Assembly (NCBI GenBank): GCA_015062345.1
Contig: SUUV01000001.1
Coordinates: 21,588-85,587 of the forward strand
Direction: 5' to 3'
Source of the DNA: Alphaproteobacteria bacterium
Lineage (GTDB): Bacteria; Pseudomonadota; Alphaproteobacteria; RF32; CAG-239
Length of the DNA: 64,000 nucleotides
The notes under the pieces were generated by a model. The model was not told where the DNA came from. It made no database searches and worked only from the letters and a program-made list of their open reading frames with translations. Position numbers and translations under genes: made by a program. Positions 1-64,000 of this stretch are shown one piece after another (within the stretch, counting starts at the first letter, position 1; each line of letters begins with the position of its first letter).

Positions 1-272
1 CCCAAAAAAACCGCTCCGCAATAGTGCAAGGCGCCCATATACTGATTGTTATGCAATGACATAATTTTTTCCATCGCCGGTACCAAAAGCGAAAATATTG
101 CCGCCGCAAGCATCACACCGGCTGCTATATTTAGCATAGTATTAATGTTGCTTTTGGAATATTTCTTTTTTAAAAAAATTGCAAAACCGCCAAGCCCCGT
201 AAACATTCCGGCAACAAGTGCGGCAACCAAAGCATTGATAAAAATACTATCACTTACAAACAACATCTTCAT
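1..272 (-). CDS. ZIP-family zinc transporter (ZupT-like), N-terminal part; the gene continues beyond the window start
   Basis: Minus-strand translation starts at ATG 270-272 (MKMLFVSDSIFINALVAALVAGMFTGLGGFAIFL...), preceded by a GGAAG RBS. The hydrophobic TM helices resemble the ZupT N-terminus. No ORF-track entry exists because the gene is truncated. Confidence 0.4.
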   Translation of the reverse strand, partial: MKMLFVSDSIFINALVAALVAGMFTGLGGFAIFLKKKYSKSNINTMLNIAAGVMLAAAIFSLLVPAMEKIMSLHNNQYMGALHYCGAVFL

Positions 273-1230
273 CTTCCGTTTTTTTGCGAGTTAATTGCGA
301 TAATGTAATTTTTTTAACGGTAAACTTATCGGCAAAAATTTCTTTAATTTTTTCTTTTACAAGTTCGGGGTCCGCAATGTCGGCAAAGAAAAACTGATTC
401 TGACAGCTTTCTTCTTTTTCAATGCTGCCGCCGTTTTTCTTGAACATTCCTTCCGCCAAGGTCAAAGCCGAAACCATATCATAGGTCATCGAAACTCCGT
501 CACATTCTTTTGCGGCTTCTATAAGTGCTTTTATTACCGGATTTTTAGAAGCTTTAAATTGCTCCAAAAACTTAAAATCCATATCAAGTTTTTTAATGTT
601 TCTTGAAGGCACCACAATGGTTTTAACATCTTTTTCCTGCACATAGTCAAACAAAATTTCGGCAGCCGGATAACCTGTTTGAAAATTAAAGCATTCCGGA
701 TTGGGTAAATATTTTCCGCTTTCGGTTTTATTTTCCGAAACATCACCCATCACCACAATTTTTTTAACTTTTTTCTTTAAGGTATCTTGCGTGCCTTTTA
801 TATATTTTGCAAAATCGGCAAACGGAGCATTTAGCAATATGAATATATTTTTATCTTTAACCGATTTAATATATTCTTGCAAAAAGACAATGCCGCTTCT
901 TAAAATGGTCATACCGGCATCTTCAAATATTTTTGAAAACTCATTTTCGGGATAATTATTTTCTTTTGTTTCGTCTTGAACCTCATAATCACCGCCGGGG
1001 ACTACTCTGACAAAAGATTGTCCCAAATATTGCATTGCGCCTTTTGCATACATTGCTCTGCGGCGTCTGACCTCATAAACACCAAGCTCGGTGATAATAC
1101 CCTTAATGTTGATATAATTATGCTCTGCCAAATAGGCAAGTATTACAAACGATGCCAAATCATCATGATAGTTGTTGATGTCCGTAAACACCAACACTTC
1201 GGGGATTTTTCGTTCTTTTTTCTTTGCCAT
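250..1230 (-). CDS. hypothetical protein, possibly of the inosine-uridine nucleoside hydrolase family
   Basis: 326-aa ORF. The N-terminus VLVFTDINNYHDDLASFVILA resembles the IU-NH DxDxxxDD aspartate cluster. It lies directly downstream of gatB on the same strand. Confidence 0.45.
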   Translation of the reverse strand: MAKKKERKIPEVLVFTDINNYHDDLASFVILAYLAEHNYINIKGIITELGVYEVRRRRAMYAKGAMQYLGQSFVRVVPGGDYEVQDETKENNYPENEFSKIFEDAGMTILRSGIVFLQEYIKSVKDKNIFILLNAPFADFAKYIKGTQDTLKKKVKKIVVMGDVSENKTESGKYLPNPECFNFQTGYPAAEILFDYVQEKDVKTIVVPSRNIKKLDMDFKFLEQFKASKNPVIKALIEAAKECDGVSMTYDMVSALTLAEGMFKKNGGSIEKEESCQNQFFFADIADPELVKEKIKEIFADKFTVKKITLSQLTRKKTEDEDVVCK

Positions 1231-1231
1231 A

Positions 1232-2689
1232 TTAACCCAACTTTTCTTTTAATATCTGATTAACCATAGCCGGATTAGCCGTTCCTTTAGATTGCTTCAT
1301 CACTTGTCCGACAAACCAGCCCATCAAGTTTTGCTTTCCTCCCTGATAAGCTGCAACATTATCCGGATTTTCCTTTATAATCGCATCAACAATGCTTTCA
1401 ATGGCCTTAGTATCGGTAACCTGTTTTAAGCCGTTTTCTTCCACAATGACATCAGGGGCTTTACCGGTTTGAACCATAATTGCAAAAACATCTTTTGCGG
1501 TTTTACCGTTGATTGTATTATTGGAAATTAAATCAACCAAAGCACCTAAGTTTTCAGCCGATACCGGAGAATTTTCCAAACTTAAATGCTTGGCATTAAG
1601 CATGGCAAAAAAGTCGCCCATAACCCAGTTTGCAACCTTTTTTGCATCTCTGCCTGTGGCGGCTTTTTCAAAAAACTCTGCCGTTTCTTTGTTTTCGCAC
1701 AAAACCGATGCATCATACGGAGTTAACTTGAGCTCTTTAACAAAACGCTCTTTTTTTGCGTCGGGCAATTCACACATCTCATTTTTGACACTTTCAATAA
1801 ACTCATCTGATAAAACCAAAGGCGGTAAATCAGGCTCCGGAAAATAGCGATATTCATTTGCGTTTTCTTTTATACGCAAAAATTTTGTTTCACCGGTGTT
1901 TTGGTCAAAGTTTCTGGTTTGTTGTTCAATATTGCCGCCGTTTTCATAAACTTCAACCTGCCTTTTGGCTTCATATTCTATTGCCTGCATCACAAACTTA
2001 ACCGAGTTCACATTTTTAATTTCGGCTCTGGGTCTTAGCTCCGAACTACCTAAAGGCCTAACCGAAACACTGGCATCACAACGCATTGAGCCCTCGTCCA
2101 TATTGCCGTCACAAGTTCCCAAATAACGCACAATCGAACGCAGTTTTTTCAAAAACGCACCGACTTCTTCTGCAGACCTGAAATCAGGTTTTGTAACAAG
2201 CTCCATCAAGCCCACACCGGCTCTGTTATAATCTATGTAACTTTTTTTGGGGTTAATGTCGTGAATGGATTTTCCCGTATCTTGCTCAATATGGATTCGT
2301 TCAATGCCGATTTTTCTTGTTTCGCCACTCGGTAAATCAATAACAACTTCGCCTTCACCTACAAGCGGATACTCATATTGTGTAATTTGATATCCCTGAG
2401 GCAAATCGGCATAAAAATAGTTTTTACGAGAAAAAACCGAACGATTATTGATTTTTGCATTTAAGCCCAAACCGGTTTTAACTGCCTGACGCACACACTC
2501 CTCATTTAACACCGGCAACATTCCGGGCATGGCAACATCAACAAAAGACACATTTTCATTGGCATCGGCGCCATATTCGGTTGATGCCGAACTGAAAATT
2601 TTAGACTTGGAAATAATCTGGCAATGAATTTCCAAACCGCATACCATTTCCCATTCGCCGTTTTGTGTTTTTATAATATTTTCCGCCAT
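1232..2689 (-). CDS. gatB: aspartyl/glutamyl-tRNA(Asn/Gln) amidotransferase subunit B
   Basis: 485-aa ORF starting MAENIIKTQNGEWEMVCGLEIHCQI, the typical GatB N-terminus. It ends with a GatB/YqeY-like C-terminus and completes a gatC-gatA-gatB operon. Confidence 0.9.
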   Translation of the reverse strand: MAENIIKTQNGEWEMVCGLEIHCQIISKSKIFSSASTEYGADANENVSFVDVAMPGMLPVLNEECVRQAVKTGLGLNAKINNRSVFSRKNYFYADLPQGYQITQYEYPLVGEGEVVIDLPSGETRKIGIERIHIEQDTGKSIHDINPKKSYIDYNRAGVGLMELVTKPDFRSAEEVGAFLKKLRSIVRYLGTCDGNMDEGSMRCDASVSVRPLGSSELRPRAEIKNVNSVKFVMQAIEYEAKRQVEVYENGGNIEQQTRNFDQNTGETKFLRIKENANEYRYFPEPDLPPLVLSDEFIESVKNEMCELPDAKKERFVKELKLTPYDASVLCENKETAEFFEKAATGRDAKKVANWVMGDFFAMLNAKHLSLENSPVSAENLGALVDLISNNTINGKTAKDVFAIMVQTGKAPDVIVEENGLKQVTDTKAIESIVDAIIKENPDNVAAYQGGKQNLMGWFVGQVMKQSKGTANPAMVNQILKEKLG

Positions 2690-2691
2690 TG

Positions 2692-4146
2692 TTATTTCCT
2701 CTTAAAATTTGCATCTTGTTCCAATGCAAAACCTGTTTTAAAAATTGTTTCTTCATCAAAGGGTTTTCCTATCAATTGCATACCTATCGGCAACCCTTGT
2801 TCACAAAGTGCGGTCGGCAGGCTCATTGCCGGCAATCCGGCCAAATTTACCGACACCGTAAACACATCGTTTAAATACATATTTATCGGATTTGACTGCA
2901 TTGATTTATCACCGATTGCAAATGCCGTTGTCGGTGATGTAGGCGCTAAGATAACATCACATTTTTCAAATGCACTGATAAAGTCTTGTCTAATTTTACG
3001 ACGAACTTTTTGCGCCTTAACATAATATGCGTCATAATATCCTGCCGACAACACATATGTTCCTACCATAATACGGCGCTTAACCTCTTTACCGAATCCG
3101 GCCGTCCTACTGTTAATATACATTTCATCTAAGCTGCTACCGTCAATGCGTTTTCCGTATCTTAACCCGTCATAGCGAGCCAAATTTGAAGATGCTTCGG
3201 CCGGTGCAATGATATAATATACCGGCAAAGCATATTTTGTATGCGGCAAACTTATATCTACAATTTCGGCTCCTCTTTTTCTTAACATATCGGCGGCTAA
3301 ATCCCAAGCTTTGGCAATTGATAAATTTAATTTATCCGAACGATATTCAAGCGGAATGCCCACTTTTAAACCTTTGATATCAGAGCCCAAAACTTTTGCA
3401 AAATCAGGCACTTCTATTTTGGCCGAAGTTGAATCTTTTTCATCAAAGCCGGCCATATGTTTTAACAAAATGGCGCAATCGGTCACATCTTTTGCCATCG
3501 GACCGGCTTGGTCCAAAGAAGAAGCAAAAGCCATAATTCCATAACGAGAACATCTGCCGTATGTGGGTTTAATTCCGGTGATACCGCAATATGCGGCCGG
3601 TTGTCTGATTGAACCTCCGGTGTCGGTACCGGTTGCCGCTGCACACATCTTGGCACAAACCGCTGCTGCCGAACCGCCCGAAGAACCGCCCGAAACTAAA
3701 TCGATATCTTGGCTCCAAGGGTTAATGCACGGACCAAAAAAACTGGTCTCGTTGCTACCGCCCATGGCAAATTCGTCCATATTAAGCTTGCCTAAAAACA
3801 AAGCTCCCGAATTTAACAAATTGGCAGTTACGGTTGACTCATATTCGGGAACAAAATTTTCCAAAATTTGTGAACAAGCAGTTGTCTTAATACCTTTGGT
3901 ACAAAACAAATCTTTAATACCCAAAGGCACTCCCTCAAGTTGACGAGCCGTATTGTTTAAGTATTTTTCATCAGAAACCTTTGCTTGTTCCAAAGCTGTT
4001 TCTATACATTCGGTTACATAGGCATTATATTTGCGACCGTCTTGCATATTTTTGATATACGCTTTGGTAAGCTCGGTTGCACTAAAATCTTTTTTGCTTA
4101 ATCCGTTAATTGCCTGAGCAACGGTTAAATCGGTTAAATCGGTCAT
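2692..4146 (-). CDS. gatA: glutamyl-tRNA(Gln) amidotransferase subunit A (amidase signature family)
   Basis: Amidase signature [11 protein letters not shown] is present. The start was moved to the internal Met ([15 protein letters not shown]) because a GGAG RBS sits there and it abuts the gatC stop. Confidence 0.9.
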
Positions 4147-4150
4147 ATCT

Positions 4151-4438
4151 TTACTCCACAACTTTCGGCACTGCAAAATAGCCAAACTCACTTAAAGGTG
4201 CATTTTTAAGCACTTCATCTTTTATGTTGCCGTCTTTTACCACATCTTTACGACAAGACAAATTTTCTTCATTTACCGAAACAAGCTGTTCCACATTGTC
4301 GGTGTTCACTTCTTGAAGTTCTGCCACCCAATTTAATATCTTATTAAACTCATCTTTTGTACCTTCAAGCTTATTCTCATCAATTTTTAACCTTGAAAGA
4401 AAAGCAATTTGTTCAACTGTTTGATTATCAACTGCCAT
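4151..4438 (-). CDS. gatC: glutamyl-tRNA(Gln) amidotransferase subunit C
   Basis: 95-aa ORF immediately upstream of gatA, with GatC-like size and sequence ([18 protein letters not shown]). Confidence 0.8.
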
Positions 4439-4506
4439 AATTCAACCTTTCTTAAAAACTTTTTGTTGTTTTAACAACTTACGAATTAACTTGCAAGCAA
4501 AAACTT

Positions 4507-6285
4507 TTACATCAGCACCTTAAACGGCGGTATAATTGCATCAAAACGAAGTTTGTAAAGCATTTTTATATCATCTGCCCATTGTCCGAATTTTTCCGTC
4601 AACCGAACTGCCGGTAAACCGCCGCCACTTTCAATATATTTGGTAAGTTTTTCCTGAAAACTTTGTTTTCTGGGATAATAGTTGAGCAAAAATTTATCAC
4701 CTGAGCCGATTTTTGCCAAAGCTTTTGCTTTTAACAAAGCAACATCAACCCCGCCTAAAGCATCAACAAGCCCAAGCGAATATGCATCTTTACCGAGCCA
4801 CACTCTGCCTCTTGCCACCTGATTTATTTTTTGCAGGTCAAAGTTTCTGGCTTGCATTACTTTTGATGTAAAATCCTGATAGATTCTATCAAGCGATGCA
4901 TTAAATGCTCTCTTTTCATTTTCATCAAATTTGTGGTTTATACTTAAAAACGAAGCATTGTCGCCAAAACTGATTTCGCCCCAATTTATACCAAGTTTTT
5001 TCCACAGTTTTTCAAAAACTACTTTACCGCCCAAAACTCCGATTGAACCGGTTAATGTTGCCGGCTCAGCCACAATATAATCAGCAGCCGTTGCAATAAA
5101 ATATCCACCTGAAGCCGCATAATCGGACATGGAAACCACAATCGGAATTTGCTTTTCTTTTTTCAAATTTTCAAGCGCATATCTGATTTCGTCAGATGCG
5201 GTATAGCTTCCGCCGGGGGAATTTATCCTCAAAACCAAAGCTTTAAGATTTTCTTGTTTTTTTAAATCTTCAATTTGCGCTAAAACGCTGTTTGCACCCA
5301 CAACTGCCTCGTTTAACGGACTGTTTGAGCTTATTCCGTCATCAATCATACCGTCTAAGACCAGAAAAGCAACCAAAGGCAAGTCTTTTTGATTGAGCTC
5401 TTTTATTCCTGCCATATAGCTGTCAATATCTGCAAATTGTGCATTATATGTTGTTTTTAGATAATCATTTAAATCTTGCACATAACCGAATTTATCAATA
5501 AACCCAAGCTTAAAAGCTAAACTTGTCCACAATGGCGCTTTGTTAATGGCATTTTCAACATCTTTTTCCGCCAAATTTCGATTTTTTGCAATTCCCGTAA
5601 CCAGTTGATTGTAAAAACCATTTCCGACTTTGTTTAATTCTTGACGATATTCTTGGCTAAAATCAGAGCTTATCAGTGAGCTGACCGCTGTTTTATATTC
5701 ATAACGAGAATAAAATTCGGGTTCAACGCCAAATTTTTGCAAAATATTTTTAAAAAACGGCACTTCAATATTAACACCAGTAACCGCTATTTCGGCAGAC
5801 GGCTGAAGCCAAATTTGGTCAAAATGTGATGCCAGATAATATTCTTTACTGCCACCCATTGAACTTGAATATACATAAGCCTTTTTGCCTTTTGCTCTAA
5901 ATGTCTTAACCGCCGATGCAATATCCTGAATTTGCGCCAATCCCAGTGAAGAAACGCTGATATTGGCTTTTATGGCCTTAATTTTTTCATCATCGGCAGC
6001 AATATTTATGGCTCTTATCAAATCAAAAACCGAATGCGTTGAAGCTCCGGTAAATTCGGCAAAAAAGTCATCACTTCGGCTTTCGGTATAGTTTTTGTTA
6101 AAATCTATCTCCAAAATTGCACTATCGGGAACTCCGGCAATTTTTATTTTAGGGCTCATAATTGATAACACCCCGACCAAAATCAATATAAATAACACTC
6201 CAAAAATTGCAAAAGAATAAACAATGGTCTTAATTATCAGTTTTAAAGCCATTTTTTTTCTTTGTTCTTCTTCGTTTATTTTCAT
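4507..6285 (-). CDS. sppA: signal peptide peptidase SppA (protease IV, 67K type)
   Basis: 592 aa with an N-terminal TM helix and two ClpP/crotonase-like halves (GGSYTASDEI...; SMSDYAASGGYFIATAADYIVAEP). Confidence 0.8.
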   Translation of the reverse strand: MKINEEEQRKKMALKLIIKTIVYSFAIFGVLFILILVGVLSIMSPKIKIAGVPDSAILEIDFNKNYTESRSDDFFAEFTGASTHSVFDLIRAINIAADDEKIKAIKANISVSSLGLAQIQDIASAVKTFRAKGKKAYVYSSSMGGSKEYYLASHFDQIWLQPSAEIAVTGVNIEVPFFKNILQKFGVEPEFYSRYEYKTAVSSLISSDFSQEYRQELNKVGNGFYNQLVTGIAKNRNLAEKDVENAINKAPLWTSLAFKLGFIDKFGYVQDLNDYLKTTYNAQFADIDSYMAGIKELNQKDLPLVAFLVLDGMIDDGISSNSPLNEAVVGANSVLAQIEDLKKQENLKALVLRINSPGGSYTASDEIRYALENLKKEKQIPIVVSMSDYAASGGYFIATAADYIVAEPATLTGSIGVLGGKVVFEKLWKKLGINWGEISFGDNASFLSINHKFDENEKRAFNASLDRIYQDFTSKVMQARNFDLQKINQVARGRVWLGKDAYSLGLVDALGGVDVALLKAKALAKIGSGDKFLLNYYPRKQSFQEKLTKYIESGGGLPAVRLTEKFGQWADDIKMLYKLRFDAIIPPFKVLM

Positions 6286-6287
6286 AT

Positions 6288-7013
6288 TTATTCTCCGTTA
6301 TTTTCTTGTATTTTGAGCAGATTATCCACAAACTCGGGCAATGTAACCGAACATTTGCCTTCAATGTGCTCATCAAACAAATAATTATTTGAAGTGGTAG
6401 TTAAATTAAACTCTATGGTATCGGCACCATAATATTTTGCCGTATAAACAAAACCGGCGGCCGGATACACCACTCCAGATGTGCCGACCGAAACAAATAA
6501 ATCACATTCTCTTAAATGTTTTTCAACCTCATTCATATATAAAGGCATCTCCCCAAAAAACACAATATTGGGTTTAAATTTGCCTTTTGCGGCACAATGA
6601 GGGCATATTGTTGACATATCAACATCTTCTGCCGATTGCAAAATATGTCCGCATTCCAAACATATTGCTTCATCAATTTTTCCGTGAATGTGATATATGT
6701 TTTTGCTTGAGGCTTTTTCGTGCAAAATATCAACATTTTGTGTAATGATATTAACCTCACCTTTATATTGTTCTTGCAATTTTGCCAAACAAAGATGTGC
6801 CGGATTGGGCTTTGCATTTAAAACTTCGGGCTTTAGCTCGTTATAAAATTTATGAACAAAAGCCGGATTTTTTTCAAACGCCTCAACGGTTGCAACATCT
6901 TCCACTTTATGATTGTTCCATAAACCGTCAGAATCTCTAAAGGTCGAAAGGCCCGATTCGGCAGAAATTCCGGCACCGGTTAATATAAAAATGCGTTTAT
7001 ACTGTTTTTTCAT
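6288..7013 (-). CDS. cobB: NAD-dependent protein deacylase (Sir2/CobB family)
   Basis: Sirtuin motifs are present: GAGISAESGLSTFRD, a CxxC...CxxC zinc ribbon (CLECG, CPHCA) and HG. The start was moved to the internal Met MKKQYKRIFILTGAGIS, which has a GGAG RBS. Confidence 0.8.
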   Translation of the reverse strand: MKKQYKRIFILTGAGISAESGLSTFRDSDGLWNNHKVEDVATVEAFEKNPAFVHKFYNELKPEVLNAKPNPAHLCLAKLQEQYKGEVNIITQNVDILHEKASSKNIYHIHGKIDEAICLECGHILQSAEDVDMSTICPHCAAKGKFKPNIVFFGEMPLYMNEVEKHLRECDLFVSVGTSGVVYPAAGFVYTAKYYGADTIEFNLTTTSNNYLFDEHIEGKCSVTLPEFVDNLLKIQENNGE

Positions 7014-7258
7014 CACATACTCCATATATCTACAAAATAAAAGATTCTTTTTGATTGGCAAGAGTTTATAAACATATCCCCCAAAAAATATTTATCATCG
7101 GAACACAACTTCCAAATTGGTCTTGACACTAAACCAAAAATAAACTACAAATATAACTGAACAGTCAAGTTGGCTGTTTGGAACCTAACAATTCCTATGT
7201 AACGCGTCTTTTAGTATAGGGACGTTAAATTTTATACGCTGACCGGTTATTTAAAAAA

Positions 7259-7362
7259 TGACTGGAAGGCGGTAAAATAAGCCTTGCGGTCAATATACCG
7301 CGCTATTTCGTTATTGTAGTTGTTAGCTTCCAGTCGCTTTTTTGTTAAGAGCGATTTTTTTA
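7259..7362 (+). repeat. copy 1 of a conserved structured element of about 100 nt, bounded by 9-bp inverted repeats (gactggaag...cttccagtc) and followed by a short hairpin and a T-run
   Basis: About 80% identical to the reverse complement of 11712-11811. It lies 35-50 nt upstream of the downstream gene, in that gene's orientation. Confidence 0.6.
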
Positions 7363-7396
7363 TTTAAGTAACTTAATTAAAAAAAGGAAGATAATT

Positions 7397-8185
7397 ATGA
7401 AATATACAAATCAAAATGGTCGTTCAATTCTTGTCAAGTGTGATTTAGAAGCGCAGGCTTTTTTGAGTGCCGTGTATAAAAGCAATACACAAACGAAAAA
7501 AAGACAAGCTGATAAATTGCAATGCGGAAGAAGTATGGTAGAGATGCTTGGCGTGCTTGCTATTATCGGTGTTTTATCGGTAGGAGGTATTGCCGGCTAT
7601 TCAAAAGCCATGAACAAATTTAAAATCAACAAAACCACAGACCAGGTTTCCGTTCTTGTTGCAAATTTGCGTACGATGTTTGCAGCTCAAGGAAACTATA
7701 GTGGATTAACCGTTAAAACCGCAATAGATTTTGGTGTTGTCCCTGATGATATGATTACAACAAGCACAACCACAGGAGGGGAAGGCAATGAAACAACCAC
7801 CTCAACAACACTTAAAAATGCATTTGGCGGAGATGTTGAAATTGCAGTATCTCCGGTTAAAAATGGTGATACAGACAGCGCATTTTATGTTGCATATGAT
7901 GGTTTGTCACAAGAAGCATGTGTAACACTTGCAACCGGTGACTGGGGTTCCGGTCAAGCCTCCGGTTTAATAGCCATGATTGCAGCTCCTTCTTTAGCAA
8001 CTGCCAAAGCTGCTGCCGCAAACGCATATGCTAACGGTAATGGTGTGGCAGGCTCAGCTACTACGGCGGCAGTAGCTCAACCGGGTGGAAGTACCCTTAA
8101 AACCCCAATGCCTGTTGCAAATGCTGTAGCAAGTTGTACTGCTGCACAAAATGCCACTCCTGCAGTGCTTTGGAAATATTACTAA
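7397..8185 (+). CDS. type IV pilin-like protein (prepilin-type N-terminal cleavage/methylation motif)
   Basis: G|RSMVEMLGVLAIIGVLSVGGIAGY has Glu at +5 after the Gly and a hydrophobic N-terminal helix. A strong AGGAAG RBS precedes the ATG. The C-terminal region is rich in Ala, Gly and Thr. Confidence 0.6.
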   Translation: MKYTNQNGRSILVKCDLEAQAFLSAVYKSNTQTKKRQADKLQCGRSMVEMLGVLAIIGVLSVGGIAGYSKAMNKFKINKTTDQVSVLVANLRTMFAAQGNYSGLTVKTAIDFGVVPDDMITTSTTTGGEGNETTTSTTLKNAFGGDVEIAVSPVKNGDTDSAFYVAYDGLSQEACVTLATGDWGSGQASGLIAMIAAPSLATAKAAAANAYANGNGVAGSATTAAVAQPGGSTLKTPMPVANAVASCTAAQNATPAVLWKYY

Positions 8186-8222
8186 GCAAACAGCATAATC
8201 ATATTGTTAAATTACCCAAAAA

Positions 8223-8256
8223 AAGAGAGGTTCATTTTGAGCCTCTCTTTTTTTTG
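8223..8256 (+). terminator. Rho-independent terminator
   Basis: Stem agagagg/cctctct followed by T8, directly after the pilin-like gene. Confidence 0.6.
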
Positions 8257-8291
8257 TTTACAAAAACAAAAAATGAATTTTCCCATTAAAA

Positions 8292-8939
8292 TCAGTTTTC
8301 GTTTTTAAGATACCACTTAAACATCAGCACATTTGAGCTTCTTTCGCAATAAAGCGTATATCCGTAAAGCAAAATGGCATAAATTCCTACACTGTGATCA
8401 AGCAAGTAGTAGCGGATATTATCCATAAGCTTATCGATTCGCTTTTTCTTTTTGCAAGACAAAAAACATTTTGCTTTCATCTTTGAGAGCTTGGCAAACC
8501 GCTTTTTAAGACTGATGATATGAAGCAACACCTTTTCAAACTCAACGGCAAATTTTGCATCAGCTACTAAAGGCAGTGTTCTTATCACCTCCGGCATAAA
8601 ATAGTACTCATACCACATTTGAGCTCGCTCGGCACAACTTGGTGGCGAAAACACATCTTTAAGAGCATTTTCGATAAAATCTATTTCTGTTTGCTCAGGG
8701 CGAGCCAGATAGCCAAGTCCTTCTTTTGCATGCTTGCTCAAAGCATGGTCGATTCGGGTAGTATATTCGTATAAAGCTACATTTTTTAAGATGTGCGAAA
8801 ACGAATAAGCCAATTCTTCGGGCGGCAGATTTCTTAAATCAAACAAATCTTTCGCCGGAAGCTCAAAATAACTTGCAACATCATACTCTCCGGTAAGATG
8901 TGGCCGCTTTAAAAAAAGCTTCTTGGTAATATGTATCAT
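8292..8939 (-). CDS. hypothetical protein
   Basis: 215-aa ORF with no recognisable motif. Confidence 0.45.
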   Translation of the reverse strand: MIHITKKLFLKRPHLTGEYDVASYFELPAKDLFDLRNLPPEELAYSFSHILKNVALYEYTTRIDHALSKHAKEGLGYLARPEQTEIDFIENALKDVFSPPSCAERAQMWYEYYFMPEVIRTLPLVADAKFAVEFEKVLLHIISLKKRFAKLSKMKAKCFLSCKKKKRIDKLMDNIRYYLLDHSVGIYAILLYGYTLYCERSSNVLMFKWYLKNEN

Positions 8940-9017
8940 AATTTAAAAAAAATTTAGTTATGAGCGCAAGTTAGCATACACTCATAACTAAGTCAACAAT
9001 CAAAGTTATTATCTTAC

Positions 9018-9653
9018 TTAAAAACCAACGACTTTTTTAGCCGCTTTCAAATAATTGGTATTTGGCATTTCGCTTAAACCCAAAGCTTTAACCGCAGTTT
9101 TCATATCTTCATAATTTTCACTTTCGCAACATGCGGTTTCAACTAAAGCGCCATTAAACCAAACATATGCATATTCACAAATTACACCGTTTACCGAAAA
9201 CCCGTATCTTTTCTTTTCAACGGTTACCAAAGTTAAATCATTATGCGATTTTACCATTTCACAAAACTCATCAAAAGAATACGATTCTTTATCTAATGTC
9301 ATCGCAACTTGCAAATTTGATAAAATTGCGGATAGTTCTTCTTTTTTAACCGGAAATTGAAATTTGCCTCGTGGTTGAAAAATTTCATATCCGTCGGGAG
9401 TTTGTCCGACTTTTGTTTTAATATCCAATAAACCGTCACGAACTTTAACATTTGCATCGTTGGTGTTTTTGGATAAAATATATGTTTCAGCCGGCATAAC
9501 CCGAGCTTTATACAAGGTAGCTTTGCATTCCCACATATGTTCTTTTACACTTTCGATAATATCTTTGCCAAACACTCTAAACTCGGCACGAGGAGTTAGT
9601 TTGGCGGCATCATCTGCCGATACGGCAACATTTTTTGCATAAACATCTGTCAT
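9018..9653 (-). CDS. hypothetical protein
   Basis: 211-aa ORF lying immediately downstream of the CYTH gene at 9673-10143 on the same strand. Confidence 0.45.
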   Translation of the reverse strand: MTDVYAKNVAVSADDAAKLTPRAEFRVFGKDIIESVKEHMWECKATLYKARVMPAETYILSKNTNDANVKVRDGLLDIKTKVGQTPDGYEIFQPRGKFQFPVKKEELSAILSNLQVAMTLDKESYSFDEFCEMVKSHNDLTLVTVEKKRYGFSVNGVICEYAYVWFNGALVETACCESENYEDMKTAVKALGLSEMPNTNYLKAAKKVVGF

Positions 9654-9672
9654 TTTTATTGTCCCTTAAAAA

Positions 9673-10143
9673 TTACTTTTTCCATGTTGTGTACGGATTG
9701 TTTACCAGATTAGAATTAAAGTATCTGGGGTCTCCCGAAACTTCTTGACCTATCCATTGAGGCTTTTCAAACACTTGATCTTCACTTTGAAGCTCAACTT
9801 CAGCCACAATTAAACCTTCATTTACACCGAAAAACTCATCAATTTCCCAAACAAGTCCGTTGTAGGGCACTTTATAACGAGCCTTCTCAATGATGGGTTG
9901 TTCAGCCAAATGTTTTAACATTTCAACACAATCGTTATACGGAATCTCATATTCAAATTCCATACGAGTAACACCCACTGTCGGACCTTTAACGGTTAAA
10001 TATGCTTTGTCATCAATAGTTCTGATACGAACTGTTCGTTCTTTTATGCTGTTAAGATAACCCTGACGATAGTGAGTACCTTTTGCCAATGTCCGCCAAG
10101 CATCACCCGTAACTAAAAACTTGCGTTCAATTTCCTTTGCCAT
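9673..10143 (-). CDS. CYTH-domain protein (CyaB/thiamine-triphosphatase-like triphosphate tunnel enzyme)
   Basis: The N-terminal EIERKFLV matches the ExExK signature of CYTH domains; the protein is 156 aa. Confidence 0.7.
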   Translation of the reverse strand: MAKEIERKFLVTGDAWRTLAKGTHYRQGYLNSIKERTVRIRTIDDKAYLTVKGPTVGVTRMEFEYEIPYNDCVEMLKHLAEQPIIEKARYKVPYNGLVWEIDEFFGVNEGLIVAEVELQSEDQVFEKPQWIGQEVSGDPRYFNSNLVNNPYTTWKK

Positions 10144-10267
10144 TATTTTTTCCTTATAAGAGTTAAAACATATGTCATATTTTTATCTGCTAAACAATCG
10201 CTTGTCAAGTTTTGAAAAACTCAATCAGTCTAAAAAAATATATGCTTTCTGTCTCGTAGGTTCGACC

Positions 10268-10321
10268 CCTTAAGCCCGACCTGACATACCAACAAAAAAA
10301 GCCCACCCGAAAGGGTGAGCT
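10268..10321. repeat. partial third copy of the tRNA-Leu-associated repeat; only the terminator module cccgacctgacataccaacaaaaaaagcccacccgaaagggtgagc is present
   Basis: A 46-nt exact match to the 3' end of both 210-bp repeat units at 12188-12233 and 12398-12443. The hairpin gcccaccc/gggtgagc with an upstream A-run acts as a terminator for the minus-strand lipoprotein operon. Confidence 0.7.
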
Positions 10322-10340
10322 TAAGATAAATTTAGAAAAG

Positions 10341-10757
10341 TCATTCAACTTCATGCGCTTCTAAAAATAAAGATTGTCCCAAAGCATTAAAGAAATTCTG
10401 ATATGGTATAGGATTATCCAAAGCTTTTAATCCAACTTGCCCATTAGCTCTTACAACAATTTGTTTATCATTAATAGCTCTTATTGAAACAGTTAATTTA
10501 GAAGCATGAATGTGACTAAATGATGTTCCGCTTATTGTGCCTAATTTTTCATCAGCTCTTTCAATTATAAAACCTAAATCTTGCATTGTAGAAATTACGG
10601 CCCTTAGCACTAATGATTTATCATTTGTATCAAATGACCGTGATTGATAATTTCGCATTTGTACTTGAGATTGAGATGTCCCTAAAACATCATTATGAGT
10701 TGATGCACAACCATTTAAAGCAATGATGATTATTAAAGATGATAAAATTTTTTTCAT
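10341..10757 (-). CDS. lipoprotein, paralog family A
   Basis: Lipobox LNGC in MKKILSSLIIIIALNGCAST. It shares LQDLGF...EKLG...SG and a C-terminal FF..L.QS.FL with the next gene. Confidence 0.6.
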   Translation of the reverse strand: MKKILSSLIIIIALNGCASTHNDVLGTSQSQVQMRNYQSRSFDTNDKSLVLRAVISTMQDLGFIIERADEKLGTISGTSFSHIHASKLTVSIRAINDKQIVVRANGQVGLKALDNPIPYQNFFNALGQSLFLEAHEVE

Positions 10758-10765
10758 TTTTACTC

Positions 10766-11284
10766 CTATATATTGTTAGCAGTTAAAAATACAGATTGGC
10801 TTAATTTATCAAAGAAATCTTTATAAATTTGTTCATCTTGTATTTTTTCTATTCTTGCTTGATTCATATTATTCCAAATAACGCGAGCAAATTCCACCCT
10901 TATGTTATAGCTCTGATTATCATGATTTTTTGTAGAAACGAGTGTTACATAAATTTTTTGTGAAACATCATAAACAGGTTGAGTACCAAATAAGACGGCT
11001 AAGAGAATTACACCTACTTTTTGTCCCGCAGAACCGGCCTCTCTATCTTTATTTGCTGTTATTAGTCCAAGTTTTGTTTCACTTTCATCTAAAGTAAAAC
11101 CTAAATCTTGTAAAACTTGAGCGGACGCAATCAATAATGTTTCTTCGTCATTAGTTTCATATCTTCTTGTTTCTAATTGTCTTCTAGCTAAATATTGCTC
11201 ATCTAATTTGTAATAGTGGTCATAAGAAACACATCCGGAAACAATAAAAGATATCATTGAAAATAAGATAAAAATCTTTTTCAT
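10766..11284 (-). CDS. lipoprotein, paralog family A
   Basis: Start moved to MKKIFILFSMISFIVSGC (AAGGAG RBS). It is a paralog of 10341-10757. Confidence 0.6.
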   Translation of the reverse strand: MKKIFILFSMISFIVSGCVSYDHYYKLDEQYLARRQLETRRYETNDEETLLIASAQVLQDLGFTLDESETKLGLITANKDREAGSAGQKVGVILLAVLFGTQPVYDVSQKIYVTLVSTKNHDNQSYNIRVEFARVIWNNMNQARIEKIQDEQIYKDFFDKLSQSVFLTANNI

Positions 11285-11294
11285 ATCACACTCC

Positions 11295-11690
11295 TTAGAA
11301 AGTAGATGTTCTGTAAGCAAAATCTCGAACTAAACCATTTTTATCGAATTTAACAATTATAGTCAGAGTTCTCTGGTTAGAAGATGCCTTAAAATCATGA
11401 CTTCCTGCTGCAAATAAAAGTAACCATACGCCGCTTTGAGAGGATGAAGATTGAACATTGGTAGAAACTTTGTCATAAACCCAAGTTTCTCTATGTTCTG
11501 TATCTGTTGTAACCATATTAGGAGAGCCTAAAACTTCAACAACAGCAGAAGATGGCATACCTATCTTAATTTCGGTTTGAGCCTTTGCAACTGTCATTTT
11601 TTCTTCATTTAAGCTATAATCAGTTGTTGAGCAAGAAGATAAAAATGGTATTGTTACAATAGCTAAAGTTAATAGAATATTTTTTTTCAT
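11295..11690 (-). CDS. lipoprotein
   Basis: Start moved to MKKNILLTLAIVTIPFLSSC (lipobox LSSC, GAGGT RBS). It is the first gene of a three-gene lipoprotein operon. Confidence 0.55.
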   Translation of the reverse strand: MKKNILLTLAIVTIPFLSSCSTTDYSLNEEKMTVAKAQTEIKIGMPSSAVVEVLGSPNMVTTDTEHRETWVYDKVSTNVQSSSSQSGVWLLLFAAGSHDFKASSNQRTLTIIVKFDKNGLVRDFAYRTSTF

Positions 11691-11711
11691 AAGTACCTCG
11701 CAATAACTAAG

Positions 11712-11811
11712 TTGTCGCTTTGATGAAAAGCGACTGGAAGTTGAGAACAATACCACTAGTTATTGTGCGATATATTGACTTTGAAAGTTTATTTTATCGC
11801 CTTCCAGTCAT
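11712..11811 (-). repeat. copy 2 of the inverted-repeat-bounded structured element, in minus orientation
   Basis: Its reverse complement, tgactggaaggcgataaaataa...cttccagtcgcttttcatcaaagcgac, aligns with 7259-7362. It is followed (in gene sense) by a perfect 8-bp hairpin gtcgcttt/aaagcgac and lies 22 nt upstream of the lipoprotein ATG. Confidence 0.6.
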
Positions 11812-12020
11812 AAAACCGGTAGGCGAAAATATCGTCTTTTCGCATAGACGCTAGTGGATATTAGGTTCTCACACCTAAATCAGGCCATCAATCCTGACAC
11901 TCACATAATATATAGTTTATGGAAAGAAATCAAGAATTTTTATTTTATTCATATGGTATTGTTGTTAATAATGCTTTTAACTTGTTGGCGTTGATATAAT
12001 TACTTTTGAAATAAATAATT

Positions 12021-12446
12021 TTATTGGTGCGCTATGTTTGAAAAAAAAGTATTTTTTTCAAGGCCGGAATGGCTTCGCAATATTATTGCTTCGCCGACCT
12101 TGTTCGCTCGGGCATTCCGCCCGACCGGCGTATATATCCGCCTGCGAACTGCGGTTCAAACCGGCACCGTGCCGCTTCTCACCCGACCTGACATACCAAC
12201 AAAAAAAGCCCACCCGAAAGGGTGAGCTTTTTTTATTGGTGCGCTATATTTGAAAAAAAGTATTTTTTCAAGGCCGGAATGGCTTCGCAATATTATTGCT
12301 TCGCCGACCTTGTTCGCTCGGGCATTCTGCCCGACCGGCGTATATATCCGCCTGCGAACTGCGGTTCAAACCGGCACCGTGCCGCTTCTCACCCGACCTA
12401 ACATACCAACAAAAAAAGCCCACCCGAAAGGGTGAGCTTTTTTTAT
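12021..12446. repeat. two tandem 210-212-bp GC-rich repeat units, each starting with a copy of the tRNA-Leu 3' end (ttattggtgcgcta) and ending with the tRNA terminator hairpin
   Basis: 12021-12232 and 12233-12442 are nearly identical, differing by a few SNPs and one A. They are about 55-60% GC against a background of about 33%. The 61-71-aa ORFs inside them are almost certainly spurious. Confidence 0.85.
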
Positions 12447-12533
12447 TGGTGCGCTAGGCCGGAATCGAACCGGCACGGGATTGCTCCCAACAGATTTTAA
12501 GTCTGCAGCGTCTACCTGTTCCGCCACAAGCGC
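12447..12533 (-). tRNA. tRNA-Leu (anticodon UAA), encoded CCA
   Basis: The reverse complement folds as a cloverleaf. The acceptor stem GCGCTTG/CTAGCGC has one mismatch. The anticodon stem is GCAGA/TCTGT with loop CUUAAAA, giving anticodon UAA. There is a long variable arm GGGAGCAATCCC. The T-arm is GCCGG-TTCGATT-CCGGC, and the 3' end is ACCA. Confidence 0.8.
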
Positions 12534-12649
12534 ATATCAATCTTAAACACCCTTATAAACATATTTTTTTTAAAATGCAACACTTATTTTGTGAAAAATT
12601 TAATATATTTATTATATCGTTTTATGAGCACTTATTTGGAGATGAAAAT

Positions 12650-13171
12650 ATGACCGTGTTTCAAGATAAAATTCGCATTGTTCCCGATTTTCCCAAAAAA
12701 GGAATTGAGTTTTACGATATAACAACCCTTATAAAAGATAAACAAGCTTTTGCCGAAGTTATAGATTTGTTGTATGAAAAATTTAAAAACTATAATTTAG
12801 ATTATGTTGTTGCCATTGAATCCAGAGGATATCTGTTTGGCGCTCCTCTTGCCTACAAACTTGGATGCGGACTTGTTATCATCAGAAAACCAAACAAACT
12901 TCCCGCTAAAACAGAACGCATTGAGTATGGTTTAGAATACGGAAAAGATATTTTGGAAATTCATACCGATTCGATTGAGGCCGGCAAAAAAGTTTTAATT
13001 ATTGATGATTTACTTGCCACCGGAGGTACAATCAAAGCAGCCTGCTCATTGGTTGAAAAACTTCAAGGACATATAAAAGCTCTGGCTTTTGTAGTTGAGC
13101 TTAAAAAATTAAACGGCAGAAAACACCTACCGCAAAATTTACCAATTGTTTCATTGTTGCAAGCAGATTGA
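12650..13171 (+). CDS. apt: adenine phosphoribosyltransferase
   Basis: PRPP-binding motif VLIIDDLLATGGT with Apt-like size and sequence. The start was moved to MTVFQDKIRIVPDFPKKGI, which has a GGAG RBS. Confidence 0.85.
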   Translation: MTVFQDKIRIVPDFPKKGIEFYDITTLIKDKQAFAEVIDLLYEKFKNYNLDYVVAIESRGYLFGAPLAYKLGCGLVIIRKPNKLPAKTERIEYGLEYGKDILEIHTDSIEAGKKVLIIDDLLATGGTIKAACSLVEKLQGHIKALAFVVELKKLNGRKHLPQNLPIVSLLQAD

Positions 13172-14200
13172 TTATTTTCTTAACCTTTTTGAAGCTGCAC
13201 ATATTTGCATAATGGTATAGCTCAAAATTTGTTGTGCCGGAAAATTTGTGGTTTTACAATCTTTTTCACACTGATACAACAAATCAAGCACATCTAAAAC
13301 CGATTTTTTGTTCCAGATACTAATCTGCAACCTTAAATCATCTTTTCTGAAAAACATTACCGGTGGCCTTATCGCAGATATAATTTCATCTGCCCTTTTG
13401 TTTTTTTCATAAGTTGCGACATATCCCAACAAATTTAAAAAATGATTACTTATGCTTCTGGCAATGGTAACAATCTCAATGCCTTCATTGAAAAGTTCTT
13501 TATATGCATCTATGGCCTTTTCGGTATATCCGCAACCGACATAATAACACAAATCTTCCAGCGATGAACTTGATGTATCACTTATGGCGGTTTTTACATC
13601 ATCAATTTCAATATTGCGTTTTGTACCCAAATATGTAATGAGCTTATCCATCTCACCCAAATTTGCTTTTTTATCATTTGAAAGACGAGCGCATAACAAC
13701 CCAAAAGCCGCATCTGAAATGGTAATTTGGCTTTTAATTAAATATTCTCTCACAAATGAGCTTATATCTTTTTCTCTGTCATCATAACAACTTACAAGCG
13801 CAAAATCGGCTCGGTCTTTTCCCAAGTTTACCAAAGATGATTTTGTGTTTAATGTTGAAGAAGTTAAAATCAGCAACGCATCAGATTTTGTATCTGCAAC
13901 AAGTTCTTTTATATGCTTGGTTAAGTTGTCGTTTACATCTTTTACAATAACAACCCTTCTTCCGCCCAACAATGATTGCGCATTATATTCGCCAAACAAA
14001 ATACCGATATCTTTGCTTAGCGTTTCCATATTTAAACTGACAACTCTGAAAGCATCAGTCAAATCAGGGCACACCGTTTTTGCAAATTGCGTGCAATATT
14101 CGGCAATTTTTCCCTCGTTAGAGCCATAAATTACTACGCATTTTATCCTCAAATCAGGATTTTTAACATATTTTGCAACATCAGGGTCTTTAAAATTCAT
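13172..14200 (-). CDS. holA: DNA polymerase III delta subunit
   Basis: 342 aa. Its position downstream of lptE and leuS is the conserved proteobacterial leuS-lptE-holA synteny. It has a delta-like N-terminus (VVIYGSNEG...). Confidence 0.7.
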   Translation of the reverse strand: MNFKDPDVAKYVKNPDLRIKCVVIYGSNEGKIAEYCTQFAKTVCPDLTDAFRVVSLNMETLSKDIGILFGEYNAQSLLGGRRVVIVKDVNDNLTKHIKELVADTKSDALLILTSSTLNTKSSLVNLGKDRADFALVSCYDDREKDISSFVREYLIKSQITISDAAFGLLCARLSNDKKANLGEMDKLITYLGTKRNIEIDDVKTAISDTSSSSLEDLCYYVGCGYTEKAIDAYKELFNEGIEIVTIARSISNHFLNLLGYVATYEKNKRADEIISAIRPPVMFFRKDDLRLQISIWNKKSVLDVLDLLYQCEKDCKTTNFPAQQILSYTIMQICAASKRLRK

Positions 14201-14759
14201 TTGGGTTTCCGCGCTTGGTTAAACTTGAATGAAAATATGCTCCCATACGAAGCGAAATGTCATTGGCCAAAATTTTTGCCGCATCTTTTTCAATTTTTTT
14301 CTGCGCATAAGTTGTGGAATACGGATTGGCCATAATGTCATAACCTAAATAAGCAATTGAATTTCCGGCTACCAATTCTTCATTATTGTCGGCATCATAC
14401 AAACGATATTGCACCATATAACGCACTCTTTCTCTGGTTGCGGTAATGTCATCACGCATAGCTTGTTCGGTAACATCTTTTTTAATGTTAAACACCTCTA
14501 AACGATATTTAGGAGTGGCCGGAACACCCTTAGGAGTCAAATTATCCAATAAATCGTTACGAATAAGTTGTCCCAATCTGTCGGCAATCGGCTCTATTTT
14601 AATTTGTGCAATTTCATCTGAAATTGAAGTATCAAATTCACCCTTATAATACCATTTTTCATCGGACTTGCGTTCAACATATAACGGTTCAAAGCCACAG
14701 CCTGCCATCGTTAATAACAGCATGCAAAAAACACTTATTTTTTTAATTTTATGCAACAA
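14190..14759 (-). CDS. lptE: LPS-assembly lipoprotein LptE
   Basis: Lipobox in LLLTMAGCGFEPLY, a size of 189 aa, and a position between leuS and holA. Confidence 0.65.
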   Translation of the reverse strand: MLHKIKKISVFCMLLLTMAGCGFEPLYVERKSDEKWYYKGEFDTSISDEIAQIKIEPIADRLGQLIRNDLLDNLTPKGVPATPKYRLEVFNIKKDVTEQAMRDDITATRERVRYMVQYRLYDADNNEELVAGNSIAYLGYDIMANPYSTTYAQKKIEKDAAKILANDISLRMGAYFHSSLTKRGNPNEF

Positions 14760-17205
14760 TGTTCACAATCCTATTTTTAACAACTATGATTTTTTTAATT
14801 TCTTTGCCCTGAATTTGACGAGCAACATTTTCCAATGCCAAAGCTTTGGCTTTTACATCATCGTCAGAGCTGTCTTTTTGTACTTCAATTGTACCGCGCA
14901 TTTTACCGCAAAGCTGAACAGCAACAGTAACCATGTCGTCTTGAGCAAGTGCTTTGTCACCAACCGGCCAAGTTTCTTTAACAATCAATGTGTCATGACC
15001 TAATCTTGCCCACATTTCTTCTGCAATGTGAGGAACAAACGGGCTTAAAAGTTTTAACAATGTTTCGTATAAAACTGTCGGAATTTTATCCATTGATGAC
15101 ATATAGTTTACATATGTCATCAATGAAGAAACCGCAGTGTTAAATTTCATCTGGTCAATGCGTTCGGTAACTTCAAGTATGCATTTGTGCATCGCTCTTA
15201 AATCTTTTGTATCAGCCTCAATGTTATAAACTTTTTTGAACAGATTGAAAATTTTTCCGATAAAACGATATACACCCATCAAACTGTCTTCAGACCACAT
15301 GGCAACCTGATCAAACGGACCTATAAACATCTCATACAAACGAAATGTATCAGCGCCGTAATTGTTAACAATGTCGTCAGGGTTTATAACATTACCGCGA
15401 GATTTTGACATTTTTTCACCGTTTTCAGCCAAAATCATACCATGTGATGTGCGTTTATTGTACGGCTCTTTTGTCGGCACATATCCGCAATCGTACAAAA
15501 ACTTATGCCAGAAACGAGAATATAACAAGTGCAATGTGGTGTGTTCCATACCGCCATTGTACCAATCGACATTCATCCAATAATCCAAAGCTTCTTTGGA
15601 GGCAAACTCTTTGTCGTTGTGAGGGTCGCAATAGCGCAAGAAATACCAAGAAGAACCGGCCCAGTTGGGCATAACATCAGTTTCTCTTTTAGCTTTCTTA
15701 CCACATTTTGGGCAAGTGGTATTTACCCAATCTAAAGCTTTTGACAACGGCGATTCGCCTTCATCATTGGGCAAATAATCGGTCACTTCGGGCAATGTTA
15801 ACGGCAAATCTTCTTCTTTTAGAGGTTGCCAACCGCAATGCTCGCAATATACCATCGGAATGGGCTCACCCCAATAGCGCTGACGAGAAAATACCCAATC
15901 TCGCAATTTGAAGTTGATTTTGGCTTGTCCGAACCCGTTTTTGAGAGCATATTCAATTGCAGCTTTCATACCGTCTTCTTTATTTAATCCGTCCAAGAAA
16001 CCCGAATTTATGTGTAAACCGTCTTCTTCAAAAGCTTTTTGGGATATATCTCCGCCTTGTAAAACCTGAATAATCGGCAAATTAAAAGCTTTGGCAAAAT
16101 CATAATCTCGTTGGTCGTGGGCAGGAACAGCCATAATTGCACCTGTTCCGTATCCGGTTAAAACATAATCGGAAATAAACACCGGAATCATTTTTCCATT
16201 AAACGGATTTTTAGCTTTTATACCTTTTAATTCAACACCGGTTTTAGAATCATCGGCCGTGCGCTGAAGTTCCGATTTTTTGGCGGTGTCTTCAACATAT
16301 TTCTTAATTTCTTCGGGATTTTCAAATTTATCCATATATTTTTGCACAAACTCGTGCTCCGGAGCCATAACCATATATGTCACACCAAAAGCCGTATCCG
16401 GACGAGTGGTAAACACTTTGAGTTTGTCGTCGCCAAACTCAAAATCAAGCTCAGCACCTTCGGAGCGACCAATCCAATTTGTTTGTTGCGATTTTACTCT
16501 GTCAATAAAGTCAAGACCTTCTAAATCATCAATCAGTCTATCGGCATATTTGGTAATGGCAATTATCCATTGTTCTTTATCTTTTCTGACAACCTCGGCT
16601 CCGCATCTTTCACAACAACCGTTAACCACTTCTTCATTAGCCAAACCAACTTTGCAGGCCGGACACCAGTTAATGGCCATTTTATCCTTATAAGCCAAGC
16701 CTTTTTTATAAAGCTGAATGAACATCCATTGTGTCCATTTGTAATATTCGGGAGACGATGTATCAATACATCTGTCCCAGTCAAAACCAAGACCTATTGA
16801 TTTTAACTGACGAGTAAAGTTTTCAATGTTGGCTTTGGTGGAAACAGCCGGATGAACACCGGTTTTAATGGCATAGTTTTCAGCCGGCAAACCAAAAGCA
16901 TCAAAGCCCATCGGATATAACACATTATATCCTTGCATGCGTTTTTTTCGGGCAATGGTATCAAGGGCAACATACGAACGAGGGTGTCCCACATGCAATC
17001 CGGCGCCGGAAGGGAAAGGAAACTCAACCAAAGCATAAAACTTTTCTTTGGTTTTATCTTCAGTTACCTTGTAAGCTTTTTCATCTTCCCAAATTTTTTG
17101 CCATTTATTTTCAATGGTCTTAAAGTTATATCTGTCTTCTGTTTTCCACTGTTCTTGCCACTGTTCAAAAGTTTGTTTACCGTTATAGCGCGGATTACCG
17201 TTCAT
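14749..17205 (-). CDS. leuS: leucyl-tRNA synthetase
   Basis: 818 aa with a class I HIGH motif (HVGHPRSY) and KMSKS, plus a LeuS-specific editing-domain and C-terminal architecture. Confidence 0.95.
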   Translation of the reverse strand: MNGNPRYNGKQTFEQWQEQWKTEDRYNFKTIENKWQKIWEDEKAYKVTEDKTKEKFYALVEFPFPSGAGLHVGHPRSYVALDTIARKKRMQGYNVLYPMGFDAFGLPAENYAIKTGVHPAVSTKANIENFTRQLKSIGLGFDWDRCIDTSSPEYYKWTQWMFIQLYKKGLAYKDKMAINWCPACKVGLANEEVVNGCCERCGAEVVRKDKEQWIIAITKYADRLIDDLEGLDFIDRVKSQQTNWIGRSEGAELDFEFGDDKLKVFTTRPDTAFGVTYMVMAPEHEFVQKYMDKFENPEEIKKYVEDTAKKSELQRTADDSKTGVELKGIKAKNPFNGKMIPVFISDYVLTGYGTGAIMAVPAHDQRDYDFAKAFNLPIIQVLQGGDISQKAFEEDGLHINSGFLDGLNKEDGMKAAIEYALKNGFGQAKINFKLRDWVFSRQRYWGEPIPMVYCEHCGWQPLKEEDLPLTLPEVTDYLPNDEGESPLSKALDWVNTTCPKCGKKAKRETDVMPNWAGSSWYFLRYCDPHNDKEFASKEALDYWMNVDWYNGGMEHTTLHLLYSRFWHKFLYDCGYVPTKEPYNKRTSHGMILAENGEKMSKSRGNVINPDDIVNNYGADTFRLYEMFIGPFDQVAMWSEDSLMGVYRFIGKIFNLFKKVYNIEADTKDLRAMHKCILEVTERIDQMKFNTAVSSLMTYVNYMSSMDKIPTVLYETLLKLLSPFVPHIAEEMWARLGHDTLIVKETWPVGDKALAQDDMVTVAVQLCGKMRGTIEVQKDSSDDDVKAKALALENVARQIQGKEIKKIIVVKNRIVNIVA

Positions 17206-17362
17206 TTTTATATCTCCATATTTAAATTTATTTGCTATAAATTACCACAAAAGTTAAAAAATACAAGTTCAATCTACATTGTTTTGCACCACATAGATGC
17301 ACAAATTTTGCTTGCAAAACAAAATCTATATGCTTAAAATCTTAAAAAAGAAAGGAAAGCTG

Positions 17363-18637
17363 ATGTCACAACGATTGCAATGTGTTGAAATTTTGGAAAC
17401 TGTTTTGAATAAAAAAGTTTTTTATTCTGCTTTAAAAGACAAAATAAGCCCTGAAAACTTGGCTTTTTGCAACAAGTTAATTTTGTTAACTTTGCGCAAT
17501 TTGTGTGCGGTTGAAAAAATTATCAAACAGTTTGTTACAAAAAAAATACCTCAGAAAAATATGTTTATAAAATATGTTTTGTTGGCCTCGGTTACCGAAA
17601 TTTTGTTTCTTAAAACACCTGATTATGCGGTGATTAACGAATATGTTAATATTGCCAAACAAAAAACCGATAAATTTGCCGCCAATATGGTAAATGCCGT
17701 ATTGCGCAAAATTTGTGCCGATAAACAAAGTTTTGACATTAATCCCTCTTTACCGCCGGATTTTTATAAAATCCTAAAAAATGATTATAGTATTGCCGCA
17801 ATTAAAAAAATTGCAAAAACTCTGACAATTGAAGCTCCGCTTGATTTAAGCATAAAAGAAAATCATCAGTTTTGGGCGCAAGAGCTTAACGGCACATTGT
17901 TTGCCAATGGTACAATAAGGTTGTTTGATGCAAAATCCAAAATAAATTTGTTAAAAGGTTTTAATCAAGGCACATGGTGGGTGCAAGATTTGGCATCTTC
18001 GTTACCCATCTTGCTTTTAGGTGATGTTAAAGACAAAAAAGTGCTTGATTTATGTGCCGCTCCGGGCGGAAAAACGGCACAACTTTTAGCCAACGGCGCC
18101 AAAGTTACCGCCGTTGATATTGATTTTATGCGTATGGAACGGTTAAAGCAAAATATTAACCGATTGGGTTTGTCCGAAAATCTCAAAACTACGGTTTGCG
18201 ACGGCAATGAATTTTTGCAAAACAACAAAAATGAGTTTGATATCATTGTGTTAGATGCACCATGTTCGGCCACCGGCACTTTTAGAAAGCACCCCGAAGT
18301 TATGCATTTAAAAAATTTAGAAGATGTAAAAAAACAAGTCAAAATACAAACTCAGATGTTAAAAGATGCCGTTGATGCCGTTAAAATCGGCGGATTGATA
18401 TTATATTGCACTTGTTCAATCAGCAAAAGCGAGGGCGAAAAAATTATACAATCTGCTCTTGAAAATGTTAATCTTGAACTTGTCAAAGCCAAAATTGATG
18501 ACTTAAATCTGCTTGACGGAAAAAAATTGCCTAAAGACATAATTGATAACGGTGTTTTAAGAACTTTACCTTATTATGAAGAAAATCTTGGCGGAATGGA
18601 CGCCTTTTTTGCGGCCGTTTTGAAAAAAATAAATTAG
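17363..18637 (+). CDS. rsmB: 16S rRNA m5C methyltransferase RsmB/Sun family
   Basis: NusB-like N-terminal domain plus a SAM methyltransferase domain (LDLCAAPGGKT, DAPCSATGTFRKHPE, catalytic Cys in CTCS). The start was set at MSQRLQC, which has an AGGAAAG RBS. Confidence 0.8.
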   Translation: MSQRLQCVEILETVLNKKVFYSALKDKISPENLAFCNKLILLTLRNLCAVEKIIKQFVTKKIPQKNMFIKYVLLASVTEILFLKTPDYAVINEYVNIAKQKTDKFAANMVNAVLRKICADKQSFDINPSLPPDFYKILKNDYSIAAIKKIAKTLTIEAPLDLSIKENHQFWAQELNGTLFANGTIRLFDAKSKINLLKGFNQGTWWVQDLASSLPILLLGDVKDKKVLDLCAAPGGKTAQLLANGAKVTAVDIDFMRMERLKQNINRLGLSENLKTTVCDGNEFLQNNKNEFDIIVLDAPCSATGTFRKHPEVMHLKNLEDVKKQVKIQTQMLKDAVDAVKIGGLILYCTCSISKSEGEKIIQSALENVNLELVKAKIDDLNLLDGKKLPKDIIDNGVLRTLPYYEENLGGMDAFFAAVLKKIN

Positions 18638-18648
18638 CGGAGAAAATT

Positions 18649-19716
18649 ATGGCACTTAATTTGTTATATCTTATCGGTTTGCTGGCAGTAGGATTTTTGT
18701 TTTCAACACCCTTGTTTGTTTATGCAAATAAGCCCGCAGGTTATGAATACGATATCAAAAAAGATGTATGGATTTATATGTGGGGGCTTACATTTGCCGG
18801 AGTTTGTTTGTTAAGCCATTTTATGCCCGATTTTAACGATACGATAATTTCCTTAAAAGCAAAAAGCATCATAATTCCGTTTGCTTTATCGGCACTTATT
18901 TATGTGGTTTTTTTGCTCGAAACAGATTGGCTTTTATATCTTAGCATTGGAGTTTCATCGGCCGTTATGTCATATATTATTCCCGAAGATGCTGTTTTAT
19001 TTAACAATCTGCCGATATATGCCGAAAAGATAATTGTTTTTCTTTTTATATTTTGGGTTACATTTTTTGCTAAAATATTAAACGGAATGTCAGCCGTATT
19101 TGCCATTTTTGTTTTAACGATTTTAGGCGGTGTATGTCTGATATCTTTCATCGGCGGGTTACCGCTCGGTTTCGGACTAATATGCGGTTACATTGCAGGC
19201 CTGTGGCTTGGCTTTTTAAGATACAATTGGTATCCGAGTGAAATTTACCTAAATGACGGAGCTTGCACAAGTGCCGGTTTTTTAATTGCATGTTTGTTTT
19301 TATATTGTTCATTTGAATATGCAACCGGCTCAATGCTGATACTTTTAGCCTATTTGTTTACCGAAATTTTGTGGGTGACAATAAGAGAATATATTTTGCG
19401 CATAAAAGAGCCGGATTTTTATATCAACACATCATATTATGTGAATTATACCAAAGACATAAGTATCCACGCAATTTTAATGGCATTGGTTAAAATCGGA
19501 ATGATAAATGTTATTTTCGCCGGATTTCAAGTATATGCGCCCAATATGTTCTCACTGCCTTTGTTTGCCCTAATTGCTGATTTATGGTTGATAAATATGC
19601 TTTTCCACGCATCGGAAGAAAAGCTCAGTTTCAAACAGACCAATCAGGCGGTTATAAATGAGGTGAAAAACAACTTAAAGACCATTAAAGACACCATAAA
19701 AAGCGGGAAAAAATAA
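18649..19716 (+). CDS. polytopic inner-membrane protein of unknown function
   Basis: 355 aa with about 10 predicted TM helices and a GGAG RBS. It is weakly reminiscent of the MraY/WecA-type or O-antigen-polymerase-type membrane proteins. Its stop lies two bases before the start of the downstream gene at 19719. Confidence 0.45.
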   Translation: MALNLLYLIGLLAVGFLFSTPLFVYANKPAGYEYDIKKDVWIYMWGLTFAGVCLLSHFMPDFNDTIISLKAKSIIIPFALSALIYVVFLLETDWLLYLSIGVSSAVMSYIIPEDAVLFNNLPIYAEKIIVFLFIFWVTFFAKILNGMSAVFAIFVLTILGGVCLISFIGGLPLGFGLICGYIAGLWLGFLRYNWYPSEIYLNDGACTSAGFLIACLFLYCSFEYATGSMLILLAYLFTEILWVTIREYILRIKEPDFYINTSYYVNYTKDISIHAILMALVKIGMINVIFAGFQVYAPNMFSLPLFALIADLWLINMLFHASEEKLSFKQTNQAVINEVKNNLKTIKDTIKSGKK

Positions 19717-19718
19717 AT

Positions 19719-21050
19719 ATGTTCTTACAAAGTGTACGCAAGTTTTTCGGTCATTCGAAACCCCTAAACGAAAAACCAGATTTGAAAAAAATCAGGCTTA
19801 CGGTTGTAGCCTTTGAGGACGATTGTTTAAACAATTCGGGGCAAATTTTGGCTCAACATCTTTGTCAAAAAAACATACTTGCGGTAACTTATTATGATGA
19901 GTTGTTAAATAAAAACTTTTTGGATTTTGAGAGCCGAACATTTTTTGACTTAATTGATACCGGAAATCAGATTTTAAAAAAAACAAATTCCGATGTTTTG
20001 ATTTGGGGTTATCGCATAGATAATAAAATCAGATTAAATTTTCAAACTTCAGACCAATATAAAAAACCTCAGACTCCGTTTTTTTCACTTTTAAACAGTT
20101 TATATCTGCCGCTTGAAATTTTCCAACAGCAAACCTTTAGCGATTCGATATCCGAATTAATTTTTGCCGGCATACTTACAGCTTATAACAAACAAGAATA
20201 TTTGCCGATTTTACAACAAACGGTTACAAAAATTAATAACGGTGCTCCTCCTAAAAATCTGAGTGTTGATTATATGCCGTACATTTTAAATTTGCTGGCT
20301 TTGGCATATCTTAATTCGGTACGCAACAAACCGGAAAAAAACGATGTAAAAATTATTGCATCATTGTTGAGAAACGCTCTCAATTTTCTTAAAAATGATA
20401 AAAAATCAGTTGATGAGGGCTTAATTTATACCAATCTCGGACAACTTTTTCATTTGGCATCAGATTTTGCAATTGATGACAAATACGCAAGTTGTAAAAT
20501 GGCCATAGATTTTTATCTTTTATCGCAAAAATATTTCAACCGATACAGCTATCCGTATGATTTTGCTTTTACTTCTTATCGTTTATCCGAATTATATTTT
20601 GATTATTGGAAATATACTTCCGACATTCAGGCTTTAAGAGATGCGGTTTTTCAATTAAGAGAAGCTTTAAAAATTTTCAGCAATACGGTTTTCCCGAAAA
20701 TTTGGGCCGACATTCAAAACAAGTTGGGCTTATACCTGTCAATGATGGCGGTTTTCAGCAAAAATGACGAAATCGGTATGATGGCCATAGACAACTATAA
20801 AAATTATCAAAGTGTTTACACCAAAGAAATATATCCCGTAAACTGGGCAAAAGCTGAGGAAAATATTGCAAACATATATTTTGAATGCGGAAAAATTTTT
20901 AATAATGAAGATTATTTCGAAGATGCTTTAACGCACTATGTACAAGCTTTGGATTTGTATAACGAGCATAATTTACAAGAACAAATAAGGCAAACAAATT
21001 TAAGTGTGCTCAAAACTCAAGAATATTTAATACGCTTTAGTCAATATTAA
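19719..21050 (+). CDS. hypothetical alpha-helical (TPR-like) protein
   Basis: 443-aa ORF that starts two bases after the 18649-19716 stop. Confidence 0.45.
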   Translation: MFLQSVRKFFGHSKPLNEKPDLKKIRLTVVAFEDDCLNNSGQILAQHLCQKNILAVTYYDELLNKNFLDFESRTFFDLIDTGNQILKKTNSDVLIWGYRIDNKIRLNFQTSDQYKKPQTPFFSLLNSLYLPLEIFQQQTFSDSISELIFAGILTAYNKQEYLPILQQTVTKINNGAPPKNLSVDYMPYILNLLALAYLNSVRNKPEKNDVKIIASLLRNALNFLKNDKKSVDEGLIYTNLGQLFHLASDFAIDDKYASCKMAIDFYLLSQKYFNRYSYPYDFAFTSYRLSELYFDYWKYTSDIQALRDAVFQLREALKIFSNTVFPKIWADIQNKLGLYLSMMAVFSKNDEIGMMAIDNYKNYQSVYTKEIYPVNWAKAEENIANIYFECGKIFNNEDYFEDALTHYVQALDLYNEHNLQEQIRQTNLSVLKTQEYLIRFSQY

Positions 21051-21182
21051 TATTTTTTATACCTTTTTGTGTATAATGGTATCAATACTTGACCTTTCGG
21101 TTATAGTATTATAACCTTTTGATACATCAATAAGTTGATGTTATGTTTTATTTTTTGCAAAAAATGAAAAGAGAGAAGACTT

Positions 21183-21779
21183 ATGAAAAAAATTTTATTG
21201 TTGGCAGGTGTTGCCTCTTTGGTTGCCACTCAAGTTAGTGCTACCGAATATAATCCGTATGTAGCTGCTCGTTTGGCTCGTGTAGAAGTTAAAAACGATA
21301 TGACTACCATAGATTTTCAAGAAAAATTAAATGATGACCAATTCGGTTACAGATTTGCAGGCGGTGTAATGGTTCCTTTCTGCGGCGGTATGGCTGAATC
21401 TGTCAGAGCAGAAGTAGAATACGGTTTGTTGAACAAAACTCATAACAACATTTATTCAAATGTCATCCAAAGCAAATTGCAAACAGTGTTTGCCAATGTT
21501 TACTATGATTTGGATACAGGCACATCGTTTAATCCTTATATCGGTGTAGGTTTAGGTTATGCTCGCATTGATGAAAATAATTCGGGCAGAGAAGCAAAAG
21601 AAGAAAATTTTGCTTATAATGTAGGTGTAGGCGTAAGCTATAACTTGTCATACAAAACAGACCTCGAACTCGGTTATCGTTTTACCGATTATGGCAAAAT
21701 TAAGCAAAATGGTGCTGATTATGCTAAGAGAAGTTACGATTCTCAAGAAATTCTCGTAGGTTTCAGACATATGTTCTAA
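21183..21779 (+). CDS. outer-membrane beta-barrel protein (OmpA-like/Opa-like 8-strand family)
   Basis: Signal peptide MKKILLLAGVASLVATQVSA, alternating amphipathic strands, aromatic girdle residues and a C-terminal Phe (GFRHMF). Confidence 0.65.
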   Translation: MKKILLLAGVASLVATQVSATEYNPYVAARLARVEVKNDMTTIDFQEKLNDDQFGYRFAGGVMVPFCGGMAESVRAEVEYGLLNKTHNNIYSNVIQSKLQTVFANVYYDLDTGTSFNPYIGVGLGYARIDENNSGREAKEENFAYNVGVGVSYNLSYKTDLELGYRFTDYGKIKQNGADYAKRSYDSQEILVGFRHMF

Positions 21780-21796
21780 AATACATTTTTCAAAAT

Positions 21797-21828
21797 CCTC
21801 CGATTTATATAATCGGAGGATTTTTTTA
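21797..21828 (+). terminator. Rho-independent terminator
   Basis: cctccgatt-tatat-aatcggagg followed by T7. Confidence 0.7.
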
Positions 21829-21944
21829 TAACTCTTAACCGCCAAAATAAACAATGATTATAATTTTTTATGTCCCTTAAAAAATTTAAATACTTTTTCG
21901 ACCTGACACGCAGTGCGGCTCATAGAATGACTTTTATTTAAAAT

Positions 21945-22295
21945 CGGAAAATATTTGTTTTTTATTCTCAAACTTTGCAACATACCTCCTAACTGTCACT
22001 CCGGCACTTGATGCTGAAGTCCGCCTCCTAACTGTCACTCCGGCACTTGATGCCGGAGTCCAGGTGGTAATATAGCTTTAGTTATTCCCTTAGATACCGG
22101 TGTCTATTCCAAGCTAAAGCTTGGGCACCGGTATGAAAGTAAAGGAGGCAACACCTCTACCTCATTTTTGATTTAAATTCACAATTAGACTCTTTTTACT
22201 TGCAAAAAAAAAAAACGGTTTATGATGCGTATTGAGGGGTAATTTTTACACCTTTCAAGTACATTTAAACTTAATTTTTGTAAAGGATTAAAATT
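21945..22295 (+). promoter_or_regulatory. conserved upstream module, copy A, ahead of an SCPU pilin paralog
   Basis: About 350 bp shared with 36756-37045 (reverse complement) and 47648-47956, and in its proximal part with 38781-38920. It contains the hairpin ctccggca-cttga-tgccggag (tandemly duplicated as 32-bp units in this copy), a gataccggtgtc core, a palindrome ccaagctaaagcttgg, and then TTACTTGCA-A12-CGGTT-TATGAT before the ATG. Confidence 0.75.
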
Positions 22296-22757
22296 ATGAG
22301 AAAATATTTTCTAATATCCGCTGTTGCCCTCTTGGCTGCAACATCTGCAAATGCAACCACCGATTACGCTGAAGTAACAGCTCGTGCTACCATTGAAGTG
22401 GCAACTACTATGGACTGTACAGATGTAGACTTTGGTACAATCGTTGTTAAGCAAAACAATGCCGCATCTACAGTAACTATGGATGCTGATATGGGAAAAG
22501 TATATGGAGATGGTGATATTTTATCTATAGATTCCGATGAAACATTCTTCTCTTGTAACAATGGCGATGGTATGCCTATCACCGGAATATATTTATCTTT
22601 TCCTTCATCGATAGTCCTTAGTAATGGTAATGGCGGAGAAATGACTGTTGGTTTTTCAACAAACGGAGCAGAAAGTATCGATGCTGTGCTACATATCCCT
22701 GCTAAAGTTCAGTCAGGTGATTATACAGAAACATTTACCGTAACTTACACATACTAA
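22296..22757 (+). CDS. spore-coat-protein-U (SCPU)/Csu-type fimbrial major subunit, paralog 1
   Basis: Signal peptide MRKYFLISAVALLAATSANA, a DFGTIVV motif, and a C-terminal G-Y-T-x-T-F-T-V-T-Y-T-Y beta-strand typical of SCPU/archaic chaperone-usher pilins. Confidence 0.7.
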   Translation: MRKYFLISAVALLAATSANATTDYAEVTARATIEVATTMDCTDVDFGTIVVKQNNAASTVTMDADMGKVYGDGDILSIDSDETFFSCNNGDGMPITGIYLSFPSSIVLSNGNGGEMTVGFSTNGAESIDAVLHIPAKVQSGDYTETFTVTYTY

Positions 22758-22774
22758 TTTTAAAAAAACATCAA

Positions 22775-22802
22775 CCCCCTCAATTGCCACATTGAGGGGG
22801 TT
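22775..22802. terminator. bidirectional hairpin terminator
   Basis: ccccctcaat-tgccac-attgaggggg, lying between convergent genes. Confidence 0.55.
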
Positions 22803-22806
22803 AAGT

Positions 22807-23427
22807 TTACTCTGAATCAAGCGCCAAAAAAGAGGTTTCACACAGAATGCTCTTTTCGGCACAGCTTAGGTTGATACCAAGTTCCACCAGATAACATTTA
22901 TAGGTCTTGCCGTTAATGGTCATATCCGGTTGCCGTATTTCTCGGTTATATGCAAGCACCGATTCAATCCCCGGACCCGGAAACATATGATTTGCATCAT
23001 CAATTGATGTAAATGCTCGTTCTTCAATGTAATACAAATCAAACTCAAAGTCATCATAAAGCACCGGACATCGCATTTTATATTTGCGATAGATAATATC
23101 TCCTTCTGCTTTCTCATCTAAAACTTCAACAACTTCTTTGTCTCTGACGCAAATACATCTAATCCAAGAATCAACATCAATAAAGGCAAGCTCGGTTATT
23201 ACTTCAGGTTCACAGGCTTCAAAATATGAACATTCTGCCGTGTATGTAACCCCCTCAATAATCAACCAACCGTTGATAGAATTTTCGGTTGCTTCATAGC
23301 CCGCTTTTACCGGTTTCCCGAAAACTATAGTTCCATATGCTTCTTCTGAGGAACTTTCTTGCGGAGTTATCTTTTCACAAGCAAAAAGCACCGCACACAT
23401 AACAGATAATAATACAAACTTTTTCAT
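22807..23427 (-). CDS. cysteine-rich lipoprotein, hypothetical
   Basis: Start moved to MKKFVLLSVMCAVLFAC (lipobox LFAC). Confidence 0.5.
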   Translation of the reverse strand: MKKFVLLSVMCAVLFACEKITPQESSSEEAYGTIVFGKPVKAGYEATENSINGWLIIEGVTYTAECSYFEACEPEVITELAFIDVDSWIRCICVRDKEVVEVLDEKAEGDIIYRKYKMRCPVLYDDFEFDLYYIEERAFTSIDDANHMFPGPGIESVLAYNREIRQPDMTINGKTYKCYLVELGINLSCAEKSILCETSFLALDSE

Positions 23428-23499
23428 AGCACAAAAATTTTTAACTGCCTTCACCTTACATTTTTTGTATAAATTTGTCAAGTGATTATTTGGGAAAAT

Positions 23500-24216
23500 C
23501 TATTTTCGGACTTCAAAAACTTCGAAACTGTTTCTAAGAAATTCTATCAATTTTTTATCTGATATTATCGATTCGCACATTTCATCGGTGGTATCTTTAT
23601 CCGATTCTATCGGCCTGTATTTTTGCAGATAATATTCTCTTACACCAAATTCTTTTAATGTTTTTCCGATTTGAAAAATATCTTCAATGCTTAAAATTTT
23701 TGGGTCACAAGTTGTACGACATTCAAAATTTATACCGCTATCAATCAGGATTTGCAAACTATCAATCACCTTTTCAACTTTATCAAAGCACCCCGTTGCG
23801 GTTTTATATTTTTGCGGTTCAAAAGGAGCTTTTATATCAAGCCCTGCCCAATCAATTTTATTGATAATTTTCTTTAGCATAATCGGATTAAAACCGCCGG
23901 TATGAAGCCCGACCTCAAAACCCAAATTTTTAACTTCATCAATAGCTTGCTCAAGTCCTTCTTGTACCAAAGGTTCTCCGCCCGAAAAAACCACCGCATC
24001 AAGCATTTTTTTGCGTTTTTGCAAAAAGCATTTTAAAGTTTCAAATGTCCACTCGGTTTCAGGTTTTGCCCCAATTTTTTGCAAACTCAAATTGTAGCAA
24101 AACGGACAGCGCCACGGACAGCCTTGCATAAAAACCGTTACTGCTATCTTATTTGGAAAATCGACGATGCTGAACGGTTCAACATCGCCGATTATGATAG
24201 GATTAAAACCATCCAT
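23500..24216 (-). CDS. nrdG: anaerobic ribonucleoside-triphosphate reductase activating protein (radical SAM)
   Basis: CPWRCPFCYN, a CxxxCxxC radical-SAM motif, lying directly downstream of nrdD. Confidence 0.8.
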   Translation of the reverse strand: MDGFNPIIIGDVEPFSIVDFPNKIAVTVFMQGCPWRCPFCYNLSLQKIGAKPETEWTFETLKCFLQKRKKMLDAVVFSGGEPLVQEGLEQAIDEVKNLGFEVGLHTGGFNPIMLKKIINKIDWAGLDIKAPFEPQKYKTATGCFDKVEKVIDSLQILIDSGINFECRTTCDPKILSIEDIFQIGKTLKEFGVREYYLQKYRPIESDKDTTDEMCESIISDKKLIEFLRNSFEVFEVRK

Positions 24217-24222
24217 AAAAAA

Positions 24223-24429
24223 CTACTCTGCAGCCATTGCCAAGTTGTTGTTCATACCGCAAATTGCTTTTTCTTCCTTAAAGCAAACTCTTGTGTAATA
24301 TTCCGATTTTTTACCTTTGTTAAATTCGGAAACCGGACGATGATAGCCCATAACACGGGTCCAAATTTCGCAAGGTTGTCTTTCACAATCGTCTAATTTG
24401 ATGTCGTTTATATCAATTACATTAGTCAT
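24223..24429 (-). CDS. stand-alone glycyl-radical domain protein, NrdD C-terminus-like
   Basis: 68 aa containing RVMGY (a glycyl radical motif, like RVCGY in NrdD) followed by ...FNKGKKSEY. It has its own AGGAG RBS. It is in the same frame as nrdD but separated from it by three stop codons. Confidence 0.55.
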   Translation of the reverse strand: MTNVIDINDIKLDDCERQPCEIWTRVMGYHRPVSEFNKGKKSEYYTRVCFKEEKAICGMNNNLAMAAE

Positions 24430-24468
24430 TTTTGTTTTCTCCTAAATAAAATTTTGTTATGGGTTATT

Positions 24469-26532
24469 TTAAGCTACATTGGTCTCTTTGGCTTTTAAGG
24501 CCTTAATTTTTTCTGCTTTCTTTTCTTCATCACAAAGTGGGCAGAATTTGTGTTCTCCTGACAAATAGCCGTGTTTCGGGCATACTGAAAATGTCGGAGT
24601 AATCGTAATATACGGTAAGCGATAATTGGTCAAAACTCGTTTTACCAAATCACGGCAAACCTTGGCTGATGATATGCGTTGTCCCATATACAAGTGTAAC
24701 ACTGTTCCGCCTGTATATTTTGTTTGCAATTCAGACTGCAAATCAAGAGCTTCAAACGGGTCATCGGTATATCCGACCGGAAGTTGAGATGAGTTTGTAT
24801 AATAGGGATCTTCTTTTGTTCCGGCCTGAATAATATCTTTATATCTTTTCTTATCTTCACGAGCAAAACGATATGTGGCACTTTCAGCCGGTGTTGCTTC
24901 CAAGTTGTACATATGTCCTGTTTCTTCTTGGATTTTTACCATCTTTTCTCTGATATAATCTAAAAACTTAATGGCAAATGCTTGTCCCCACTCATCGGCA
25001 ATGCTGTGTTCATCATCGGTATAGTTTCTTATCATTTCATTGATACCGTTAACACCAATGGTAGAAAAGTGATTACGAAGTGTACCTAAATAGCGTTTTG
25101 TAAACGGGAATAAACCGTTTTGAATAAGTCTTTCTATAACTTTGCGCTTAATTTCAAGTGATGTTCTGGCAATGTTCATCAATTCGTCAACACGACCAAA
25201 CAATCCGGCCTCATCACCTTTATAAACATATCCCAAACGAGCACAGTTAAAGGTAACAACACCAATCGAACCGGTTTGCTCGGCCGAACCGAACAAGCCG
25301 TTTCCTTTGGCTAACAATTCACGCAAGTCAAGTTGTAAACGACAACACATCGAACGAATTTGCCCCGGTTTTAACACAGAGTTCAAAAAGTTTTGAAAAT
25401 ATGGTAAACCGTATTTTGCGGTCATTTCAAACAACAACAATGTGTTTTCGTCTTCCCAAGGAAAATCCCAAGTCATATTGTATGTCGGAATCGGGAATGT
25501 AAACGGACGACCTTTAATGTCACCTTTCATCATAACTGTTATGTAGGCCTTATTTATCATAGCCATTTCTTCTTTTAAGTCACCGTATGTGAAATCTTGC
25601 TCAACTCCACCGATAATCGGGTGTTTATCTCTTAAATCTTCCGGACATACCCAGTCAAAAGTAAAGTTTGTAAACGGTGTTTGAGAGCCCCAACGAGAAG
25701 GAACATTCAAATTATAAATCAGCTCTTGCATAGATTGTTCAACTTGCTCATATGTAAGTCCGTCTTTACGAATGTATGGCGCTAAATATGTATCAACAGA
25801 CGAAAAAGCTTGAGCTCCTGCCCATTCATTTTGCAATGTGCCCATAAAGTTTACCATCTGACCGACCGCAGCCGACAAATGTTTAGCCGGACCGGCCTCA
25901 GTTTTTCCGGGAACACCGTTAAAACCCTCGTGCAACAAGTTTTTTAAAGACCAACCGGCACAATATGCAGCGAGCATATCCAAATCGTGAATGTGAATAT
26001 CGCCGTTGCGGTGAGCCTCACCCACTTCCGAGGGATATACATGGCTGAGCCAATAATTGGCGGTTACTTTACCGGAAACATTTAAGATTAATCCACCGTT
26101 GGAATAACCCTGATTCGCATTGGCATTTACACGCCAGTCAAGTCTTTCCAAATATTCATTGATGGAGCTTTCAACATCAACCATAATCTTTTTATCAGAA
26201 CGCATACGAGTGCGTTGTTCACGGTATAAAATGTAAGATTTCGCAGTCTGAAAATAGTTGTCTGAAATTAACACCTGTTCAACAATGTCCTGAATTTGCT
26301 CAATGCTCGGCAACGATTCGCTAAATTTGTGTTCCATAACTTTTAAGACTTTAGCGGTTAACAACCAAGCTTCCTGTTCCCCAAACTCGCCTGTTGATGT
26401 TCCGGCTTTTAAGATAGCCTGATAAATTTTATTAGAATCAAAAGGAGCTAAAGTTCCGTCTCTTTTGGTAACTTGGTCAATGCTGATATTATCATTTTCT
26501 ACCTTGGGCATTTCATATTTAATTTCTGACAT
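24469..26532 (-). CDS. nrdD: anaerobic ribonucleoside-triphosphate reductase (class III), apparently lacking its own glycyl-radical loop
   Basis: 687 aa with an N-terminal ATP cone (ISIDQVTKRDGTLAPFDSNKIYQAIL) and an NrdD core. The C-terminal Zn site is CPKH...CPLC, and no RVxGY follows it. Confidence 0.9.
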   Translation of the reverse strand: MSEIKYEMPKVENDNISIDQVTKRDGTLAPFDSNKIYQAILKAGTSTGEFGEQEAWLLTAKVLKVMEHKFSESLPSIEQIQDIVEQVLISDNYFQTAKSYILYREQRTRMRSDKKIMVDVESSINEYLERLDWRVNANANQGYSNGGLILNVSGKVTANYWLSHVYPSEVGEAHRNGDIHIHDLDMLAAYCAGWSLKNLLHEGFNGVPGKTEAGPAKHLSAAVGQMVNFMGTLQNEWAGAQAFSSVDTYLAPYIRKDGLTYEQVEQSMQELIYNLNVPSRWGSQTPFTNFTFDWVCPEDLRDKHPIIGGVEQDFTYGDLKEEMAMINKAYITVMMKGDIKGRPFTFPIPTYNMTWDFPWEDENTLLLFEMTAKYGLPYFQNFLNSVLKPGQIRSMCCRLQLDLRELLAKGNGLFGSAEQTGSIGVVTFNCARLGYVYKGDEAGLFGRVDELMNIARTSLEIKRKVIERLIQNGLFPFTKRYLGTLRNHFSTIGVNGINEMIRNYTDDEHSIADEWGQAFAIKFLDYIREKMVKIQEETGHMYNLEATPAESATYRFAREDKKRYKDIIQAGTKEDPYYTNSSQLPVGYTDDPFEALDLQSELQTKYTGGTVLHLYMGQRISSAKVCRDLVKRVLTNYRLPYITITPTFSVCPKHGYLSGEHKFCPLCDEEKKAEKIKALKAKETNVA

Positions 26533-26594
26533 TTCGTTTCCCTATACTGTTTGTTTATACCGTTTTTTATAATCTGTTTCTGTTTGAGTCTGTA

Positions 26595-26645
26595 TACTAC
26601 ATATTGTGTTAATTTAAAGTAAAGAAACAATATATAGTATACACA
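26595..26645. promoter_or_regulatory. possible tandem NrdR boxes upstream of nrdD
   Basis: Two imperfect palindromes, actacatattgtgt and acaatatatagtat(acac), with centres about 31 bp apart, lying 65-110 bp upstream of the nrdD start. Confidence 0.3.
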
Positions 26646-26994
26646 AAAAATTTTCAGCTAATGATATTATGATTATTGTTTGCGAATTTCATATTGCAAA
26701 AATATAAAATTATGCTCAAGCAATATTTAGTTAAAAAAAACAAAAAATCGGCTATGTCATTATAAATGCGCACATATTTTTTTTCTAAGTCGTGGATAAA
26801 TTTATTAACAAAACAAAATCTACGCAAATTCAATATGTTAGTGCTAATCTATTGATATTGAAAAACAAAAAAAGTTATCCCCACAACCTTAGGTTAGTTA
26901 TCAGGATATAATCATACTTTTTAGGTGTATTTTTATGCTTTAACGAGTCGCATTTATACAAATTGCAAGAATCAATAAATTTATTAAGATACTT

Positions 26995-27190
26995 AGATTT
27001 CCATTTAATGCTCTTTGGAGGTTGTATAATTTCTTACCCTATCTGTCATTGTGGTAACATCTTCATTTGCATCTCTGTCATAAAACACATCTATCGCCTT
27101 TGAAATTTTAGTTTCAGGCAATTTATACGCATCGGGATAGATTCCTTTTAACGCACGATATTTATATCCGAATTTCCTTTGCAGATTATG
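26995..27190 (-). pseudogene. orphan internal fragment of the 320-aa gene (codons about 15-75; no start)
   Basis: About 90% DNA identity to 30040-30235. It translates as ...HNLQRKFGYKYRALKGIYPDAYKLPETKISKAIDVFYDRDANEDVTTMTDRVRNYTTSKEH* and abuts the 3' end of the 166-aa secreted-protein gene. Confidence 0.6.
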
Positions 27191-27195
27191 GTAAG

Positions 27196-27696
27196 TTACA
27201 TATTAAAACGATTATCCCAATCATTTAAATTTTTTATTTTCTTAAAATCAATCTGTTTTTCTTCGTCAGACATATCTTCAATTTCGTATTTAACGGTATC
27301 AATAAGTTGCCGTATAACATTTTTGGCATTATCAACTGCTAAAGCAGAAGCCGTAACCTTACGAATTGAGCCATAAAAATACTGTCCGAAATCACTATTT
27401 GTATTTATTGCATATTGAATATCAATCGATGAATATATAAAAGTTTTTAAGGCTTTTTTTGTTTCTTCTGATTTGTTGTAATAAAACTCATCTATAATTT
27501 CATATCCGACATTTAACAAACAGTTTATAGTCCCGTCACTTACTTGTATAATTTCTTCATCGTTTATACTATCGTTAGTATTATAAAATTCTAAGCATTG
27601 GCGATATTCTTTATCAAAATTTTCTATTTGTTCAAATTTTGTTTGAGCGTTGGCATTCATAGATACAAAAATTAAAAAAAATAAAATATATCGCAT
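27196..27696 (-). CDS. secreted hypothetical protein
   Basis: Signal peptide MRYILFFLIFVSMNANA and an AAAGGAAAAG RBS. It is embedded between two fragments of the 320-aa gene. Confidence 0.5.
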   Translation of the reverse strand: MRYILFFLIFVSMNANAQTKFEQIENFDKEYRQCLEFYNTNDSINDEEIIQVSDGTINCLLNVGYEIIDEFYYNKSEETKKALKTFIYSSIDIQYAINTNSDFGQYFYGSIRKVTASALAVDNAKNVIRQLIDTVKYEIEDMSDEEKQIDFKKIKNLNDWDNRFNM

Positions 27697-27856
27697 TGGC
27701 TTTTCCTTTCAATTATTCGCCAGTATAATAATTTTTATATTTTTGTAAATATTCATTTTTTTTATTTAAATATAATTTATCAAATTCATTACTATCACTA
27801 TAGTAGTTTTTTCTTCTATTATACCAACCATTGATATGGTTTATATTTTGATGATT

Positions 27857-28060
27857 TCGGTCAACTTATACGCATCGGGATAGATTCCTTTTAACGCACG
27901 ATATTTATATCCGAATTTCCTTTCTAAATTATGGTCATTTTCATCAATAAATGTTCCCATATATGTCTCATATTGCCACAATTAAAATGTCTTATTTTGT
28001 CTTACGATGTACGAAAATGTCCGAAAAATTTAACGAATTTACAATCTTAAATGTTTTTTA
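27857..28060 (-). pseudogene. orphan copy of the promoter region plus the first 38 or so codons of the 320-aa gene
   Basis: Matches 30130-30400, including the upstream aaaatgtccga repeat region. It translates as (M)GTFIDENDHNLERKFGYKYRALKGIYPDAYKLTEIIKI*. The original ATG-CCA is changed to TGG-CAA. Confidence 0.55.
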
Positions 28061-28096
28061 ATGACCATAAAAAGCACCTTATCACTCGTTAAATAT

Positions 28097-28303
28097 TCAA
28101 AAATATCTAAAGATGATATTAAAAAATATAGAAAAAACATACCACAATATCAGTAACAACAGAATAATAAGAGGTGTGTACATTAGTATACAAAACAACG
28201 ATGATAATTTTGTGATATATTCCACAATTTTTAATGCTTTTTTGTTTTCACAAAAAGCATTAAATTTTTCTGACAGTTTATTTATTCCATCTGTTATTTT
28301 CAT
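28097..28303 (-). CDS. small membrane protein, hypothetical
   Basis: 68 aa with a single TM helix (LFCILMYTPLIILLLLILWYVFSIFF). Low confidence. Confidence 0.25.
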   Translation of the reverse strand: MKITDGINKLSEKFNAFCENKKALKIVEYITKLSSLFCILMYTPLIILLLLILWYVFSIFFNIIFRYF

Positions 28304-28481
28304 AATCTAAACCCTCAAGCCACACTCTACAATTTTTATCCGGATTATTCAAGCCATAATTAAGCCCTTCAAAATTGTTTTTCATATCTTTATAACTATC
28401 AGATAGACTTACTGCCCAAGGGGTATTTCCTTTTATTGATTTTATGACCACACCATATTCATCAAAACAAATATAATGCAA
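28278..28481 (-). CDS. small hypothetical protein
   Basis: 67-aa ORF in the mosaic locus. Low confidence. Confidence 0.25.
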   Translation of the reverse strand: MHYICFDEYGVVIKSIKGNTPWAVSLSDSYKDMKNNFEGLNYGLNNPDKNCRVWLEGLDYENNRWNK

Positions 28482-28550
28482 AACATCACTAGATTAAACA
28501 AAAAAATCCATTTAATAAAAGTCCATTGAGGATTACTTTTTAATCCTAAT

Positions 28551-28739
28551 TTACCATAATTTTTTGAAATATCTTTGTACCAATTCATCACAATCACCTT
28601 CTGGATATTTAATCCCTAAGAATTCTCCCGTTAAGTTTGCATCCATATCTTCATAAGATGCTAACGGTGTATTTGCTCCTGATTTTACATCATGATATTC
28701 TTTAAGTCCAGATAAATTTTCAGCCCATAATGAACTCAT
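28551..28739 (-). CDS. small hypothetical protein
   Basis: 62-aa ORF in the mosaic locus. Low confidence. Confidence 0.25.
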   Translation of the reverse strand: MSSLWAENLSGLKEYHDVKSGANTPLASYEDMDANLTGEFLGIKYPEGDCDELVQRYFKKLW

Positions 28740-28885
28740 TAAACCTCTTTGAGCATTAACGCAATTTATATATGCATGTTTATATTTATCTGATAATCCT
28801 TTTGTATAACGATAATCAATAAAATCTTTTGCAATTGGGAAAGGTGCTAATAATGGAGTCAGACTTCCTTTTCTTGCTAGTTTTT

Positions 28886-29098
28886 TTAATCTTCTTGTGT
28901 CATATTACCCTCTTGCTTAATTGCTTTTTGTAAATTAGGATACATTTCATTATTCCCAACTTGTGCAAAACCCGATGGCGCTTTGATTGTGACGGAAGAA
29001 TAACTTTCCTGCGGTTTTGGTTTCGGAGCCTCCCCAAAATATTTAGCTTTCCACTCTTGGTCTTTGGAGGTTGTATAATTTCTTACCCTTAAAGTCAT
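28886..29098 (-). CDS. orphan module: a conserved mid-segment of the 320-aa gene (from its internal Met65) fused to a different 45-aa C-terminus
   Basis: MTLRVRNYTTSKDQEWKAKYFGEAPK aligns with TMTDRVRNYTSSKDQEWKAKYFGESPK of the full-length gene and then diverges. DNA homology covers 28985-29063. Confidence 0.35.
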   Translation of the reverse strand: MTLRVRNYTTSKDQEWKAKYFGEAPKPKPQESYSSVTIKAPSGFAQVGNNEMYPNLQKAIKQEGNMTQED

Positions 29099-29283
29099 GG
29101 TAAATTTTTATTTTCTCGCAACCGTTTTATATTTATAGTTCTATTCCTATTGACTTTTAGCAAAATTATATTATACAATCCAGCTGAGATTATTGAAGTG
29201 CAGAAAGGCCAGCTGCCACCATATATTATATATATGTATTAATGATGACGGATAGATCGCCGCCCGTCCAATAATCTCGTTGT

Positions 29284-30246
29284 TTATATTTTGTTTCTAT
29301 ACATACTTTTGATAACAGTTTGTCCGTTTACCGGATTTTGTGATATATAACCATAATCTGCTGTATATGTTCTTGGATAAACTACTTGCTGTATGTGTGG
29401 ATGTTTGCTTTCTGTAACCATATTAGGCCCCTCGTGGAATAATCTTTTTGCCATTTCAACCAGTTGTTCCGGTGTATAACCTTCATTCAAGCGTTTATGG
29501 TACAACTTTTTAACTACATTAGCAGGTATATATGCATTTTTATTTAACAATGGTAAATTTCCATTTTCACGCAAGCAATTAACATTTCTCATTGTACCGG
29601 GGTGAACTTTACCAAAATTTACATCTTGAAAATTATTTCCTTGTCTTAATTGATTTTTTAATTCATTTCTGCCTCTATATCTTGTATATTCGGTTATTGC
29701 TTTATCAATGCCTTTAACTCCTTTATATAAGCCATATCCGCTTGTTAAAGCCTCTGCTCCATACTGAGCAATCGCTCCTCCGATTTGTGCCGGAATAGTT
29801 GTCCCATCATTATATTGTTTCATATTCAAGTAATCAGTTTCATTTACTCCGATACCTGTCTTTTCTTTTAACCAATCATATACTCCTAATGTACCTCCCG
29901 ATAATGCCTTATCAACACCATAAACCATATCGGCCACATTCTCTGACATATAATCGCCAAAGCCTTTTTTTGTTTTATGAATTTTTGGACTTTCCCCAAA
30001 ATATTTAGCTTTCCACTCTTGGTCTTTGGAGGATGTATAATTTCTTACCCTATCTGTCATTGTGGTAACATCCTCATCGGCATCTCCGTCATAAAATACA
30101 TCTATCGCCTTTGAAACTTCCGTTTCGGGCAATTTATACGCATCAGGATAGATTCCTTTTAACGCACGATATTTATATCCGAATTTCCTTTGTAAATTAT
30201 GGTCATTTTCATCAATAAATGTTCCCATATATGTCTCATATGGCAT
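29284..30246 (-). CDS. hypothetical 320-aa protein; the intact copy of the mosaic-locus gene
   Basis: No signal peptide. N-terminal segments of about 100 aa are duplicated three times downstream. The C-terminal roughly 200 aa are unique. Confidence 0.6.
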   Translation of the reverse strand: MPYETYMGTFIDENDHNLQRKFGYKYRALKGIYPDAYKLPETEVSKAIDVFYDGDADEDVTTMTDRVRNYTSSKDQEWKAKYFGESPKIHKTKKGFGDYMSENVADMVYGVDKALSGGTLGVYDWLKEKTGIGVNETDYLNMKQYNDGTTIPAQIGGAIAQYGAEALTSGYGLYKGVKGIDKAITEYTRYRGRNELKNQLRQGNNFQDVNFGKVHPGTMRNVNCLRENGNLPLLNKNAYIPANVVKKLYHKRLNEGYTPEQLVEMAKRLFHEGPNMVTESKHPHIQQVVYPRTYTADYGYISQNPVNGQTVIKSMYRNKI

Positions 30247-30300
30247 TTTTCTTTCCTTTCATAAAATTAAAGTTAATGTAATAATATTCATATATCACAA

Positions 30301-30380
30301 TAAATCACAATTTGCCACAATTAAAATGTCCGATTTTGTACGAAAATGTCCGAAAATGTCTTACGATGTCCGATTTTACA
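30301..30380. promoter_or_regulatory. array of direct repeats (aaaatgtccga, equivalent to TCGGACATTTT on the gene strand), three or four copies upstream of the 320-aa gene
   Basis: Sequence is aaaatgtccgatttt-gtacg-aaaatgtccgaaaatgtc-ttacgatgtccgatttt. It is partly duplicated at 27976-28030. Confidence 0.45.
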
Positions 30381-30507
30381 TAAAATTTTGCTTGCATTAC
30401 GATAAATAAAAGTGTATAAGCGAAACTGTTTAAAGTTGGTGGTTCGGGCTAAAAGGCATGCCTGACCGCTTTTAGTTTAATCCATTTTATAAAGGAAGGA
30501 TTTTAAA

Positions 30508-30705
30508 ATGCCAAAATTAAAAACAAAAAGTGCCGCCAAAAAGCGCTTTAGCGTTACCGGAACAGGCAAATTAAAAAGAAACTACGCATTTAAGAGACAC
30601 TGCCTCTTTTGCAAATCACCAAAAATGAAAAGACAAGCTCGTGGTTCACTCTTATTGAGCGAGTCCGATGTTCAGATTGTTAAAAAGTTTTTACCGTATT
30701 TGTAA
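30508..30705 (+). CDS. rpmI: 50S ribosomal protein L35
   Basis: [14 protein letters not shown]..., 65 aa, followed by rplT. Confidence 0.9.
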
Positions 30706-30718
30706 GGAGGAATAAGAT

Positions 30719-31078
30719 ATGTCACGCGTTAAAAGAGGTATGACCGCACATGCTCGCCATAAAAAAATTCTTGATATGGCTAAAGGTTACAGAGGTCGTA
30801 ATAAAAATGTATTCAGAGTTGCTGTTGAAAAAGTTGAAAAAGGTTTGCAATATGCATACCGTGATCGTAGAGCAAAGAAAAGAAGTTTCAGAGCTTTATG
30901 GATTCAACGCATCAATGCTGCTACTCGTCTTCATGATATGACTTATTCTCGATTTATCAGCGGGCTTAACAAAGCCGGTATTGAACTTGATCGTAAAGTT
31001 CTCGCTGATATCGCTTTGAAGGAGCCCCAAGCTTTTGCTAAACTGGTAGATTCTGCCAAAGCGGCTCTTAACAAATAA
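30719..31078 (+). CDS. rplT: 50S ribosomal protein L20
   Basis: [18 protein letters not shown]...; a 119-aa L20. Confidence 0.9.
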
Positions 31079-31156
31079 GTAAAACAAAAAAATTAAAATA
31101 AAAAGAGTCCTCTTGGCAATCCAAGATGACTCTTTTTATGTGTAAAGGTTTTAAAA

Positions 31157-32266
31157 ATGGAAGATTTAGAAAGTTTAAAAACACAAATATTAAACAGCAT
31201 TAAAACGGCTGACGATATAAAAACCTTAGAAGATATACGCATATCTTCAATGGGTAAAAAAGGCACAATCACCGAACAAATGAAAAGTTTGGGAGCATTG
31301 CCTTTGGAACAAAAAATTGAAACAGGAAAAAAACTCAATGTTATCAAAAATCAAATTGAACAAGCTTTGGCCGAGCAAAAACAAATTTTGGAAACAAAAG
31401 AGTTAAACGAAAAGCTCAAAAAAGAAACTCTTGATATTACCTTGCCCGTTCGCCCCGAAGTTCAGGGACGCATTCACCCTGTTTCCAAAATTTATGAGGA
31501 GGTTGTTGCCATTTTCGGTCAAATGGGTTTTGAAGTTGCAGAAGGTCCGGACATTGAAGACCAGTTTCACAACTTTAATGCCTTAAATATGCCGGCAAAC
31601 CACCCTGCTCGTCAGATGCAAGACACTTTCTATCTTCCAAACACCAATGACGGAAGTTTTGATATGGATAATTCGTATGTTATTCGCACACACACTTCCG
31701 GCATTCAGATTAGAACTATGGAAAGCAAAAAACCGCCGATTCGCATTATTGCACCCGGCAGAACATATCGTTCCGATTATGATGCGACACACACCCCGAT
31801 GTTCCATCAGGTTGAAGGCTTGATAATTGATAAAAACATCACCATGGCGCATTTAAAAGGATGTTTGTATGATTTTGTAAAAGCTTTTTTTGAACTTGAT
31901 GAAATTCCGGTGCGTTATCGTCCGTCATATTTTCCGTTTACCGAACCGTCGGCCGAAATGGATATCGGTTGTTTAAAAACCAAAACAGAGCTCAAAATCG
32001 GTGCCGGAAATGATTGGCTTGAAATTTTGGGTTGCGGAATGGTACACCCCAATGTATTAAAAGCAGGCGGTATTGACCCTGACCAATATCAAGGATTCGC
32101 ATTTGGTGTAGGTATTGACCGTTTGGCAATGTTAAAATACGGCATACCTGATTTAAGAACATTTTTTGAATCTGATGTAAGATGGCTTAAAAACTACGGA
32201 TTCGCACCGCTTGATTTTTCATCATTAACCGGCGGATTGAGCAACAATGGAGGACAAACCCGATGA
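31157..32266 (+). CDS. pheS: phenylalanyl-tRNA synthetase alpha subunit
   Basis: Class II motifs (FPFTEPSAE; GFAFGVGIDRLAML) and a coiled-coil N-terminus. Confidence 0.9.
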   Translation: MEDLESLKTQILNSIKTADDIKTLEDIRISSMGKKGTITEQMKSLGALPLEQKIETGKKLNVIKNQIEQALAEQKQILETKELNEKLKKETLDITLPVRPEVQGRIHPVSKIYEEVVAIFGQMGFEVAEGPDIEDQFHNFNALNMPANHPARQMQDTFYLPNTNDGSFDMDNSYVIRTHTSGIQIRTMESKKPPIRIIAPGRTYRSDYDATHTPMFHQVEGLIIDKNITMAHLKGCLYDFVKAFFELDEIPVRYRPSYFPFTEPSAEMDIGCLKTKTELKIGAGNDWLEILGCGMVHPNVLKAGGIDPDQYQGFAFGVGIDRLAMLKYGIPDLRTFFESDVRWLKNYGFAPLDFSSLTGGLSNNGGQTR

Positions 32267-34656
32267 AATTTACTTTATCATGGTTAAAAGAGCATTTAGA
32301 TACCAATGCTGATTTAGATACAATTGTCAAAACCTTAACCAAAATCGGTTTAGAGGTAGAAGAAGTTATAAATCCGGCTGAAAACTTAAAAGGTTTTATT
32401 ACCGCCAAAGCCGAAAATGTTACCATGCATCCCGATTCGGACCATTTGCACTTATTGAGTGTAAATACTGGAAAAGAACACTTGCAAGTGGTTTGCGGTG
32501 CACCGAATGTAAAAGAGGGTATGATAGGCATTTTTGCACCGGTCGGAACACTAATACCTTGCTACAACGAAGTGTTAAAAGTCGGTAAAATCAGAGGTGT
32601 TGAAAGCTATGGTATGATGTGCTCGGAAAAAGAGCTCGGTATCGGACAAGACCACAGTGGAATTATTGAACTTGATGCAAACACACCAATAGGTGTTGAG
32701 GCTGCAACCATTTTAGATATGGACCCCGTGATTGAAGTTTCAATCACTCCAAATCGAGCCGAATGTTTAGGTGTAAGAGGTATTGCAAGAGATTTGGCCG
32801 CCGCCGGACTTGGCTCATTAAAGCCCTTAAACATCAGACAAACACCGGCCACAATAAAAAGCCCGATATCAATAAATGTTGAATGTGCTGCAGATTGCCC
32901 CGTTTATGTCGGTCGTTATATTCAAGGTGTAAATAACAAGGCTCAAAGTCCGAAATGGCTAAAAGACCGCCTAACCGCCATCGGCTTACGCTCCATTTCT
33001 CCGCTTGTTGATATCACCAATTATATCAATTATGATTTGGCTCGTCCGTTGCATGTTTTTGATGCCGATAAACTATGCGGTAACATCACCGTTCGTATGG
33101 CAACTGAAAATGAAAAATTTGTATCATTGGAAGAAAAAGAGTATGCTCTTGATACCAAAGCTTTAGGCATTTGCGATGATGAAGGTATCCAATGTCTGGG
33201 CGGTATTATGGGAGGCTTAACCAAGGGTTGCTCAGAAGATACAACAAATGTGCTTCTCGAATGTGCTTTATTTAAACCCTCAACCATTGCAAGAACAGGC
33301 CGTAAATATGGCATAGAGTCCGATTCGAGATATCGTTATGAGCGTTGGGTTGATCCAAACTCAAACATTTTGGGTTCAGATTATGCAACACAACTCATTG
33401 TTGACATTTGCGGCGGACAAGCTTCCGAAAAAATGGTTTGCGGAGATGAAAACATACAAACAAGCACGGCATATATTCGCCCCTCAAGATTAAAAGATTT
33501 TATCGGCATGGAAGTCAGCCAAGAAAAAATCTTGCAAATTTTAAACAACTTAGGTTTTGAAACTGCGGTTGAAGGCGACAAAATTAAAGCCACATCACCA
33601 TCATGGCGTGGTGATATCGAGGGCGAACATGACTTGGTTGAAGAAGTTGTTCGTATGATTGGTTTAGATGAAATAAAGCCGATAAGTTTGCCGACAGACA
33701 ATCTGCCAAAGCAGGTTTTAACGCAAGCTCAAACCAATGTAGTTACCATAAAACACGAACTTGCATCTCGCGGTATGTATGAAACCGTAACTTGGAGTTT
33801 TACTTCATCAAAACTTGCCAAAGATTTTATGAAACAAAATCAGCAAGACGCACTTTTGTTGCAAAACCCCATTGCCTCCGATTTAGACCAGATGCGTCCA
33901 AGCTTGTTGCCTAACTTATTGATGGGAGCAAAAAACAACATTGCCAAAGGTTATTTTAACATTTCGTTGTTTGAAGTAGGACCTGAATTTTACGGCAGAA
34001 ACCCCAAAGAGCAACAAACGGTTGCCTGCGGTATCAGGGTGGGACAAACATCTAAAAAAGACTGGTCAAACACTTGGCGAGATTTTGATGTTTTTGATGT
34101 AAAAGCTGATGCAATGGCAGTAATTGCGGCTGCAAAAGGTCCGTTTGAAAATGCTCAAATTTGTCGTGATGCACCGTCTTACTATCACCCCGGAAGAAGC
34201 GGCTCTTTAAGACTTGGCAAAAACATATTGGCATATTTTGGAGAGCTTCATCCGAATATTTCCAAACAGTTTGGCATTAAAAGTCGGGTTATGGCTTTTG
34301 AGGTATATGTCGATAACATTCCGTTACCTAGAAGTTCAACCGACAAAGCCAAGAAAAAGCTCGAGTTATTTAACTTCCAGCCTCTTGATAAAGACTTAGC
34401 CTTTGTGGTTGATAAATCTGTTGATGCATCAAGCATTTTGGCCGCTGCCAAAAATGCAGACAGAAACTATATCACCGATGCGGCAATTTTTGATATATAC
34501 GAAGGCGAGAACTTGCCCGAAAACAAAAAATCGGTTGCTTTAAGAGTTACTTTCCAACCCAAAGAGCAAACATTTACCGATAAAGATATTGAAAATTTAA
34601 TGAACAAAGTAATTGTTGAAGTCGGCAAAAAAACCGGCGGCGAACTAAGAAATTAA
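32263..34656 (+). CDS. pheT: phenylalanyl-tRNA synthetase beta subunit
   Basis: 797 aa with tRNA-binding, B3/B4, B5 and FDX domains in the usual order. It overlaps the pheS stop. Confidence 0.9.
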   Translation: MKFTLSWLKEHLDTNADLDTIVKTLTKIGLEVEEVINPAENLKGFITAKAENVTMHPDSDHLHLLSVNTGKEHLQVVCGAPNVKEGMIGIFAPVGTLIPCYNEVLKVGKIRGVESYGMMCSEKELGIGQDHSGIIELDANTPIGVEAATILDMDPVIEVSITPNRAECLGVRGIARDLAAAGLGSLKPLNIRQTPATIKSPISINVECAADCPVYVGRYIQGVNNKAQSPKWLKDRLTAIGLRSISPLVDITNYINYDLARPLHVFDADKLCGNITVRMATENEKFVSLEEKEYALDTKALGICDDEGIQCLGGIMGGLTKGCSEDTTNVLLECALFKPSTIARTGRKYGIESDSRYRYERWVDPNSNILGSDYATQLIVDICGGQASEKMVCGDENIQTSTAYIRPSRLKDFIGMEVSQEKILQILNNLGFETAVEGDKIKATSPSWRGDIEGEHDLVEEVVRMIGLDEIKPISLPTDNLPKQVLTQAQTNVVTIKHELASRGMYETVTWSFTSSKLAKDFMKQNQQDALLLQNPIASDLDQMRPSLLPNLLMGAKNNIAKGYFNISLFEVGPEFYGRNPKEQQTVACGIRVGQTSKKDWSNTWRDFDVFDVKADAMAVIAAAKGPFENAQICRDAPSYYHPGRSGSLRLGKNILAYFGELHPNISKQFGIKSRVMAFEVYVDNIPLPRSSTDKAKKKLELFNFQPLDKDLAFVVDKSVDASSILAAAKNADRNYITDAAIFDIYEGENLPENKKSVALRVTFQPKEQTFTDKDIENLMNKVIVEVGKKTGGELRN

Positions 34657-34667
34657 GGAATAAGAAA

Positions 34668-36185
34668 ATGGCACTTAAAACTAATAGAAAAACCGATTAT
34701 CCCAAGTGGTATCAATGCGTTGTTTCCGAGGCCGATATGGCAGAAAATTCGGTTTCTCCTGGTTGTATGGTTATCAAACCTTGGGGATACGGAATTTGGG
34801 AGCGCATTCGTGACATTATGGATGTAAAATTTAAGGAAACCGACCACGAAAACGCATATTTTCCGATGTTTATCCCTATTTCGTTTTTCAGAAAAGAAGC
34901 CGAACATGTTGACGGATTTGCAAAAGAGATGGCCGTTGTTACCCACTCTCGTCTAAGTATGCAAGACGGACAACTTATGCCCGATTCAGAGCTTGAAGAA
35001 CCCTTAATTGTTCGTCCGACAAGTGAGACCATTATTGCCGATTCGTTTGCAAAATGGATTCATTCGTATCGTGATTTGCCGGTACTGGTCAATCAGTGGG
35101 CAAATGTGGTGCGTTGGGAAATGCGTCCTCGCTTGTTTTTAAGAACCAGAGAGTTTTTGTGGCAAGAAGGACATACCGCTCACTCAAATGAAGATGAGGC
35201 TGTTGAAGAAACCAAGCAAATGCTTGAAGTGTATCGGCAAACCGCTGAAGATTGTTTGGCTATGCCGGTAATTGTAGGTAAAAAGCCCGAATATGATAAA
35301 TTTCCCGGAGCCGTTGACACATATTGTATTGAAGCCATGATGCAAGACGGAAAAGCTTTGCAAGCCGGCACCTCTCATTATTTGGGGCAAAATTTTGCAA
35401 AATCGGCCAACATTTCGTTTATCAACAAAGATAACAAGCCCGAATTTGCATATACCACATCTTGGGGTGTTTCAACTCGTTTAATCGGCGGTGTAATTAT
35501 GACTCATGCCGATGACGAAGGTATGGTTGTTCCGCCGATGATTGCTCCTTATCAGGTAGTAGTTGTTCCGGTGATTAAAAAACAACAAGACGAAGAAGAA
35601 GTGATGTCTTATATCAACAATTTGGTAAAAGAGCTCAAAAACAAAACCCCGTTTGGCGAAAAAATCAGAGTAAAAATTGATAAGCGCAACAAACAAAGTG
35701 TTGATAAATTTTGGGAATGGACCAGAAAAGGCGCTCCGGTGATAGTTGAAATCGGTTTAAGAGATGTTCAAAATCAGGGCTTAATGGTTAAAGAACGCAT
35801 AAAACTGGGCACTTCGGATGGCAAAGAAATTGTTTCTTATGCAGATTTTGTTGACAACATTTCTCAGCGTTTGGAGAACATTCAAAAACAAATATTTGAA
35901 AAAGCCAAAAAACGCATGGAAGAAAATATCAGAACAGATATCAAAACCCCCGAAGAATTTAAGGCTTATTTCTCAAATGCCAATGAGTGGATTGAGGACG
36001 GCTCACAAGGTAAGGTTGCGTTTGTAAAAGGTAAATGGTGTGGCGATTCTCAAACCGAAGAATTGCTTAAAGAATTAAAAATCACCATAAGGTGCTTACC
36101 TTTGGAACAAAGCGGCACAACCGGAAAATGTTTGCTTACCGGAAAAGATGCTACCTTAGATGTAATTTATGCTCGTTCATACTAA
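34668..36185 (+). CDS. proS: prolyl-tRNA synthetase, archaeal/eukaryotic-like type (C-terminal Zn domain, no insertion editing domain)
   Basis: 505 aa with class II motifs and a C-terminal CxxxxC...CLLTGKDA...YARSY, typical of archaeal-type ProRS. Confidence 0.85.
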   Translation: MALKTNRKTDYPKWYQCVVSEADMAENSVSPGCMVIKPWGYGIWERIRDIMDVKFKETDHENAYFPMFIPISFFRKEAEHVDGFAKEMAVVTHSRLSMQDGQLMPDSELEEPLIVRPTSETIIADSFAKWIHSYRDLPVLVNQWANVVRWEMRPRLFLRTREFLWQEGHTAHSNEDEAVEETKQMLEVYRQTAEDCLAMPVIVGKKPEYDKFPGAVDTYCIEAMMQDGKALQAGTSHYLGQNFAKSANISFINKDNKPEFAYTTSWGVSTRLIGGVIMTHADDEGMVVPPMIAPYQVVVVPVIKKQQDEEEVMSYINNLVKELKNKTPFGEKIRVKIDKRNKQSVDKFWEWTRKGAPVIVEIGLRDVQNQGLMVKERIKLGTSDGKEIVSYADFVDNISQRLENIQKQIFEKAKKRMEENIRTDIKTPEEFKAYFSNANEWIEDGSQGKVAFVKGKWCGDSQTEELLKELKITIRCLPLEQSGTTGKCLLTGKDATLDVIYARSY

Positions 36186-36189
36186 ACAA

Positions 36190-36221
36190 CAGCCGCCGAA
36201 AACAAATCGGCGGTTTTTTTA
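36190..36221. terminator. bidirectional Rho-independent terminator
   Basis: gccgccga-aaacaaa-tcggcgg followed by T7, between convergent proS and a pilin paralog. Confidence 0.7.
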
Positions 36222-36248
36222 CATATTGCTTAATAACGCAATTAAAAT

Positions 36249-36755
36249 TTATTCTACAAATACTAACTGCATACTACCTACATATGTACCGGCAAGATAA
36301 TCAGCTATAGCCTCCGTCCTTATAGTTGGGGTTGAAACTAATACAACCCCTTCACTGTCAAATTCATCTGATTGCAACTCAAAATTAGGTTCTACTACAA
36401 AATGAGGGTAACTGGTTCCATCTGCATCATTTGTATGAATAAGACTTATGTAAACATCATCTATAACCAGATTTAAATCCCCCTGATAATCTGTTGTACA
36501 ATAAAAAGTATAATCAGATTTACTTGATGATACAACCATATTAGGATTAGGCATTCCGTTTGTTATAAGATCATCACCATTCTCACCTAGCATACTATTA
36601 ACGACTATAGTTCCAAAATCCATCTTTTCACAATCAAATTTAACAGCATATTCAATTTTTACTTCAGCCTCTAAAGATGTATAAGCTGTAGTAGCATTTG
36701 CTGATGTTGCAGCCATTAAAGCTACAGCAGATAAAAGAAAATATTTTCTCATCAA
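36249..36755 (-). CDS. SCPU/Csu-type fimbrial major subunit, paralog 2
   Basis: MMRKYFLLSAVALMAATSANA signal peptide, a DFGTIVV motif, and a C-terminal GTYVGSMQLVFVE. Confidence 0.65.
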   Translation of the reverse strand: MMRKYFLLSAVALMAATSANATTAYTSLEAEVKIEYAVKFDCEKMDFGTIVVNSMLGENGDDLITNGMPNPNMVVSSSKSDYTFYCTTDYQGDLNLVIDDVYISLIHTNDADGTSYPHFVVEPNFELQSDEFDSEGVVLVSTPTIRTEAIADYLAGTYVGSMQLVFVE

Positions 36756-37045
36756 TTTAATCCTTAAAAATAGTTAAACTTAATTTGAAAAGCTAAAAAT
36801 TAGCCTTCCAAGACGCATCATAAACCGTTTTTTTTTTTTGCAAGTAAAAAGAGTCGTTTAAAAGATTTAAATCAAAAATGAGGTGACGGTGTTGTCTCCT
36901 TTACCGTCATATCGGTGCCCGAACTTTAGTTCGGAATAGACACCGGTATCCAGGGAATAATTTAGCTATATTACCACCTGGACTCCGGCATCAAGTGCCG
37001 GAGTGACAGTTAGGAGGTGGTTGCAAAGTTTTGAGAAAATATTTA
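36756..37045 (-). promoter_or_regulatory. conserved upstream module, copy B (minus orientation); T12 tract at 36828-36839
   Basis: Its reverse complement aligns with copies A and D along its full length. The palindrome is changed to cgaactaaagttcg, a compensatory double change relative to caagctaaagcttg. Confidence 0.75.
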
Positions 37046-37230
37046 ATATAAACATTGTCGCCAAACGGTGATGGTGTCTAACAAACATCTCAAAACAATA
37101 GCTCCTTTTTTTGGGGAGTGGAGGATATAAGGCTTTATGCTCGAATAACTCTGACTGCGTTTTGACAGTTTGTTAGCTCCCCGCTTTGATTTTTTCTCAA
37201 GGCGGTTTTTTATTACGCATATTCTTACAA

Positions 37231-38688
37231 TCAATTAGATTTATCTTTTACTGTAACATATTTTTGATTCGGAGCATGTGAAGAAGATTGAGTTCTGATA
37301 AGCAATCCTTTATCTATGAGTGGTTTTATAATTTTATTCATAAAATGAACTCTACTTGTATATTTAGAAATAGTCATAATTTCAACCAAAGATTTAGGCT
37401 CAATACAAAAATCTAATATTTTCTCTATAAGATATGTTACTTGATCACTTACTTGATCACTTACTTGATCACTTACTTGATTACTTACTCTATGTATAAT
37501 ATCATCAAAACAATTTATTTGCCAATCTAGTTTAAATACTGTTCCATCTGTCAACATCGGAGCATATCCTGCATATATTTTTGCATACTTAGCAATATTC
37601 CTAATGCCGGACCCAAGTTCTTCTGCCCAACCTATTTCCTTAAAAAAGCGCGCAATAACAGGATTTTTCGGATATGGTGTACTATTATCCGGATTAATAT
37701 TACCATAAATATATGGTTTATTTCCGTTTTCCGCATATATTTTATTCTTTTCAATAATTAATCTGGACGGATAATGATCTGTAAACTCTCTATGCATCAG
37801 AAAATTAATTGCAATTTCTCTAAATAAAATACTCCTCAAATCAACTCGAGCATCTCCTTCTAAATAAAACGGTGAAGGCAAATGCTTAGCAATAAACATC
37901 ATTATACGCTCATAGCTTTCTATAAGATTAGTTCTGATATCATCTCTATCATCATATCTTTCAATGTTTCTGATTCTTAAAATCAAATCTGTCTTATAGT
38001 GAGGTAAAACAGATTGAATAACTTCATCTTTTCCAAACAATAAAACACAAGCTAGTGTATATCCTTCTTTACCCGATAAATAATCTGTCTTATACAAACC
38101 GGCACTTTTTAACAGCTGTTCATTTGTAAGATTCTTCCAAGGATGGTCAGCCTTCCTGATTACAGCCATTGTACGACATTTGTTTATAACATCTTCTCTT
38201 AAATGATTTATGCTGATTCCGGAATAAATATCATTTTCTGAATATGTCTTATCTTTATTAGCATACAATTTTGCAATTTGCTTTGGTTGTTGAGTAATGT
38301 CAATATCTCCATCAGCAGCACTGCGTATATAGATTTTATTACAACAAAAATGAACTTCTGAACTTGCAGGAACAAGAATATATAAAATCTGTTTACCCTC
38401 GATTTTTATTTCTTCAACCGATAAATATAAAGGAGGATTAAATTTTGAGATATTATTTATGGTATTTGTAAAATCTTTCTTCATTTGAGCAATTTTATCT
38501 TTATCAATACCCAAAACTTCACCATTATCACTAACACCCAGTAAAATATGCCCTCCCAAAGTATTTGAAAAAGCACATACGGTTTCATAAATGCTTTTAG
38601 GTAACAATCCGTGTTGTGCGCTTTTAAATTCGGTTCTTATCCCTTCACCATGAGTTATAAGTGTTTTTATATTTTCAATCATCTGCAA
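37231..38688 (-). CDS. AlbA_2 (divergent AAA / Schlafen-like) domain protein with a C-terminal wHTH; putative DNA-binding regulator
   Basis: The N-terminus EGIRTEFKSAQHGLLPKSIYETVCAFSNTLGGHILLGVSDNGEVLGI is the classic AlbA_2 signature. The C-terminal winged helix is often annotated as RecG-C-terminal-like. It contains a (VSDQ)n repeat. Confidence 0.7.
   Translation of the reverse strand: MQMIENIKTLITHGEGIRTEFKSAQHGLLPKSIYETVCAFSNTLGGHILLGVSDNGEVLGIDKDKIAQMKKDFTNTINNISKFNPPLYLSVEEIKIEGKQILYILVPASSEVHFCCNKIYIRSAADGDIDITQQPKQIAKLYANKDKTYSENDIYSGISINHLREDVINKCRTMAVIRKADHPWKNLTNEQLLKSAGLYKTDYLSGKEGYTLACVLLFGKDEVIQSVLPHYKTDLILRIRNIERYDDRDDIRTNLIESYERIMMFIAKHLPSPFYLEGDARVDLRSILFREIAINFLMHREFTDHYPSRLIIEKNKIYAENGNKPYIYGNINPDNSTPYPKNPVIARFFKEIGWAEELGSGIRNIAKYAKIYAGYAPMLTDGTVFKLDWQINCFDDIIHRVSNQVSDQVSDQVSDQVTYLIEKILDFCIEPKSLVEIMTISKYTSRVHFMNKIIKPLIDKGLLIRTQSSSHAPNQKYVTVKDKSN
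37434..37489. repeat. in-frame 12-bp tandem repeat (ttacttgatcac, three perfect copies plus a degenerate fourth) encoding (VSDQ)n
   Basis: Direct reading gives gttacttgatcacttacttgatcacttacttgatcacttacttgattacttactc. Confidence 0.8.
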
Positions 38689-38780
38689 TCCTTTTTAACC
38701 TATACAAAAAAGGATAATCAATTATTTTAAAAAAGACAGAGAATTTTCCAAATTATCCTATCATAAATATTTTACTTTCT

Positions 38781-38920
38781 TTACCTCATTTTTGATTTAA
38801 ATTCTTTAAACGACTCTTTTTACTTGCAAAAAAAAAAAACGGTTTATGATGCGACATGAGAGGTAAATTTTTGCACCTTTCAAATGTACTTAAACTTAAT
38901 TTTTGTAAAGGAATTAAAAA
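38781..38920 (+). promoter_or_regulatory. conserved upstream module, copy C (proximal 140 bp only); A12 tract at 38828-38839
   Basis: cctcatttttgatttaaat...ctttttacttgc-A12-cggtttatgatgcg...; the distal hairpin region is absent. Confidence 0.7.
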
Positions 38921-39367
38921 ATGAGAAAATATTTTCTTTTGAGCGCAGTTGCACTCTTGGCAACAACCACCGCCAATGCAACCACAGACTATGCCGAAGT
39001 AACAGCTCGTGCAGAAATTCAAGTGGCTAATGAATCTGCTTGTGATGATATAGATTTTGGCACTATTGTTGTTAAGGACGGAAACGAAGCTTTTACTATC
39101 GGATTTTCAGGAATAACCGGTGACGGAGAATCTGATGTTATATCCGTTGGCGAATATACTAAGTATATTCATTGCACAAATATGGGAGATTCTGCAAATA
39201 TCGATGAAGAGACAATAATACTAAAAAATAAAACCGGTGATGAAATGTCATTACGTCTTATGGGTGGCATTCCTAGTGATGAAGAATTTGCTGTTTATCT
39301 TGATGTTCCGAACAATGTTCATTCGGGTGAGTATACCGCTTCATTTACAATTGCTATAACCTATTAA
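38921..39367 (+). CDS. SCPU/Csu-type fimbrial major subunit, paralog 3
   Basis: MRKYFLLSAVALLATTTANA signal peptide, a DFGTIVV motif, and a C-terminal GEYTASFTIAITY. Confidence 0.7.
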   Translation: MRKYFLLSAVALLATTTANATTDYAEVTARAEIQVANESACDDIDFGTIVVKDGNEAFTIGFSGITGDGESDVISVGEYTKYIHCTNMGDSANIDEETIILKNKTGDEMSLRLMGGIPSDEEFAVYLDVPNNVHSGEYTASFTIAITY

Positions 39368-39380
39368 TTAACCTAAATAA

Positions 39381-39418
39381 AACTCCGGAAAGTTTACCAC
39401 TCTCCGGAGTTTTATTTA
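39381..39418. terminator. bidirectional terminator
   Basis: actccgga-(14 nt)-tccggagt followed by a T-run, between convergent genes. Confidence 0.6.
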
Positions 39419-39433
39419 TAATTAAAATAAATC

Positions 39434-40729
<1,296 letters not shown>

Positions 40730-40870
40730 TTAATAAAAAAACACTGCCCATAACTTGGGACATTTTTTAGCCATTGTCAAGACCTAGCTAATATAAATCA
40801 CATTTTTTTGTTGTATTTAACAAACTTAGTCTTTATACTTACCACAGTTTTCAGCTTAAAGGAGGTTATT

Positions 40871-41338
40871 ATGTTTTCAAATAAGTGGCATTATCGTTTT
40901 ATGGAGCTTGCTTTTTTGATTTCCACATGGTCAAAAGACCCGTCAACCAAAACCGGTGCGGTTGTAGTCGGGCCGGACAGAGAAATTCGGGCTACCGGAT
41001 ATAACGGCTTGGTTCGAGGCGTTGATGACGATATCAAAGAACGCATGGAGCGCCCCACCAAGTATGATTTTTTTGAGCATGCCGAACGCAATGCCATATA
41101 CAATGCCTGCCTGACCGGAACTTCCTTAAAAGGTTGCATTTTATATGCTACTCACACACCTTGCACCGACTGCGCCCGAGCCATCATTCAATCGGGAATA
41201 AAAACCGTTGTTACCAACAAAATCATCATTGATGAAAACACTCCCAAAGGAACTTGGCGCGACAAATTGGAATTTTCGGCACAAATGTTCAAAGAAGCCG
41301 GTGTGGAATATATTGAACTCGACCCGCTCGAAAAATAA
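40871..41338 (+). CDS. dCMP deaminase (cytidine/deoxycytidylate deaminase zinc-binding family)
   Basis: HAERNAI...PCTDCARAI zinc motif. The start was moved to MFSNKWHYRF, which has an AAAGGAGG RBS. Confidence 0.8.
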   Translation: MFSNKWHYRFMELAFLISTWSKDPSTKTGAVVVGPDREIRATGYNGLVRGVDDDIKERMERPTKYDFFEHAERNAIYNACLTGTSLKGCILYATHTPCTDCARAIIQSGIKTVVTNKIIIDENTPKGTWRDKLEFSAQMFKEAGVEYIELDPLEK

Positions 41339-41427
41339 AAAAATTTATTATCCCCTTTAAATAATCGGTTTTGCAATTATATTTGCAAAGACTGATTTTT
41401 AGATGACAACAAAACAAGGGGGATAAA

Positions 41428-42054
41428 ATGAAAATCTTAATTGCTGATGACCACGCATTGTTCAGGGACGGACTTGCCATGCGTTTGGAGGAAATTAACC
41501 CCGACATAATTTTACATCAGGCAGCAACATTTTCCCAAGCCGTTAAAATTTTGGATAAAGAAAATGATATCAATATGATTATTGTCGATTTAGATATGCC
41601 GGATATGAAATGGGAAGACGGTATCAACGAGTTAAAAAACAAAGCTCCCGATGTTTCAATGGTTGTTATCTCCGCATCGGAAGACATCAGAAACATTCGC
41701 AAAATTTTAGCTACCGGCATTAAGGGTTACATTCCTAAACGCTCCGACCCCAAAATTATGCACAATGCCTTAAAGCTAATCTTAGAAGGAGGCACTTACA
41801 TTCCGCCGGCCCTGATTGAAAACACTTCCGAGAGCTCTGCAAGTTCGCATCGTTCAAACGGCAAAACCTTAACCAACCGTCAATCACAAGTTTTAGATTT
41901 AATTGCACAAGGAAAATCCAATAAACAAATTGCTTATGAAATGGGAGTGTCGGAGGCAACCGTAAAACTTCATATCAATGCTTTGTTGCGCTCCTTAAAA
42001 GTCAACAATCGCACGCAGGCAGTTGTTACTGCTCAAAAAATGGGCTTAATTTAA
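41428..42054 (+). CDS. two-component response regulator, NarL/FixJ (LuxR-type HTH) family
   Basis: Receiver domain (ILIADDHALFRDGL...DLDMPDM...) and a C-terminal LuxR HTH (LTNRQSQVLDLIAQGKSNKQIAYEMGVSEATVKLH). No adjacent histidine kinase is present. Confidence 0.85.
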   Translation: MKILIADDHALFRDGLAMRLEEINPDIILHQAATFSQAVKILDKENDINMIIVDLDMPDMKWEDGINELKNKAPDVSMVVISASEDIRNIRKILATGIKGYIPKRSDPKIMHNALKLILEGGTYIPPALIENTSESSASSHRSNGKTLTNRQSQVLDLIAQGKSNKQIAYEMGVSEATVKLHINALLRSLKVNNRTQAVVTAQKMGLI

Positions 42055-42055
42055 C

Positions 42056-43450
42056 TTACCTTGCCGCCACCAACGAAATTGAAGATATTGTATCGCCCAT
42101 ACCGACCAAGGTTATGGGCTTTTCAATTAATATGGTCGGTACCACAATTAAATCCCACTTAATGTAACGGCCGATTCCTTTTGTATCCAACTCATCTTGC
42201 CCGATTGATGTTGCCAAATTTGAGGCTTCAATCAGTCCGACATCGGAAACCGTATATCCGTGCGCAAACAACAAATTATCAATTGTTCCCGTACCGGCTT
42301 TAGCAGCCGCAACCGTTGAAGCGGTCATCATACCTTTTAAGTTTTGCTCAGGGCTGATTTTAAATCCGGTATCTTGCAATGTAATATAAAGCCCGAACAT
42401 ATGAAGTTGTATTCTCTTAACTTGCAATTTTTCCTTAATTTTTACAATTGCCGCAAACAAATTTTCGGCCGTTGTTTTGGCTTTGCAAAGACGAGCAAGT
42501 TTTTCTTCGCCTATAGCTTCTAAAACATCAATTGTTTCTCTTTCATTTATCCCGATTGAATCCATTAACGGCACAAGCAAATTGACAATGGCTTTGCGAA
42601 CTTCAAAATCTTGTGTTGATGCAATTTCCAAATGGAAAATTGCTTCTTTGTTGTTTTCTTTCCACTTTTTTAGTTCGGGTACAATGTTTTCAATTAATTT
42701 AACCCCGTCATTGTTTGAAGTTAAAGCATGAAAGCCCGATAAAATCACATACTCGGTTTTGTTTTTTTGCACATAGTCCATAAACGGTTTATCAATTACC
42801 AATTTCAAATTTAACGGGTCATATGTGGCTATAAATCTGTTTGATTTCGGAGATGTAAATTTTTTACCCTCAAGCAGTAAAACATCACCTCGGTCAAACT
42901 CAATAATCCAATGAATAAGCGCCACATCGTTTTCACGATTTATACTATATGCGGGTGCCAAATTGCCGTTTTCATCAAACGAAAGCAGATTATCTTTTTT
43001 AACAAACTGTTCGGCCTGAAGTTTAGGCAAAGAGTTTGTATGTGCCACAACTTTTTTGATGCCGACCGTTGCCAAAGCATTGGCCACAATTCCGCCCTGC
43101 CCGCCAATTTGAAGCCTGTCATAACCGATGTTGTCATTGAGCCAATCATAAACATCTTTATCTTCGGTTATCCATTCTTCGGCAATTCCGTTGGTAAAGC
43201 ATTTAAAAATGCCTTTTACCACATCTTGCGGAGTATAAATTTTTGTTTGCTTAATGTCTTGCAAATCATGTAAGCTCAAATTTAATTCTTCAATAAGTTT
43301 TTTCAAATTTTGAGCCGACATTTTTATCACCGCATCAATATTTGCATTAAAGGCGGTAACTGCCGAATTTATGTTTTTTAACTCTTTTAATTGCTCAGGT
43401 ACGATTTTATATTTTTCAAGCCAAATTTTTTTCAAATCAGCAGTATCCAT
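42056..43450 (-). CDS. ADP-dependent sugar kinase (ADP-glucokinase/phosphofructokinase family, archaeal type)
   Basis: Family motifs are present: AFNANIDAV near the N-terminus, GGQGGIVANALA, and a C-terminal VGMGDTISS. The protein is 464 aa. Confidence 0.7.
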   Translation of the reverse strand: MDTADLKKIWLEKYKIVPEQLKELKNINSAVTAFNANIDAVIKMSAQNLKKLIEELNLSLHDLQDIKQTKIYTPQDVVKGIFKCFTNGIAEEWITEDKDVYDWLNDNIGYDRLQIGGQGGIVANALATVGIKKVVAHTNSLPKLQAEQFVKKDNLLSFDENGNLAPAYSINRENDVALIHWIIEFDRGDVLLLEGKKFTSPKSNRFIATYDPLNLKLVIDKPFMDYVQKNKTEYVILSGFHALTSNNDGVKLIENIVPELKKWKENNKEAIFHLEIASTQDFEVRKAIVNLLVPLMDSIGINERETIDVLEAIGEEKLARLCKAKTTAENLFAAIVKIKEKLQVKRIQLHMFGLYITLQDTGFKISPEQNLKGMMTASTVAAAKAGTGTIDNLLFAHGYTVSDVGLIEASNLATSIGQDELDTKGIGRYIKWDLIVVPTILIEKPITLVGMGDTISSISLVAAR

Positions 43451-43471
43451 AATTTATCTCCATAATTTTAT

Positions 43472-44809
43472 TTATTTTTTATCGGCAAAAAGTTGCCACT
43501 CAAAACTTCCGACTTCATCACATTTTTTACAATAAGCATGCCATTTTGAAGATATATTTCCGCAAGTTGAACACACCCAAACATCATCTTCCAAACAAGA
43601 TGTTGCTTTTTTCTTCCAATTATCCGCTGCTTTTTCATTGTTGTTTGCATGCTTTTCATAATAAGCAATGGTCTTGGCCATTTTTTTGGTTGCCGGATTA
43701 TTAATCAAGAATACTTCAAACTCATTTCTTGCCTTATTCCACAATCCGGCTTTACAATATAAATCAGCTAAAATCATATTGTTAACCGACGAATTTTTAC
43801 CGTTGGTCAAAGCCAAGCTCTCCATTTTTTGCACTTTTTCCGTTATGCTGTCTTCCGGCCACAAAGCAAGATAAGCTTTGGCAACCTCAAGTGTCGGATT
43901 TAAGCGCCAAACTCGGCTTAATACCTTAGCTGCTTTTCTTATTTGCTTATCATTTTGAACATAATATTCGGCCATCAAAAGAGCTGCCGGCACAAAATCG
44001 AAAGCGCATTCAAGTGCTTGCGAACAAAACTTAAAACAATTTACATTATCATCTTTTTCTTTTGCGGATTTAGCCAACTCATACAAAACCACCGCCTTAA
44101 ATTTTTGATAATTTTCTTTATTGATAATGTCTTTTTTAAAACCCGAATTTAAAACCTGCAAAGCACCTTCAAAATCGCCCGATTTAACTCGCAGATTAAA
44201 CGCACTTTCAATTACCCAATATAAATCTTGCCTAACCTGATATGCTTTGTTGGCGGTTTTTAGCGCTTCGGCAAATTGTTTTTTTTGCATTTTGGCTTCA
44301 ATATCCGCCTTAAAACCTACAAGCTTTAAGTTTGGGTTGCTTTCAAGTTTTGCCGACAATTCTTCCATCTTGTCAAAATTTTTCTCGCCTTTATATATTT
44401 TTAAAAGCAGAATATCAATTAAGACATCATCACCGATAATTTTTTTCAAATCTGCTAAATTTACTTTTGCTTTTTCCAAATCGCCCTGCGTAATTAAAAC
44501 CATGGAATCTACCAACAGCATCATGGCTTTGTTTACTTCTTTGCGATTTAATACAATAGTCTCATCATCGGAAATGTTTTTGGCATAACATAAAGCTTCT
44601 TTTTGTTGTTTTTGCAAAACTTTGTGCAAAACAAAATTTGCCGACATAACAAACAGGACAACCCCCATTAATCCAAACAAAACCGCAAACAACGGTAAAA
44701 TTGTTTCAAACGAACGCCAAGAGATATAGGCAATTGCACCCCTGTCTGCCTCCCATACAAGCAAAATCAAAAAAGCAAAAATTCCAAAAAATGTCAGATT
44801 TTTTTTCAT
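43472..44809 (-). CDS. HemY-N-like TPR membrane protein
   Basis: Two N-terminal TM helices, TPR repeats, and a C-terminal Cys4 zinc ribbon (CSTCGN...CKKCDE). Confidence 0.55.
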   Translation of the reverse strand: MKKNLTFFGIFAFLILLVWEADRGAIAYISWRSFETILPLFAVLFGLMGVVLFVMSANFVLHKVLQKQQKEALCYAKNISDDETIVLNRKEVNKAMMLLVDSMVLITQGDLEKAKVNLADLKKIIGDDVLIDILLLKIYKGEKNFDKMEELSAKLESNPNLKLVGFKADIEAKMQKKQFAEALKTANKAYQVRQDLYWVIESAFNLRVKSGDFEGALQVLNSGFKKDIINKENYQKFKAVVLYELAKSAKEKDDNVNCFKFCSQALECAFDFVPAALLMAEYYVQNDKQIRKAAKVLSRVWRLNPTLEVAKAYLALWPEDSITEKVQKMESLALTNGKNSSVNNMILADLYCKAGLWNKARNEFEVFLINNPATKKMAKTIAYYEKHANNNEKAADNWKKKATSCLEDDVWVCSTCGNISSKWHAYCKKCDEVGSFEWQLFADKK

Positions 44810-44824
44810 ATTTACCTCACCGGT

Positions 44825-45802
44825 TTATTGTTGATTTTGCAAACTTTCGGCTTTCATAAAAGCAAGAGTTTGAATTCTTATCAAGTCAAGAGCCTGTTCC
44901 AATTTTTGCAAAGTCAAAACTTTTTGCTCCCATACTTTAAAATCTTCCATGTTGTACGATTCGTTTTGTTTCATTTTTTCAATTGCCAATGTAAGATATC
45001 CTTCATTTACAAGCTGATATACCTCATCAACGGGCAAAGCGGCCTGAGTTGTTTTTTCTTTGTCCTGATGTTTTTCAATGACCACCAACTCGTTTAATTT
45101 TGAGGTAATTTTTTCTTTCCAATTTGCCGGTTGCTCATCGGTATCGGCTTCATTGTTTTCTTTTGTTACAACATTTTTTTGCATATTGTCATAAAGCTTG
45201 TTAAATTCGGCAATTAATTTTTTCTGACAAACAACTCCATTTAAAGCAACCTCATAAATATCCTCACTTGCTTTTTGCATGGTCGTACCCATTGCTAAAT
45301 GCTTTAATACTTCGGCTTCATATACAAAATTTTGCTTATAAGCATTGTCTTTTACAAGCATGGCTGCCGTTAAAATAAGCGCCCCTTGTGAAGTTGCTTT
45401 GCCTAAATTTTTGGTCACGGATTCTAAACCGTCAACTCTGCCGACCAACCCAAGCACAACCGATGTATCGGCTTTTGCATCAAGAATTTTTTCATTAAAC
45501 TTTGACACCATATCAATTTTATCATTAAGCATCGCCAAATCTTTGCGTGAAACCCCATCTTTTGGCGCATTTTCCAAGCTACTGATTTTGCGTTCAAGCA
45601 CACCTATTTTGTTTTGCAAAAGCACAATAGCTTCCGATTCTTTATTTTGAGATTTAAAAACATTGGCAAAATCAGGGTTTTTATACCACAAATATGCACC
45701 GGCTCCACAGACCGATAATAGAACAAAACCTAAAACCAGACCTTTGTAAGACACTGATTTTGCTTGTTTAACTTCATTTTTAGTTTCTATATTTTCAACC
45801 AT
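44825..45802 (-). CDS. HemX-like membrane-anchored coiled-coil protein
   Basis: A single N-terminal TM helix followed by a long coiled coil. It lies immediately upstream of the HemY-like gene, as in the hemX-hemY pairing. Confidence 0.4.
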   Translation of the reverse strand: MVENIETKNEVKQAKSVSYKGLVLGFVLLSVCGAGAYLWYKNPDFANVFKSQNKESEAIVLLQNKIGVLERKISSLENAPKDGVSRKDLAMLNDKIDMVSKFNEKILDAKADTSVVLGLVGRVDGLESVTKNLGKATSQGALILTAAMLVKDNAYKQNFVYEAEVLKHLAMGTTMQKASEDIYEVALNGVVCQKKLIAEFNKLYDNMQKNVVTKENNEADTDEQPANWKEKITSKLNELVVIEKHQDKEKTTQAALPVDEVYQLVNEGYLTLAIEKMKQNESYNMEDFKVWEQKVLTLQKLEQALDLIRIQTLAFMKAESLQNQQ

Positions 45803-45896
45803 TTTATAATCCTTATGTAAAAATTCTTGGCAACAATATTTTTATAGTTTATATAATTATAAAAAAACTGCAATAAAATACCTCGGATTATACAAT

Positions 45897-46973
45897 ATGA
45901 TTGTTTTAGGAATTGAAAGTAGCTGTGATGAAACCGCCTGCGCCATTGTCAACGAAAAAAGACAAATTTTGGGGCATAGTGTTTTATCCCAACAAGAGCA
46001 CAAAGCATTTGGCGGCGTTGTACCTGAAATTGCCGCTCGTGCACATTTGGAACACATTGATGAAATTATTGAAGCAACCGTTAAAAAAGCAAACATCTCG
46101 CTTGAAGATGTAGATGCCATAGCTGCGGCATCGGGACCGGGATTAATCGGCGGAGTGGTAGTCGGGGTGATGGCCGCAAAGGCGCTTGCCCTTGCTTTAA
46201 ACAAACCTTTTGTTGCCGTCAATCACTTAGAGGGCCATGCCCTATGTGCCAGACTTTCAAACGATGTACAATATCCGTATTTATTGTTGTTGGTATCGGG
46301 CGGACACTGTCAGATACTCATTGTTAAAGATGTCGGCGAATATGAGCGCTTAGGCACAACCATTGATGATGCCGCCGGCGAAGCTTTTGATAAGGTAGCC
46401 AAAATGTTAGGGCTTGGGTACCCAGGAGGCCCGATGATTGAAAAAAGAGCCGCTGTCGGAAACGAGACCAGATTTTCGCTTCCTCGCCCGTTGATTGGCT
46501 CTCAAGATTGCAATTTGTCGTTTTCGGGCTTAAAAACCGCCGTCAGAAAACTTATAGAGTCATATTCTCCCGACGCAACATTGGAACATGCCAATATTCC
46601 CTCTCAAGACATTGATGACATATGCGCTTGTTTTCAATATGCCGCAACCGATTGCTTGGTCAGAAAACTCAAAAGAGCAATTTCAATATTTAAACAAAAA
46701 TACCCCTTAGGAAAAGATTTGGTTGTATCGGGCGGAGTTGCTGCCAACACATATTTAAGAACGGCTTTGCAAAATTTGGCTCAACAAACCGGACTGATTT
46801 TTTCGGCTCCGCCGATTCGTTTTTGCACCGATAACGGTGTTATGATAGCTTGGGCCGGACTTGAAAGGTTTGAAAAAGGCTATATCAATGAGCTTGATTT
46901 TAAACCCAGACCTCGTTGGCCTTTAGATGAAAATGCACCCAAAGCCGCCGGTGCCGGAGGAGTGAAAGCTTGA
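45897..46973 (+). CDS. tsaD: tRNA N6-adenosine threonylcarbamoyltransferase TsaD (Kae1/Gcp)
   Basis: MIVLGIESSCDETACAIV...; HxxGH metal site (NHLEGHAL). Confidence 0.9.
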   Translation: MIVLGIESSCDETACAIVNEKRQILGHSVLSQQEHKAFGGVVPEIAARAHLEHIDEIIEATVKKANISLEDVDAIAAASGPGLIGGVVVGVMAAKALALALNKPFVAVNHLEGHALCARLSNDVQYPYLLLLVSGGHCQILIVKDVGEYERLGTTIDDAAGEAFDKVAKMLGLGYPGGPMIEKRAAVGNETRFSLPRPLIGSQDCNLSFSGLKTAVRKLIESYSPDATLEHANIPSQDIDDICACFQYAATDCLVRKLKRAISIFKQKYPLGKDLVVSGGVAANTYLRTALQNLAQQTGLIFSAPPIRFCTDNGVMIAWAGLERFEKGYINELDFKPRPRWPLDENAPKAAGAGGVKA

Positions 46974-47605
46974 GAAACAAAGACGAAGCCACACAAATTG
47001 TAAAAATTTTTGAAAAGCTTAATCCGAACCCGCAATGTGAGCTCAATTTTTGCAATGCTTACACTTTGCTTATTGCAGTTGTTTTATCGGCGCAAAGCAC
47101 CGACAAAGGTGTAAACAAAGCAACCGCACAATTGTTTAAAATTGCCGATTCGCCACAAAAAATGTTAGCTCTGGGCATTGACGGCTTAAAAGAACATATC
47201 AAAACCATCGGACTTTATAACAACAAAGCTAAAAGCATTATGTCTTTAAGCCAAGATTTGGTAACAAAATTTAACGGCCAAGTTCCGCAAAATCGTCACG
47301 ATTTGGAAAGTCTTGCCGGTGTCGGCAGAAAAACCGCAAATGTTGTGCTTAATGTGTGGTTTAATCAACCGACCATCGCCGTTGATACGCATGTTTTTCG
47401 CATTGCGCACCGCTTAAATTTGAGCGTTGGCAAAACTCCAAATGATGTTGAGCAAGATTTAGTTCGGCTTTTAGAACCTAAATATGCAAAAAATGCAAAC
47501 CATTGGTTTGTTTTGTTCGGAAGATATACCTGTAAAGCACTCAAACCGCTTTGCAAAACCTGTCCCATAAGCCATTTGTGCAATTCAGAAGATAAGAAAC
47601 ACTAA
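46970..47605 (+). CDS. nth: endonuclease III
   Basis: HhH-GPD fold (LAGVGRKTANVVL) with a C-terminal 4Fe-4S cluster C-x6-C-x2-C-x5-C (CKALKPLCKTCPISHLC). Confidence 0.9.
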   Translation: MRNKDEATQIVKIFEKLNPNPQCELNFCNAYTLLIAVVLSAQSTDKGVNKATAQLFKIADSPQKMLALGIDGLKEHIKTIGLYNNKAKSIMSLSQDLVTKFNGQVPQNRHDLESLAGVGRKTANVVLNVWFNQPTIAVDTHVFRIAHRLNLSVGKTPNDVEQDLVRLLEPKYAKNANHWFVLFGRYTCKALKPLCKTCPISHLCNSEDKKH

Positions 47606-47647
47606 ATAAAACAGAAGTTCTGTTTAGTGTATTTTATTAAAAGTCAG

Positions 47648-47956
47648 AAAATATTTGTTTTTTCTCCTCATACTTTGCAACATACCTCCTCACTGTCACT
47701 CCGGCACTTGATGCCGGAGTCCAGGTTAAATTATATAGCTAAATTATTCCCTGGATACCGGTGTCTATTCCAAGCTAAAGCTTGTGCACCGATATGACCG
47801 TGATGAGAGACAACACTTCTACCTCATTTTTGATTTAAATCTTTTAAACGACTCTTTTTACTTGCAAAAAAAAAAACGGTTTATGATGCGTATTGAAAGG
47901 TAAATTTTTGTACCTTTCAAATTAAGTTAAACTATTTTTGTAAAGGAATTTTAAAA
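47648..47956 (+). promoter_or_regulatory. conserved upstream module, copy D; A11 tract at 47866-47876
   Basis: Aligns along its full length with copy A and with the reverse complement of copy B. It starts right after the nth terminator. Confidence 0.75.
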
Positions 47957-48400
47957 ATGAGAAAATATTTTCTTTTGAGCGCTGTTGCCCTCTTGGCTGC
48001 AACATCTGCAAATGCCGGAACTGATTATGCCGAAGTAACTGCTAAGGCTACAATTCAAGTAGCAAGTAAATTTACTTGTTCTGATTTAGATTTTGGTACA
48101 CTTGTTTTTAAACAAGGTAATGAGGCTTTTAATTACGGTATAGATGGATATTTTTCAGCAACCAATACACATAAAGACTTGATTTCTGCAAGCGGAATAA
48201 GTTTTAGTTGCGAAATGCCGAAAAATCCACAAGTTGAAGTTGCTGATATAACCTTAAAAAATGAAAATTCTGATGAACTCACTCTTAATTTGATGTTAGG
48301 AATGACCAATGAATTTTACTATGAGCCACAACTTAAAATCCCTGCCAATGTTCAACCGGGTACATATACGGGAACATTTACCATTACAATTGTAAATTAA
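47957..48400 (+). CDS. SCPU/Csu-type fimbrial major subunit, paralog 4
   Basis: MRKYFLLSAVALLAATSANA signal peptide, a DFGTLVF motif, and a C-terminal GTYTGTFTITIVN. Confidence 0.7.
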   Translation: MRKYFLLSAVALLAATSANAGTDYAEVTAKATIQVASKFTCSDLDFGTLVFKQGNEAFNYGIDGYFSATNTHKDLISASGISFSCEMPKNPQVEVADITLKNENSDELTLNLMLGMTNEFYYEPQLKIPANVQPGTYTGTFTITIVN

Positions 48401-48412
48401 GAACACACCTAT

Positions 48413-48442
48413 AAAAAAGCCCCGAGAAATCGGGGCTTTTTC
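48413..48442. terminator. bidirectional Rho-independent terminator
   Basis: A5-gccccga-gaaa-tcggggc-T5. Confidence 0.7.
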
Positions 48443-51400
48443 TTATTTTTCTTCTTCGGCTTTGATAACTTCAGGTTCTTTTTGTTCTGATGTCATGATA
48501 GCTTCGGTAACAGGCTTATCTTCAGATTTATTTTCCGAATTATCTTCGGAGTTTTCTTCTTCATCATCACCTGCAATCAAACCAACTGCCGTAGCCGTTG
48601 CCGCAACACCTGTCGCCGTTACGGCATCTGTTGCAGAACTTGCAACATCACCAACCGCCTCAGCAACACCTGTAAGAGCATCTAAAGGAGCAGATACAAT
48701 GTCATCTGCCACATTTTCAGCGCTACTTTCGGCATTTGTTGCTTCAACAGCCTCAGACATTGTTGCGGCTACCTTATCCAAATCCGTACCTTCTGAAGTT
48801 TCATCGGTTGCGGCATCTGTTGTACCCTCACCGATACCTTCTTCATTGTAGAAAATTTGGTCAACATAGATATCAACATCATCAACCGTAATATCATCAA
48901 GTTGAGTTAATATCTTGCCGTCTCGTCTGACAACCACATCATATGTACCAAACGGAACATCGGTTACAATGAAATATCCTTCCAAGTCGGCATATACAAC
49001 CGAAACATCGTTGCCTTGTTCATCAACGGCGGCAATTTCATATCCGTATAGGCGCTTTCCTTCCGGATTTGCCAAATATCCTTCAATGTTACCGAAGTGT
49101 TTGAACAAAATATCAACAGTTTTAACCGTTCCCGGTCTGAGAACTAATTTTTTGGTATCATCAACCGGCTTTAATGCCACATCTTCAACCGATTCGATAT
49201 CAACGGTTAAAATGGTTTTTTCATATGACAACAAGTCAGTCAGCAATGCCGTACCTCTTTCATCGGTATAAACATCATCAACCAAGTTATTGGCTTTCAA
49301 ACCGACACCCTCAAGCGGTGTACCGTGTTCGTCGTGAGCTCTTACAAATATAGATCCCGAACTGCTGAACTGCGAGTTGTTTGAAGTCAAAATTCTGACT
49401 CCGCCGGGCTCTTTTGCAAAACTTACATTGTAGGTTAAATATGCAGACGCATTTTTATCACTGTCATATTGTAAGGTTAACGACAAACCGCCGAACGGGA
49501 AAATTCTGGAGCCCGATACCGAATAATAGTCACGGTCGGTTTCCAAATCTCGCCTGTATGAAGCTGTCCAATATGTATATCTGTCATCACGCCATGTTAA
49601 CTTACTTGAATATTCCAATGCATCAGGATTGGGGTTTGTTCTGTAGGTTAACATATTTTCCAAAGAAAACTTATCCCAATAGTTATAAACCGTAGGCTTA
49701 ACCTCGTTTTCGTGATTGATGGCATCATAGGTGTCTTCAATTGAAACATACCAACCTCTGGAAATATTTTTCGAAATTCTTCCCACGATATCTTCATACG
49801 GAATTTCACCGTTTTCTTTTTCACCGGTTCTATAACTTACATAAAACGGCAACGCAAAAGGCAATGTTCCGTTAAAACGAAACTCGGTTTTGTTTTTCAA
49901 ATATTCATTACCGTAATATGATACCGGCGAATGCAACTCGTTATATTCATCATAAGATGCATACAATGTACCGACATAAATATCACCTTGCCATTCGGCA
50001 TGATGTCCGATATTGCCGGTGTCAAAATTGCGTTCTAAGTTATATTGAATGGAGCTTCCCTTAATGGCATACTGAAAACCTGTCATCGAAAAATACTCAG
50101 TTTCGGTTTTGGTAACCTCATCAGGAGTTTGTGTTACACCGGCCATTAAAGTTAAGTTATCGGTTAAACCATAGTAGAAGTTAGAATCTAAAACCAGAAT
50201 ATCTTTGCCTTCATACTTATTGGTTTCATAGGTTTCAACCAAATATCTCCAAGGTTGATAAGCGGCAATATTATAACCGATTTCACCTTTCTTAACCGGA
50301 CTGGTACCGGCATAATATCTTTTTTCTTCGGTTCTTACCTCACCGTACGGACCATAGAAAACAAGCTTAAATGTATTTAAACCATATGAAACCGGAATGT
50401 TGGCAAAGTTATATTGTCCGGCCTCACCGTTTTGTTTATATCCGATAAGCTGATTGTTCCAATATAACTCAACTTCCCAACCCTCAACCAAAGGACCGGT
50501 AATGTTAATGGTTTTGTTAGCACTCATCACCAAGTTTTTAAAGCTCGATGCCGTAATACCTCGACCATAACTGGCACTTGAAAAATATGAGTCGCTGATA
50601 CCGTTGATATCACCGAGTTCAAACTTTTTCAAATTGATTGCGTTCGGCGGATCGTTCAAAAGTGTTCTTCCGGCCGAAATTCTAAATGTCGGGTCATGGT
50701 CATTAGATGAGTTACCCGAAATATAGCTTATAACATCAAGTCCGGCGGCAATGGTCGAAAAGTTAAGAGCATATGAACTGCTGTCGGTATAATCTCCGGT
50801 GCTTTCCGAATATTGCAAACCTGCACCGACCTGAACGTCAAGCACCGGTGTACCGATTAGGCGCTCATCCATTTCATAGCCCTTAAAACTGTTGTCTTGC
50901 ATAGTGTAAAGGCCTTTGCTTTTACGGCGCTTATCCGCATTTAACTTAACCAATGTCGGAAACTCGGTATCACGGTCAATGTTAAGTGTCATATCGTAAA
51001 AGTCAATTTTTAATTCTATCGCCAAAAAGCGCTCTAAAAAGGATGAACTGAAGAACATGGTATCATCTAAATATTTATAATCAGATTCGACCATATCAAT
51101 TTTTGTATCGCCTTTTTGTGCGGTAAAATTGTTCAAATCAATATCAAAAACAAATTGCTTTGCGTTGATATAGTTAATTTTTACGATATTATCCTCGTTT
51201 TTATAATCAAGACCTATAAGATTAGCAAGCTGTGTCAACGGAATGTAAACCGTTTGACCCTCATTATAAGCATAAACATAATCATCAGCCAAGTAGCCTT
51301 GAACAACGGTTTCCAAAATAAGGTCCGTATCCTCGGGACGATAAGCTTCATCTTCACTTTCTTTTACAGACGACTGTTCTTCATCGGTTGTAGCATCTTG

Positions 51401-51667
51401 AGCAGTTTCAGTTTCATCATTTTCCTGCTCGGCAGATTCCTCACCGGATTCTTCACCTGCACCCTCAACAGATTCTTTTTCCGATTCTTCAGATGCTTCG
51501 TCTTCGGAAACGGCGGTTTCTTCGGTTGAAGATTGCTCCTGTTCCTGATTTTGTTTATCCTCAAGTTTTTCAACTTGTGCAGTTTCAGATGCGTCTTGTT
51601 TTGTATCGTCCGCTTGCACTGCTTTTGATAAAACTATAAGCAGTGCAAGAAGTCCGAATTTAAACAT
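48443..51667 (-). CDS. fimbrial usher-like outer-membrane protein with long acidic N- and C-terminal extensions
   Basis: About 1070 aa, immediately downstream of a PapD-like chaperone and overlapping its stop. It has a signal peptide (MFKFGLLALLIVLSKAVQA), a beta-rich central region of about 800 aa rich in Tyr and Gly, and tails rich in Glu, Asp and Ser. The family assignment rests on context and size. Confidence 0.5.
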   Translation of the reverse strand: MFKFGLLALLIVLSKAVQADDTKQDASETAQVEKLEDKQNQEQEQSSTEETAVSEDEASEESEKESVEGAGEESGEESAEQENDETETAQDATTDEEQSSVKESEDEAYRPEDTDLILETVVQGYLADDYVYAYNEGQTVYIPLTQLANLIGLDYKNEDNIVKINYINAKQFVFDIDLNNFTAQKGDTKIDMVESDYKYLDDTMFFSSSFLERFLAIELKIDFYDMTLNIDRDTEFPTLVKLNADKRRKSKGLYTMQDNSFKGYEMDERLIGTPVLDVQVGAGLQYSESTGDYTDSSSYALNFSTIAAGLDVISYISGNSSNDHDPTFRISAGRTLLNDPPNAINLKKFELGDINGISDSYFSSASYGRGITASSFKNLVMSANKTINITGPLVEGWEVELYWNNQLIGYKQNGEAGQYNFANIPVSYGLNTFKLVFYGPYGEVRTEEKRYYAGTSPVKKGEIGYNIAAYQPWRYLVETYETNKYEGKDILVLDSNFYYGLTDNLTLMAGVTQTPDEVTKTETEYFSMTGFQYAIKGSSIQYNLERNFDTGNIGHHAEWQGDIYVGTLYASYDEYNELHSPVSYYGNEYLKNKTEFRFNGTLPFALPFYVSYRTGEKENGEIPYEDIVGRISKNISRGWYVSIEDTYDAINHENEVKPTVYNYWDKFSLENMLTYRTNPNPDALEYSSKLTWRDDRYTYWTASYRRDLETDRDYYSVSGSRIFPFGGLSLTLQYDSDKNASAYLTYNVSFAKEPGGVRILTSNNSQFSSSGSIFVRAHDEHGTPLEGVGLKANNLVDDVYTDERGTALLTDLLSYEKTILTVDIESVEDVALKPVDDTKKLVLRPGTVKTVDILFKHFGNIEGYLANPEGKRLYGYEIAAVDEQGNDVSVVYADLEGYFIVTDVPFGTYDVVVRRDGKILTQLDDITVDDVDIYVDQIFYNEEGIGEGTTDAATDETSEGTDLDKVAATMSEAVEATNAESSAENVADDIVSAPLDALTGVAEAVGDVASSATDAVTATGVAATATAVGLIAGDDEEENSEDNSENKSEDKPVTEAIMTSEQKEPEVIKAEEEK

Positions 51668-51668
51668 A

Positions 51669-52439
51669 CTACTTACTGATGTTTGCCTGCAAAATTTCTT
51701 TTCCTGTGAGTCCATCTTCTAGTACCAAAGTTGTGGGTTTTGTTTTAACATCTTTTTTCAAAGAAACCGAAACTGTACGCTTTGTGTTCGGCAAATAAAT
51801 TCTGACATTGTCTGTTCTGCCGATTTCTTCACCTTTTTCATCTTTTACAATAAGTTTAACACGAGAAGAAATGTTACCTAAACGATTTAATACAACTTCA
51901 ACTTTACCGTCTTTAACTTTCGCACTTTCAACTTCAGTTTTTGCGTACAAATCTTTACCTTTTAAGATAGTAACCGGAATACCGATTGCTTGCAAAACCT
52001 TAACCGATACGGACAAAGTATCTTCTTCACCTTCTTCGGTTGCTTTTTTAACTCTGGGCATTTCAACTTCACGAACAACCAAGTGAGTAACGCTTTCACC
52101 GTCTGCCATATTACCCAAACCTTTTCTTGCAACTCTGATTGCTTGTGTTTTACCCGGTTTTAAGGTAAATTGTTTTGGTGAAAATACCAAAAAGTCTTTA
52201 GCGGAGTTTTCCATAGTTTCAACTTCTTCAAACTTACCTTGTTCGTTTTGTTTGTATTGAACCAAATTTACTCTGTATGTTTGAAGTTCGTTTGAACTGT
52301 TCATAATGTTAAGTGTTTGCGATCTTTTACGAGAATTTTCCTCAAAGTCAACAGCCATCGGGAAAATTGTAAAACCTGCATAAGCTTTAGAAACCGCTAA
52401 GCAAGCAAGTAATGTATAAAGACATATTTTTTTAAGCAT
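51669..52439 (-). CDS. periplasmic pilus chaperone (PapD-like fold)
   Basis: Signal peptide. The first domain shows the pattern FTIFPMAVDF...RSQTLNIMNSS...LVFSPKQFTLKPGKTQAIRVAR, which resembles the PapD/FimC strand pattern. Confidence 0.6.
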   Translation of the reverse strand: MLKKICLYTLLACLAVSKAYAGFTIFPMAVDFEENSRKRSQTLNIMNSSNELQTYRVNLVQYKQNEQGKFEEVETMENSAKDFLVFSPKQFTLKPGKTQAIRVARKGLGNMADGESVTHLVVREVEMPRVKKATEEGEEDTLSVSVKVLQAIGIPVTILKGKDLYAKTEVESAKVKDGKVEVVLNRLGNISSRVKLIVKDEKGEEIGRTDNVRIYLPNTKRTVSVSLKKDVKTKPTTLVLEDGLTGKEILQANISK

Positions 52440-52460
52440 TTTGTACTCCTTAAAATTATA

Positions 52461-53408
52461 TTATTGATAGATTAAATTAACTGTAAAACTTCCGGTATAA
52501 CTTCCGGCAGGTTGGTCTTTGCCGACATGTAAAGTTGCGCCGACCGCAATATTTTGAGTTGATAACCCGTCACCGGCAGGAAGCGTAAACACGGTAGACG
52601 GTGCAAAAGTAAATGTATCAACCGTCATTGAATTTGCATTATCGGAAGTCTTAATTTCCAAACTTTCAGGCGAAACACTTGCCTGAATGGTGCGTCCGGC
52701 AACACCGCTTACGGTTGCTTGTCCGGCAGTTGCATCTTTTTTTGAAAGCATGGTAACATTGTTTAATGTCACATTACCATCAGGTGCCAAAACAATTGTA
52801 CCGGCGGCAGTCGGTGAAACAACCGTACCGAAACTCATATTCGAAATGTTGGAAATTGTAATCGGGTTATCGGTCTCAACCGCAACTTGTAAAGTGGCAT
52901 CGGGTGTATCATCAATTACGGCAATACCTTCTTCATCAGCCAAACTGTACGGAATGTTGACACTTCCTTTATAGGTATCTGTTTCACAAAAACCCGAAAT
53001 CTTAACGCTTGCTCCGATATTTATTTTTCCGTTAGGTTGGTCGGGTGTTAAAAGAACGGCTGTCGGAGTTGCCGTAAAATTTGAAAATGTAATGGTGCAA
53101 CCATCACCTTCAATGGTAGCCGTAGGCATTTCATTGTTAATAAGAACTACTCTGTTTGCAGTTTCTCCCTCGGCAAAATCATATGTAAAGCTTAAAACAC
53201 CGGCATTTTTAATGTGCGTACCTTGAACAAAAGCTCCTACCAACTCAACATCACCGTTGGTAGCAAGCACCGCTGAAGATTCTTTTTGGGATAAAATTAT
53301 CTTACCTAAATCCATAAAATCTGTGTTTTCAACAATTAAATCGGCAAAACAAGGCGTTGATGCCAAACATAAAGACATAAATGTAACAAAATTTCTAACT
53401 TTAACCAT
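52461..53408 (-). CDS. two-domain SCPU-type fimbrial subunit (tip or adhesin-like)
   Basis: Signal peptide, an internal MSFGTVV motif (compare DFGTIVV in the paralogs), and a C-terminal GSYTGSFTVNLIYQ. It is the first gene of the chaperone-usher operon. Confidence 0.55.
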   Translation of the reverse strand: MVKVRNFVTFMSLCLASTPCFADLIVENTDFMDLGKIILSQKESSAVLATNGDVELVGAFVQGTHIKNAGVLSFTYDFAEGETANRVVLINNEMPTATIEGDGCTITFSNFTATPTAVLLTPDQPNGKINIGASVKISGFCETDTYKGSVNIPYSLADEEGIAVIDDTPDATLQVAVETDNPITISNISNMSFGTVVSPTAAGTIVLAPDGNVTLNNVTMLSKKDATAGQATVSGVAGRTIQASVSPESLEIKTSDNANSMTVDTFTFAPSTVFTLPAGDGLSTQNIAVGATLHVGKDQPAGSYTGSFTVNLIYQ

Positions 53409-53708
53409 TTGTTTTTCCTGTTTATAAGTTCATAATTACCGAATTTTATAATTATTACGCAAATAAACATACAAGGTTTTATTTTATTTAGCAAGCTTTA
53501 ATTTCACAAATATCACTATTAATTTCTTCTATATACCGACAGTATAATTGTCCTTGACTTTTTAAAACTTTGTGTTACATTACAATTGTTCTTGTCGCTT
53601 TTAGGGCTTATAAGCGAGGAACTTATATCAACCGAGCCGAGGTTAAAACATATTGCAAAAGTTTTTCTTATTGCTTTTGATGTCGGCTCCTATAAGGGAG
53701 TTTTTTTA

Positions 53709-54251
53709 ATGCAAAAATACAAATACAAACATGGTTTAAGCATTATGAGAGCACAGCCTTTCCACATCGGCCATGCAAAAATCATTGATACAATGCTTCA
53801 ATCGTGCGAAAAAGTCACCATCATTTTGGGATCGATTCAAGAACACGGAACATCAAGAAATCCGTTAAATTATACCACCAGAAAAAAGATGATTCAAAAC
53901 ATTTATCGTTCCACACCCGATTATGAACGCTTAAAAATTATCGGTTTGTTTGATATAAACAATCCGGCCGAATGGGGCGAATATGTTTTGGACTTTATCT
54001 CCGAAACACTACCCGATTTGCCGATTCCCGATGTTTATTATGCCGGAAGTGCCTACGATTCGCATTGGTTTAAAGACTGTTTTAAGACCATCGAACTGGT
54101 TGACCGCACAGACCCTGATTTTCCGTTTGTAACCGGTACCATGGTCAGAGATATGATAAAATTCGGCGACAGTCGTTGGAAAAATTTTATCCATCAGCAA
54201 AACCATCAAATTATTGAAGACAATTTTTATCGTAAAAAAGCAATTATATAA
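53709..54251 (+). CDS. nicotinamide-nucleotide adenylyltransferase, NadM (archaeal) type
   Basis: RAQPFHIGH (the GRFQPFHxGH motif of NadM), 180 aa. Start at MQKYKYKHGLSIM. Confidence 0.65.
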   Translation: MQKYKYKHGLSIMRAQPFHIGHAKIIDTMLQSCEKVTIILGSIQEHGTSRNPLNYTTRKKMIQNIYRSTPDYERLKIIGLFDINNPAEWGEYVLDFISETLPDLPIPDVYYAGSAYDSHWFKDCFKTIELVDRTDPDFPFVTGTMVRDMIKFGDSRWKNFIHQQNHQIIEDNFYRKKAII

Positions 54252-54342
54252 ACCGTTTCAGTTTTTAGGCATCTGCGTCTTTTAAAGGGCTTATAAAAGA
54301 CAGATGTAATTTAACCCCAATAAGCCAAGAAAGGGAAAAAAC

Positions 54343-54966
54343 ATGACAGAACGCATTTTAATGCGGATAGATTTTCAAAACGATTTTGTTCATCCGCAAG
54401 GAAAATTAACCTTAAGCGATACCGATTTAATTGACCGACATCAAAAATTTGCCAACTCAATACAAAAAGGTATGTTTGATATAATTATCGATTCGTATGA
54501 CACACATTTTCATCAAACTTATCCCCACACTTTGGAAGCAAAAAACTTTCCCGAGCATTGCATTTTCAGTTCTTGGGGTTGGCATTCGGCGGCACCGTTA
54601 AAAGAAAATATCAAAACCGTAAATATCTATAAATCGACCACCAACATTTGGAACGAAAAAAACACCTACGACATTTTGTCGCAAGACTGGCAAAACAAAG
54701 AGGTTTATTTATGCGGTGTATTAAGTGAAATTTGTGTTTATCAAGCCTTAAAAGGCTTAATTAAACGAAACGCAAATGTTATAATCATTGAAGATTTGTG
54801 CAAAGGTATAAATGCGCAAATATCCGACATCTTAGAACATCAGGATTTTCAAGAGCATATCAAAAGAGGTCAACTCAAAAGCATAACTTCGGCACAATTT
54901 TTCAGAACCGCTCTTTTAGATAAAAAAATTGAGCATAACTTAGTACATAAAACTTTGGGAGATTAG
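54343..54966 (+). CDS. isochorismatase-family hydrolase, probably nicotinamidase PncA
   Basis: Catalytic residues in context (IDFQNDF Asp; Cys in YLCGVLSEICV). It sits between nadM and pncB. Confidence 0.55.
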   Translation: MTERILMRIDFQNDFVHPQGKLTLSDTDLIDRHQKFANSIQKGMFDIIIDSYDTHFHQTYPHTLEAKNFPEHCIFSSWGWHSAAPLKENIKTVNIYKSTTNIWNEKNTYDILSQDWQNKEVYLCGVLSEICVYQALKGLIKRNANVIIIEDLCKGINAQISDILEHQDFQEHIKRGQLKSITSAQFFRTALLDKKIEHNLVHKTLGD

Positions 54967-54968
54967 AT

Positions 54969-56438
54969 ATGAGAAACGACCTTTTACAATCGGGAACACC
55001 TTTTTATTGCGATTTATACCACTTAACAATGGCACAAGCTTGGTTTTCAGATAATAAACATATGGAGAAAAAAACTTCCGAAGCTTTTTTTAGACGTTGT
55101 CCTTTCGGCGGCAGTTATCTGGTTGCGGCCGGTTTGCAAGAGTTTGTCGAATGGATAGAAAACTGGCACATTTCGCAAAAAGATATCGACTATCTTAAAA
55201 CCTTAAAAAATGCCGACGGATTTAACTTGTTTAATGATGATTTTTTAAGCTTTATCAAAAATCAAAAATTAAACTTAAGCATAAATGCGGTTTCGGAAGG
55301 TGAAATCGTATTTCCCAATGAACCGGTGCTAAGTGTCAGCGGACCTTGTTGGCAAGTTGATATGGTAGAGGCAGCTTTTTTAAACATATTTAATGCACAA
55401 AGCCTCATTGCAACCAAAGCTTCCCGTATGGTAAATGCGGCTTCAAGTGACGGCATAAAAAGACCGGTGTTGGAATTTGGATTAAGACGAGCACAAGATA
55501 TGGGATGCTTTTTGCCGACCAGAGCTTCATATATCGGCGGTTGTGTCGGCACCTCAAATGTTGCGGCCGCACAATATTACGGCATTGAAGCAAAAGGAAC
55601 AATGGCGCATTCTTTTATCATGAGCTATGAAAACGAAGAAGATGCTTTTATATCATACTTAAAATCATCAAAAGGCAATACAACACTTCTTGTTGACACC
55701 TATGATACAAAACAAGGTATTAAAAACGCCATTAAAGCATCTGAAAAAACCGGTATCAGACTTGACGGTATCAGAATAGATTCCGGCGATTTAGCCTACT
55801 GGTCAAAGTTGGCACGCAAAATGCTTGATGAGGCAAATATGGAACACACAAAAATTGTTGTTTCAAACGATTTGGACGAGTATCTGATTGAAAATCTGGT
55901 CATGGTGCAAAAAGCCCCGATTGACATATTTGCCGCCGGTACCAAACTTGTTACCGCCTATGATACTCCGGCTTTAGGAGGTGTGTTTAAAACCAAAGAA
56001 TATATGTTACAACCAAAAATCAAAATTGCCGAAAACAAGACCACTATTCCCGGTGCCACAAAAGTTGTTCGTATTGTTAAAGATAACAAATTTGAGGGCG
56101 ATATAATCACTCGCTCATCAGATGAATTGGTTTACAATCAAAAACTCTCAAGGGGAATAAGGTCGTATAAGCTAAATTCTGCTACAACGGAAAACACATA
56201 TTTTGAAAAAGGAACCGATGCTTATTATTTGCTAAAACCCGTAATGATTAACGGACAAATTGTCGGACAAGATTTAGATTTGAGCTTAAAACAAATAAGG
56301 CAAGAAACATTAAGAAACTTGGAAAAATTGGATAATTCTTATAAACGACTTGCCAATCCGCACATATACGGCGTAGGCTTGGAACAAAATTTGTTTGACT
56401 TGCAACAATGTCTGATAGCAAAACATCAAGAGAGGTAA
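54969..56438 (+). CDS. pncB: nicotinate phosphoribosyltransferase
   Basis: 489 aa with the N-terminus YCDLYHLTMAQAWF and an NAPRTase core. Confidence 0.85.
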   Translation: MRNDLLQSGTPFYCDLYHLTMAQAWFSDNKHMEKKTSEAFFRRCPFGGSYLVAAGLQEFVEWIENWHISQKDIDYLKTLKNADGFNLFNDDFLSFIKNQKLNLSINAVSEGEIVFPNEPVLSVSGPCWQVDMVEAAFLNIFNAQSLIATKASRMVNAASSDGIKRPVLEFGLRRAQDMGCFLPTRASYIGGCVGTSNVAAAQYYGIEAKGTMAHSFIMSYENEEDAFISYLKSSKGNTTLLVDTYDTKQGIKNAIKASEKTGIRLDGIRIDSGDLAYWSKLARKMLDEANMEHTKIVVSNDLDEYLIENLVMVQKAPIDIFAAGTKLVTAYDTPALGGVFKTKEYMLQPKIKIAENKTTIPGATKVVRIVKDNKFEGDIITRSSDELVYNQKLSRGIRSYKLNSATTENTYFEKGTDAYYLLKPVMINGQIVGQDLDLSLKQIRQETLRNLEKLDNSYKRLANPHIYGVGLEQNLFDLQQCLIAKHQER

Positions 56439-56441
56439 AAA

Positions 56442-57215
56442 ATGGAAAATTTGTTAAATGAACTAAAACAAAAATTTAAATCACACTGCGAACAAAACGG
56501 ATTTACAAAAGTAATTTTAGGACTGTCCGGCGGGCTTGATTCGGCCTTGGTATCAGTGTTGGCTGCCGATGTTTTAGGCGGTCAAAATGTTACCGCAATT
56601 ATGATGCGAACAAAGTTCACCTCATCTTTGAGTATCGACATCGCCAGAGAAATTGCCAAACTTAACAACTTAAATTATCACGAAATTGATATCCAAAATC
56701 TGATTGATATTGAAACAGTGTATTTAAAGAATTTGTTTGGTCAACAACCTAAAAGTATTGTGCTTGAAAACTTGCAGGCAAGAGCCAGAGCAAAACTTTT
56801 GATGGCTTGGTCAAATCAGTTTGGCTCTGTGGTGTTGGCCTGCTCAAACAAATCGGAAATTTTAACCGGATATTGCACACTTTACGGTGACACTTGCGGT
56901 GCTTTTGTTCCGCTCGGAAACATCTATAAATCGGATATTTTCAAACTGGCCAAATATATTAACGGCATCAATCGAGTTTTACCGCAAGAAGTAATCGTAA
57001 GAGCACCGAGTGCCGAACTTGCCTTAAACCAAAAAGACGAAAATTCGCTTCCGCCTTATGACATTTTGGACGACATATTAAAACAATATGTTGATGAAAA
57101 ATTATCCGTTGAACAAATTGTAAATTCGGGAAAAGATTTTGCCACTGTTGAAAGAGTGATAAAACTGTATCAGACCAGCGCTTTCAAACGCAAACAGTTG
57201 CCTGTTTTGTTGTAA
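56442..57215 (+). CDS. nadE: NH3-dependent NAD+ synthetase
   Basis: PP-loop GLSGGLDSALV, 257 aa. Confidence 0.85.
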   Translation: MENLLNELKQKFKSHCEQNGFTKVILGLSGGLDSALVSVLAADVLGGQNVTAIMMRTKFTSSLSIDIAREIAKLNNLNYHEIDIQNLIDIETVYLKNLFGQQPKSIVLENLQARARAKLLMAWSNQFGSVVLACSNKSEILTGYCTLYGDTCGAFVPLGNIYKSDIFKLAKYINGINRVLPQEVIVRAPSAELALNQKDENSLPPYDILDDILKQYVDEKLSVEQIVNSGKDFATVERVIKLYQTSAFKRKQLPVLL

Positions 57216-57285
57216 ATGTAATAAAAAACTTGCATATAATGTGTTAATGTCTTACATTGACACATATTTAACAGAAAGGTAAACT

Positions 57286-58071
57286 ATGAAAATTATATTT
57301 TGCGGTGACATTGTCGGCCGCCCCGGCAGAGATGTTTTGTTAAAAAACATCAAAAATATCAATGAAAAATATGCGCCCGATACCATCATTGTCAATGCCG
57401 AAAATGCCGCTCACGGTTTTGGCTTAACCCCTGGAATCTGTCGTGATTTTTTTGCTGCCGGAGTTGATGCCGTAACTACCGGAAATCATGTTTATGACCA
57501 ACGAGAAATTATCCCGTTTTTGGACGATTGCAAAAAAATTGTGCGTCCGCTGAATTTTCCCGATGGCAATGTCGGTCACGGCACTTGCGAAGTTGAATTG
57601 GCAAACGGCAAAAAGTTGCTCGTTGTACAAGTAATGGGACGAGCTTTTATGGAAGCTTTGGATTGTCCGGTACAAGCATTGGAAAAAGTTTTAAAAACAT
57701 ACATATTGGGAGCAAATATATCTGCCATTTTGGTTGATATTCATGCCGAAGCCACCGCCGAAAAATTGAGCTTTGCATATTTGTTTGACGGCAGAGTTTC
57801 GGTAATTACCGGCACACACACTCATATCCCGACCGCCGATGCCAGAATTTTGCCTAAATCAACCGCATACATTACAGATGTCGGTATGTGTGGCGACTAT
57901 AATTCGGTTTTGGGCTTTGAGCCGGAAGCTTCAATCAGACGATTATGCAAAAAATTTCCGTCCGAAAGACTTATTCCGGCAAGAGGAGACGGCACACTAT
58001 ATGCCATATATGTAGAAACCGATGATAAAACCGGATTGGCTACACATATTGAACAAGTGGTACTAAAATAG
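57286..58071 (+). CDS. YmdB-like metallophosphoesterase (TIGR00282 family)
   Basis: MKIIFCGDIVGRPGR..., with GNH and GTHTH motifs. Confidence 0.75.
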   Translation: MKIIFCGDIVGRPGRDVLLKNIKNINEKYAPDTIIVNAENAAHGFGLTPGICRDFFAAGVDAVTTGNHVYDQREIIPFLDDCKKIVRPLNFPDGNVGHGTCEVELANGKKLLVVQVMGRAFMEALDCPVQALEKVLKTYILGANISAILVDIHAEATAEKLSFAYLFDGRVSVITGTHTHIPTADARILPKSTAYITDVGMCGDYNSVLGFEPEASIRRLCKKFPSERLIPARGDGTLYAIYVETDDKTGLATHIEQVVLK

Positions 58072-58095
58072 AACAGTGTATTTAAAGTTTTAAAT

Positions 58096-58530
58096 CTAAA
58101 AATTATATCGTTTATCGGCTTTTAGCTTTTCAACTTCAATGACACATTTTTTGTATGCGCTGCTGTCTGCACCATATCTGTCGGAAATATCTTTTAATCT
58201 TTCATCAAAAGAAAAATCTTCACCATTTGAACCTGTTGTCATATCGGCATAATTTAAAATAAACAATTCATCAGACATATTATCTATGGTTACATTACCA
58301 TGATTTGCAACTTCTTGCCAATGTTTATATTTTGAGCGCTCTAAAATTTTGCCTCCGATGGCACCATGGTTGCAAACATCATTGCAAAATTCATATCCTA
58401 TATCGTGTAACAGACCTAACAAAAACATATCTTGAGCAAATTGTTCATCTTTGGGCCTTAATTTTAAGGCTAAATTTTTAGCTTTTCTGGCAACTGCCAA
58501 AATATGTTGCCATCTGTTTTGTGTTATCAT
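58096..58530 (-). CDS. HD-domain protein
   Basis: LLHDIGY motif, 144 aa. Confidence 0.5.
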   Translation of the reverse strand: MITQNRWQHILAVARKAKNLALKLRPKDEQFAQDMFLLGLLHDIGYEFCNDVCNHGAIGGKILERSKYKHWQEVANHGNVTIDNMSDELFILNYADMTTGSNGEDFSFDERLKDISDRYGADSSAYKKCVIEVEKLKADKRYNF

Positions 58531-58531
58531 T

Positions 58532-59800
58532 TCAAACTCTTTGTTTTTTATTTTGCGCTAATTTCAAAATTGCCGGATTTATTGTCACGGTTTTAGGATT
58601 ATAAGGTACTTTTGTCGCAGAAGATATACTTATTAATTCATCTGTTTTTTTATGTTGTTTTTCACTGATGCGATTTTTTACAGATGCTAACTTTTCACTG
58701 ATTAATTTTTCTTTATCTAAAGTTGATAAAGTTTTTTGAAGCTTTTCATCGCTTGCAATATATTTATCAATGCTGTCAAAACCACCTTGAGCCATACAAG
58801 TTTGTACAATTTCATTGTTAGCTAAATCTTGAGGACTTATATATTTTTGAGACAAAAGCTGAGCATATGCCGACAATTGTTCTTTGGAAAATTCCGGCTC
58901 ACAAGTAAGTAAGCAAGTAAGATGCAATATTTGCTCATCGTTTTGCGGTATCATCTTAGGGTTTAGAGCATACTGTTCCAATTTTTTATAAGTATTAGGC
59001 ATCAAATAAGTCATGGCACCGCCTTTTATAGCCCTTTGTTTTGCAAAGCCTTCTTTTTGGTGTAAGGTGTCAATGGTATATCCCATTTTTGAGCGCCCAA
59101 TGTTATAAACATCAAAGATTGTTTTTGCATATTCGGGATATTCTTGCATGGTTTTCAATAATGCAAAAGCATCACATTTTCGTTCATCTGTTGTCGGTAG
59201 AGTCATATGAATAAGCTCGTGATACAAACCTCGTTTATATAAAATATCCATTCTTTTATCATCGGGAATATTCATAAAATTGTTAAAAGATTCTTTGCTA
59301 AGTCCGTCAATATTGCGTGGCATGTCGGTAACTGATTTTGGTTCAAGACAAAGTATCTGCATATTTGATATATGCCTATCAAAAAAATTTGTATTGCTTA
59401 GTGCATTTTTATAAATTGCATTTGCATAAAAATTTTCTCTTATTACATCTTTACCATTATCTTGAAACAAAACATCATCTTTATTATTTTCATATGTAAA
59501 AGAAATTCCGTGTTGCGACAAAAAATCAAACACGACACGAGCTTTTGCCTCTATATCCGACATAAGAGGATTTTGTTTTTTATAATCAGCAAAATTCTTT
59601 TCAAAAGTATGAGCATTTATAACGGCAATATTTGATGATAACCCTATATCTTTGTCTTTTTCATTGGTACCGAAATTATAATTTTCATCTTCATTGCTTT
59701 TGGATAATTGCGAACGAATCTTTTCAACCAAAGAAAACAGTTCTTTGGGATAATCTTGATATTTTTCCAAAAAGGAGTCGTATATATTTTTCTCATCCAT
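58532..59800 (-). CDS. hypothetical protein with an HExxH motif (possible zinc metallopeptidase)
   Basis: YHELIHM appears in the middle of a 422-aa protein, with no signal peptide. Confidence 0.45.
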   Translation of the reverse strand: MDEKNIYDSFLEKYQDYPKELFSLVEKIRSQLSKSNEDENYNFGTNEKDKDIGLSSNIAVINAHTFEKNFADYKKQNPLMSDIEAKARVVFDFLSQHGISFTYENNKDDVLFQDNGKDVIRENFYANAIYKNALSNTNFFDRHISNMQILCLEPKSVTDMPRNIDGLSKESFNNFMNIPDDKRMDILYKRGLYHELIHMTLPTTDERKCDAFALLKTMQEYPEYAKTIFDVYNIGRSKMGYTIDTLHQKEGFAKQRAIKGGAMTYLMPNTYKKLEQYALNPKMIPQNDEQILHLTCLLTCEPEFSKEQLSAYAQLLSQKYISPQDLANNEIVQTCMAQGGFDSIDKYIASDEKLQKTLSTLDKEKLISEKLASVKNRISEKQHKKTDELISISSATKVPYNPKTVTINPAILKLAQNKKQRV

Positions 59801-59978
59801 TACAAATTATCCGCCAAAATTTAATATAATTCATATTATCATTTTGTGACAAAAATGTAAAGGGGAAATATTATATCAAATTTATTTGAGTATTATTTGC
59901 AAAATAGCTTGTATCATACAAATCTAAAGTATAATATACGAGTATATTGTTGTCGGATAATTAAATAAAGGATATCAA

Positions 59979-61721
59979 ATGAAAAAAATATTTCTGATTA
60001 TGGTTTTTATAATAATATCAACAATGTCCGTTATTTATTTTCGGCGTCCTCTTACCAGTGAGGAATTTTTAAATAAATATGATTTATATTCCGATTATCT
60101 TGCCGCAATTAAGAAAATAAAAGAAGATGATTATTTGAGTAAATATTTGGATAAACATTTACCCGTTTTTGAAGAATCAATTGAAATAATCATTAACAGT
60201 CCTTTTAATAAGGAATATAAAATTGCAAATTTAAAACATATGTTTAATAACAGTCCTTATTATTGGAGAAAAGACAATATAGAGTTTGCAATAAAGTATG
60301 ACCCTAAGGGAACAATAAAATACCTTGAGAAAAAAACCGATAAATCATTAAGTGATGCATTGCAATTAATGGTTTTATATCAAATATATCAGCCAAAAAA
60401 AATAAAATCAAAGCTATATGAAGAACTTACCGATTTTTCTCATCAGCAAATATTGGAATATTTTGCTCAACAAAAATTCCAATCATCATGGCGTTCTGAA
60501 GAATATAATGAACTTATAAAAAACGACTACAAAAAATGTTATGCTGAGTTAAAGTGTTTGTTGGATATTTTACCATACTGGATGAATTGGGAAGCAGATT
60601 TTACCACATATATACCTTGTGAGATTGCACAAAAATATAATAAAGTCGCATATTTTGATGTAGCCGGCGGCGGACATGGTTCGCAGTCGTTTATAACTTC
60701 CGATTGTCCTTTATACTCAAAATATAAATATCCCAAAGAAGTGAATAAATATTATAATATGCTGTTTCAAGAAAGTATGCCGTATTCTGATGGTAGTATA
60801 AGGTTTTTGTATTATGCGAGAACGAATTATAAATCTTTAACAGATACATATTCTCCAAAATTTGATATGCCAAAACAAACCGATTGGAAAGATTTTCCTT
60901 ATACTAATTGGTCTGTCAAATCTTATTACACTTTCAAAAAATATAATGAAGTTTTAAATTATGGCATCGGATATAAAAAAGCGTTAGAAGAACTTACCGA
61001 CCACTATGTTAAAAATTTTAATGTAAGTCAAGAACAAGCATATAATACAGCTTTATACACATTACAAATTCCCTCAATGGATAAATACGATTTGATTTCA
61101 AAAGACAATCTGAACTATATGCTGTTAACCGGACAAGATATTGAAGAAATATTAAACAAACATAACAATTTGAAAAATTATCAAAATCTTTTGCATTTAA
61201 GCATTGCACACCCGAAAAATCTTCAACATCTTATAGAACTGGGACAGGCCGAAAAATCTTTCGATATAGATTATAATTCCACTTGGTACGGCAAAACACC
61301 TCTAATGATTGCGGCTCAATACGGCTATTTAGACAGTGTAAAAATATTGTTGGAAAACAATGCAAATATAAATAAACAAACACAAAACGGTGATTGTTGG
61401 AGTGAATATGGCTTAGAGTGTATCTATAACGGTAAAAGAACAGCATTGATGTATGCCCTTCAAGAAGGACAATTTGAAGTAGCTAAATATTTAATAAAAA
61501 ACAATGCCGATATAAGTTTAAGAGACGATAAAAATAATTCAGCATTAGATTATATGCTGGGTATTGCCCCTCTCAGAGGCACTAAAAATCTTGATATAGC
61601 AAGTGGAATTGCCGGACATAAAAATGATGATACACCTAAAAGTCCGTTTACCAAGGAACAACAAGAATATTTATTGCCTTTATTAACACCCGCAGAAAAT
61701 GAAAACATTATTTCAAATTGA
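59979..61721 (+). CDS. membrane-anchored ankyrin-repeat protein
   Basis: N-terminal TM helix and C-terminal ANK repeats (GKTPLMIAAQYGYLDSVKILLENNANIN...; GKRTALMYALQEGQFEVAKYLIKNNADIS). Confidence 0.7.
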   Translation: MKKIFLIMVFIIISTMSVIYFRRPLTSEEFLNKYDLYSDYLAAIKKIKEDDYLSKYLDKHLPVFEESIEIIINSPFNKEYKIANLKHMFNNSPYYWRKDNIEFAIKYDPKGTIKYLEKKTDKSLSDALQLMVLYQIYQPKKIKSKLYEELTDFSHQQILEYFAQQKFQSSWRSEEYNELIKNDYKKCYAELKCLLDILPYWMNWEADFTTYIPCEIAQKYNKVAYFDVAGGGHGSQSFITSDCPLYSKYKYPKEVNKYYNMLFQESMPYSDGSIRFLYYARTNYKSLTDTYSPKFDMPKQTDWKDFPYTNWSVKSYYTFKKYNEVLNYGIGYKKALEELTDHYVKNFNVSQEQAYNTALYTLQIPSMDKYDLISKDNLNYMLLTGQDIEEILNKHNNLKNYQNLLHLSIAHPKNLQHLIELGQAEKSFDIDYNSTWYGKTPLMIAAQYGYLDSVKILLENNANINKQTQNGDCWSEYGLECIYNGKRTALMYALQEGQFEVAKYLIKNNADISLRDDKNNSALDYMLGIAPLRGTKNLDIASGIAGHKNDDTPKSPFTKEQQEYLLPLLTPAENENIISN

Positions 61722-61746
61722 TGCGGATGTTAAGGCAAAATTAAAT

Positions 61747-62520
61747 TTACACTCGTGGAACTTCGGTTAAGATTTTTTCATTGGCAAATGCAAAAATTCG
61801 CCTGATTTGAAAATAGTCATCAATGTCTTTAAAATCCATACTTTTCATAATTCCGCCGGCTTCTTCCACAATGAGCGCACCGGCAGAATAATCCCACGGC
61901 GAAAGCTTAAACTCGCAAAAATATCCTATACGACCGCAAGCAACATTGCAAAGCTCCAATGCGGCAGAACCGCAGCGCCTGATATCGGTAGATGCATAAA
62001 AACATTTTTTTGCATAATCAAATACCATTTCAATTTCCGATAAATCATTAACGCATGTTCCGAAAGTTACCAAAGTGTTAGCCAAATTATCTTTTGTTGT
62101 CTGAATTTTTACCCCGTTTAAGGTTGCTCCTTTACCTCGTTCGGCACAAAACATTTCATCTAAATACGGATTATAAACCACACCCAAAATCGGAGTTCCG
62201 TCTTTTAACAAAGCAACCGAAATCGAACTGAATTTACAACCTTTGCTAAAATTTGTCGTACCGTCAATCGGGTCGCAAACAAAACAATATCCGTTCTTTT
62301 GATAATATTGATCCCCTTCTTCTCCCAAAAACGAAGCAACAGGCATAATTTCTTTTAACTTTTGTTGTAATATGCCTTGTATTTTTACATCATATTCCGT
62401 CAGTAAATTTCTTCTGTCTTCATTTTTAAATTGCACATTATTTATTTTGGCATTTTTAATAATATCACCGCATTCTCTGACAACATTTATAATCGATTGT
62501 AACATAACAATTCCTTTCAA
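61747..62520 (-). CDS. suhB: inositol monophosphatase family protein
   Basis: CDPIDGTTNF metal-binding motif, 257 aa. Confidence 0.8.
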   Translation of the reverse strand: MKGIVMLQSIINVVRECGDIIKNAKINNVQFKNEDRRNLLTEYDVKIQGILQQKLKEIMPVASFLGEEGDQYYQKNGYCFVCDPIDGTTNFSKGCKFSSISVALLKDGTPILGVVYNPYLDEMFCAERGKGATLNGVKIQTTKDNLANTLVTFGTCVNDLSEIEMVFDYAKKCFYASTDIRRCGSAALELCNVACGRIGYFCEFKLSPWDYSAGALIVEEAGGIMKSMDFKDIDDYFQIRRIFAFANEKILTEVPRV

Positions 62521-62881
62521 ATAAAAGTTAATATAATCATACTTTTTGTATGATATATGCTAATTAATAAACAAACAAGAGGATAATCAACTCTATTAGC
62601 ATAAATATGAAAACCGTACGGTAATTTTTCCTCAAAACCGAGAGCAAAATTTATTCTGTCATTTGTATATGTTTCATCTTTAGTTTTTCCATATTAAATT
62701 TAATTTCAACTTATGAGGGGACTCAAAGTCCCCTGTCTCGTTCATTTTCTCATTATGTTTACCTTATTTAAAACTCCGATTGTGAATACATAATATACCT
62801 TTAAAATACTTGACAAAAGATTTTAATATGATTATTATGATTATATTGAATAATAAGGTTAGGTAAGAAAGGAGACAAAAA

Positions 62882-63562
62882 ATGACAGACAGATTTGGTT
62901 TTAAAACAGAAAGAGATGCAGAGGGAAAGTTTATAATAGAAAACGATACTCCGAACAAAAAAGCACATCATTTTTATCGCCAAAAAGGCGGAAGTCTTTA
63001 TTTTTGTACTGAACCTGGTGACAGTTTAGTAGAAGCTATGAAAATTTGCTTAGAAGCCTCTAAACAAGAGCAATGCAAAGTTAATTACAACAGTTCATTA
63101 GGAATAACACAACTGTTTCCGGAAATGAATGAGCAGGAGGCCTTAAATAGTTTGATTTGTTGTAGGTTTAGTAAAGAACCATCTCAAGATGCAATGAAAA
63201 TGAGAATAGATAAAATGAAAGCCCAACTAACAGCTCCTGAAAGCATTGATTTTAATGATTTTTATTTACTTGATCAATTTAAAAAAAGTGGATCTAAAAA
63301 AATAATAGATTTTTGTAAAGCTAACGATATAGACCCTGCAGCCTTGAAAATGCATTATGATTTAGCGGTTGATTATGCCACATCTAAGGGAGGATCATAC
63401 GAAGTGCAGGTTGCAAGAGGGACTGAACATTTTGGACTTCCGGAGACTATAACAAAAGAGAACATACCGGAATTAAAAAAGAGACTTGTTTTATCAAGGG
63501 ATGATCCCAGAGTTGCTACTATGGGAAACAAAACCTTATCAAGGGATTATCAACGGGAATAA
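62882..63562 (+). CDS. hypothetical protein
   Basis: 226-aa ORF with an AAAGGAG RBS. Confidence 0.5.
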   Translation: MTDRFGFKTERDAEGKFIIENDTPNKKAHHFYRQKGGSLYFCTEPGDSLVEAMKICLEASKQEQCKVNYNSSLGITQLFPEMNEQEALNSLICCRFSKEPSQDAMKMRIDKMKAQLTAPESIDFNDFYLLDQFKKSGSKKIIDFCKANDIDPAALKMHYDLAVDYATSKGGSYEVQVARGTEHFGLPETITKENIPELKKRLVLSRDDPRVATMGNKTLSRDYQRE

Positions 63563-63649
63563 AACTTCAAAAGTCCGATAATGGATGGAAACAAACTGTT
63601 TTCGTGAATGGTACAATCGGACTTATTGTATTTCAGCCCTAACAATGCA

Positions 63650-63678
63650 AAAACCGCCTTTGAATAGGCGGTTTTCAA
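63650..63678 (+). terminator. hairpin terminator
   Basis: aaaccgcc-tttgaata-ggcggttt followed by a weak T-run. Confidence 0.45.
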
Positions 63679-63903
63679 AAATGGTACGCTTTGCTTTGCG
63701 ATTATCGGAGAAGAAAATTACGATGAATATAGGCGGTTGGAGTATAAGTTGGAGTTGCTTTTAGACCAAAACGACCAACAAGAAGCAAACAATTTAATTT
63801 GTTAGAAATTTAATTCTGTTATGTAAATTTTAGTATTTATGTAATATATTTCTACCATAACGTCTAAAAAATGTTACAAAGACATCAACAAAAAGGAATT
63901 CTC

Positions 63904-64000
63904 ATGGTATTAAAAAATAAATTAAACATCACAAGCCAAGTTGAACTCAATAAAACAGAGGAAAAAATCAGCAAAAAAAAAGCCATAAAACTTTTTGACA
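63904..64000 (+). CDS. 5' end of a hypothetical gene running off the window
   Basis: AAAAGGA RBS, then ATG and MVLKNKLNITSQVELNKTEEK... Confidence 0.3.
   Translation, partial: MVLKNKLNITSQVELNKTEEKISKKKAIKLFD

What the first reader, a model, noticed from the sequence alone, without database searches (positions are those of the whole stretch)
24223..24469. nrdD apparently split: the glycyl-radical motif is in a separate 68-aa ORF with its own RBS
The 687-aa NrdD ends shortly after its C-terminal zinc site (CPKH...CPLC) and lacks the downstream RVCGY glycyl-radical loop. A 68-aa ORF 37 bp downstream carries RVMGY followed by an FNKGKKSEY-like tail, which is an NrdD C-terminus. It has a strong AGGAG RBS and is separated from nrdD by three stop codons (TAA, TAA, TAG), so readthrough cannot explain it. 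This could be a functional two-piece class III RNR, by analogy with the stand-alone glycyl-radical spare-part protein GrcA for PFL. It could also be an inactivating lesion or an assembly error.
Basis: partly seen in the sequence, partly recalled or inferred. Interest (0 to 1): 0.5.

Follow-up and report, generated by a model that had tools for sequence, protein, structure and literature searches.

The report
Two-piece anaerobic ribonucleotide reductase (split NrdD)
The anaerobic DNA-precursor enzyme NrdD is encoded here in two pieces, with its radical-carrying tip on a separate 68-residue protein; this layout is conserved in hundreds of bacteria, and phages also carry the small piece alone, yet I found no paper that describes it.

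Summary
All genes lie on the minus strand. A 687-aa NrdD (24469-26532) has the ATP-cone, the barrel and the zinc ribbon, and ends 19 residues after CPLC with no glycyl-radical loop. After a 39-nt spacer (not 37), a 68-aa ORF (24223-24429) with an AGGAG ribosome-binding site carries RVMGY. It matches only the last 37 positions of the Pfam NRDD model. nrdG starts 6 nt further on.

It is not a lesion or an assembly artefact:
- The identical ORF lies on 21 independently assembled contigs in the same layout.
- 60 of the 62 related loci that contain nrdD are split, in all three frame offsets, nearly all with a Shine-Dalgarno match and all but two with ATG.
- These include Cupriavidus necator pHG1, C. 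metallidurans, Paracoccus and Ectothiorhodospira.
- The Pseudomonas stutzeri counterpart (51 aa) was detected by proteomics only under oxygen limitation.

Fused relatives share the same motif, so this is a gene fission in the linker between the zinc ribbon and the glycine loop.

Best reading: an obligate two-subunit class III reductase. Copies of the small gene also occur without nrdD or nrdG nearby, in bacterial chromosomes, prophages and 281 viral contigs. I found no paper describing any of this.

The parts
24469..26532 (-). nrdD large subunit, 687 aa. It holds the ATP-cone, the 10-stranded barrel with the MCCR finger-loop motif, and a Cx2H...Cx2C zinc ribbon. It ends 19 residues after CPLC and has no glycyl-radical loop.
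   Evidence: NF006126 at 1121 bits against a cut-off of 548, over profile positions 3-652 of 684; Pfam ATP-cone plus NRDD positions 2-535 of 562; aligns to T. maritima NrdD 4COI residues 101-616 of 651, stopping just before Gly621.
24430..24468 (-). 39-nt spacer between the two ORFs. After the nrdD TAA (24469-24471) it holds two more in-frame stops, TAA at 24457-24459 and TAG at 24442-24444, and the AGGAG ribosome-binding site at 24439-24443, 9 nt before the ATG.
   Evidence: the junction RNA is unstructured (minimum free energy -1.6 kcal/mol, weaker than 193 of 200 shuffles), so there is no recoding-type structure and the binding site is open.
24223..24429 (-). Small subunit, 68 aa, carrying the glycyl-radical loop. 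RVMGY lies at 24343-24357 and the radical-position Gly28 at 24346-24348. After it come the FNKGKKSEY segment and a clade-specific tail ending in AAE.
   Evidence: AlphaFold2 with a 137-sequence alignment gives mean pLDDT 75 and a beta-hairpin (strands 23-26 and 29-32) with G28 at the turn.
23500..24216 (-). nrdG, the radical-SAM activase (NrdG2 type). It starts 6 nt after the small ORF's stop codon.
   Evidence: TIGR02495 at 192 bits against a cut-off of 131; Radical_SAM plus Fer4_12.
26594..26640 (.). Tentative: two NrdR-box-like 16-bp palindromes (26594-26609 and 26625-26640) whose starts are 31 bp apart, upstream of nrdD.
   Evidence: two mismatches each to ACACWATATATWGTGT; 5 matches in the window against 1.5 expected.. 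Not tested further.

Best explanation
nrdD has undergone a gene fission in the flexible linker between the zinc ribbon and the glycyl-radical loop. The operon nrdD(large)-small ORF-nrdG encodes an obligate two-polypeptide class III ribonucleotide reductase.

Proposed division of labour:
- The 687-aa chain supplies allosteric regulation (ATP-cone), the catalytic barrel with the cysteine finger loop, and the zinc ribbon.
- The 68-aa chain is translated from its own ribosome-binding site. Its beta-hairpin, with Gly28 at the tip, inserts into the barrel.
- NrdG uses S-adenosylmethionine to place the radical on Gly28.

Shown here: the gene anatomy, homology of each piece to the matching part of fused NrdD, conservation of the split, purifying selection, and independent translation signals. 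Taken from a paper: expression of a counterpart in P. stutzeri.

Inferred: docking of the small chain into the barrel, activation by NrdG, and catalysis.

Speculative (about 0.4): the split lets a cell replace only a 7.8-kDa chain after oxygen cleaves the protein at the radical glycine, and lets the radical module be exchanged in trans.
For: Anatomy:
- The large ORF covers the family profile up to position 652 of 684 and the small ORF covers 646-683. Pfam NRDD is split the same way, 2-535 and 526-562.
- The large ORF aligns to T. maritima NrdD up to residue 616, five residues before Gly621 (PMC4493059).

Conservation:
- The small ORF has 2039 homologues, and the best 120 are all 57-111 aa.
- 149 of the 150 best cluster representatives among 1.84 billion proteins are 54-124 aa.
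- Across 137 homologues R17, E21, R25, M27, G28, Y29, R31 and N37 are invariant.
- Median pN/pS is 0.23 with synonymous sites near saturation.

Layout in other genomes:
- Of 62 loci from other species and replicons that contain nrdD, 60 are split. Frame offsets are 0, 1 and 2 in 19, 14 and 27 loci. Gaps run from -32 to +221 nt. All but two start with ATG and nearly all have a Shine-Dalgarno match.
- The same layout occurs in C. necator H16 pHG1, where RefSeq annotates a 676-aa reductase, a 66-aa 'nrdD' and nrdG. It also occurs in Paracoccus, C. metallidurans CH34, and 161 plasmid or chromid records.
- The exact window protein lies on 21 independent contigs.

Expression: P. stutzeri has a 672-aa reductase, a 51-aa ORF and nrdG. 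The 51-aa protein was detected with 113 spectra, only under oxygen limitation (PMC10433244).

Origin by fission:
- 97 fused relatives carry the same ...CE[VI]WTRVMGY... motif. The distance from the last zinc cysteine to the glycine is 11-20 residues in 90 of them and 25-42 in seven. The equivalent distance here is 19 + 27.
- A neighbour-joining tree places most split forms in one large clade with an inferred fused root.

Structural plausibility:
- In P. copri NrdD the glycyl-radical domain is a mobile unit that can leave the barrel (PMC11226230).
- The AlphaFold2 model of the small chain puts G28 at a hairpin tip.
Against: - There is no biochemical proof for any split NrdD: no EPR signal, activity assay or complex structure.
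- I could not model the complex.
- The isolated small-chain model has no significant structural match, and the small ORF alone finds nothing in the PDB by sequence.
- The tree rests on 125 residues and is weakly resolved. It needs at least 9 state changes, so the number of fission and re-fusion events is uncertain.
- Charge complementarity between the large-chain tail and the small-chain N-terminus is weak. The tail has median net charge +0.5, although the N-terminus is acidic in 57 of 60 loci.
- The advantage under oxygen damage is argued only from analogy and from the mostly facultative or denitrifying hosts.
Confidence: 0.85

Rival explanations
1. The small protein is a GrcA-like spare part or a regulator. 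It would only rescue or modulate a complete NrdD encoded elsewhere, and would not be a stoichiometric subunit of this large chain.
For: Free-standing copies with no nrdD or nrdG nearby exist in 18 of 80 bacterial loci, and in 77 of the 80 best viral contigs. GrcA for PFL, and the T4 protein Y06I (recalled from the literature), set a precedent (PMC13450708).
Against: The large chain in this operon has no glycine loop at all, so a complete enzyme requires the small chain. The window holds no second nrdD. The position between nrdD and nrdG is conserved in 60 of 62 loci, often with overlapping or tightly spaced stop and start codons. That is the signature of a subunit.
Confidence: 0.07
2. The split is an inactivating lesion (pseudogene) or a sequencing or assembly artefact.
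For: A nonsense or indel error near a 3' end would look superficially similar. In this window the two ORFs happen to share a frame.
Against: - There are three in-frame stops plus a dedicated AGGAG and ATG.
- The identical sequence lies on 21 contigs from different projects and assemblers.
- The same split occurs in complete genomes of cultured bacteria.
- The small ORF is under strong purifying selection.
- The P. stutzeri counterpart is expressed.
Confidence: 0.01
3. Translational recoding (stop-codon readthrough or frameshifting) or protein splicing joins the two parts into one chain.
For: The two ORFs are in frame in this window.
Against: - Three stops would have to be read through.
- Related loci use all three frame offsets, with gaps from -32 to +221 nt, so there is no conserved recoding site.
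- The junction RNA has no stable structure.
- A 39-nt spacer leaves no room for an intein, intron or homing endonuclease. No family model other than NrdD models matches the small ORF.
- A separate 51-aa product was detected in P. stutzeri by digest-free proteomics.
Confidence: 0.02

Closest known systems
Canonical single-chain class III reductase NrdD with NrdG (phage T4, T. maritima 4COI/4U3E, P. copri 8P23)
   Same: It has the same domains in the same order: ATP-cone, barrel with cysteine finger loop, zinc ribbon, glycine loop RVxGY, C-terminal segment, and an adjacent radical-SAM activase. Fused members of the same subfamily carry the identical ERQxCE[VI]WTRVMGYxRP motif.
   Different: Here the chain is cut between the zinc ribbon and the glycine loop. 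About 30 extra residues flank the cut: a 13-35-residue tail on the large chain and a 20-34-residue, mostly acidic N-terminus on the small chain.
GrcA/YfiD, the autonomous glycyl-radical cofactor of pyruvate formate-lyase, and its phage T4 homologue Y06I
   Same: It is a small free-standing protein that consists essentially of a glycyl-radical loop and presumably needs the partner's activase. Like Y06I, copies of the small NrdD-type gene are carried by phages.
   Different: GrcA backs up a PFL that has its own glycyl-radical domain. In this operon the large chain has none, so the small chain is obligatory. The sequence family also differs: the small ORF matches the NRDD C-terminus, not Gly_radical or GrcA. 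A 2026 review states that spare-part proteins are known only for formate-lyases (PMC13450708).
Split class II reductase NrdJa/NrdJb (Pseudomonas aeruginosa, Thermus phage phiYS40)
   Same: A reductase catalytic chain is encoded by two adjacent ORFs, with the C-terminal functional module on the second chain.
   Different: It belongs to another class (B12-dependent), is cut at another position, and the second chain is large. A 2022 survey called split domains distinct to class II (PMC9669993).
Intron-, intein- or endonuclease-interrupted nrd genes of phages (T4 nrdD group I intron; Aeh1 nrdA with mobE)
   Same: The nrd coding sequence is in pieces. nrdD is the most often interrupted reductase gene in cultured phages (PMC3653736).
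   Different: Those interruptions are mobile elements that are spliced out or that insert a gene. Here there is only a 39-nt spacer with stops and a ribosome-binding site, and no mobile element.

Membership tests
Class III reductase catalytic subunit NrdD (NF006126/PRK08270 subfamily): large ORF | Whole-protein score above the curated cut-off; ATP-cone plus NRDD barrel | tested here: met
   NF006126 at 1121 bits against a cut-off of 548; Pfam ATP-cone E 2.3e-23 and NRDD E 1.4e-178.
Class III reductase catalytic subunit NrdD: large ORF | Zinc ribbon after the last barrel strand, and a CCR finger-loop motif | tested here: met
   CPKH...CPLC aligns to the T. maritima zinc motif, and MCCRL aligns to its SCCR motif (PMC4493059).
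Class III reductase catalytic subunit NrdD: large ORF | C-terminal RVxGY glycyl-radical loop on the same polypeptide | tested here: not met
   The match ends at profile position 652 of 684, and the ORF stops 19 residues after CPLC with no RVxGY. The feature is supplied by the next ORF.
NrdD glycyl-radical loop: small ORF | Significant match to the C-terminal end of NrdD models, with the RVxGY glycine | tested here: met
   Pfam NRDD positions 526-562 of 562 at 34.2 bits against GA 26.2. G28 is invariant in 137 homologues. 97 fused relatives share the motif.
NrdD glycyl-radical loop: small ORF | Radical generated on the glycine by NrdG; oxygen-dependent chain cleavage at that glycine | not testable with these tools
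   Needs EPR and mass spectrometry on purified proteins.
NrdG activase (TIGR02495, NrdG2) | Score above the cut-off; radical-SAM domain with a 4Fe-4S cluster domain; adjacent to nrdD | tested here: met
   192 bits against a cut-off of 131.15. Radical_SAM plus Fer4_12. The gene starts 6 nt after the small ORF.
GrcA/YfiD autonomous glycyl-radical cofactor | Membership of the PFL-type Gly_radical or GrcA sequence family | tested here: not met
   The Pfam and NCBIfam scans of the small ORF return only NrdD models.
GrcA/YfiD autonomous glycyl-radical cofactor | Acts beside a partner enzyme that has its own glycyl-radical domain (spare-part role) | tested here: not met
   The partner in this operon lacks the loop. 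The copies found away from nrdD could fit this role, but that was not tested.
Intron-, intein- or homing-endonuclease-split nrd genes | An intervening mobile element between the coding pieces | tested here: not met
   The spacer is 39 nt and has no stable RNA structure.

The most novel reading that the evidence does not exclude
The glycine-loop chain of this NrdD subfamily is an exchangeable radical-cofactor subunit. Cells would replace only this 6-8 kDa chain after oxygen cleaves it. Phages and prophages that carry the small gene alone (281 IMG/VR contigs) would plug it into the host's large NrdD chain to keep deoxynucleotide supply going during infection. That would be a class III reductase counterpart of GrcA and T4 Y06I, a class of enzyme for which no spare-part protein has been reported.
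Probability: 0.4. Interest if true: 0.8.

Novelty: new variant of a known kind. Interest (0 to 1): 0.62.

Why it matters
- Enzymology. [quoted passage not shown] Here a large, widespread group puts the radical glycine on a separate mini-protein. The group includes model denitrifiers and plant or soil bacteria such as Cupriavidus, Paracoccus, Ralstonia, Bradyrhizobium and P. stutzeri.
- A natural test system. The split offers a way to study how a glycyl-radical loop docks, how it is activated by its activase, and how it might be replaced after oxygen damage.
- Practical consequences. Cloning 'nrdD' alone from these organisms should give an inactive enzyme. Annotation also often misses or mislabels the small gene, as 'hypothetical', 'oxidoreductase' or nothing at all. 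Pipelines may therefore call nrdD truncated.
- Phage biology. Phage-borne copies of the small gene would be a new kind of auxiliary metabolic gene.

Tried and rejected
- Complex modelling. 
- Cultured phage genomes (INPHARED). tblastn found no match, in contrast to IMG/VR.
- Electrostatic zipper between the large-chain tail and the small-chain N-terminus. The tail is not consistently basic, so I dropped the idea.
- AAE ending as a by-product of the nrdG ribosome-binding site. Rejected, because copies with no nrdG downstream also end in AAE.
- P0134. This 1287-aa hit with 12 matched stretches is a low-complexity repeat, not a glycyl-radical protein.
- Literature. Ten full-text searches found no description of a split class III reductase. 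The 1999 paper on the A. eutrophus nrdDG genes (Siedow et al.) is not held, so I could not check how it treated the small ORF.
- Proportion of split genomes. The share of all 592 genome hits that are split could not be determined, because only the best 80 loci are returned and that ranking favours split forms.
Full report
**1. What is in the window**

All relevant genes are on the minus strand.

- The large ORF runs from 26532 to 24469 and encodes 687 aa. It ends ...TFSVCPKHGYLSGEHKFCPLCDEEKKAEKIKALKAKETNVA*.
- A 39-nt spacer follows (24468-24430).
- A 68-aa ORF follows (24429-24223): MTNVIDINDIKLDDCERQPCEIWTRVMGYHRPVSEFNKGKKSEYYTRVCFKEEKAICGMNNNLAMAAE.
- Six nucleotides later comes a 238-aa ORF (24216-23500).

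The spacer carries AGGAG at 24439-24443, 9 nt upstream of the ATG. The small ORF is in the same frame as the large one. The in-frame translation reads NVA*NNP*QNFI*EKTKMTNV, so three stops (TAA, TAA, TAG) separate them.

**2. Identity of the pieces**

- Large ORF. It scores 1121 bits on NCBIfam NF006126 'ribonucleoside triphosphate reductase' (cut-off 548), but only over profile positions 3-652 of 684. In Pfam it has an ATP-cone and NRDD positions 2-535 of 562.
- Small ORF. It matches exactly the missing end: NF006126 positions 646-683, and Pfam NRDD positions 526-562 at 34.2 bits (gathering score 26.2, E 1.5e-8).
- Third ORF. It is an NrdG2-type activase (TIGR02495 at 192 bits, cut-off 131).

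Against solved structures, the large ORF aligns to Thermotoga maritima NrdD residues 101-616 of 651. The alignment ends at that enzyme's zinc-site CPVC plus seven residues. The radical glycine of that enzyme is Gly621. The zinc ribbon sits between the last barrel strand and the glycine loop (PMC4493059). The MCCRL segment aligns with the T. maritima SCCR finger-loop motif.

The large chain is therefore a complete catalytic body with its zinc ribbon. It lacks only the glycine loop and what follows it, and the small ORF holds exactly that.

An AlphaFold2 model of the small chain, built from a 137-sequence alignment, has mean pLDDT 75. It shows a beta-hairpin (strands 23-26 and 29-32) with G28 at the turn, then two helices. 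That matches what is expected of a glycine loop. Structure searches with this isolated model gave nothing.

**3. Not an artefact, not a lesion, not recoding**

- Independent assemblies. The exact 68-aa protein lies on 21 contigs from separate JGI, ENA and Logan assemblies. All eight places inspected show the order nrdD, small ORF, nrdG where the contig extends that far, and the three with a complete nrdD show a 687-aa gene followed by a 39-nt gap. NCBI holds it as a 'hypothetical protein' of Alphaproteobacteria metagenome-assembled genomes. The large chain is 89-98% identical to 120 proteins of 683-700 aa, the named ones from Alphaproteobacteria metagenome-assembled genomes.
- Conserved family. 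The small ORF has 2039 homologues, and the best 120 are all 57-111 aa. Among one representative per 50%-identity cluster of 15 billion proteins, 1577 clusters match. Of the best 150, 149 are 54-124 aa.
- Invariant residues. Across 137 homologues R17, E21, R25, M27, G28, Y29, R31 and N37 are invariant.
- Purifying selection. Against 20 relatives, synonymous sites are near saturation (pS 0.34-0.88) while pN is 0.07-0.22. Median pN/pS is 0.23.
- No recoding signal. The junction RNA is unstructured.

**4. How widespread the split is**

A scan of one genome per species found more than 600 pattern matches, of which 592 were confirmed. I analysed the best 80 loci plus two plasmid loci.

- 62 loci contain nrdD, and 60 of those are split.
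- The small ORF is at frame offset 0, 1 or 2 in 19, 14 and 27 loci.
- Gaps range from -32 to +221 nt. Several are 4-nt ATGA-type overlaps.
- All but two start with ATG, and nearly all have a Shine-Dalgarno match.
- nrdG usually follows within a few nucleotides.

The hosts include gut and rumen Alphaproteobacteria, Sutterella, Massilia, Duganella, Trinickia, Castellaniella, Noviherbaspirillum, Devosia, Afifella and Ectothiorhodospira. They also include assembled genomes of Actinobacteria, Coriobacteriia, Elusimicrobia, Verrucomicrobiota and Acidobacteria.

A tblastn search of plasmids and chromids found 161 records, among them Ralstonia, Bradyrhizobium, Cupriavidus and Paracoccus.

- In Cupriavidus necator H16 pHG1, RefSeq annotates a 676-aa reductase, a 66-aa 'nrdD' (WP_011154154; 'Oxidoreductase' in the GenBank and UniRef records) and nrdG. 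According to the C. metallidurans CH34 genome paper (PMC2864759), this nrdDG system was studied genetically.
- Paracoccus shows the same layout, with the small gene called 'hypothetical protein'.
- C. metallidurans CH34 shows it too. Its genome paper lists NrdDG as Rmet_5137 and Rmet_5139, skipping the locus tag in between (PMC2864759).

**5. Expression**

A proteomics study of Pseudomonas stutzeri lists a 672-aa reductase, a 51-aa ORF with a COG1328 match 75 nt downstream, and nrdG overlapping that ORF by 4 nt (supplement of PMC10433244). The 51-aa protein was seen with 113 spectra, and only under oxygen limitation. The authors did not interpret it as a reductase subunit.

**6. Origin**

I used the C-terminal 160 aa of the one compact fused relative among the loci (L078...FCPQCEALGERQPCEIWTRVMGYHRP...) as a query.

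- 97 hits were fused fragments with the same core motif. They include sequences labelled Propionibacteriaceae, Cellulomonas, Corynebacterium, Microbacterium, Geobacteraceae, Legionellales and Edaphobacter.
- 22 hits were split-type ends.

In fused forms the distance from the last zinc cysteine to the radical glycine is 11-20 residues in 90 cases and 25-42 in seven. The long-linker fused forms contain, in one chain, both the helical-looking tail (for example CDQEILARRKQ...) and the acidic L-x-D-x-ERQxCE lead-in. In split forms those two elements end the large chain and begin the small chain. In the window the equivalent distance is 19 + 27 residues.

A neighbour-joining tree of the 125 residues before the zinc CxxC (175 sequences) puts most split forms in one large clade. 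Long-linker fused forms nest inside it, and the inferred root is fused. The tree needs at least nine state changes and is weakly resolved.

The simplest reading is a linker expansion and fission inside an already mobile region, followed by spread and occasional re-fusion.

**7. Mechanism**

In single-chain NrdD the glycyl-radical domain consists of the zinc site, the buried glycine loop and a surface tail. It moves as a rigid body and can become fully disordered (PMC11226230). The glycine must leave the barrel to reach the activase (PMC4493059). A non-covalently bound glycine-loop chain is therefore structurally plausible.

I propose an obligate large-plus-small enzyme activated by NrdG (confidence 0.85). 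The docking, activation and catalysis steps are inferred, not shown.

Why the split is kept is speculative. Many hosts named in the related loci are, to my knowledge, facultative anaerobes or denitrifiers. Oxygen cleaves glycyl-radical enzymes at the radical glycine (PMC13450708). With the split, that damage would cost only a 6-8 kDa chain.

**8. Free-standing and phage copies (a side finding)**

- Bacterial loci. In 18 of the 80 bacterial loci the small gene has no nrdD or nrdG within 4 kb. Three of these lie in prophage late regions, next to tail-fibre, endolysin, integrase or DNA-methylase genes.
- Viral contigs. A scan of IMG/VR found 281 viral contigs encoding a relative. Of the best 80, 77 have no nrdD or nrdG within 5 kb. 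Ten flanking proteins from these contigs were scanned against PHROGs; those with a named function were a DNA primase, an endolysin, a portal or head-tail adaptor protein, a DNA polymerase, a virion structural protein and a radical-SAM protein.
- Extra radical-SAM genes. One group of viral contigs has two radical-SAM ORFs directly upstream of the small gene.

Cultured phage genomes gave no match. These copies suggest that the small chain can work in trans, like GrcA and the T4 protein Y06I do for pyruvate formate-lyase (the Y06I role is recalled from the literature, not checked here). I did not test that.

**9. Comparison with what is known, and novelty**

The enzyme is a member of the NF006126-type class III reductases in every tested respect except one defining feature: the glycine loop is not on the catalytic chain. 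The small chain resembles GrcA in form, but it is not a member of that family, and in the operon it is not a spare.

Sequence databases have held these small ORFs since the GenBank entry for C. necator pHG1 (accession AAP85991), under names such as 'oxidoreductase', 'hypothetical' or 'anaerobic ribonucleoside-triphosphate reductase'. No dedicated NCBIfam or Pfam model exists for them.

Ten full-text searches found no paper describing a two-chain class III reductase. A 2022 survey of reductase extensions calls split domains distinct to class II (PMC9669993). A 2026 review of glycyl-radical enzymes states that spare-part proteins are known only for formate-lyases (PMC13450708).

I therefore rate it a new variant of a known kind, with two caveats. 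The library does not hold most subscription papers, including the 1999 A. eutrophus study. The window itself is an ordinary member of this widespread arrangement.

Noticed in passing
L083-L162 (IMG/VR viral contigs); L032, L034 and L036 (Alphaproteobacteria genome loci), small ORF at about 4001-4190: The small NrdD-type glycyl-radical gene occurs alone in phages and prophages. 281 viral contigs encode it, and 77 of the best 80 have no nrdD or nrdG within 5 kb. In three bacterial loci it sits beside tail-fibre, endolysin, integrase or methylase genes.
   Followed up: partly
L128:2737-4991 (also L123, L126, L129-L131): Two radical-SAM ORFs (336 and 432 aa; Radical_SAM plus Fer4_12, but not NrdG-like by tblastn) lie directly upstream of the phage-borne small gene. 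They may be phage-encoded activases.
   Followed up: partly
L013:3366-5708, L021:4353-6389, L024:4344-6236: In three gut Alphaproteobacteria genomes a free-standing small gene is followed by a 630-780-aa protein with no Pfam match. The three share an REISYxYAL-like segment near the N-terminus.
   Followed up: partly
L040, L048, L064, L072, L075 (Sutterella): A free-standing small gene lies between a phosphoribosyltransferase gene and an ORF that looks like an M20-type amidohydrolase (identified by eye only). Other Sutterella genomes (L042, L045, L056, L069) have it inside the nrdD-nrdG operon. I could not tell whether any single genome holds both copies.
   Followed up: no
window 24223-24260 (C-terminal tail of the small ORF); A1: In the gut Alphaproteobacteria clade the small protein ends in an invariant AAE, often preceded by a CxC pair. 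This holds for operon copies and free-standing copies alike, so it is not a by-product of the nrdG ribosome-binding site. Its function is unknown.
   Followed up: partly
window 24370-24372 (Cys20 of the small ORF): A cysteine eight residues before the radical glycine is conserved in at least 90% of 137 small-chain homologues and in most fused relatives. It is absent from T. maritima NrdD. Its role is unknown.
   Followed up: no
window 26594-26609 and 26625-26640: Two NrdR-box-like palindromes whose starts are 31 bp apart lie upstream of nrdD. The window has 5 matches against 1.5 expected by chance. This suggests NrdR control of the operon.
   Followed up: partly
L039:3968-4174; P0311, P0343, P0354, P0362: A few relatives are fused but keep the long linker (36-42 residues) that looks like a large-chain tail joined to a small-chain N-terminus. 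L039 even retains the ...RRMNSIVPV... start region. These may be re-fusions or intermediates.
   Followed up: partly
L163 (C. metallidurans CH34 megaplasmid), small ORF at about 2950-3140: The same split is present, but the small ORF is not annotated in the PLSDB record. The genome paper lists NrdDG as Rmet_5137 and Rmet_5139, skipping the locus tag between them.
   Followed up: yes
P0134: A 1287-aa 'hit' with 12 matched stretches is a tandem low-complexity repeat, so it is a false positive of the representative search.
   Followed up: yes

Follow-up and report, generated by a model that had tools for sequence, protein, structure and literature searches.

Described toxin systems and the NT family

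The polymorphic toxins CDI CdiA-CT/CdiI, Rhs and MafB come with orphan C-terminus/immunity cassettes, for which Zhang et al. 2012 (PMC3482391) give the framework. Polymorphic toxins of the MuF type are associated with phage capsids (Jamet et al. 2017, PMC5576092), and PBECR proteins have been described among phage polyvalent proteins (Iyer et al. 2017, PMC5512222). The skipping-rope RNA motif (RF02924) has been tied to one nearby protein family (Weinberg et al. 2017, PMC5737381), and no published function for it was found in the literature searched.

The island described here is a small chromosomal array in an uncultured gut alphaproteobacterium, with an intact toxin-like gene and broken toxin/immunity cassettes downstream. 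Like CDI, Rhs and MafB loci, it belongs to a family with a constant 5' gene body and variable C-terminal toxin domains, a cognate gene directly downstream of each cassette, promoterless cassette strings that keep a piece of the constant region, and variation between strains by homologous recombination. It differs in that the constant part, termed NT, comprises about 85 residues at the extreme N-terminus, and therefore whole gene starts are duplicated, including one promoter. The family also lacks the VENN, PxxxxDPxGL and MafB_N demarcation and a T5SS, T6SS or signal-peptide context, NT matches no Pfam or PHROG family, and the fixed partner of one cassette type is an RNA gene instead of a protein gene.

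With MuF and PBECR proteins the family shares toxin-like domains (BECR-fold RNases, lysozymes) on a module from the tailed-phage head/packaging region, capsid packaging and injection as the proposed route, and abundance in gut microbiomes. Unlike MuF toxins, which belong to temperate siphophages of Firmicutes, NT proteins lack the MuF (PF04233) domain, are found in Alphaproteobacteria with SU10-like podophages, occur also in arrays at plain chromosomal sites distant from phage genes, and show explicit orphan cassettes with lipoprotein/membrane immunity candidates.

Type III toxin-antitoxin systems (ToxIN-like) pair an endoRNase toxin with a structured RNA that inhibits it. The present locus likewise links an RNase-fold protein gene tightly to a small structured RNA gene in phage/defence contexts. 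In type III systems the RNA consists of tandem repeats that precede the toxin gene on a shared transcript, whereas the RNA here forms one unit, is encoded on the opposite strand and has a promoter of its own; the predicted protein fold is BECR rather than Kid/CcdB, and RNA inhibition is here a candidate function.

The intact gene and its RNA partner

The 4-kb island sits between nrdD and rpmI in the window, the whole 64 kb stretch of DNA that was analysed. A first-pass annotation made from the sequence alone had called the locus AT-rich, which agrees with a GC content of 0.28-0.29 at 27-29 kb against about 0.36 across the window. All ORFs that it named are present; a 51-aa membrane ORF (28597 to 28442) and a structured RNA gene (29183-29288, plus strand) had been overlooked. 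The window ORFs sampled are ordinary chromosomal genes, and tblastn detected no phage structural gene or secretion system in the window. The intact gene and its surroundings comprise the following features.

30323-30363, minus strand: four to five phased 10-bp repeats ahead of the intact gene (TRF: period 10, 3.8 copies, at 30323-30360)
30281-30322, minus strand: promoter-like segment (TTGTGA-18-TATTAT) in which TTGTGA occurs as three 10-bp repeats, followed by the RBS gaaaggaaa
29284-30246, minus strand: intact gene, 320 aa, an open frame with full promoter/operator module
30246-29992, minus strand: NT domain, aa 1-85
29991-29677, minus strand: Lys/Pro linker and Gly-rich 'mid' domain, aa 86-190
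29676-29287, minus strand: predicted BECR/PBECR-like RNase-fold domain, aa ~191-320
29183-29288, plus strand: skipping-rope RNA gene, running convergently towards the intact gene as far as the stop codon of the latter
29150-29179, plus strand: sigma-70-type promoter of the RNA gene, TTGACT-18-TACAAT, 10/12 matches

The 320-aa protein was initially said to have no recognisable domain. This holds for Pfam and PHROG, which gave no match, but the last ~130 residues are confidently modelled (pLDDT 94.8) as a BECR/PBECR-like RNase fold, with BECR-fold RNase toxins as the best fold matches. The direct-repeat array noted earlier in the promoter was confirmed; its units read cggacatcgt, aagacatttt, cggacatttt, cgtacaaaat and cggacatttt, and the exact 10-mer CGGACATTTT is confined to this array and the promoter copy. 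Comparable 10-bp-phased ACA(W)3 arrays precede NT genes at four other loci (L004, L008, L016, L021), and the array is presumed to be an operator for a regulator. The adjoining segment is promoter-like by consensus match.

No protein immunity gene was found for the intact gene. Its only conserved neighbour is the convergent skipping-rope RNA, present downstream of every examined homologue (12 clear matches and one marginal). Rfam RF02924 matches at 29188-29276 with 41.0 bits (E 2e-7; gathering score 36.7), and the L025 copy also exceeds the threshold. In the covariation analysis 95.7% of cells are paired, with compensatory changes in 10 of 20 pairs; none of 500 shuffles was as good, slid controls reached 35-51%, and the MFE fold agrees (z -2.4). 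The RNA has the multi-stem junction and conserved loops of the published motif, and a U-run follows stem P1 in most of 14 instances, weakly so in the window copy. A near-consensus TTGAC[AT] -35 with a 17-18 nt spacer and a TAT-rich -10 precede the RNA in 13 of the 14 listed instances; the -35 of L034 is degenerate (TTGTTT).

As in the report that described the motif, the RNA is associated with one nearby protein family. Beyond that report, the partner is here recognised as a BECR/PBECR-like domain, the two genes have a fixed convergent arrangement in which the RNA abuts the stop codon, and the pair fills the immunity position of a polymorphic-toxin cassette. An RNA partner in place of a protein immunity gene is new, and immunity to the intact gene may be RNA-based.

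The NT family and its link to podophages

NT, the first ~85 residues, is a constant N-terminal domain that comes with a promoter module. An exhaustive search with an NT profile HMM returned 83 clusters at 50% identity from gut Alphaproteobacteria, in 78 of which the match starts in the first 10 residues. Cluster lengths range from 38 to 865 aa, apart from an internal match in a 2460-aa protein, which is probably unrelated. The architecture runs from NT through a KYFGE motif and a Pro/Lys/Gln linker to an interchangeable C-terminal domain, and 36 homologues have NT in common with differing C-termini (Tlde1, GH108, lysozyme-like, SLT-like, SAA-like and others). Pfam assigned SAA (five), Tlde1 (five), GH108 (three), YkuD (two) and Phage_lysozyme (one) among 60 members, with a weak match for SLT. 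Several of these C-termini, namely Tlde1, GH108, lysozyme-like and SLT-like, attack peptidoglycan. The cassettes come with cognate downstream genes, the lysozyme-like one with a single lipoprotein family at at least six loci (homologues in L004, L008, L010, L021, L023, L024, L028). The family is confined to uncultured gut Alphaproteobacteria of low GC content and has several chromosomal arrays. The suggested likeness to polymorphic toxin/immunity cassette loci is thus borne out by a constant NT on many toxin C-termini. The N-terminal re-copying, earlier regarded as unusual, reflects only that NT is the constant, recombination-handle part, here short and N-terminal.

NT genes flank and sit within an SU10-like podophage structural module, in which terminase, capsid and virion-protein genes were assigned; NT arrays border a portal/scaffold/major-capsid module in L010, L014, L023/L025, L024/L027 and L028/L029. 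In L023, NT+mid proteins of 845 and 783 aa lie between a 221-aa Gly-rich protein and a fibre-like gene, and the mid domain also occurs in phage virion genes of L163. Two phage-like contigs of about 27-38 kb (L160, L163) and an IMG/VR contig (L076) carry mid+PBECR with the RNA as a conserved core gene beside terminase/nozzle genes. Among true phages mid+PBECR is conserved as a gene of the structural module, and its product may belong to the virion instead of acting as a toxin. No NT relatives were found in IMG/VR, and INPHARED gave no match to the whole 320-aa protein. The link of NT to podophages is new.

The island is probably an array of a phage-linked polymorphic toxin/effector family, with an intact unit, displaced cassettes and an RNA partner. 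Less likely, though worth weighing, is a degenerate prophage remnant, in which NT, mid, PBECR and the RNA would be podophage virion/early-infection parts in decaying accessory DNA and no interbacterial toxin would be involved. The conserved mid+PBECR genes and RNA of L160, L163 and L076 fit such a remnant, as do the occurrence of the mid domain in large virion-module proteins too (L163) and the broken state of the window's other cassettes. However, the island, placed between two chromosomal genes, has no phage structural, integration or replication gene, NT is joined to classic antibacterial effector domains (Tlde1, GH108) with cognate downstream genes, and the intact gene has kept its full promoter/operator module and open frame. 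A remnant is compatible with capsid-delivered toxins, and the distinction is therefore partly a matter of emphasis.

Displaced cassettes and internal repeats

The array reading extends to the region downstream of the intact gene, where orphans with 5' homology follow, as first described.

28551-29098, minus strand: orphan cassette 1, NT codons 62-88, PKPKPQESYSS linker and SAA-like C-terminal domain
28442-28597, minus strand: membrane ORF of 51 aa that overlaps the SAA-like cassette at the cassette's 3' end
28278-28481, minus strand: stub, the 3' part of a second toxin C-terminus, of P0045/P0057 type (tblastn/blastp)
28097-28303, minus strand: 68-aa membrane ORF after the stub (position and hydrophobicity)
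27855-28021, minus strand: beheaded second unit, partial repeat array and promoter (28021-27973) joined to NT codons 3-41 (27976-27855)
27716-27859, minus strand: 48-codon open stretch past the NT breakpoint, ending …NGWYNRRKNYYSDSNEFDKLYLNKKNEYLQKYKNYYTGE and a stop, conserved in L007 alone
27196-27696, minus strand: ORF of a 166-aa Sec-signal protein
26986-27201, minus strand: third NT fragment (codons 12-83, one indel), lacking both a start codon and a C-terminal domain
27013-27039, 29062-29088 and 30024-30050, plus strand: 27-nt core (3 matches, 0 expected by chance)

Self-BLASTN over the 64 kb window (E-values 1e-8 to 1e-76) found the 5' part of the intact gene again three times at 89-98% identity: 30244-30123 matches 27976-27855 (122 bp, 96%), 30212-29998 matches 27201-26986 (216 bp, 89%) and 30051-29993 matches 29089-29031 (59 bp, 98%), with no further copies in the window. 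Three re-copies had been reported for promoter and 5' coding sequence alike, but the promoter recurs only once (30360-30312 and 28021-27973, 84%).

Orphan cassette 1 is split by a 1-nt deletion into ORFs 29098 to 28886 and 28739 to 28551: the in-frame allele of L039/P0031 (95.7% DNA identity, single gap) has a T at about 28888 that is absent here. The second ORF (62 aa) is thus an out-of-frame continuation rather than a separate gene. The first does share an internal start with the intact gene, at Met63 rather than Met65 and with 59 bp rather than about 100 bp of homology; P0035 and P0036 also begin MT[DL]RVRNYTT. The same C-terminus occurs on the full-length toxins P0060 and P0067, and Pfam SAA is weak for the window copy (E 0.005) and 1.9e-11 in family members. 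The 67-aa ORF (28481 to 28278), previously listed among the small ORFs, is not an independent gene but the 3' portion of a further toxin C-terminus (…SYKDMKNN.EGLN.GLNNPD.DCR…), 54-75% identical to the C-terminal ends of P0045, P0057 and many loci. Two of the small ORFs proposed as cargo are thus toxin fragments.

The 51-aa ORF, with a homologue at the equivalent position in L018 and partial matches in L020 and L028, is a weak candidate for the cognate immunity gene of the SAA-like cassette because its conservation derives partly from the toxin overlap. The 68-aa ORF, without homologues among the fetched loci, is a candidate orphan immunity gene by position and hydrophobicity. The 166-aa protein has, as annotated, a typical Sec signal by inspection (MRYILFFLIFVSMNANA|Q), no Pfam or PHROG match, and one homologue cluster among 5.8 billion proteins (P0037, 97%), with an equivalent context in L007; it is a candidate orphan periplasmic immunity protein whose toxin was deleted. 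Position is what nominates these ORFs for immunity. In the beheaded unit about 65 bp are gone, RBS and ATG among them, and it therefore reads TTG-WQYETYMG…; the 48-codon stretch may be the last part of a toxin C-terminus that was otherwise deleted. Every spare cassette in the window is damaged, by a frameshift, by reduction to a stub or by loss of the start, and they may amount to debris and not to a reservoir that could be used.

Programmed switching, with the core as a recombination/gene-conversion site or antisense promoter for silent-cassette exchange as in antigenic variation, is very improbable, and antigenic variation by silent cassettes finds no support. There are indeed three exact or near-exact cores near homology breakpoints, of 27 nt and not at the positions first given (27000-27028, 29035-29063, 30027-30056), and TGTATAAT, earlier read as an extended -10, lies on their antisense strand. 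The core is, however, the antisense of codons DRVRNYT(T/S)SK in a conserved NT helix, ordinary coding sequence a few codons upstream of the NT/C-terminus junction and not exactly at the breakpoints; homology between copies runs past it on either side, no support was found for a recombination site, and the island has no recombinase. Breakpoints lie elsewhere in NT, at codon 23 in L007 and L039 and codon 38-41 in window copy 2. TGTATAAT falls within the N-Y-T codons, in place of which the NTA2 subfamily encodes [KN]-[DN]-Y-I, and these codons are therefore not conserved; promoter-like matches in the region are no commoner than in shuffled sequence.

Arrangement among relatives

In L008/L009 the flanks are 92.6% identical to the window and the array is different: pilin-like gene, P-NT-lysozyme, lipoprotein, P-NT-CT1, RNA, CT1 stub and P-NT. 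L039 has the lipoprotein followed by NT(23-88)-SAA in frame, and L007 the lipoprotein, NT(23-38)-tail and the 166-aa gene. The four close relatives show four arrangements, shuffled rather than fixed, with junctions within NT-coding sequence. Independent metagenome contigs match window positions 27129-27910 (L007, 97%) and 28297-29089 (L039, 95.7%), and because they reproduce both junction sets a repeat-collapse artefact is excluded for these.

A one-off tandem duplication with pseudogenisation and no cassette biology, or a repeat-induced assembly artefact, would suit downstream copies that are all truncated and repeats of just 60-220 bp, 84-98% identical (coding 89-98%), in an apparently metagenome-derived genome, but it is largely refuted and scarcely credible, since the sequences joined to the NT fragments are other toxin C-termini, intact elsewhere, rather than copies of the intact gene, the junctions recur in independent contigs from other samples, and the arrangement varies among relatives.

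Proposed origin and role of the array

For the phage-linked toxin array, RecA-type homologous recombination between tandem NT repeats could have produced the present arrangement. Incoming cassettes would take over the expressed C-terminus, older ones would shift downstream as orphans, and repeat-to-repeat deletions would behead units. Retained orphan immunity genes would still guard against kin toxins, and the skipping-rope RNA, in the immunity slot, would neutralise or regulate the RNase-fold domain in the producer cell. The presumed 10-bp repeat operator may co-regulate chromosomal arrays. NT may steer its cargo into the capsids of phages, which would eject it into target cells, a route of delivery that would parallel those of MuF polymorphic toxins and polyvalent proteins.

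Structure of the mosaic locus

ORF calling recovered the gene for the 320-aa protein intact on the minus strand (30246->29284), and self-BLASTN of 26900-30450 against the whole window placed additional copies of its promoter module (P) and 5' coding region at four positions only.

Repeat copies of the intact gene and its promoter in the window
27976-27855 (-): copy of 30244-30123, 96% identity, codons 1-41
27201-26986 (-): copy of 30212-29998, 89% identity, one indel, codons 12-83
29089-29031 (-): copy of 30051-29993, 98% identity, codons 66-85
28021-27973 (-): promoter copy of 30360-30312, 84% identity

A 27-mer is shared by 27013-27039, 29062-29088 and 30024-30050, with no matches expected by chance; this pattern scan bore out the first-pass annotation's core common to all three copies and corrected its coordinates. 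GC falls to 0.28-0.29 over 27-29 kb of the window. At one end of the island lies nrdD (PF13597, E 1e-178) and at the other rpmI-rplT-pheST, the latter identified via Pfam annotations of a syntenic locus (L008). The mosaic is genuine, and an assembly artefact is rejected as its source, because independent contigs contain its junctions.

Re-reading the displaced pieces by three-frame translation and comparison with relatives merged the orphan at 29098->28886 and the 62-aa ORF at 28739->28551 into a single cassette, 95.7% identical over 794 bp to that of a related contig (L039) with one gap (GAAGATTTAAAAAAA in L039, GAAGATT-AAAAAAA in the window). The repaired SAA-like product comprises residues 62-88 of NT, the ~85-residue constant N-terminal domain, followed by a linker and a domain that is terminal in the full-length toxins P0060 and P0067, with 79-82% identity. 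The window cassette matches Pfam SAA weakly (E 0.005), with family members reaching 1.9e-11, and a 51-aa membrane ORF overlaps its 3' end. The 67-aa ORF aligns at 54-75% identity with the final ~50 residues of toxins of the P0045 and P0057 types and, judged by this similarity, is a toxin stub; a 68-aa membrane ORF is placed after it. The second promoter copy is joined straight to NT codon 3, with ~65 bp including the RBS and ATG lost, and its homology stops past codon 41, followed by a 48-codon tail and then a 166-aa Sec-signal protein with one homologue cluster among 5.8 billion proteins. The last NT fragment (codons 12-83) has no C-terminal sequence joined to it. None of the seven local ORFs has a significant Pfam or PHROG match; by position and predicted localisation, the 51-aa, 68-aa and 166-aa ORFs are candidate immunity genes.

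Immediately upstream of nrdD are two 17-nt palindromic boxes, TGTATACTACATATTGT and ACAATATATAGTATACA (26591-26607 and 26627-26643), which are mutually 94% complementary and resemble tandem NrdR boxes. Two further low-GC patches of the window encode a Schlafen AlbA_2/HATPase_c_4 protein (37231-38688, minus strand) and a 580-aa ankyrin-repeat protein (59979-61721, plus strand), possibly further accessory or conflict genes.

Rearrangement between relatives

The syntenic locus L008/L009 (MAG RGIG4267), with flanks 92.6% identical to the window over 5.9 kb, and the contigs L039 and L007 were compared with the window, CT1 denoting the BECR/PBECR-like C-terminus type of the intact gene.

Gene order in the window and its relatives
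Window: rpmI, P-NT-CT1, RNA, NT(62-88)-SAA (frameshifted), 51-aa ORF, CT stub, 68-aa ORF, P'-NT(3-41)-tail, 166-aa gene, NT(12-83), nrdD
L008/L009: rpmI, pilin-like gene, P-NT-lysozyme-like, lipoprotein, P-NT-CT1, RNA, CT1 3' stub and degenerate RNA copy, P-NT...
L039: lipoprotein, NT(codons 23-88)-SAA domain in frame, 51-aa ORF, stub
L007: lipoprotein (same as L039), NT(23-38)-tail, 166-aa gene, NT fragment

The arrangements differ between relatives, supporting the cassette biology suspected at first pass over a fixed one-off duplication, and the junctions therefore fall at several positions within NT, with no single site. An L039/window-like array that lost the DNA between its NT(23-38) segments would yield L007, and homologous recombination acting between tandem repeats of the short N-terminal module best accounts for the shape of the window's array. 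The 27-nt core, earlier proposed as a recombination site and antisense promoter (TGTATAAT), is rejected in both roles: it is coding sequence, the relatives' junctions lie elsewhere, and the NT subfamily NTA2 has different residues there.

Between rpmI and the first toxin gene, L008 encodes a 217-aa protein (7381-8034) whose N-terminus is type IV pilin-like (...GRSMVEMLGVLAIIGVLSVGAIAGYQKA...); the protein has no Pfam match and is missing from the window.

An N-terminal domain with interchangeable C-termini

Homologues of the 320-aa protein form two sets, one sharing its whole length and the other matching it just over residues 1 to ~85 (identity up to 95%) before running on into 100-300 unrelated residues. 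Alignments place a sharp boundary of NT after W-K-x-K-Y-F-G-E, followed by a PKPKPQ-type linker. Exhaustive NT profile searching returned 83 clusters at 50% identity, 78 of them with the match starting within the first 10 residues, with lengths of 38-865 aa plus one internal match in a 2460-aa protein, which is probably unrelated. Pfam annotation of 60 members gave SAA (5), Tlde1 (5), GH108 (3), YkuD (2) and Phage_lysozyme (1), together with a weak SLT match, and NT (ending KYFGE, KYFNP or LYGLD) is joined to at least eight unrelated C-terminus types. All nameable source records are uncultured animal-gut 'Alphaproteobacteria bacterium' MAGs, several holding 4-6 loci apiece, and the family is apparently limited to uncultured gut Alphaproteobacteria.

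Polymorphic toxins are defined by differing C-termini behind a common N-terminus (PMC3482391). The NT family has such a constant N-terminus with a variable C-terminal-most domain, C-terminal domains from toxin families, and orphan cassettes with 5' homology (P0033, P0034, P0035, P0036, L039 and L010, the last beginning ...IWKEKYF). Some of the same C-termini (Tlde1, BECR-like) are borne by a second N-terminal family, NTB (MSNKNLEAFEQMRKL..., MSNKNLEAFEQMRKLTKEAKKFY...; L004 9712-10563 and 11575-12357, L010 7130-7408, P0003, P0024), so that at least two N-terminal 'handles' share one cassette pool.

Membership of T6SS, CDI or Rhs systems is rejected, as all their markers are absent: orphan modules of CDI and Rhs carry VENN or PxxxxDPxGL motifs and T5SS/T6SS partner genes, whereas the NT-family alignments contain neither demarcation motif and no such partner gene occurs among the sampled window ORFs or fetched loci. 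MuF polymorphic toxins are likewise distinguished by an N-terminal MuF domain, which gave no Pfam match (Phage_Mu_F) in the 320-aa protein or the 60 NT members. The account that fits the mosaic best is that of a polymorphic toxin/effector-immunity array, which belongs to a known kind of system; its new features are the uncharacterised NT domain, a strong link to the structural modules of podophages and, in the immunity slot of the expressed cassette, an RNA gene.

A single lipoprotein family, 180-202 aa in length, is encoded after the lysozyme-like C-termini in at least six loci (L004 with two copies, L008, L010, L021, L023, L024, L028), and membrane proteins of ~100 aa come after the Tlde1 C-termini in L004. 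The lipoprotein pairing is the clear instance of a putative cognate immunity gene placed directly behind its toxin cassette. Downstream of the intact gene lies an RNA gene and no protein gene. In an IMG/VR phage contig (L076, 7246-7668, minus strand), a 140-aa protein ends in ...CLDELKERGWEKYIPGKW, resembling the C-terminus (...CLQELLDRGWDKYIPVEIP) of the lipoproteins encoded after lysozyme-like toxins.

Upstream elements

The intact gene is preceded by five 10-bp phased units (consensus cgGACATTTT) and then three TTGTGA units; an exact search of the window found the 10-mer nowhere but in this array and in the beheaded copy. Distant relatives have comparable arrays in the equivalent position (GATACAAAnn x3-5 or AATACAWWT x4), which suggests that the arrays are putative operator sites for a common regulator. 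A speculative candidate for it is the DUF6362/HTH protein, encoded upstream of terminase in L025.

10-bp phased arrays upstream of NT genes
Window: 30290-30363
L004: 5837-5867
L008: 8042-8092 and 9894-9924
L016: 3525-3565
L021: 3608-3638, 5298-5328 and 7887-7917

Leaders of the NTA2 subfamily (L020, L021, L025, L028, L029, L032) contain two conserved hairpins ~150 nt upstream of the NT starts, between the repeat/promoter region and the RBS (agtcgggaga...cccgac; ccgtctctgtttaaacaggggcgg followed by a T-run). These look like an attenuator or antitermination target and are missing from the window's lineage.

The predicted RNase-fold C-terminus and its RNA partner

Neither Pfam nor PHROGs gave a match to the 320-aa protein, and a PDB sequence search with its C-terminal profile found none either. 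An AlphaFold model of the C-terminal domain, built from a 12-sequence alignment, was confident (pLDDT 94.8, pTM 0.87), with helices followed by a four-stranded sheet, and matched the BECR-fold toxins ParE, RelE, BrnT, YoeB and colicin D; the full-length model was of low confidence (pLDDT 56) and gave the same list. Among predicted viral structures the leading matches comprised an uncharacterised siphovirus protein (E 1.6e-5, TM 0.71), a 'minor capsid protein' and parts of 'PolyVal' proteins ~1000 aa long. The BECR/PBECR core consists of an N-terminal helix and a 4-5-stranded sheet, with a His in the helix and a Ser/Thr in strand 4 (PMC5512222). The placement in the window protein appears to agree with this PBECR configuration, the His of the ...RLFHEG helix being kept in most aligned homologues and the last-strand Thr (...QTVIKSMY) being nearly invariant.

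CT1-type C-termini are followed by no conserved protein gene; instead, ~110 nt past the stop codon are conserved across loci with proteins merely 25-70% identical. In the window this is an RNA gene convergent with the toxin gene.

The RNA gene in the window
29150-29179 (+): promoter
29183-29288 (+): RNA gene
29188-29276 (+): match to Rfam RF02924 skipping-rope, 41.0 bits (gathering threshold 36.7), E 2e-7

The RNA of L025 also exceeds the RF02924 threshold (37.2 bits); a gathering-mode Rfam scan of 25 loci detected none of the RNA copies. In a 7-sequence alignment, 95.7% of cells were paired, with compensatory changes in 10 of the 20 pairs; 0 of 500 shuffles did as well, slid controls paired at 35-51%, and eight G-U cells were consistent with a plus-strand RNA. 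Stem P1 covaries further in L160, L163, L034, L022 and L161, and the thermodynamic fold agrees with the covariation structure. The topology is cloverleaf-like, with three hairpins enclosed by P1, despite which ARAGORN found no tRNA in the island.

A covariance model (R1) built from this alignment placed the RNA convergent with and abutting the stop codon in L010, L025, L001, L028, L011, L008, L022 and L034-36, with an additional degenerate copy after the CT1 stub of L008. It also abuts the stop codon in the IMG/VR contig L076 and in the phage-like L160 (62.7 bits) and L163 (26.2 bits), and L161 has a marginal match (13.7 bits, E about 1) yet at the expected position. An extra copy in L023 adjoins no CT1-type gene. 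A 16-mer RNA pattern scan of IMG/VR gave mostly chance matches, with one real case (L076) among 80 loci listed. A near-consensus -35 (TTGAC[AT], 17-18 nt spacer) and TAT-rich -10 stand in RNA orientation in 13 of 14 instances, the -35 of L034 being degenerate, and a U-run follows P1 in most of the 14, weakly in the window copy.

The L161 gene is a 156-aa BECR-like homologue, with the RNA match at its stop codon, in a defence-island-like neighbourhood (1-16471 of a 417-kb contig: RloB/AAA_21, SNase, resolvases, HipA/HTH_3, SNF2 helicase).

The skipping-rope motif was described as functionally unexplained, yet as 'compellingly associated' with a protein encoded nearby, whichever its orientation (PMC5737381); it has also been reported from phage genomes, and the literature searched contained no published function. 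On the leading, if tentative, reading, producer cells use the RNA to neutralise or regulate the RNase-fold domain. Alternatively, the RNA may be a cis-antisense element or terminator, or a co-packaged RNP partner. In type III toxin-antitoxin systems, an RNA antitoxin processed from repeats binds the RNase toxin and inhibits it; the RNA here is tightly linked to its gene and is unrepeated.

Link to podophage structural modules

By tblastn, NT arrays lie on both sides of a conserved structural module in L010, L014, L023/L025, L024/L027 and L028/L029, encoding a portal (PF23899 SU10_portal), a 67-aa protein, a scaffold-like protein and a major capsid protein (phrog_267, E 3e-38). These relatives are located in a head/packaging module; the window locus lies between nrdD and rpmI.

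Gene order on the 34-kb contig covered by L025 and L023
1-3: DUF6362/HTH protein; TerL (PF04466); NT genes
4-5: portal, scaffold-like and major capsid proteins; adaptor-like 221-aa protein
6-8: 529-aa virion protein; 133-aa protein; Gly-rich 221-aa protein
9-10: NT+mid proteins of 845 and 783 aa; fibre-like 370-aa protein
11-12: 79-aa protein; NT-lysozyme with lipoprotein

The Gly-rich mid domain, aa ~92-190 in the window protein, also occurs in the 845- and 783-aa proteins and in virion-module genes of L160 and L163, which are phages without NT. INPHARED gave no tblastn match to the 320-aa protein, the L010 portal matched a cyanophage at just 20% identity, and an IMG/VR scan with the NT profile found no relatives. 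The window contains no portal or capsid homologue, and 10 ORFs sampled elsewhere in it are ordinary chromosomal genes, so that the loading of cargo into capsids by NT is proposed by comparison with the MuF toxins (PMC5576092) and with polyvalent/PBECR proteins (PMC5512222).

Near aroA, L034 carries a chromosomal phage remnant (3071-4839) with homologues of podophage 94-aa and adaptor-like genes; immediately after them come a mid+BECR-like protein without NT and its RNA.

Implications

Taken as a whole, a fuller reading is possible, though rather doubtful: the skipping-rope RNA, an orphan structured RNA class, would serve a phage-type BECR RNase domain as its immunity/antitoxin partner or as an obligate RNP partner, and the pair would be one interchangeable cassette of a polymorphic effector family not described before, the ~85-residue NT of which would load RNases, cell-wall hydrolases and SAA-like domains into podophage capsids for injection, with chromosomal arrays supplying cargo in trans.

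The odd repeat mosaic becomes a recognisable conflict locus, and NT a previously unannotated N-terminal domain family behaving as a polymorphic-toxin handle. The skipping-rope RNA, unexplained since its 2017 description, gains a concrete protein partner with a fixed gene geometry, making its function testable by co-expression, binding and cleavage. If confirmed, capsid loading would carry the concept of phage-injected effectors of the MuF and polyvalent kinds into a domain and a host phylum that are new to it, and into chromosomal cassette arrays.

Follow-up and report, generated by a model that had tools for sequence, protein, structure and literature searches.

In Bordetella, one operon (fimBCD) encodes the chaperone, the usher and the tip of the fimbriae, while the major-subunit genes fim2, fim3, fimX and fimN are unlinked to it. 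The promoter of each of these genes has a conserved element, and a homopolymeric tract separates the -10 from a conserved box upstream; changes in tract length alter transcription, which leads to serotype switching (PMC1891110). In Mycoplasma hyorhinis, according to the summary given in PMC2268961, which cites Citti and Wise (1995), the vlp multigene family combines a conserved 5' region (promoter and signal peptide) with a divergent exposed part, and base insertion or deletion in the -35/-10 spacer turns each gene on or off independently; the vlp genes are clustered and encode lipoproteins, not fibre subunits, with no assembly machinery. Type 1 and P pili rely on a PapD-like chaperone (FimC, PapD) and an usher (FimD, PapC), with the gene order subunit–chaperone–usher. 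In the archaic (sigma) Csu and CupE pili the small subunits contain conserved cysteines and donate an N-terminal strand, and such non-classical systems are spread widely over phylogeny (PMC4654587); these pili have a two-domain tip subunit, and Csu operons include their own major subunit.

The operon described here, from an uncultured gut alphaproteobacterium, shares traits with each of these systems and is a chaperone-usher-like pilus type not previously characterised. The original prediction had placed it in the archaic (sigma, Csu-type) group, with four SCPU pilin paralogs dispersed around it. An ORF check of the 64-kb window (the whole stretch of DNA analysed) found every claimed ORF at its predicted place; the gene positions are therefore sound, but the family label was wrong and the scale too low. 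The operon is on the minus strand (53408->48443), in the order subunit, chaperone, usher, as in type 1 and P pili:

52461..53408, minus strand: two-domain DUF4402 subunit, 315 amino acids, first operon gene (Pfam DUF4402, alignment to the small paralogs)
51669..52439, minus strand: PapD-like periplasmic chaperone, 256 amino acids (Pfam PapD_N)
48443..51667, minus strand: divergent usher-like outer-membrane protein, 1074 amino acids from M17 (AlphaFold2 model, Foldseek)
51341..51610, minus strand: acidic low-complexity N-terminal tail of the usher, about residues 20-109 of the 1074 (D/E content)
48446..48835, minus strand: acidic or Ala/Thr-rich low-complexity C-terminal tail of the usher, about 130 amino acids (D/E content)
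48414..48441, no strand: bidirectional terminator hairpin common to the usher gene and the small subunit paralog 47957 (stem, T/A runs)

The chaperone matches PF00345 (PapD_N) with E 2.1e-7 and 31.4 bits, above the Pfam cut-off of 23, and is 29% identical (E 1e-25) to a 'fimbria/pilus periplasmic chaperone' of a like cassette in Polaromonas. The longest usher ORF has 1090 amino acids and is open back to 51715, but M17, whose ATG lies 1 nt past the chaperone stop, is the likely start and gives 1074 amino acids, the length annotated by NCBI. The protein has a core of about 835 amino acids; its parts are an N-terminal periplasmic domain, a barrel and, at the C-terminus, two beta-sandwich domains. 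The protein matches no NCBIfam model, nor the Pfam Usher family (PF00577), PapC_N or PapC_C; PF00577 is matched weakly by 5 of 44 relatives (best E 1.9e-6) and by none of 10 distant family members. Comparison by hhalign with FimD and FimA gave nothing significant, and PDB searches with subunit and usher profiles found no chaperone-usher protein; a weak collinear match to FimD CTD1 was seen. The fold is nevertheless that of an usher, as judged from an AlphaFold2 model (pLDDT 84.3) in which DSSP assigns 6 barrel strands, a 6-strand insert (plug), 18 further barrel strands and two C-terminal sandwiches: in the model the protein is a 24-strand barrel with a plug after strand 6 and periplasmic N-terminal and two C-terminal domains, and each of its best 18 Foldseek matches against the PDB is to FimD or PapC (lowest E 4.4e-29). 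The usher assignment is thus upheld by the modelled fold and not by the Pfam profile, and together with the PapD_N match it supports a chaperone-usher-like pilus operon.

This usher differs in several respects from those of type 1 and P pili. It is only about 11-12% identical to FimD and PapC, its N-terminal domain is Cu_amine_oxidN1-like in its relatives, and its last domain is CarboxypepD_reg/SdrD_B-like. The missing PF00577 match, which is not a phylogeny, argues for a position outside the described usher clades. With 2,688 cluster representatives at E≤1e-30, this usher-like family is a large one, and the 84 usher homologues occur one per MAG. The usher also carries acidic tails, of 84 amino acids with 39% D/E at the N-terminus and 130 amino acids with 26% D/E at the C-terminus, both predicted to be periplasmic. 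They had been predicted to be atypical; they are present, but such tails are common and variable in this clade. N-terminal tails vary or are missing in homologues, C-terminal tails of 60-200 amino acids are common in the close clade (homologue P0002 has none), and distant relatives have SPOR or OmpA domains in place of the C-terminal tail.

The operon's 315-amino-acid subunit matches DUF4402 (PF14352) over two stretches (E 1.5e-30, 106.9 bits in Pfam). Its domain 1 is not preceded by an N-terminal extension, and the strand found between its two domains, DATLQVAVE, resembles such an extension, so we infer that this protein is a candidate tip subunit. Four small genes of the window encode related proteins:

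22296..22757, plus strand: small DUF4402 subunit paralog, 153 amino acids (Pfam DUF4402, E 2.7e-5, 25.2 bits, equal to the cut-off)
36249..36752, minus strand: small subunit paralog, 167 amino acids from the ATG, the most divergent (alignment, HMM of the copies)
38921..39367, plus strand: small DUF4402-like subunit paralog, 148 amino acids, the modelled copy (paralogy; DUF4402 16.4 bits)
47957..48400, plus strand: small DUF4402 subunit paralog, 147 amino acids (Pfam DUF4402, E 1.4e-5, 26.2 bits)

The DUF4402 gathering score is 25.2 bits; copy 38921 falls below it and copy 36249, which has a 22-amino-acid insertion ahead of its C-terminal strand, has no Pfam match, yet both are clearly paralogous to the other copies. 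A search of the window with an HMM made from the copies found no additional one. By their sequences the subunits belong to DUF4402, a family of which we found no mention in the literature searched. As predicted, the small genes are paralogs that share a family, visible in a DFGT motif and a C-terminal strand motif, with the operon's two-domain subunit; their signal peptides (MRKYFLLSAVAL..ANA) are near-identical and their mature parts 29-50% identical. The predicted terminator shared by copy 47957 and the usher gene is also present, as a 12-bp stem with 6 G-C pairs and T/A runs on both sides between the stops at 48400 and 48443. Three of the four small genes and the 315-amino-acid protein carry the C-terminal motif G-x-Y-T-x-S/T-F-T exactly, and copy 36249 has a looser form (GTYVGSMQLVFVE). 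The predicted role of this motif as the donor strand is not supported; in classical and archaic systems the donor is an N-terminal extension (PMC4654587). More probably the motif corresponds to the F strand, lining the acceptor groove and holding the subunit to the chaperone. The likely donor strand is the alternating segment A-E-V-T-A-R-A-x-I-Q-V-A, conserved after the signal peptide and unstructured in the monomer model of copy 38921.

These observations bear on the proposal of an archaic, Csu-type pilus whose pilins belong to SCPU and donate a C-terminal strand, which we regard as improbable. The small subunits, of thin-pilus type, have two conserved cysteines, as in archaic pilins (PMC4654587), the operon combines a two-domain tip candidate with a chaperone and an usher, and DUF4402 could be distantly related to SCPU. 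On the other hand, none of the five subunits matches SCPU (PF05229) even at E<=1 while PF14352 is matched instead, the usher lacks PF00577, the weak NCBIfam matches of the chaperone are to TcfA-type and other fimbrial chaperones and not to Csu, and the Csu donor strand is N-terminal (PMC4654587). The model of the small subunit weakly resembles Fim, Pap and Caf1 pilins, with CsuA/B matching no better than these classical pilins; the subunits also lie outside the Pfam Fimbrial family.

That the small MRKYF proteins might not be pilus subunits at all, but a monomeric secreted or outer-surface variable family, unrelated to the operon, that shares a beta-sandwich by chance, seems to us very improbable. 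In favour of this reading, their genes are dispersed, with just one adjoining the operon, they score marginally in Pfam (25-26 bits, 16 bits, none) and their structural similarity to pilins is weak. Against it, the domain, the DFGT motif and the C-terminal strand motif also occur in the two-domain subunit that the operon encodes, and their N-terminal segment, unstructured in the monomer model, has the alternation of a donor strand. DUF4402–chaperone cassettes with a member of this usher-like family also occur in Polaromonas and Pseudoalteromonas, and in the cassettes of relatives from three proteobacterial classes single-domain DUF4402 genes lie inside the operon. These in-operon subunits have the A-T-I-V extension, the DFGT motif and the GxYxGxYT..Y end found in the dispersed small subunits, and, unlike the relatives' cassettes, the operon here contains no single-domain DUF4402 gene. 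The link is circumstantial; it suggests that this usher may take up the products of the dispersed genes.

The four paralogs of the original prediction exist, but they are only a sample of a family: the source genome has at least 25 members and a sister genome at least 24. One paralog has 138 homologues, 22 with locus tags of the source MAG and further ones on its contigs. Among the homologues listed, 115 of 120 start with MRKYFL and 108 of 120 have exactly two cysteines. One allele pair shows 11 non-synonymous and 1 synonymous change in the variable part, an excess that, with 12 substitutions in total, is not significant alone; at the 5' end of the same pair dS is 0.64 and dN/dS 0.15, so the pair is mosaic.

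Each paralog is preceded by a control module of about 135 nt with a conserved box, a poly-A tract of 8–13 bases (mode 12), a TATGAT and a 5'UTR hairpin:

47831..47956, plus strand: promoter and 5'UTR module of paralog 47957, with box ACCTCATTTTTGATTTAAAT, GACTCTTTTTACTTGC, poly-A 47866-47876 (A11), TATGAT 47882-47887, hairpin 47893-47920 and RBS AAGGA
38783..38920, plus strand: promoter and 5'UTR module of paralog 38921, poly-A 38828-38839 (A12)
36753..36884, minus strand: promoter and 5'UTR module of paralog 36249, T12 on the plus strand at 36828-36839
22159..22295, plus strand: promoter and 5'UTR module of paralog 22296, poly-A 22204-22215 (A12)

The promoter is identical at the four copies and absent from the remainder of the window, in which these four tracts are the sole homopolymers of 10 or more bases. 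In 28 of 28 copies examined, the A8-A13 tract sits 5 nt upstream of TATGAT, downstream of the box, and is the sole variable element within an otherwise invariant 40-nt core (A12 in 20 copies, A11 in three, A10 in two, A9 in two and A8 in one). Since promoter, RBS and signal peptide are present at every copy, the copies are expression loci and not silent cassettes. This abundance of copies, all with the same promoter and tract, strengthens the predicted idea of antigenic variation.

Among independent assemblies (40 tracts, all from consensus assemblies), tract length is polymorphic at four of seven loci, which weakly supports same-locus variation. Copy 47957 has A11 in three assemblies and A12 in two, copy 38921 has C+A12, A13 or A12, and copy 36249 has A12 in 8/8; A12 makes up about 83% of same-locus observations, and some of the single-base differences in a 12-mer may be assembly errors. 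A chimeric contig may account for one deviant tract (L041, A9).

The same machinery and gene family could alternatively work with no stochastic switch, the copies forming a regulon under one trans-acting regulator at the conserved box ACCTCAwwTTTGATTTAAAt, which suits such a regulator; the A-tract would then be a fixed structural element (bend, UP-like) and the copies variants with specialised adhesive or structural functions, expressed jointly or according to conditions. We consider this possible but unlikely. It fits the sharp A12 mode, which is as compatible with a selected static promoter element as with a resting state, and the three of seven loci that are invariant over 4-8 assemblies. 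A type-IV-pilin-like gene of the sister genome is driven by the same promoter too, which is suggestive of a regulon for surface appendages. Moreover, candidate -35 hexamers at A12 have spacers of 15 (TTGCAA) and 20 nt (TTTACT) against a standard of 16-18, spacing is non-canonical at all observed tract lengths, and a consensus scan called no promoter. However, lengths of 8 to 13 are tolerated among copies, four of seven loci differ between samples, the A-run alone varies in the invariant core, such homopolymers are missing elsewhere in the window, and the Bordetella fim promoters offer a precedent for such a tract lying between the -10 and the site of an activator (PMC1891110). Nor do the two models exclude each other.

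We lean towards a chaperone-usher-like pilus, built from an uncharacterised family of parts, whose shaft subunit is supplied in trans by a phase-variable multigene family. In this model DUF4402 proteins would be the subunits of a surface fibre; the PapD-like chaperone would cap them in the periplasm, and the very divergent usher, with its barrel, plug, periplasmic domains and acidic tails, would polymerise and export them, presumably by donor-strand exchange. The operon would supply the two-domain subunit alone, probably as tip or initiator, and its one usher would serve the large dispersed family. Every copy would keep what the machinery needs, namely the signal peptide, the alternating N-terminal extension, the two cysteines and the G-x-Y-T-G-S-F-T-x-x-x-Y strand, leaving the exposed middle free to diverge. 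Slipped-strand changes of the A-run would alter promoter geometry and turn individual copies on or off; such switching, shown experimentally in Bordetella, is here proposed. The logic would be that of fim2/fim3/fimX, with a poly-A tract in the style of Mycoplasma vlp in place of poly-C, dispersed genes, DUF4402 subunits and a Pfam-unrecognised usher in place of classical Pfam Fimbrial/Usher pili, and about ten times the gene number (some 25-30 subunit genes per genome compared with 3-4). The near-identical promoters with slippage-prone poly-A tracts suggest that a cell can change its pilus surface, and the outcome would be a population of cells with differing pilus surfaces.

The genes analysed here most likely encode a DUF4402-type chaperone-usher-like fibre whose shaft subunit would be supplied by a multigene family scattered over the genome, every member having its own poly-A-containing promoter. 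Our confidence is high that the machinery is chaperone-usher-like and moderate that shaft subunits are supplied in trans, and we regard the chances of stochastic switching of the copies as about even. The original prediction, of an archaic (sigma/Csu-type) pilus with SCPU pilins, was right to see a chaperone-usher-type pilus with variable subunits, but mistook the family, probably mislabelled the donor strand and was too modest in scale. All the ORFs that it named are present in this AT-rich window (GC about 37%), part of an alphaproteobacterial metagenome-assembled genome (MAG) whose NCBI locus tags begin with E7016_; the strand of copy 36249 (minus) had gone unstated. The genes are located as follows.

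Genes of the operon and the four small paralogs in the window
53408-52461, minus strand: two-domain subunit gene, 315 aa
52439-51669, minus strand: chaperone gene, 256 aa
From 51667 (likely start ATG; ORF open from 51715), minus strand: usher-like gene, 1074 aa
22296-22757, plus strand: small paralog
36752-36249, minus strand: small paralog
38921-39367, plus strand: small paralog
47957-48400, plus strand: small paralog

The 315-aa and 256-aa genes are separated by a 21-nt gap that carries an AGGAG ribosome-binding site. The usher-like gene almost certainly starts at ATG 51667, one base past the chaperone stop, which gives a 1074-aa product with a normal signal peptide and the same length as in the NCBI annotation. 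The terminator expected between the convergent stops of copy 47957 and the usher gene is there, as a hairpin (48414-48441) that makes a good bidirectional terminator. A search with a profile built from the copies found no fifth copy in the window.

In Pfam, the 315-aa protein consists of two DUF4402 (PF14352) domains (E 1.5e-30); two of the small paralogs reach the DUF4402 cut-off, one lies below it and one has no match. Since none of the subunits matches PF05229, the SCPU label has to be replaced by DUF4402, and the Csu-type family label is very probably wrong as well. The PapD-like chaperone was correctly recognized: the match of the 256-aa protein to PapD_N is above the cut-off (E 2e-7). 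The sole Pfam match of the large protein is a CarboxypepD_reg domain near its C terminus, and no usher model matches it in Pfam or NCBIfam; NCBIfam also yielded no subunit model, and weak matches only for the chaperone. Searches of PDB sequences with single sequences and profiles gave no chaperone-usher match, the large protein having no match of any kind, and comparison with E. coli FimD, FimC and FimA by hhalign or BLASTP was not significant. Two weak signals were obtained: a collinear hhalign match of the first C-terminal domain (CTD1) of the usher to FimD residues 710-788 (E 0.083), and weak matches to PF00577 in 5 of 44 members of the usher-like family.

The usher core was aligned with 43 homologues (alignment A1), and structure prediction gave a model with a pLDDT of 84.3. 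This model opens with a mixed N-terminal domain; six long strands come next, then a compact insert of six strands, 18 further long strands and two beta-sandwich domains. The predicted strand order matches the usher plan, in which a 24-strand barrel, its plug inserted after strand 6 and before strand 7, is preceded by one N-terminal domain and followed by two domains at the C terminus. When the model was compared with the PDB by Foldseek, the top 18 matches were all FimD or PapC (E 4e-29 to 5e-13, 11-12% identity), with LptD, porins and other unrelated barrels far behind in score. The predicted architecture thus supports the usher-like assignment made originally. Taken together, the predicted fold, the FimD/PapC matches and the weak PF00577 and CTD1 matches indicate that the large protein is an usher by predicted architecture, though by sequence it falls outside the family by which databases define ushers.

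The acidic tails of this protein had been called atypical and unexplained. They are not peculiar to this gene, being a feature of the clade: around a core of about 835 aa, close relatives frequently have acidic C-terminal tails of 60-200 aa (20-45% D/E) and some have N-terminal tails, while the C tail is almost absent in others, among them an 86%-identical sister protein. In distant relatives, SPOR or OmpA domains are found at the C terminus. Since both termini are periplasmic in known ushers, the tails are predicted to be variable periplasmic appendages, placed where peptidoglycan-binding modules sit elsewhere.

The A1 profile, searched against 1.84 billion cluster representatives, defines a family of 2,688 proteins at E≤1e-30. 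Almost all of the best 150 match over their full length; lower-ranked matches include giant proteins that match through repeated prealbumin-like domains alone. None of 10 sampled distant members matches PF00577. A CarboxypepD_reg/SdrD_B-like C-terminal domain is common to these 10, several have a Cu_amine_oxidN1-like N-terminal domain, and in some the C terminus bears a peptidoglycan-binding domain, SPOR or OmpA. An intact cassette (DUF4402, DUF4402, 'fimbria/pilus periplasmic chaperone', 'carboxypeptidase regulatory-like domain-containing protein') is found in cultured bacteria, on plasmid 2 of Polaromonas sp. JS666 as BPRO_RS26580-26565 and on a replicon of Pseudoalteromonas xiamenensis; the Polaromonas chaperone is 29% identical to that of the window (E 1e-25). 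In a closer metagenomic relative the gene order is two-domain DUF4402, two single-domain genes, chaperone and usher. A literature search found no mention of DUF4402 or PF14352. At one further locus (L003; GCA_054016475.1, JBPMCY010000079.1, 8001-14589), a flagellar cluster (flgE, flgG, flgH, flgI, flgK, FlgT_M) also contains genes for a distant, SPOR-containing homologue of the usher-like family, for a DUF4402 protein of 335 aa and for a Wzy_C protein, a hint at a link between some DUF4402 systems and flagellar or sheath structures.

The 148-aa paralog (copy 38921) was modelled from 97 sequences (pLDDT 84.6) as a beta sandwich preceded, after the signal peptide, by an unstructured segment; Foldseek returned nothing significant with this model. 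As predicted, the four small genes encode nearly identical signal peptides and divergent mature parts (29-50% identity). The C-terminal motif described originally is matched exactly by the 315-aa protein and by three of the small genes, copy 36249 having a looser version, but was probably mislabelled as the donor strand. In both classical and archaic systems, that role falls to an N-terminal extension with alternating hydrophobic residues; strand F, at the C terminus, lines the groove, and its carboxylate is anchored by the chaperone (PMC4654587). Here the alternating segment is likewise N-terminal: the best-conserved mature segment, T-T-D-Y-A-E-V-T-A-R/K-A-T-I-Q/E-V-A, directly follows the signal peptide and presents A, V, A, A, I, V at alternate positions. 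In-operon subunits of relatives also have the A-T-I-V pattern, a DFGT motif and a GxYxGxYT..Y end. The 315-aa protein has no N-terminal extension before domain 1 and an extension-like strand, DATLQVAVE, between its domains. This arrangement would fit a tip subunit in which domain 1 is completed in cis and domain 2 accepts the first shaft subunit.

Four paralogs were counted in the window by the original prediction, which holds for the window and underestimates the genome. A protein search with one paralog gave 138 homologues, of which 22 bear the E7016_ tags of the source MAG and several more lie on its contigs; adding the other three window copies to the 22, the source genome has at least 25 paralogs, probably about 30. 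Sister MAGs (IJF12_, IJ019_) have many too, while only one usher homologue is listed per MAG. Among the 120 homologues listed of the 138, 115 start with MRKYFL, 108 have exactly two Cys and 91 end in Tyr. Scanning reference genomes for the promoter, its gap left variable, gave at least 24 copies in sister MAG RGIG4267 (roe-deer colon), nearly every one with a MRKYF paralog 60-72 nt downstream whose mature sequence differs each time.

The upstream DNA of the four copies is nearly identical over about 135 nt. This module consists of a box, ACCTCATTTTTGATTTAAAT, about 10 variable bases, GACTCTTTTTACTTGC, a poly-A run (A12, A12, A12, A11), CGGTT, TATGAT, a hairpin, AAGGA and the ATG. The core promoter motif has only four sites in the window, all at paralogs, and the four tracts are the sole homopolymers of at least 10 bases in the 64 kb. 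A consensus promoter scan fails to call this shared promoter. The upstream-element pattern had no match in metagenome contigs or viral contigs, and the promoter pattern gave in metagenome contigs one chance match, lacking the A-run, in a contig of 51% GC. Rfam returned nothing at gathering thresholds in the window or permissively upstream of copy 47957, except one tRNA elsewhere. The predicted 9-bp hairpin (TTGAAAGGT...ACCTTTCAA; 47893-47920 at copy 47957) occurs in the 5'UTR of every paralog; differences between copies are G-U pairs and a few compensating changes, and covariation is indistinguishable from shuffles (84.7% versus 83.2% paired), with only one pair altered on both sides. The TTGC element does not read as a sigma-54 site, having no GG at the required spacing in the sequence.

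Among 28 promoter copies the tract is A12 in 20, A11 in three, A10 in two, A9 in two and A8 in one, between invariant flanks (16 bases before, 12 after). We compared the same locus between independent assemblies that encode exactly identical protein, for seven paralogs and 40 tracts.

Tract at each locus in independent assemblies (P0110, P0118 and P0149 are further paralogs)
47957: A11 in three, A12 in two
38921: C+A12 in two, A13 (C→A) in one, A12 without C in one
22296: A12 in four, A9 in one (differs downstream, possibly chimeric)
36249: A12 in eight
P0110: A12 in four
P0118: A12 in seven
P0149: A12 in six, A11 in one

Tract length is thus polymorphic at four of the seven loci in these consensus assemblies, with A12 dominant (about 83% of the 40 tracts). 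A mutable tract that has a favoured state would give this picture in consensus assemblies, and so would a static element under constraint, with some noise added. The spacer is 15 nt at A12 if TTGCAA is the -35; if TTTACT is, it measures 20 nt at A12 and shortens to 16-18 nt at A8-A10. The module shares with Bordetella fim promoters a conserved box, a homopolymer and a -10, and in Bordetella the length of a C-tract sets transcription of fim2, fim3 and fimX (PMC1891110). The poly-A architecture also resembles the spacer-length switching of Mycoplasma vlp genes (PMC2268961). Gene conversion from silent cassettes, of the Neisseria pilS type, is rejected as the main mechanism because every copy has its promoter, RBS and signal peptide.

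Many copies lie at contig ends in the assemblies recovered for the seven paralogs, which shows that the repeated promoter/signal-peptide module fragments assemblies. For dN/dS, one allele pair was close enough: copy 38921 and an ENA contig (88% amino-acid identity). Codons 41-130 show 11 non-synonymous changes versus 1 synonymous (dN/dS about 3, suggestive and not significant alone), and codons 1-40 have a dS of 0.64 and a dN/dS of 0.15, so that the 5' end has another history than the rest of the gene. This points to swapping of the conserved 5' module among paralogs, and to relaxed or diversifying selection on the exposed part.

Several other features adjoin these genes. Three of the window's paralog promoters, all but that of copy 38921, are directly preceded by a repeat of about 190 nt, at a distance of 155-158 nt from the promoter core.

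Copies of the ~190-nt repeat in the window
47640-47830, plus strand
21940-22158, plus strand, with an internal 39-nt duplication (21997-22061)
36885-37060, minus strand

It is also found in two other sequences (L024 and L046), and one assembly has two tandem copies 244 nt apart at locus 36249. Its predicted fold is multi-hairpin (z -5.15), one hairpin showing compensating changes between copies (CCAAGC/GCTTGG versus CCGAAC/GTTCGG); it has no match in Rfam or in viral contigs, and could be a small mobile repeat, an insulator/terminator or an RNA. On the minus strand of a sister MAG (L005, JAFTYO010000045.1), a promoter copy at 7803 (A11) precedes the gene of a 219-aa protein that has no Pfam match and starts MRKICELG/RSMVEMLGVLAIIGVLS. 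This N terminus, in which G is at -1 and E at +5, is like that of a type IV prepilin and suggests that the module marks a wider surface-appendage regulon. Another promoter copy (L023) has no recognizable gene downstream. A 485-aa ORF located between two of the window paralogs (37231-38688, minus strand) includes a tandemly repeated short peptide, VSNQVSDQVSDQVSDQV. Another surface protein beside a variable subunit gene is an outer-membrane beta-barrel of 198 aa (21183-21779, plus strand), encoded shortly before paralog 22296; in an assembly where it recurs (L036), precomputed Pfam matches are OMP_b-brl, Opacity and, weakly, Surface_Ag_2.

A broader proposal can be made tentatively, at somewhat below even likelihood: that DUF4402 proteins, a PapD-like chaperone and a 'carboxypeptidase-regulatory-like' OMP form a widespread, undescribed chaperone-usher-like branch outside Pfam Usher, coupled in gut-associated Alphaproteobacteria to the largest known chaperone-usher repertoire of independently switchable shaft genes, some 25-30 promoter-complete copies per genome, each with a poly-A switch and a recombining shared 5' region. 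If so, DUF4402 and thousands of 'carboxypeptidase regulatory-like domain-containing' proteins would acquire a concrete function, as pilus subunits and usher, in a pathway missed by current family models, and chaperone-usher surveys based on PF00577 would overlook such systems. The repeated module, in fragmenting assemblies, is also relevant to MAG quality. The system appears to be an example of surface variation in which a single assembly machine draws on dozens of scattered, hypervariable subunit genes, each with a complete promoter and a mutable tract, in uncultured Alphaproteobacteria of the animal gut, not in a classical pathogen. It would amount to combinatorial pilus antigenic variation in a commensal, and bear on the ways in which commensals escape host antibody or phages specific for pili.
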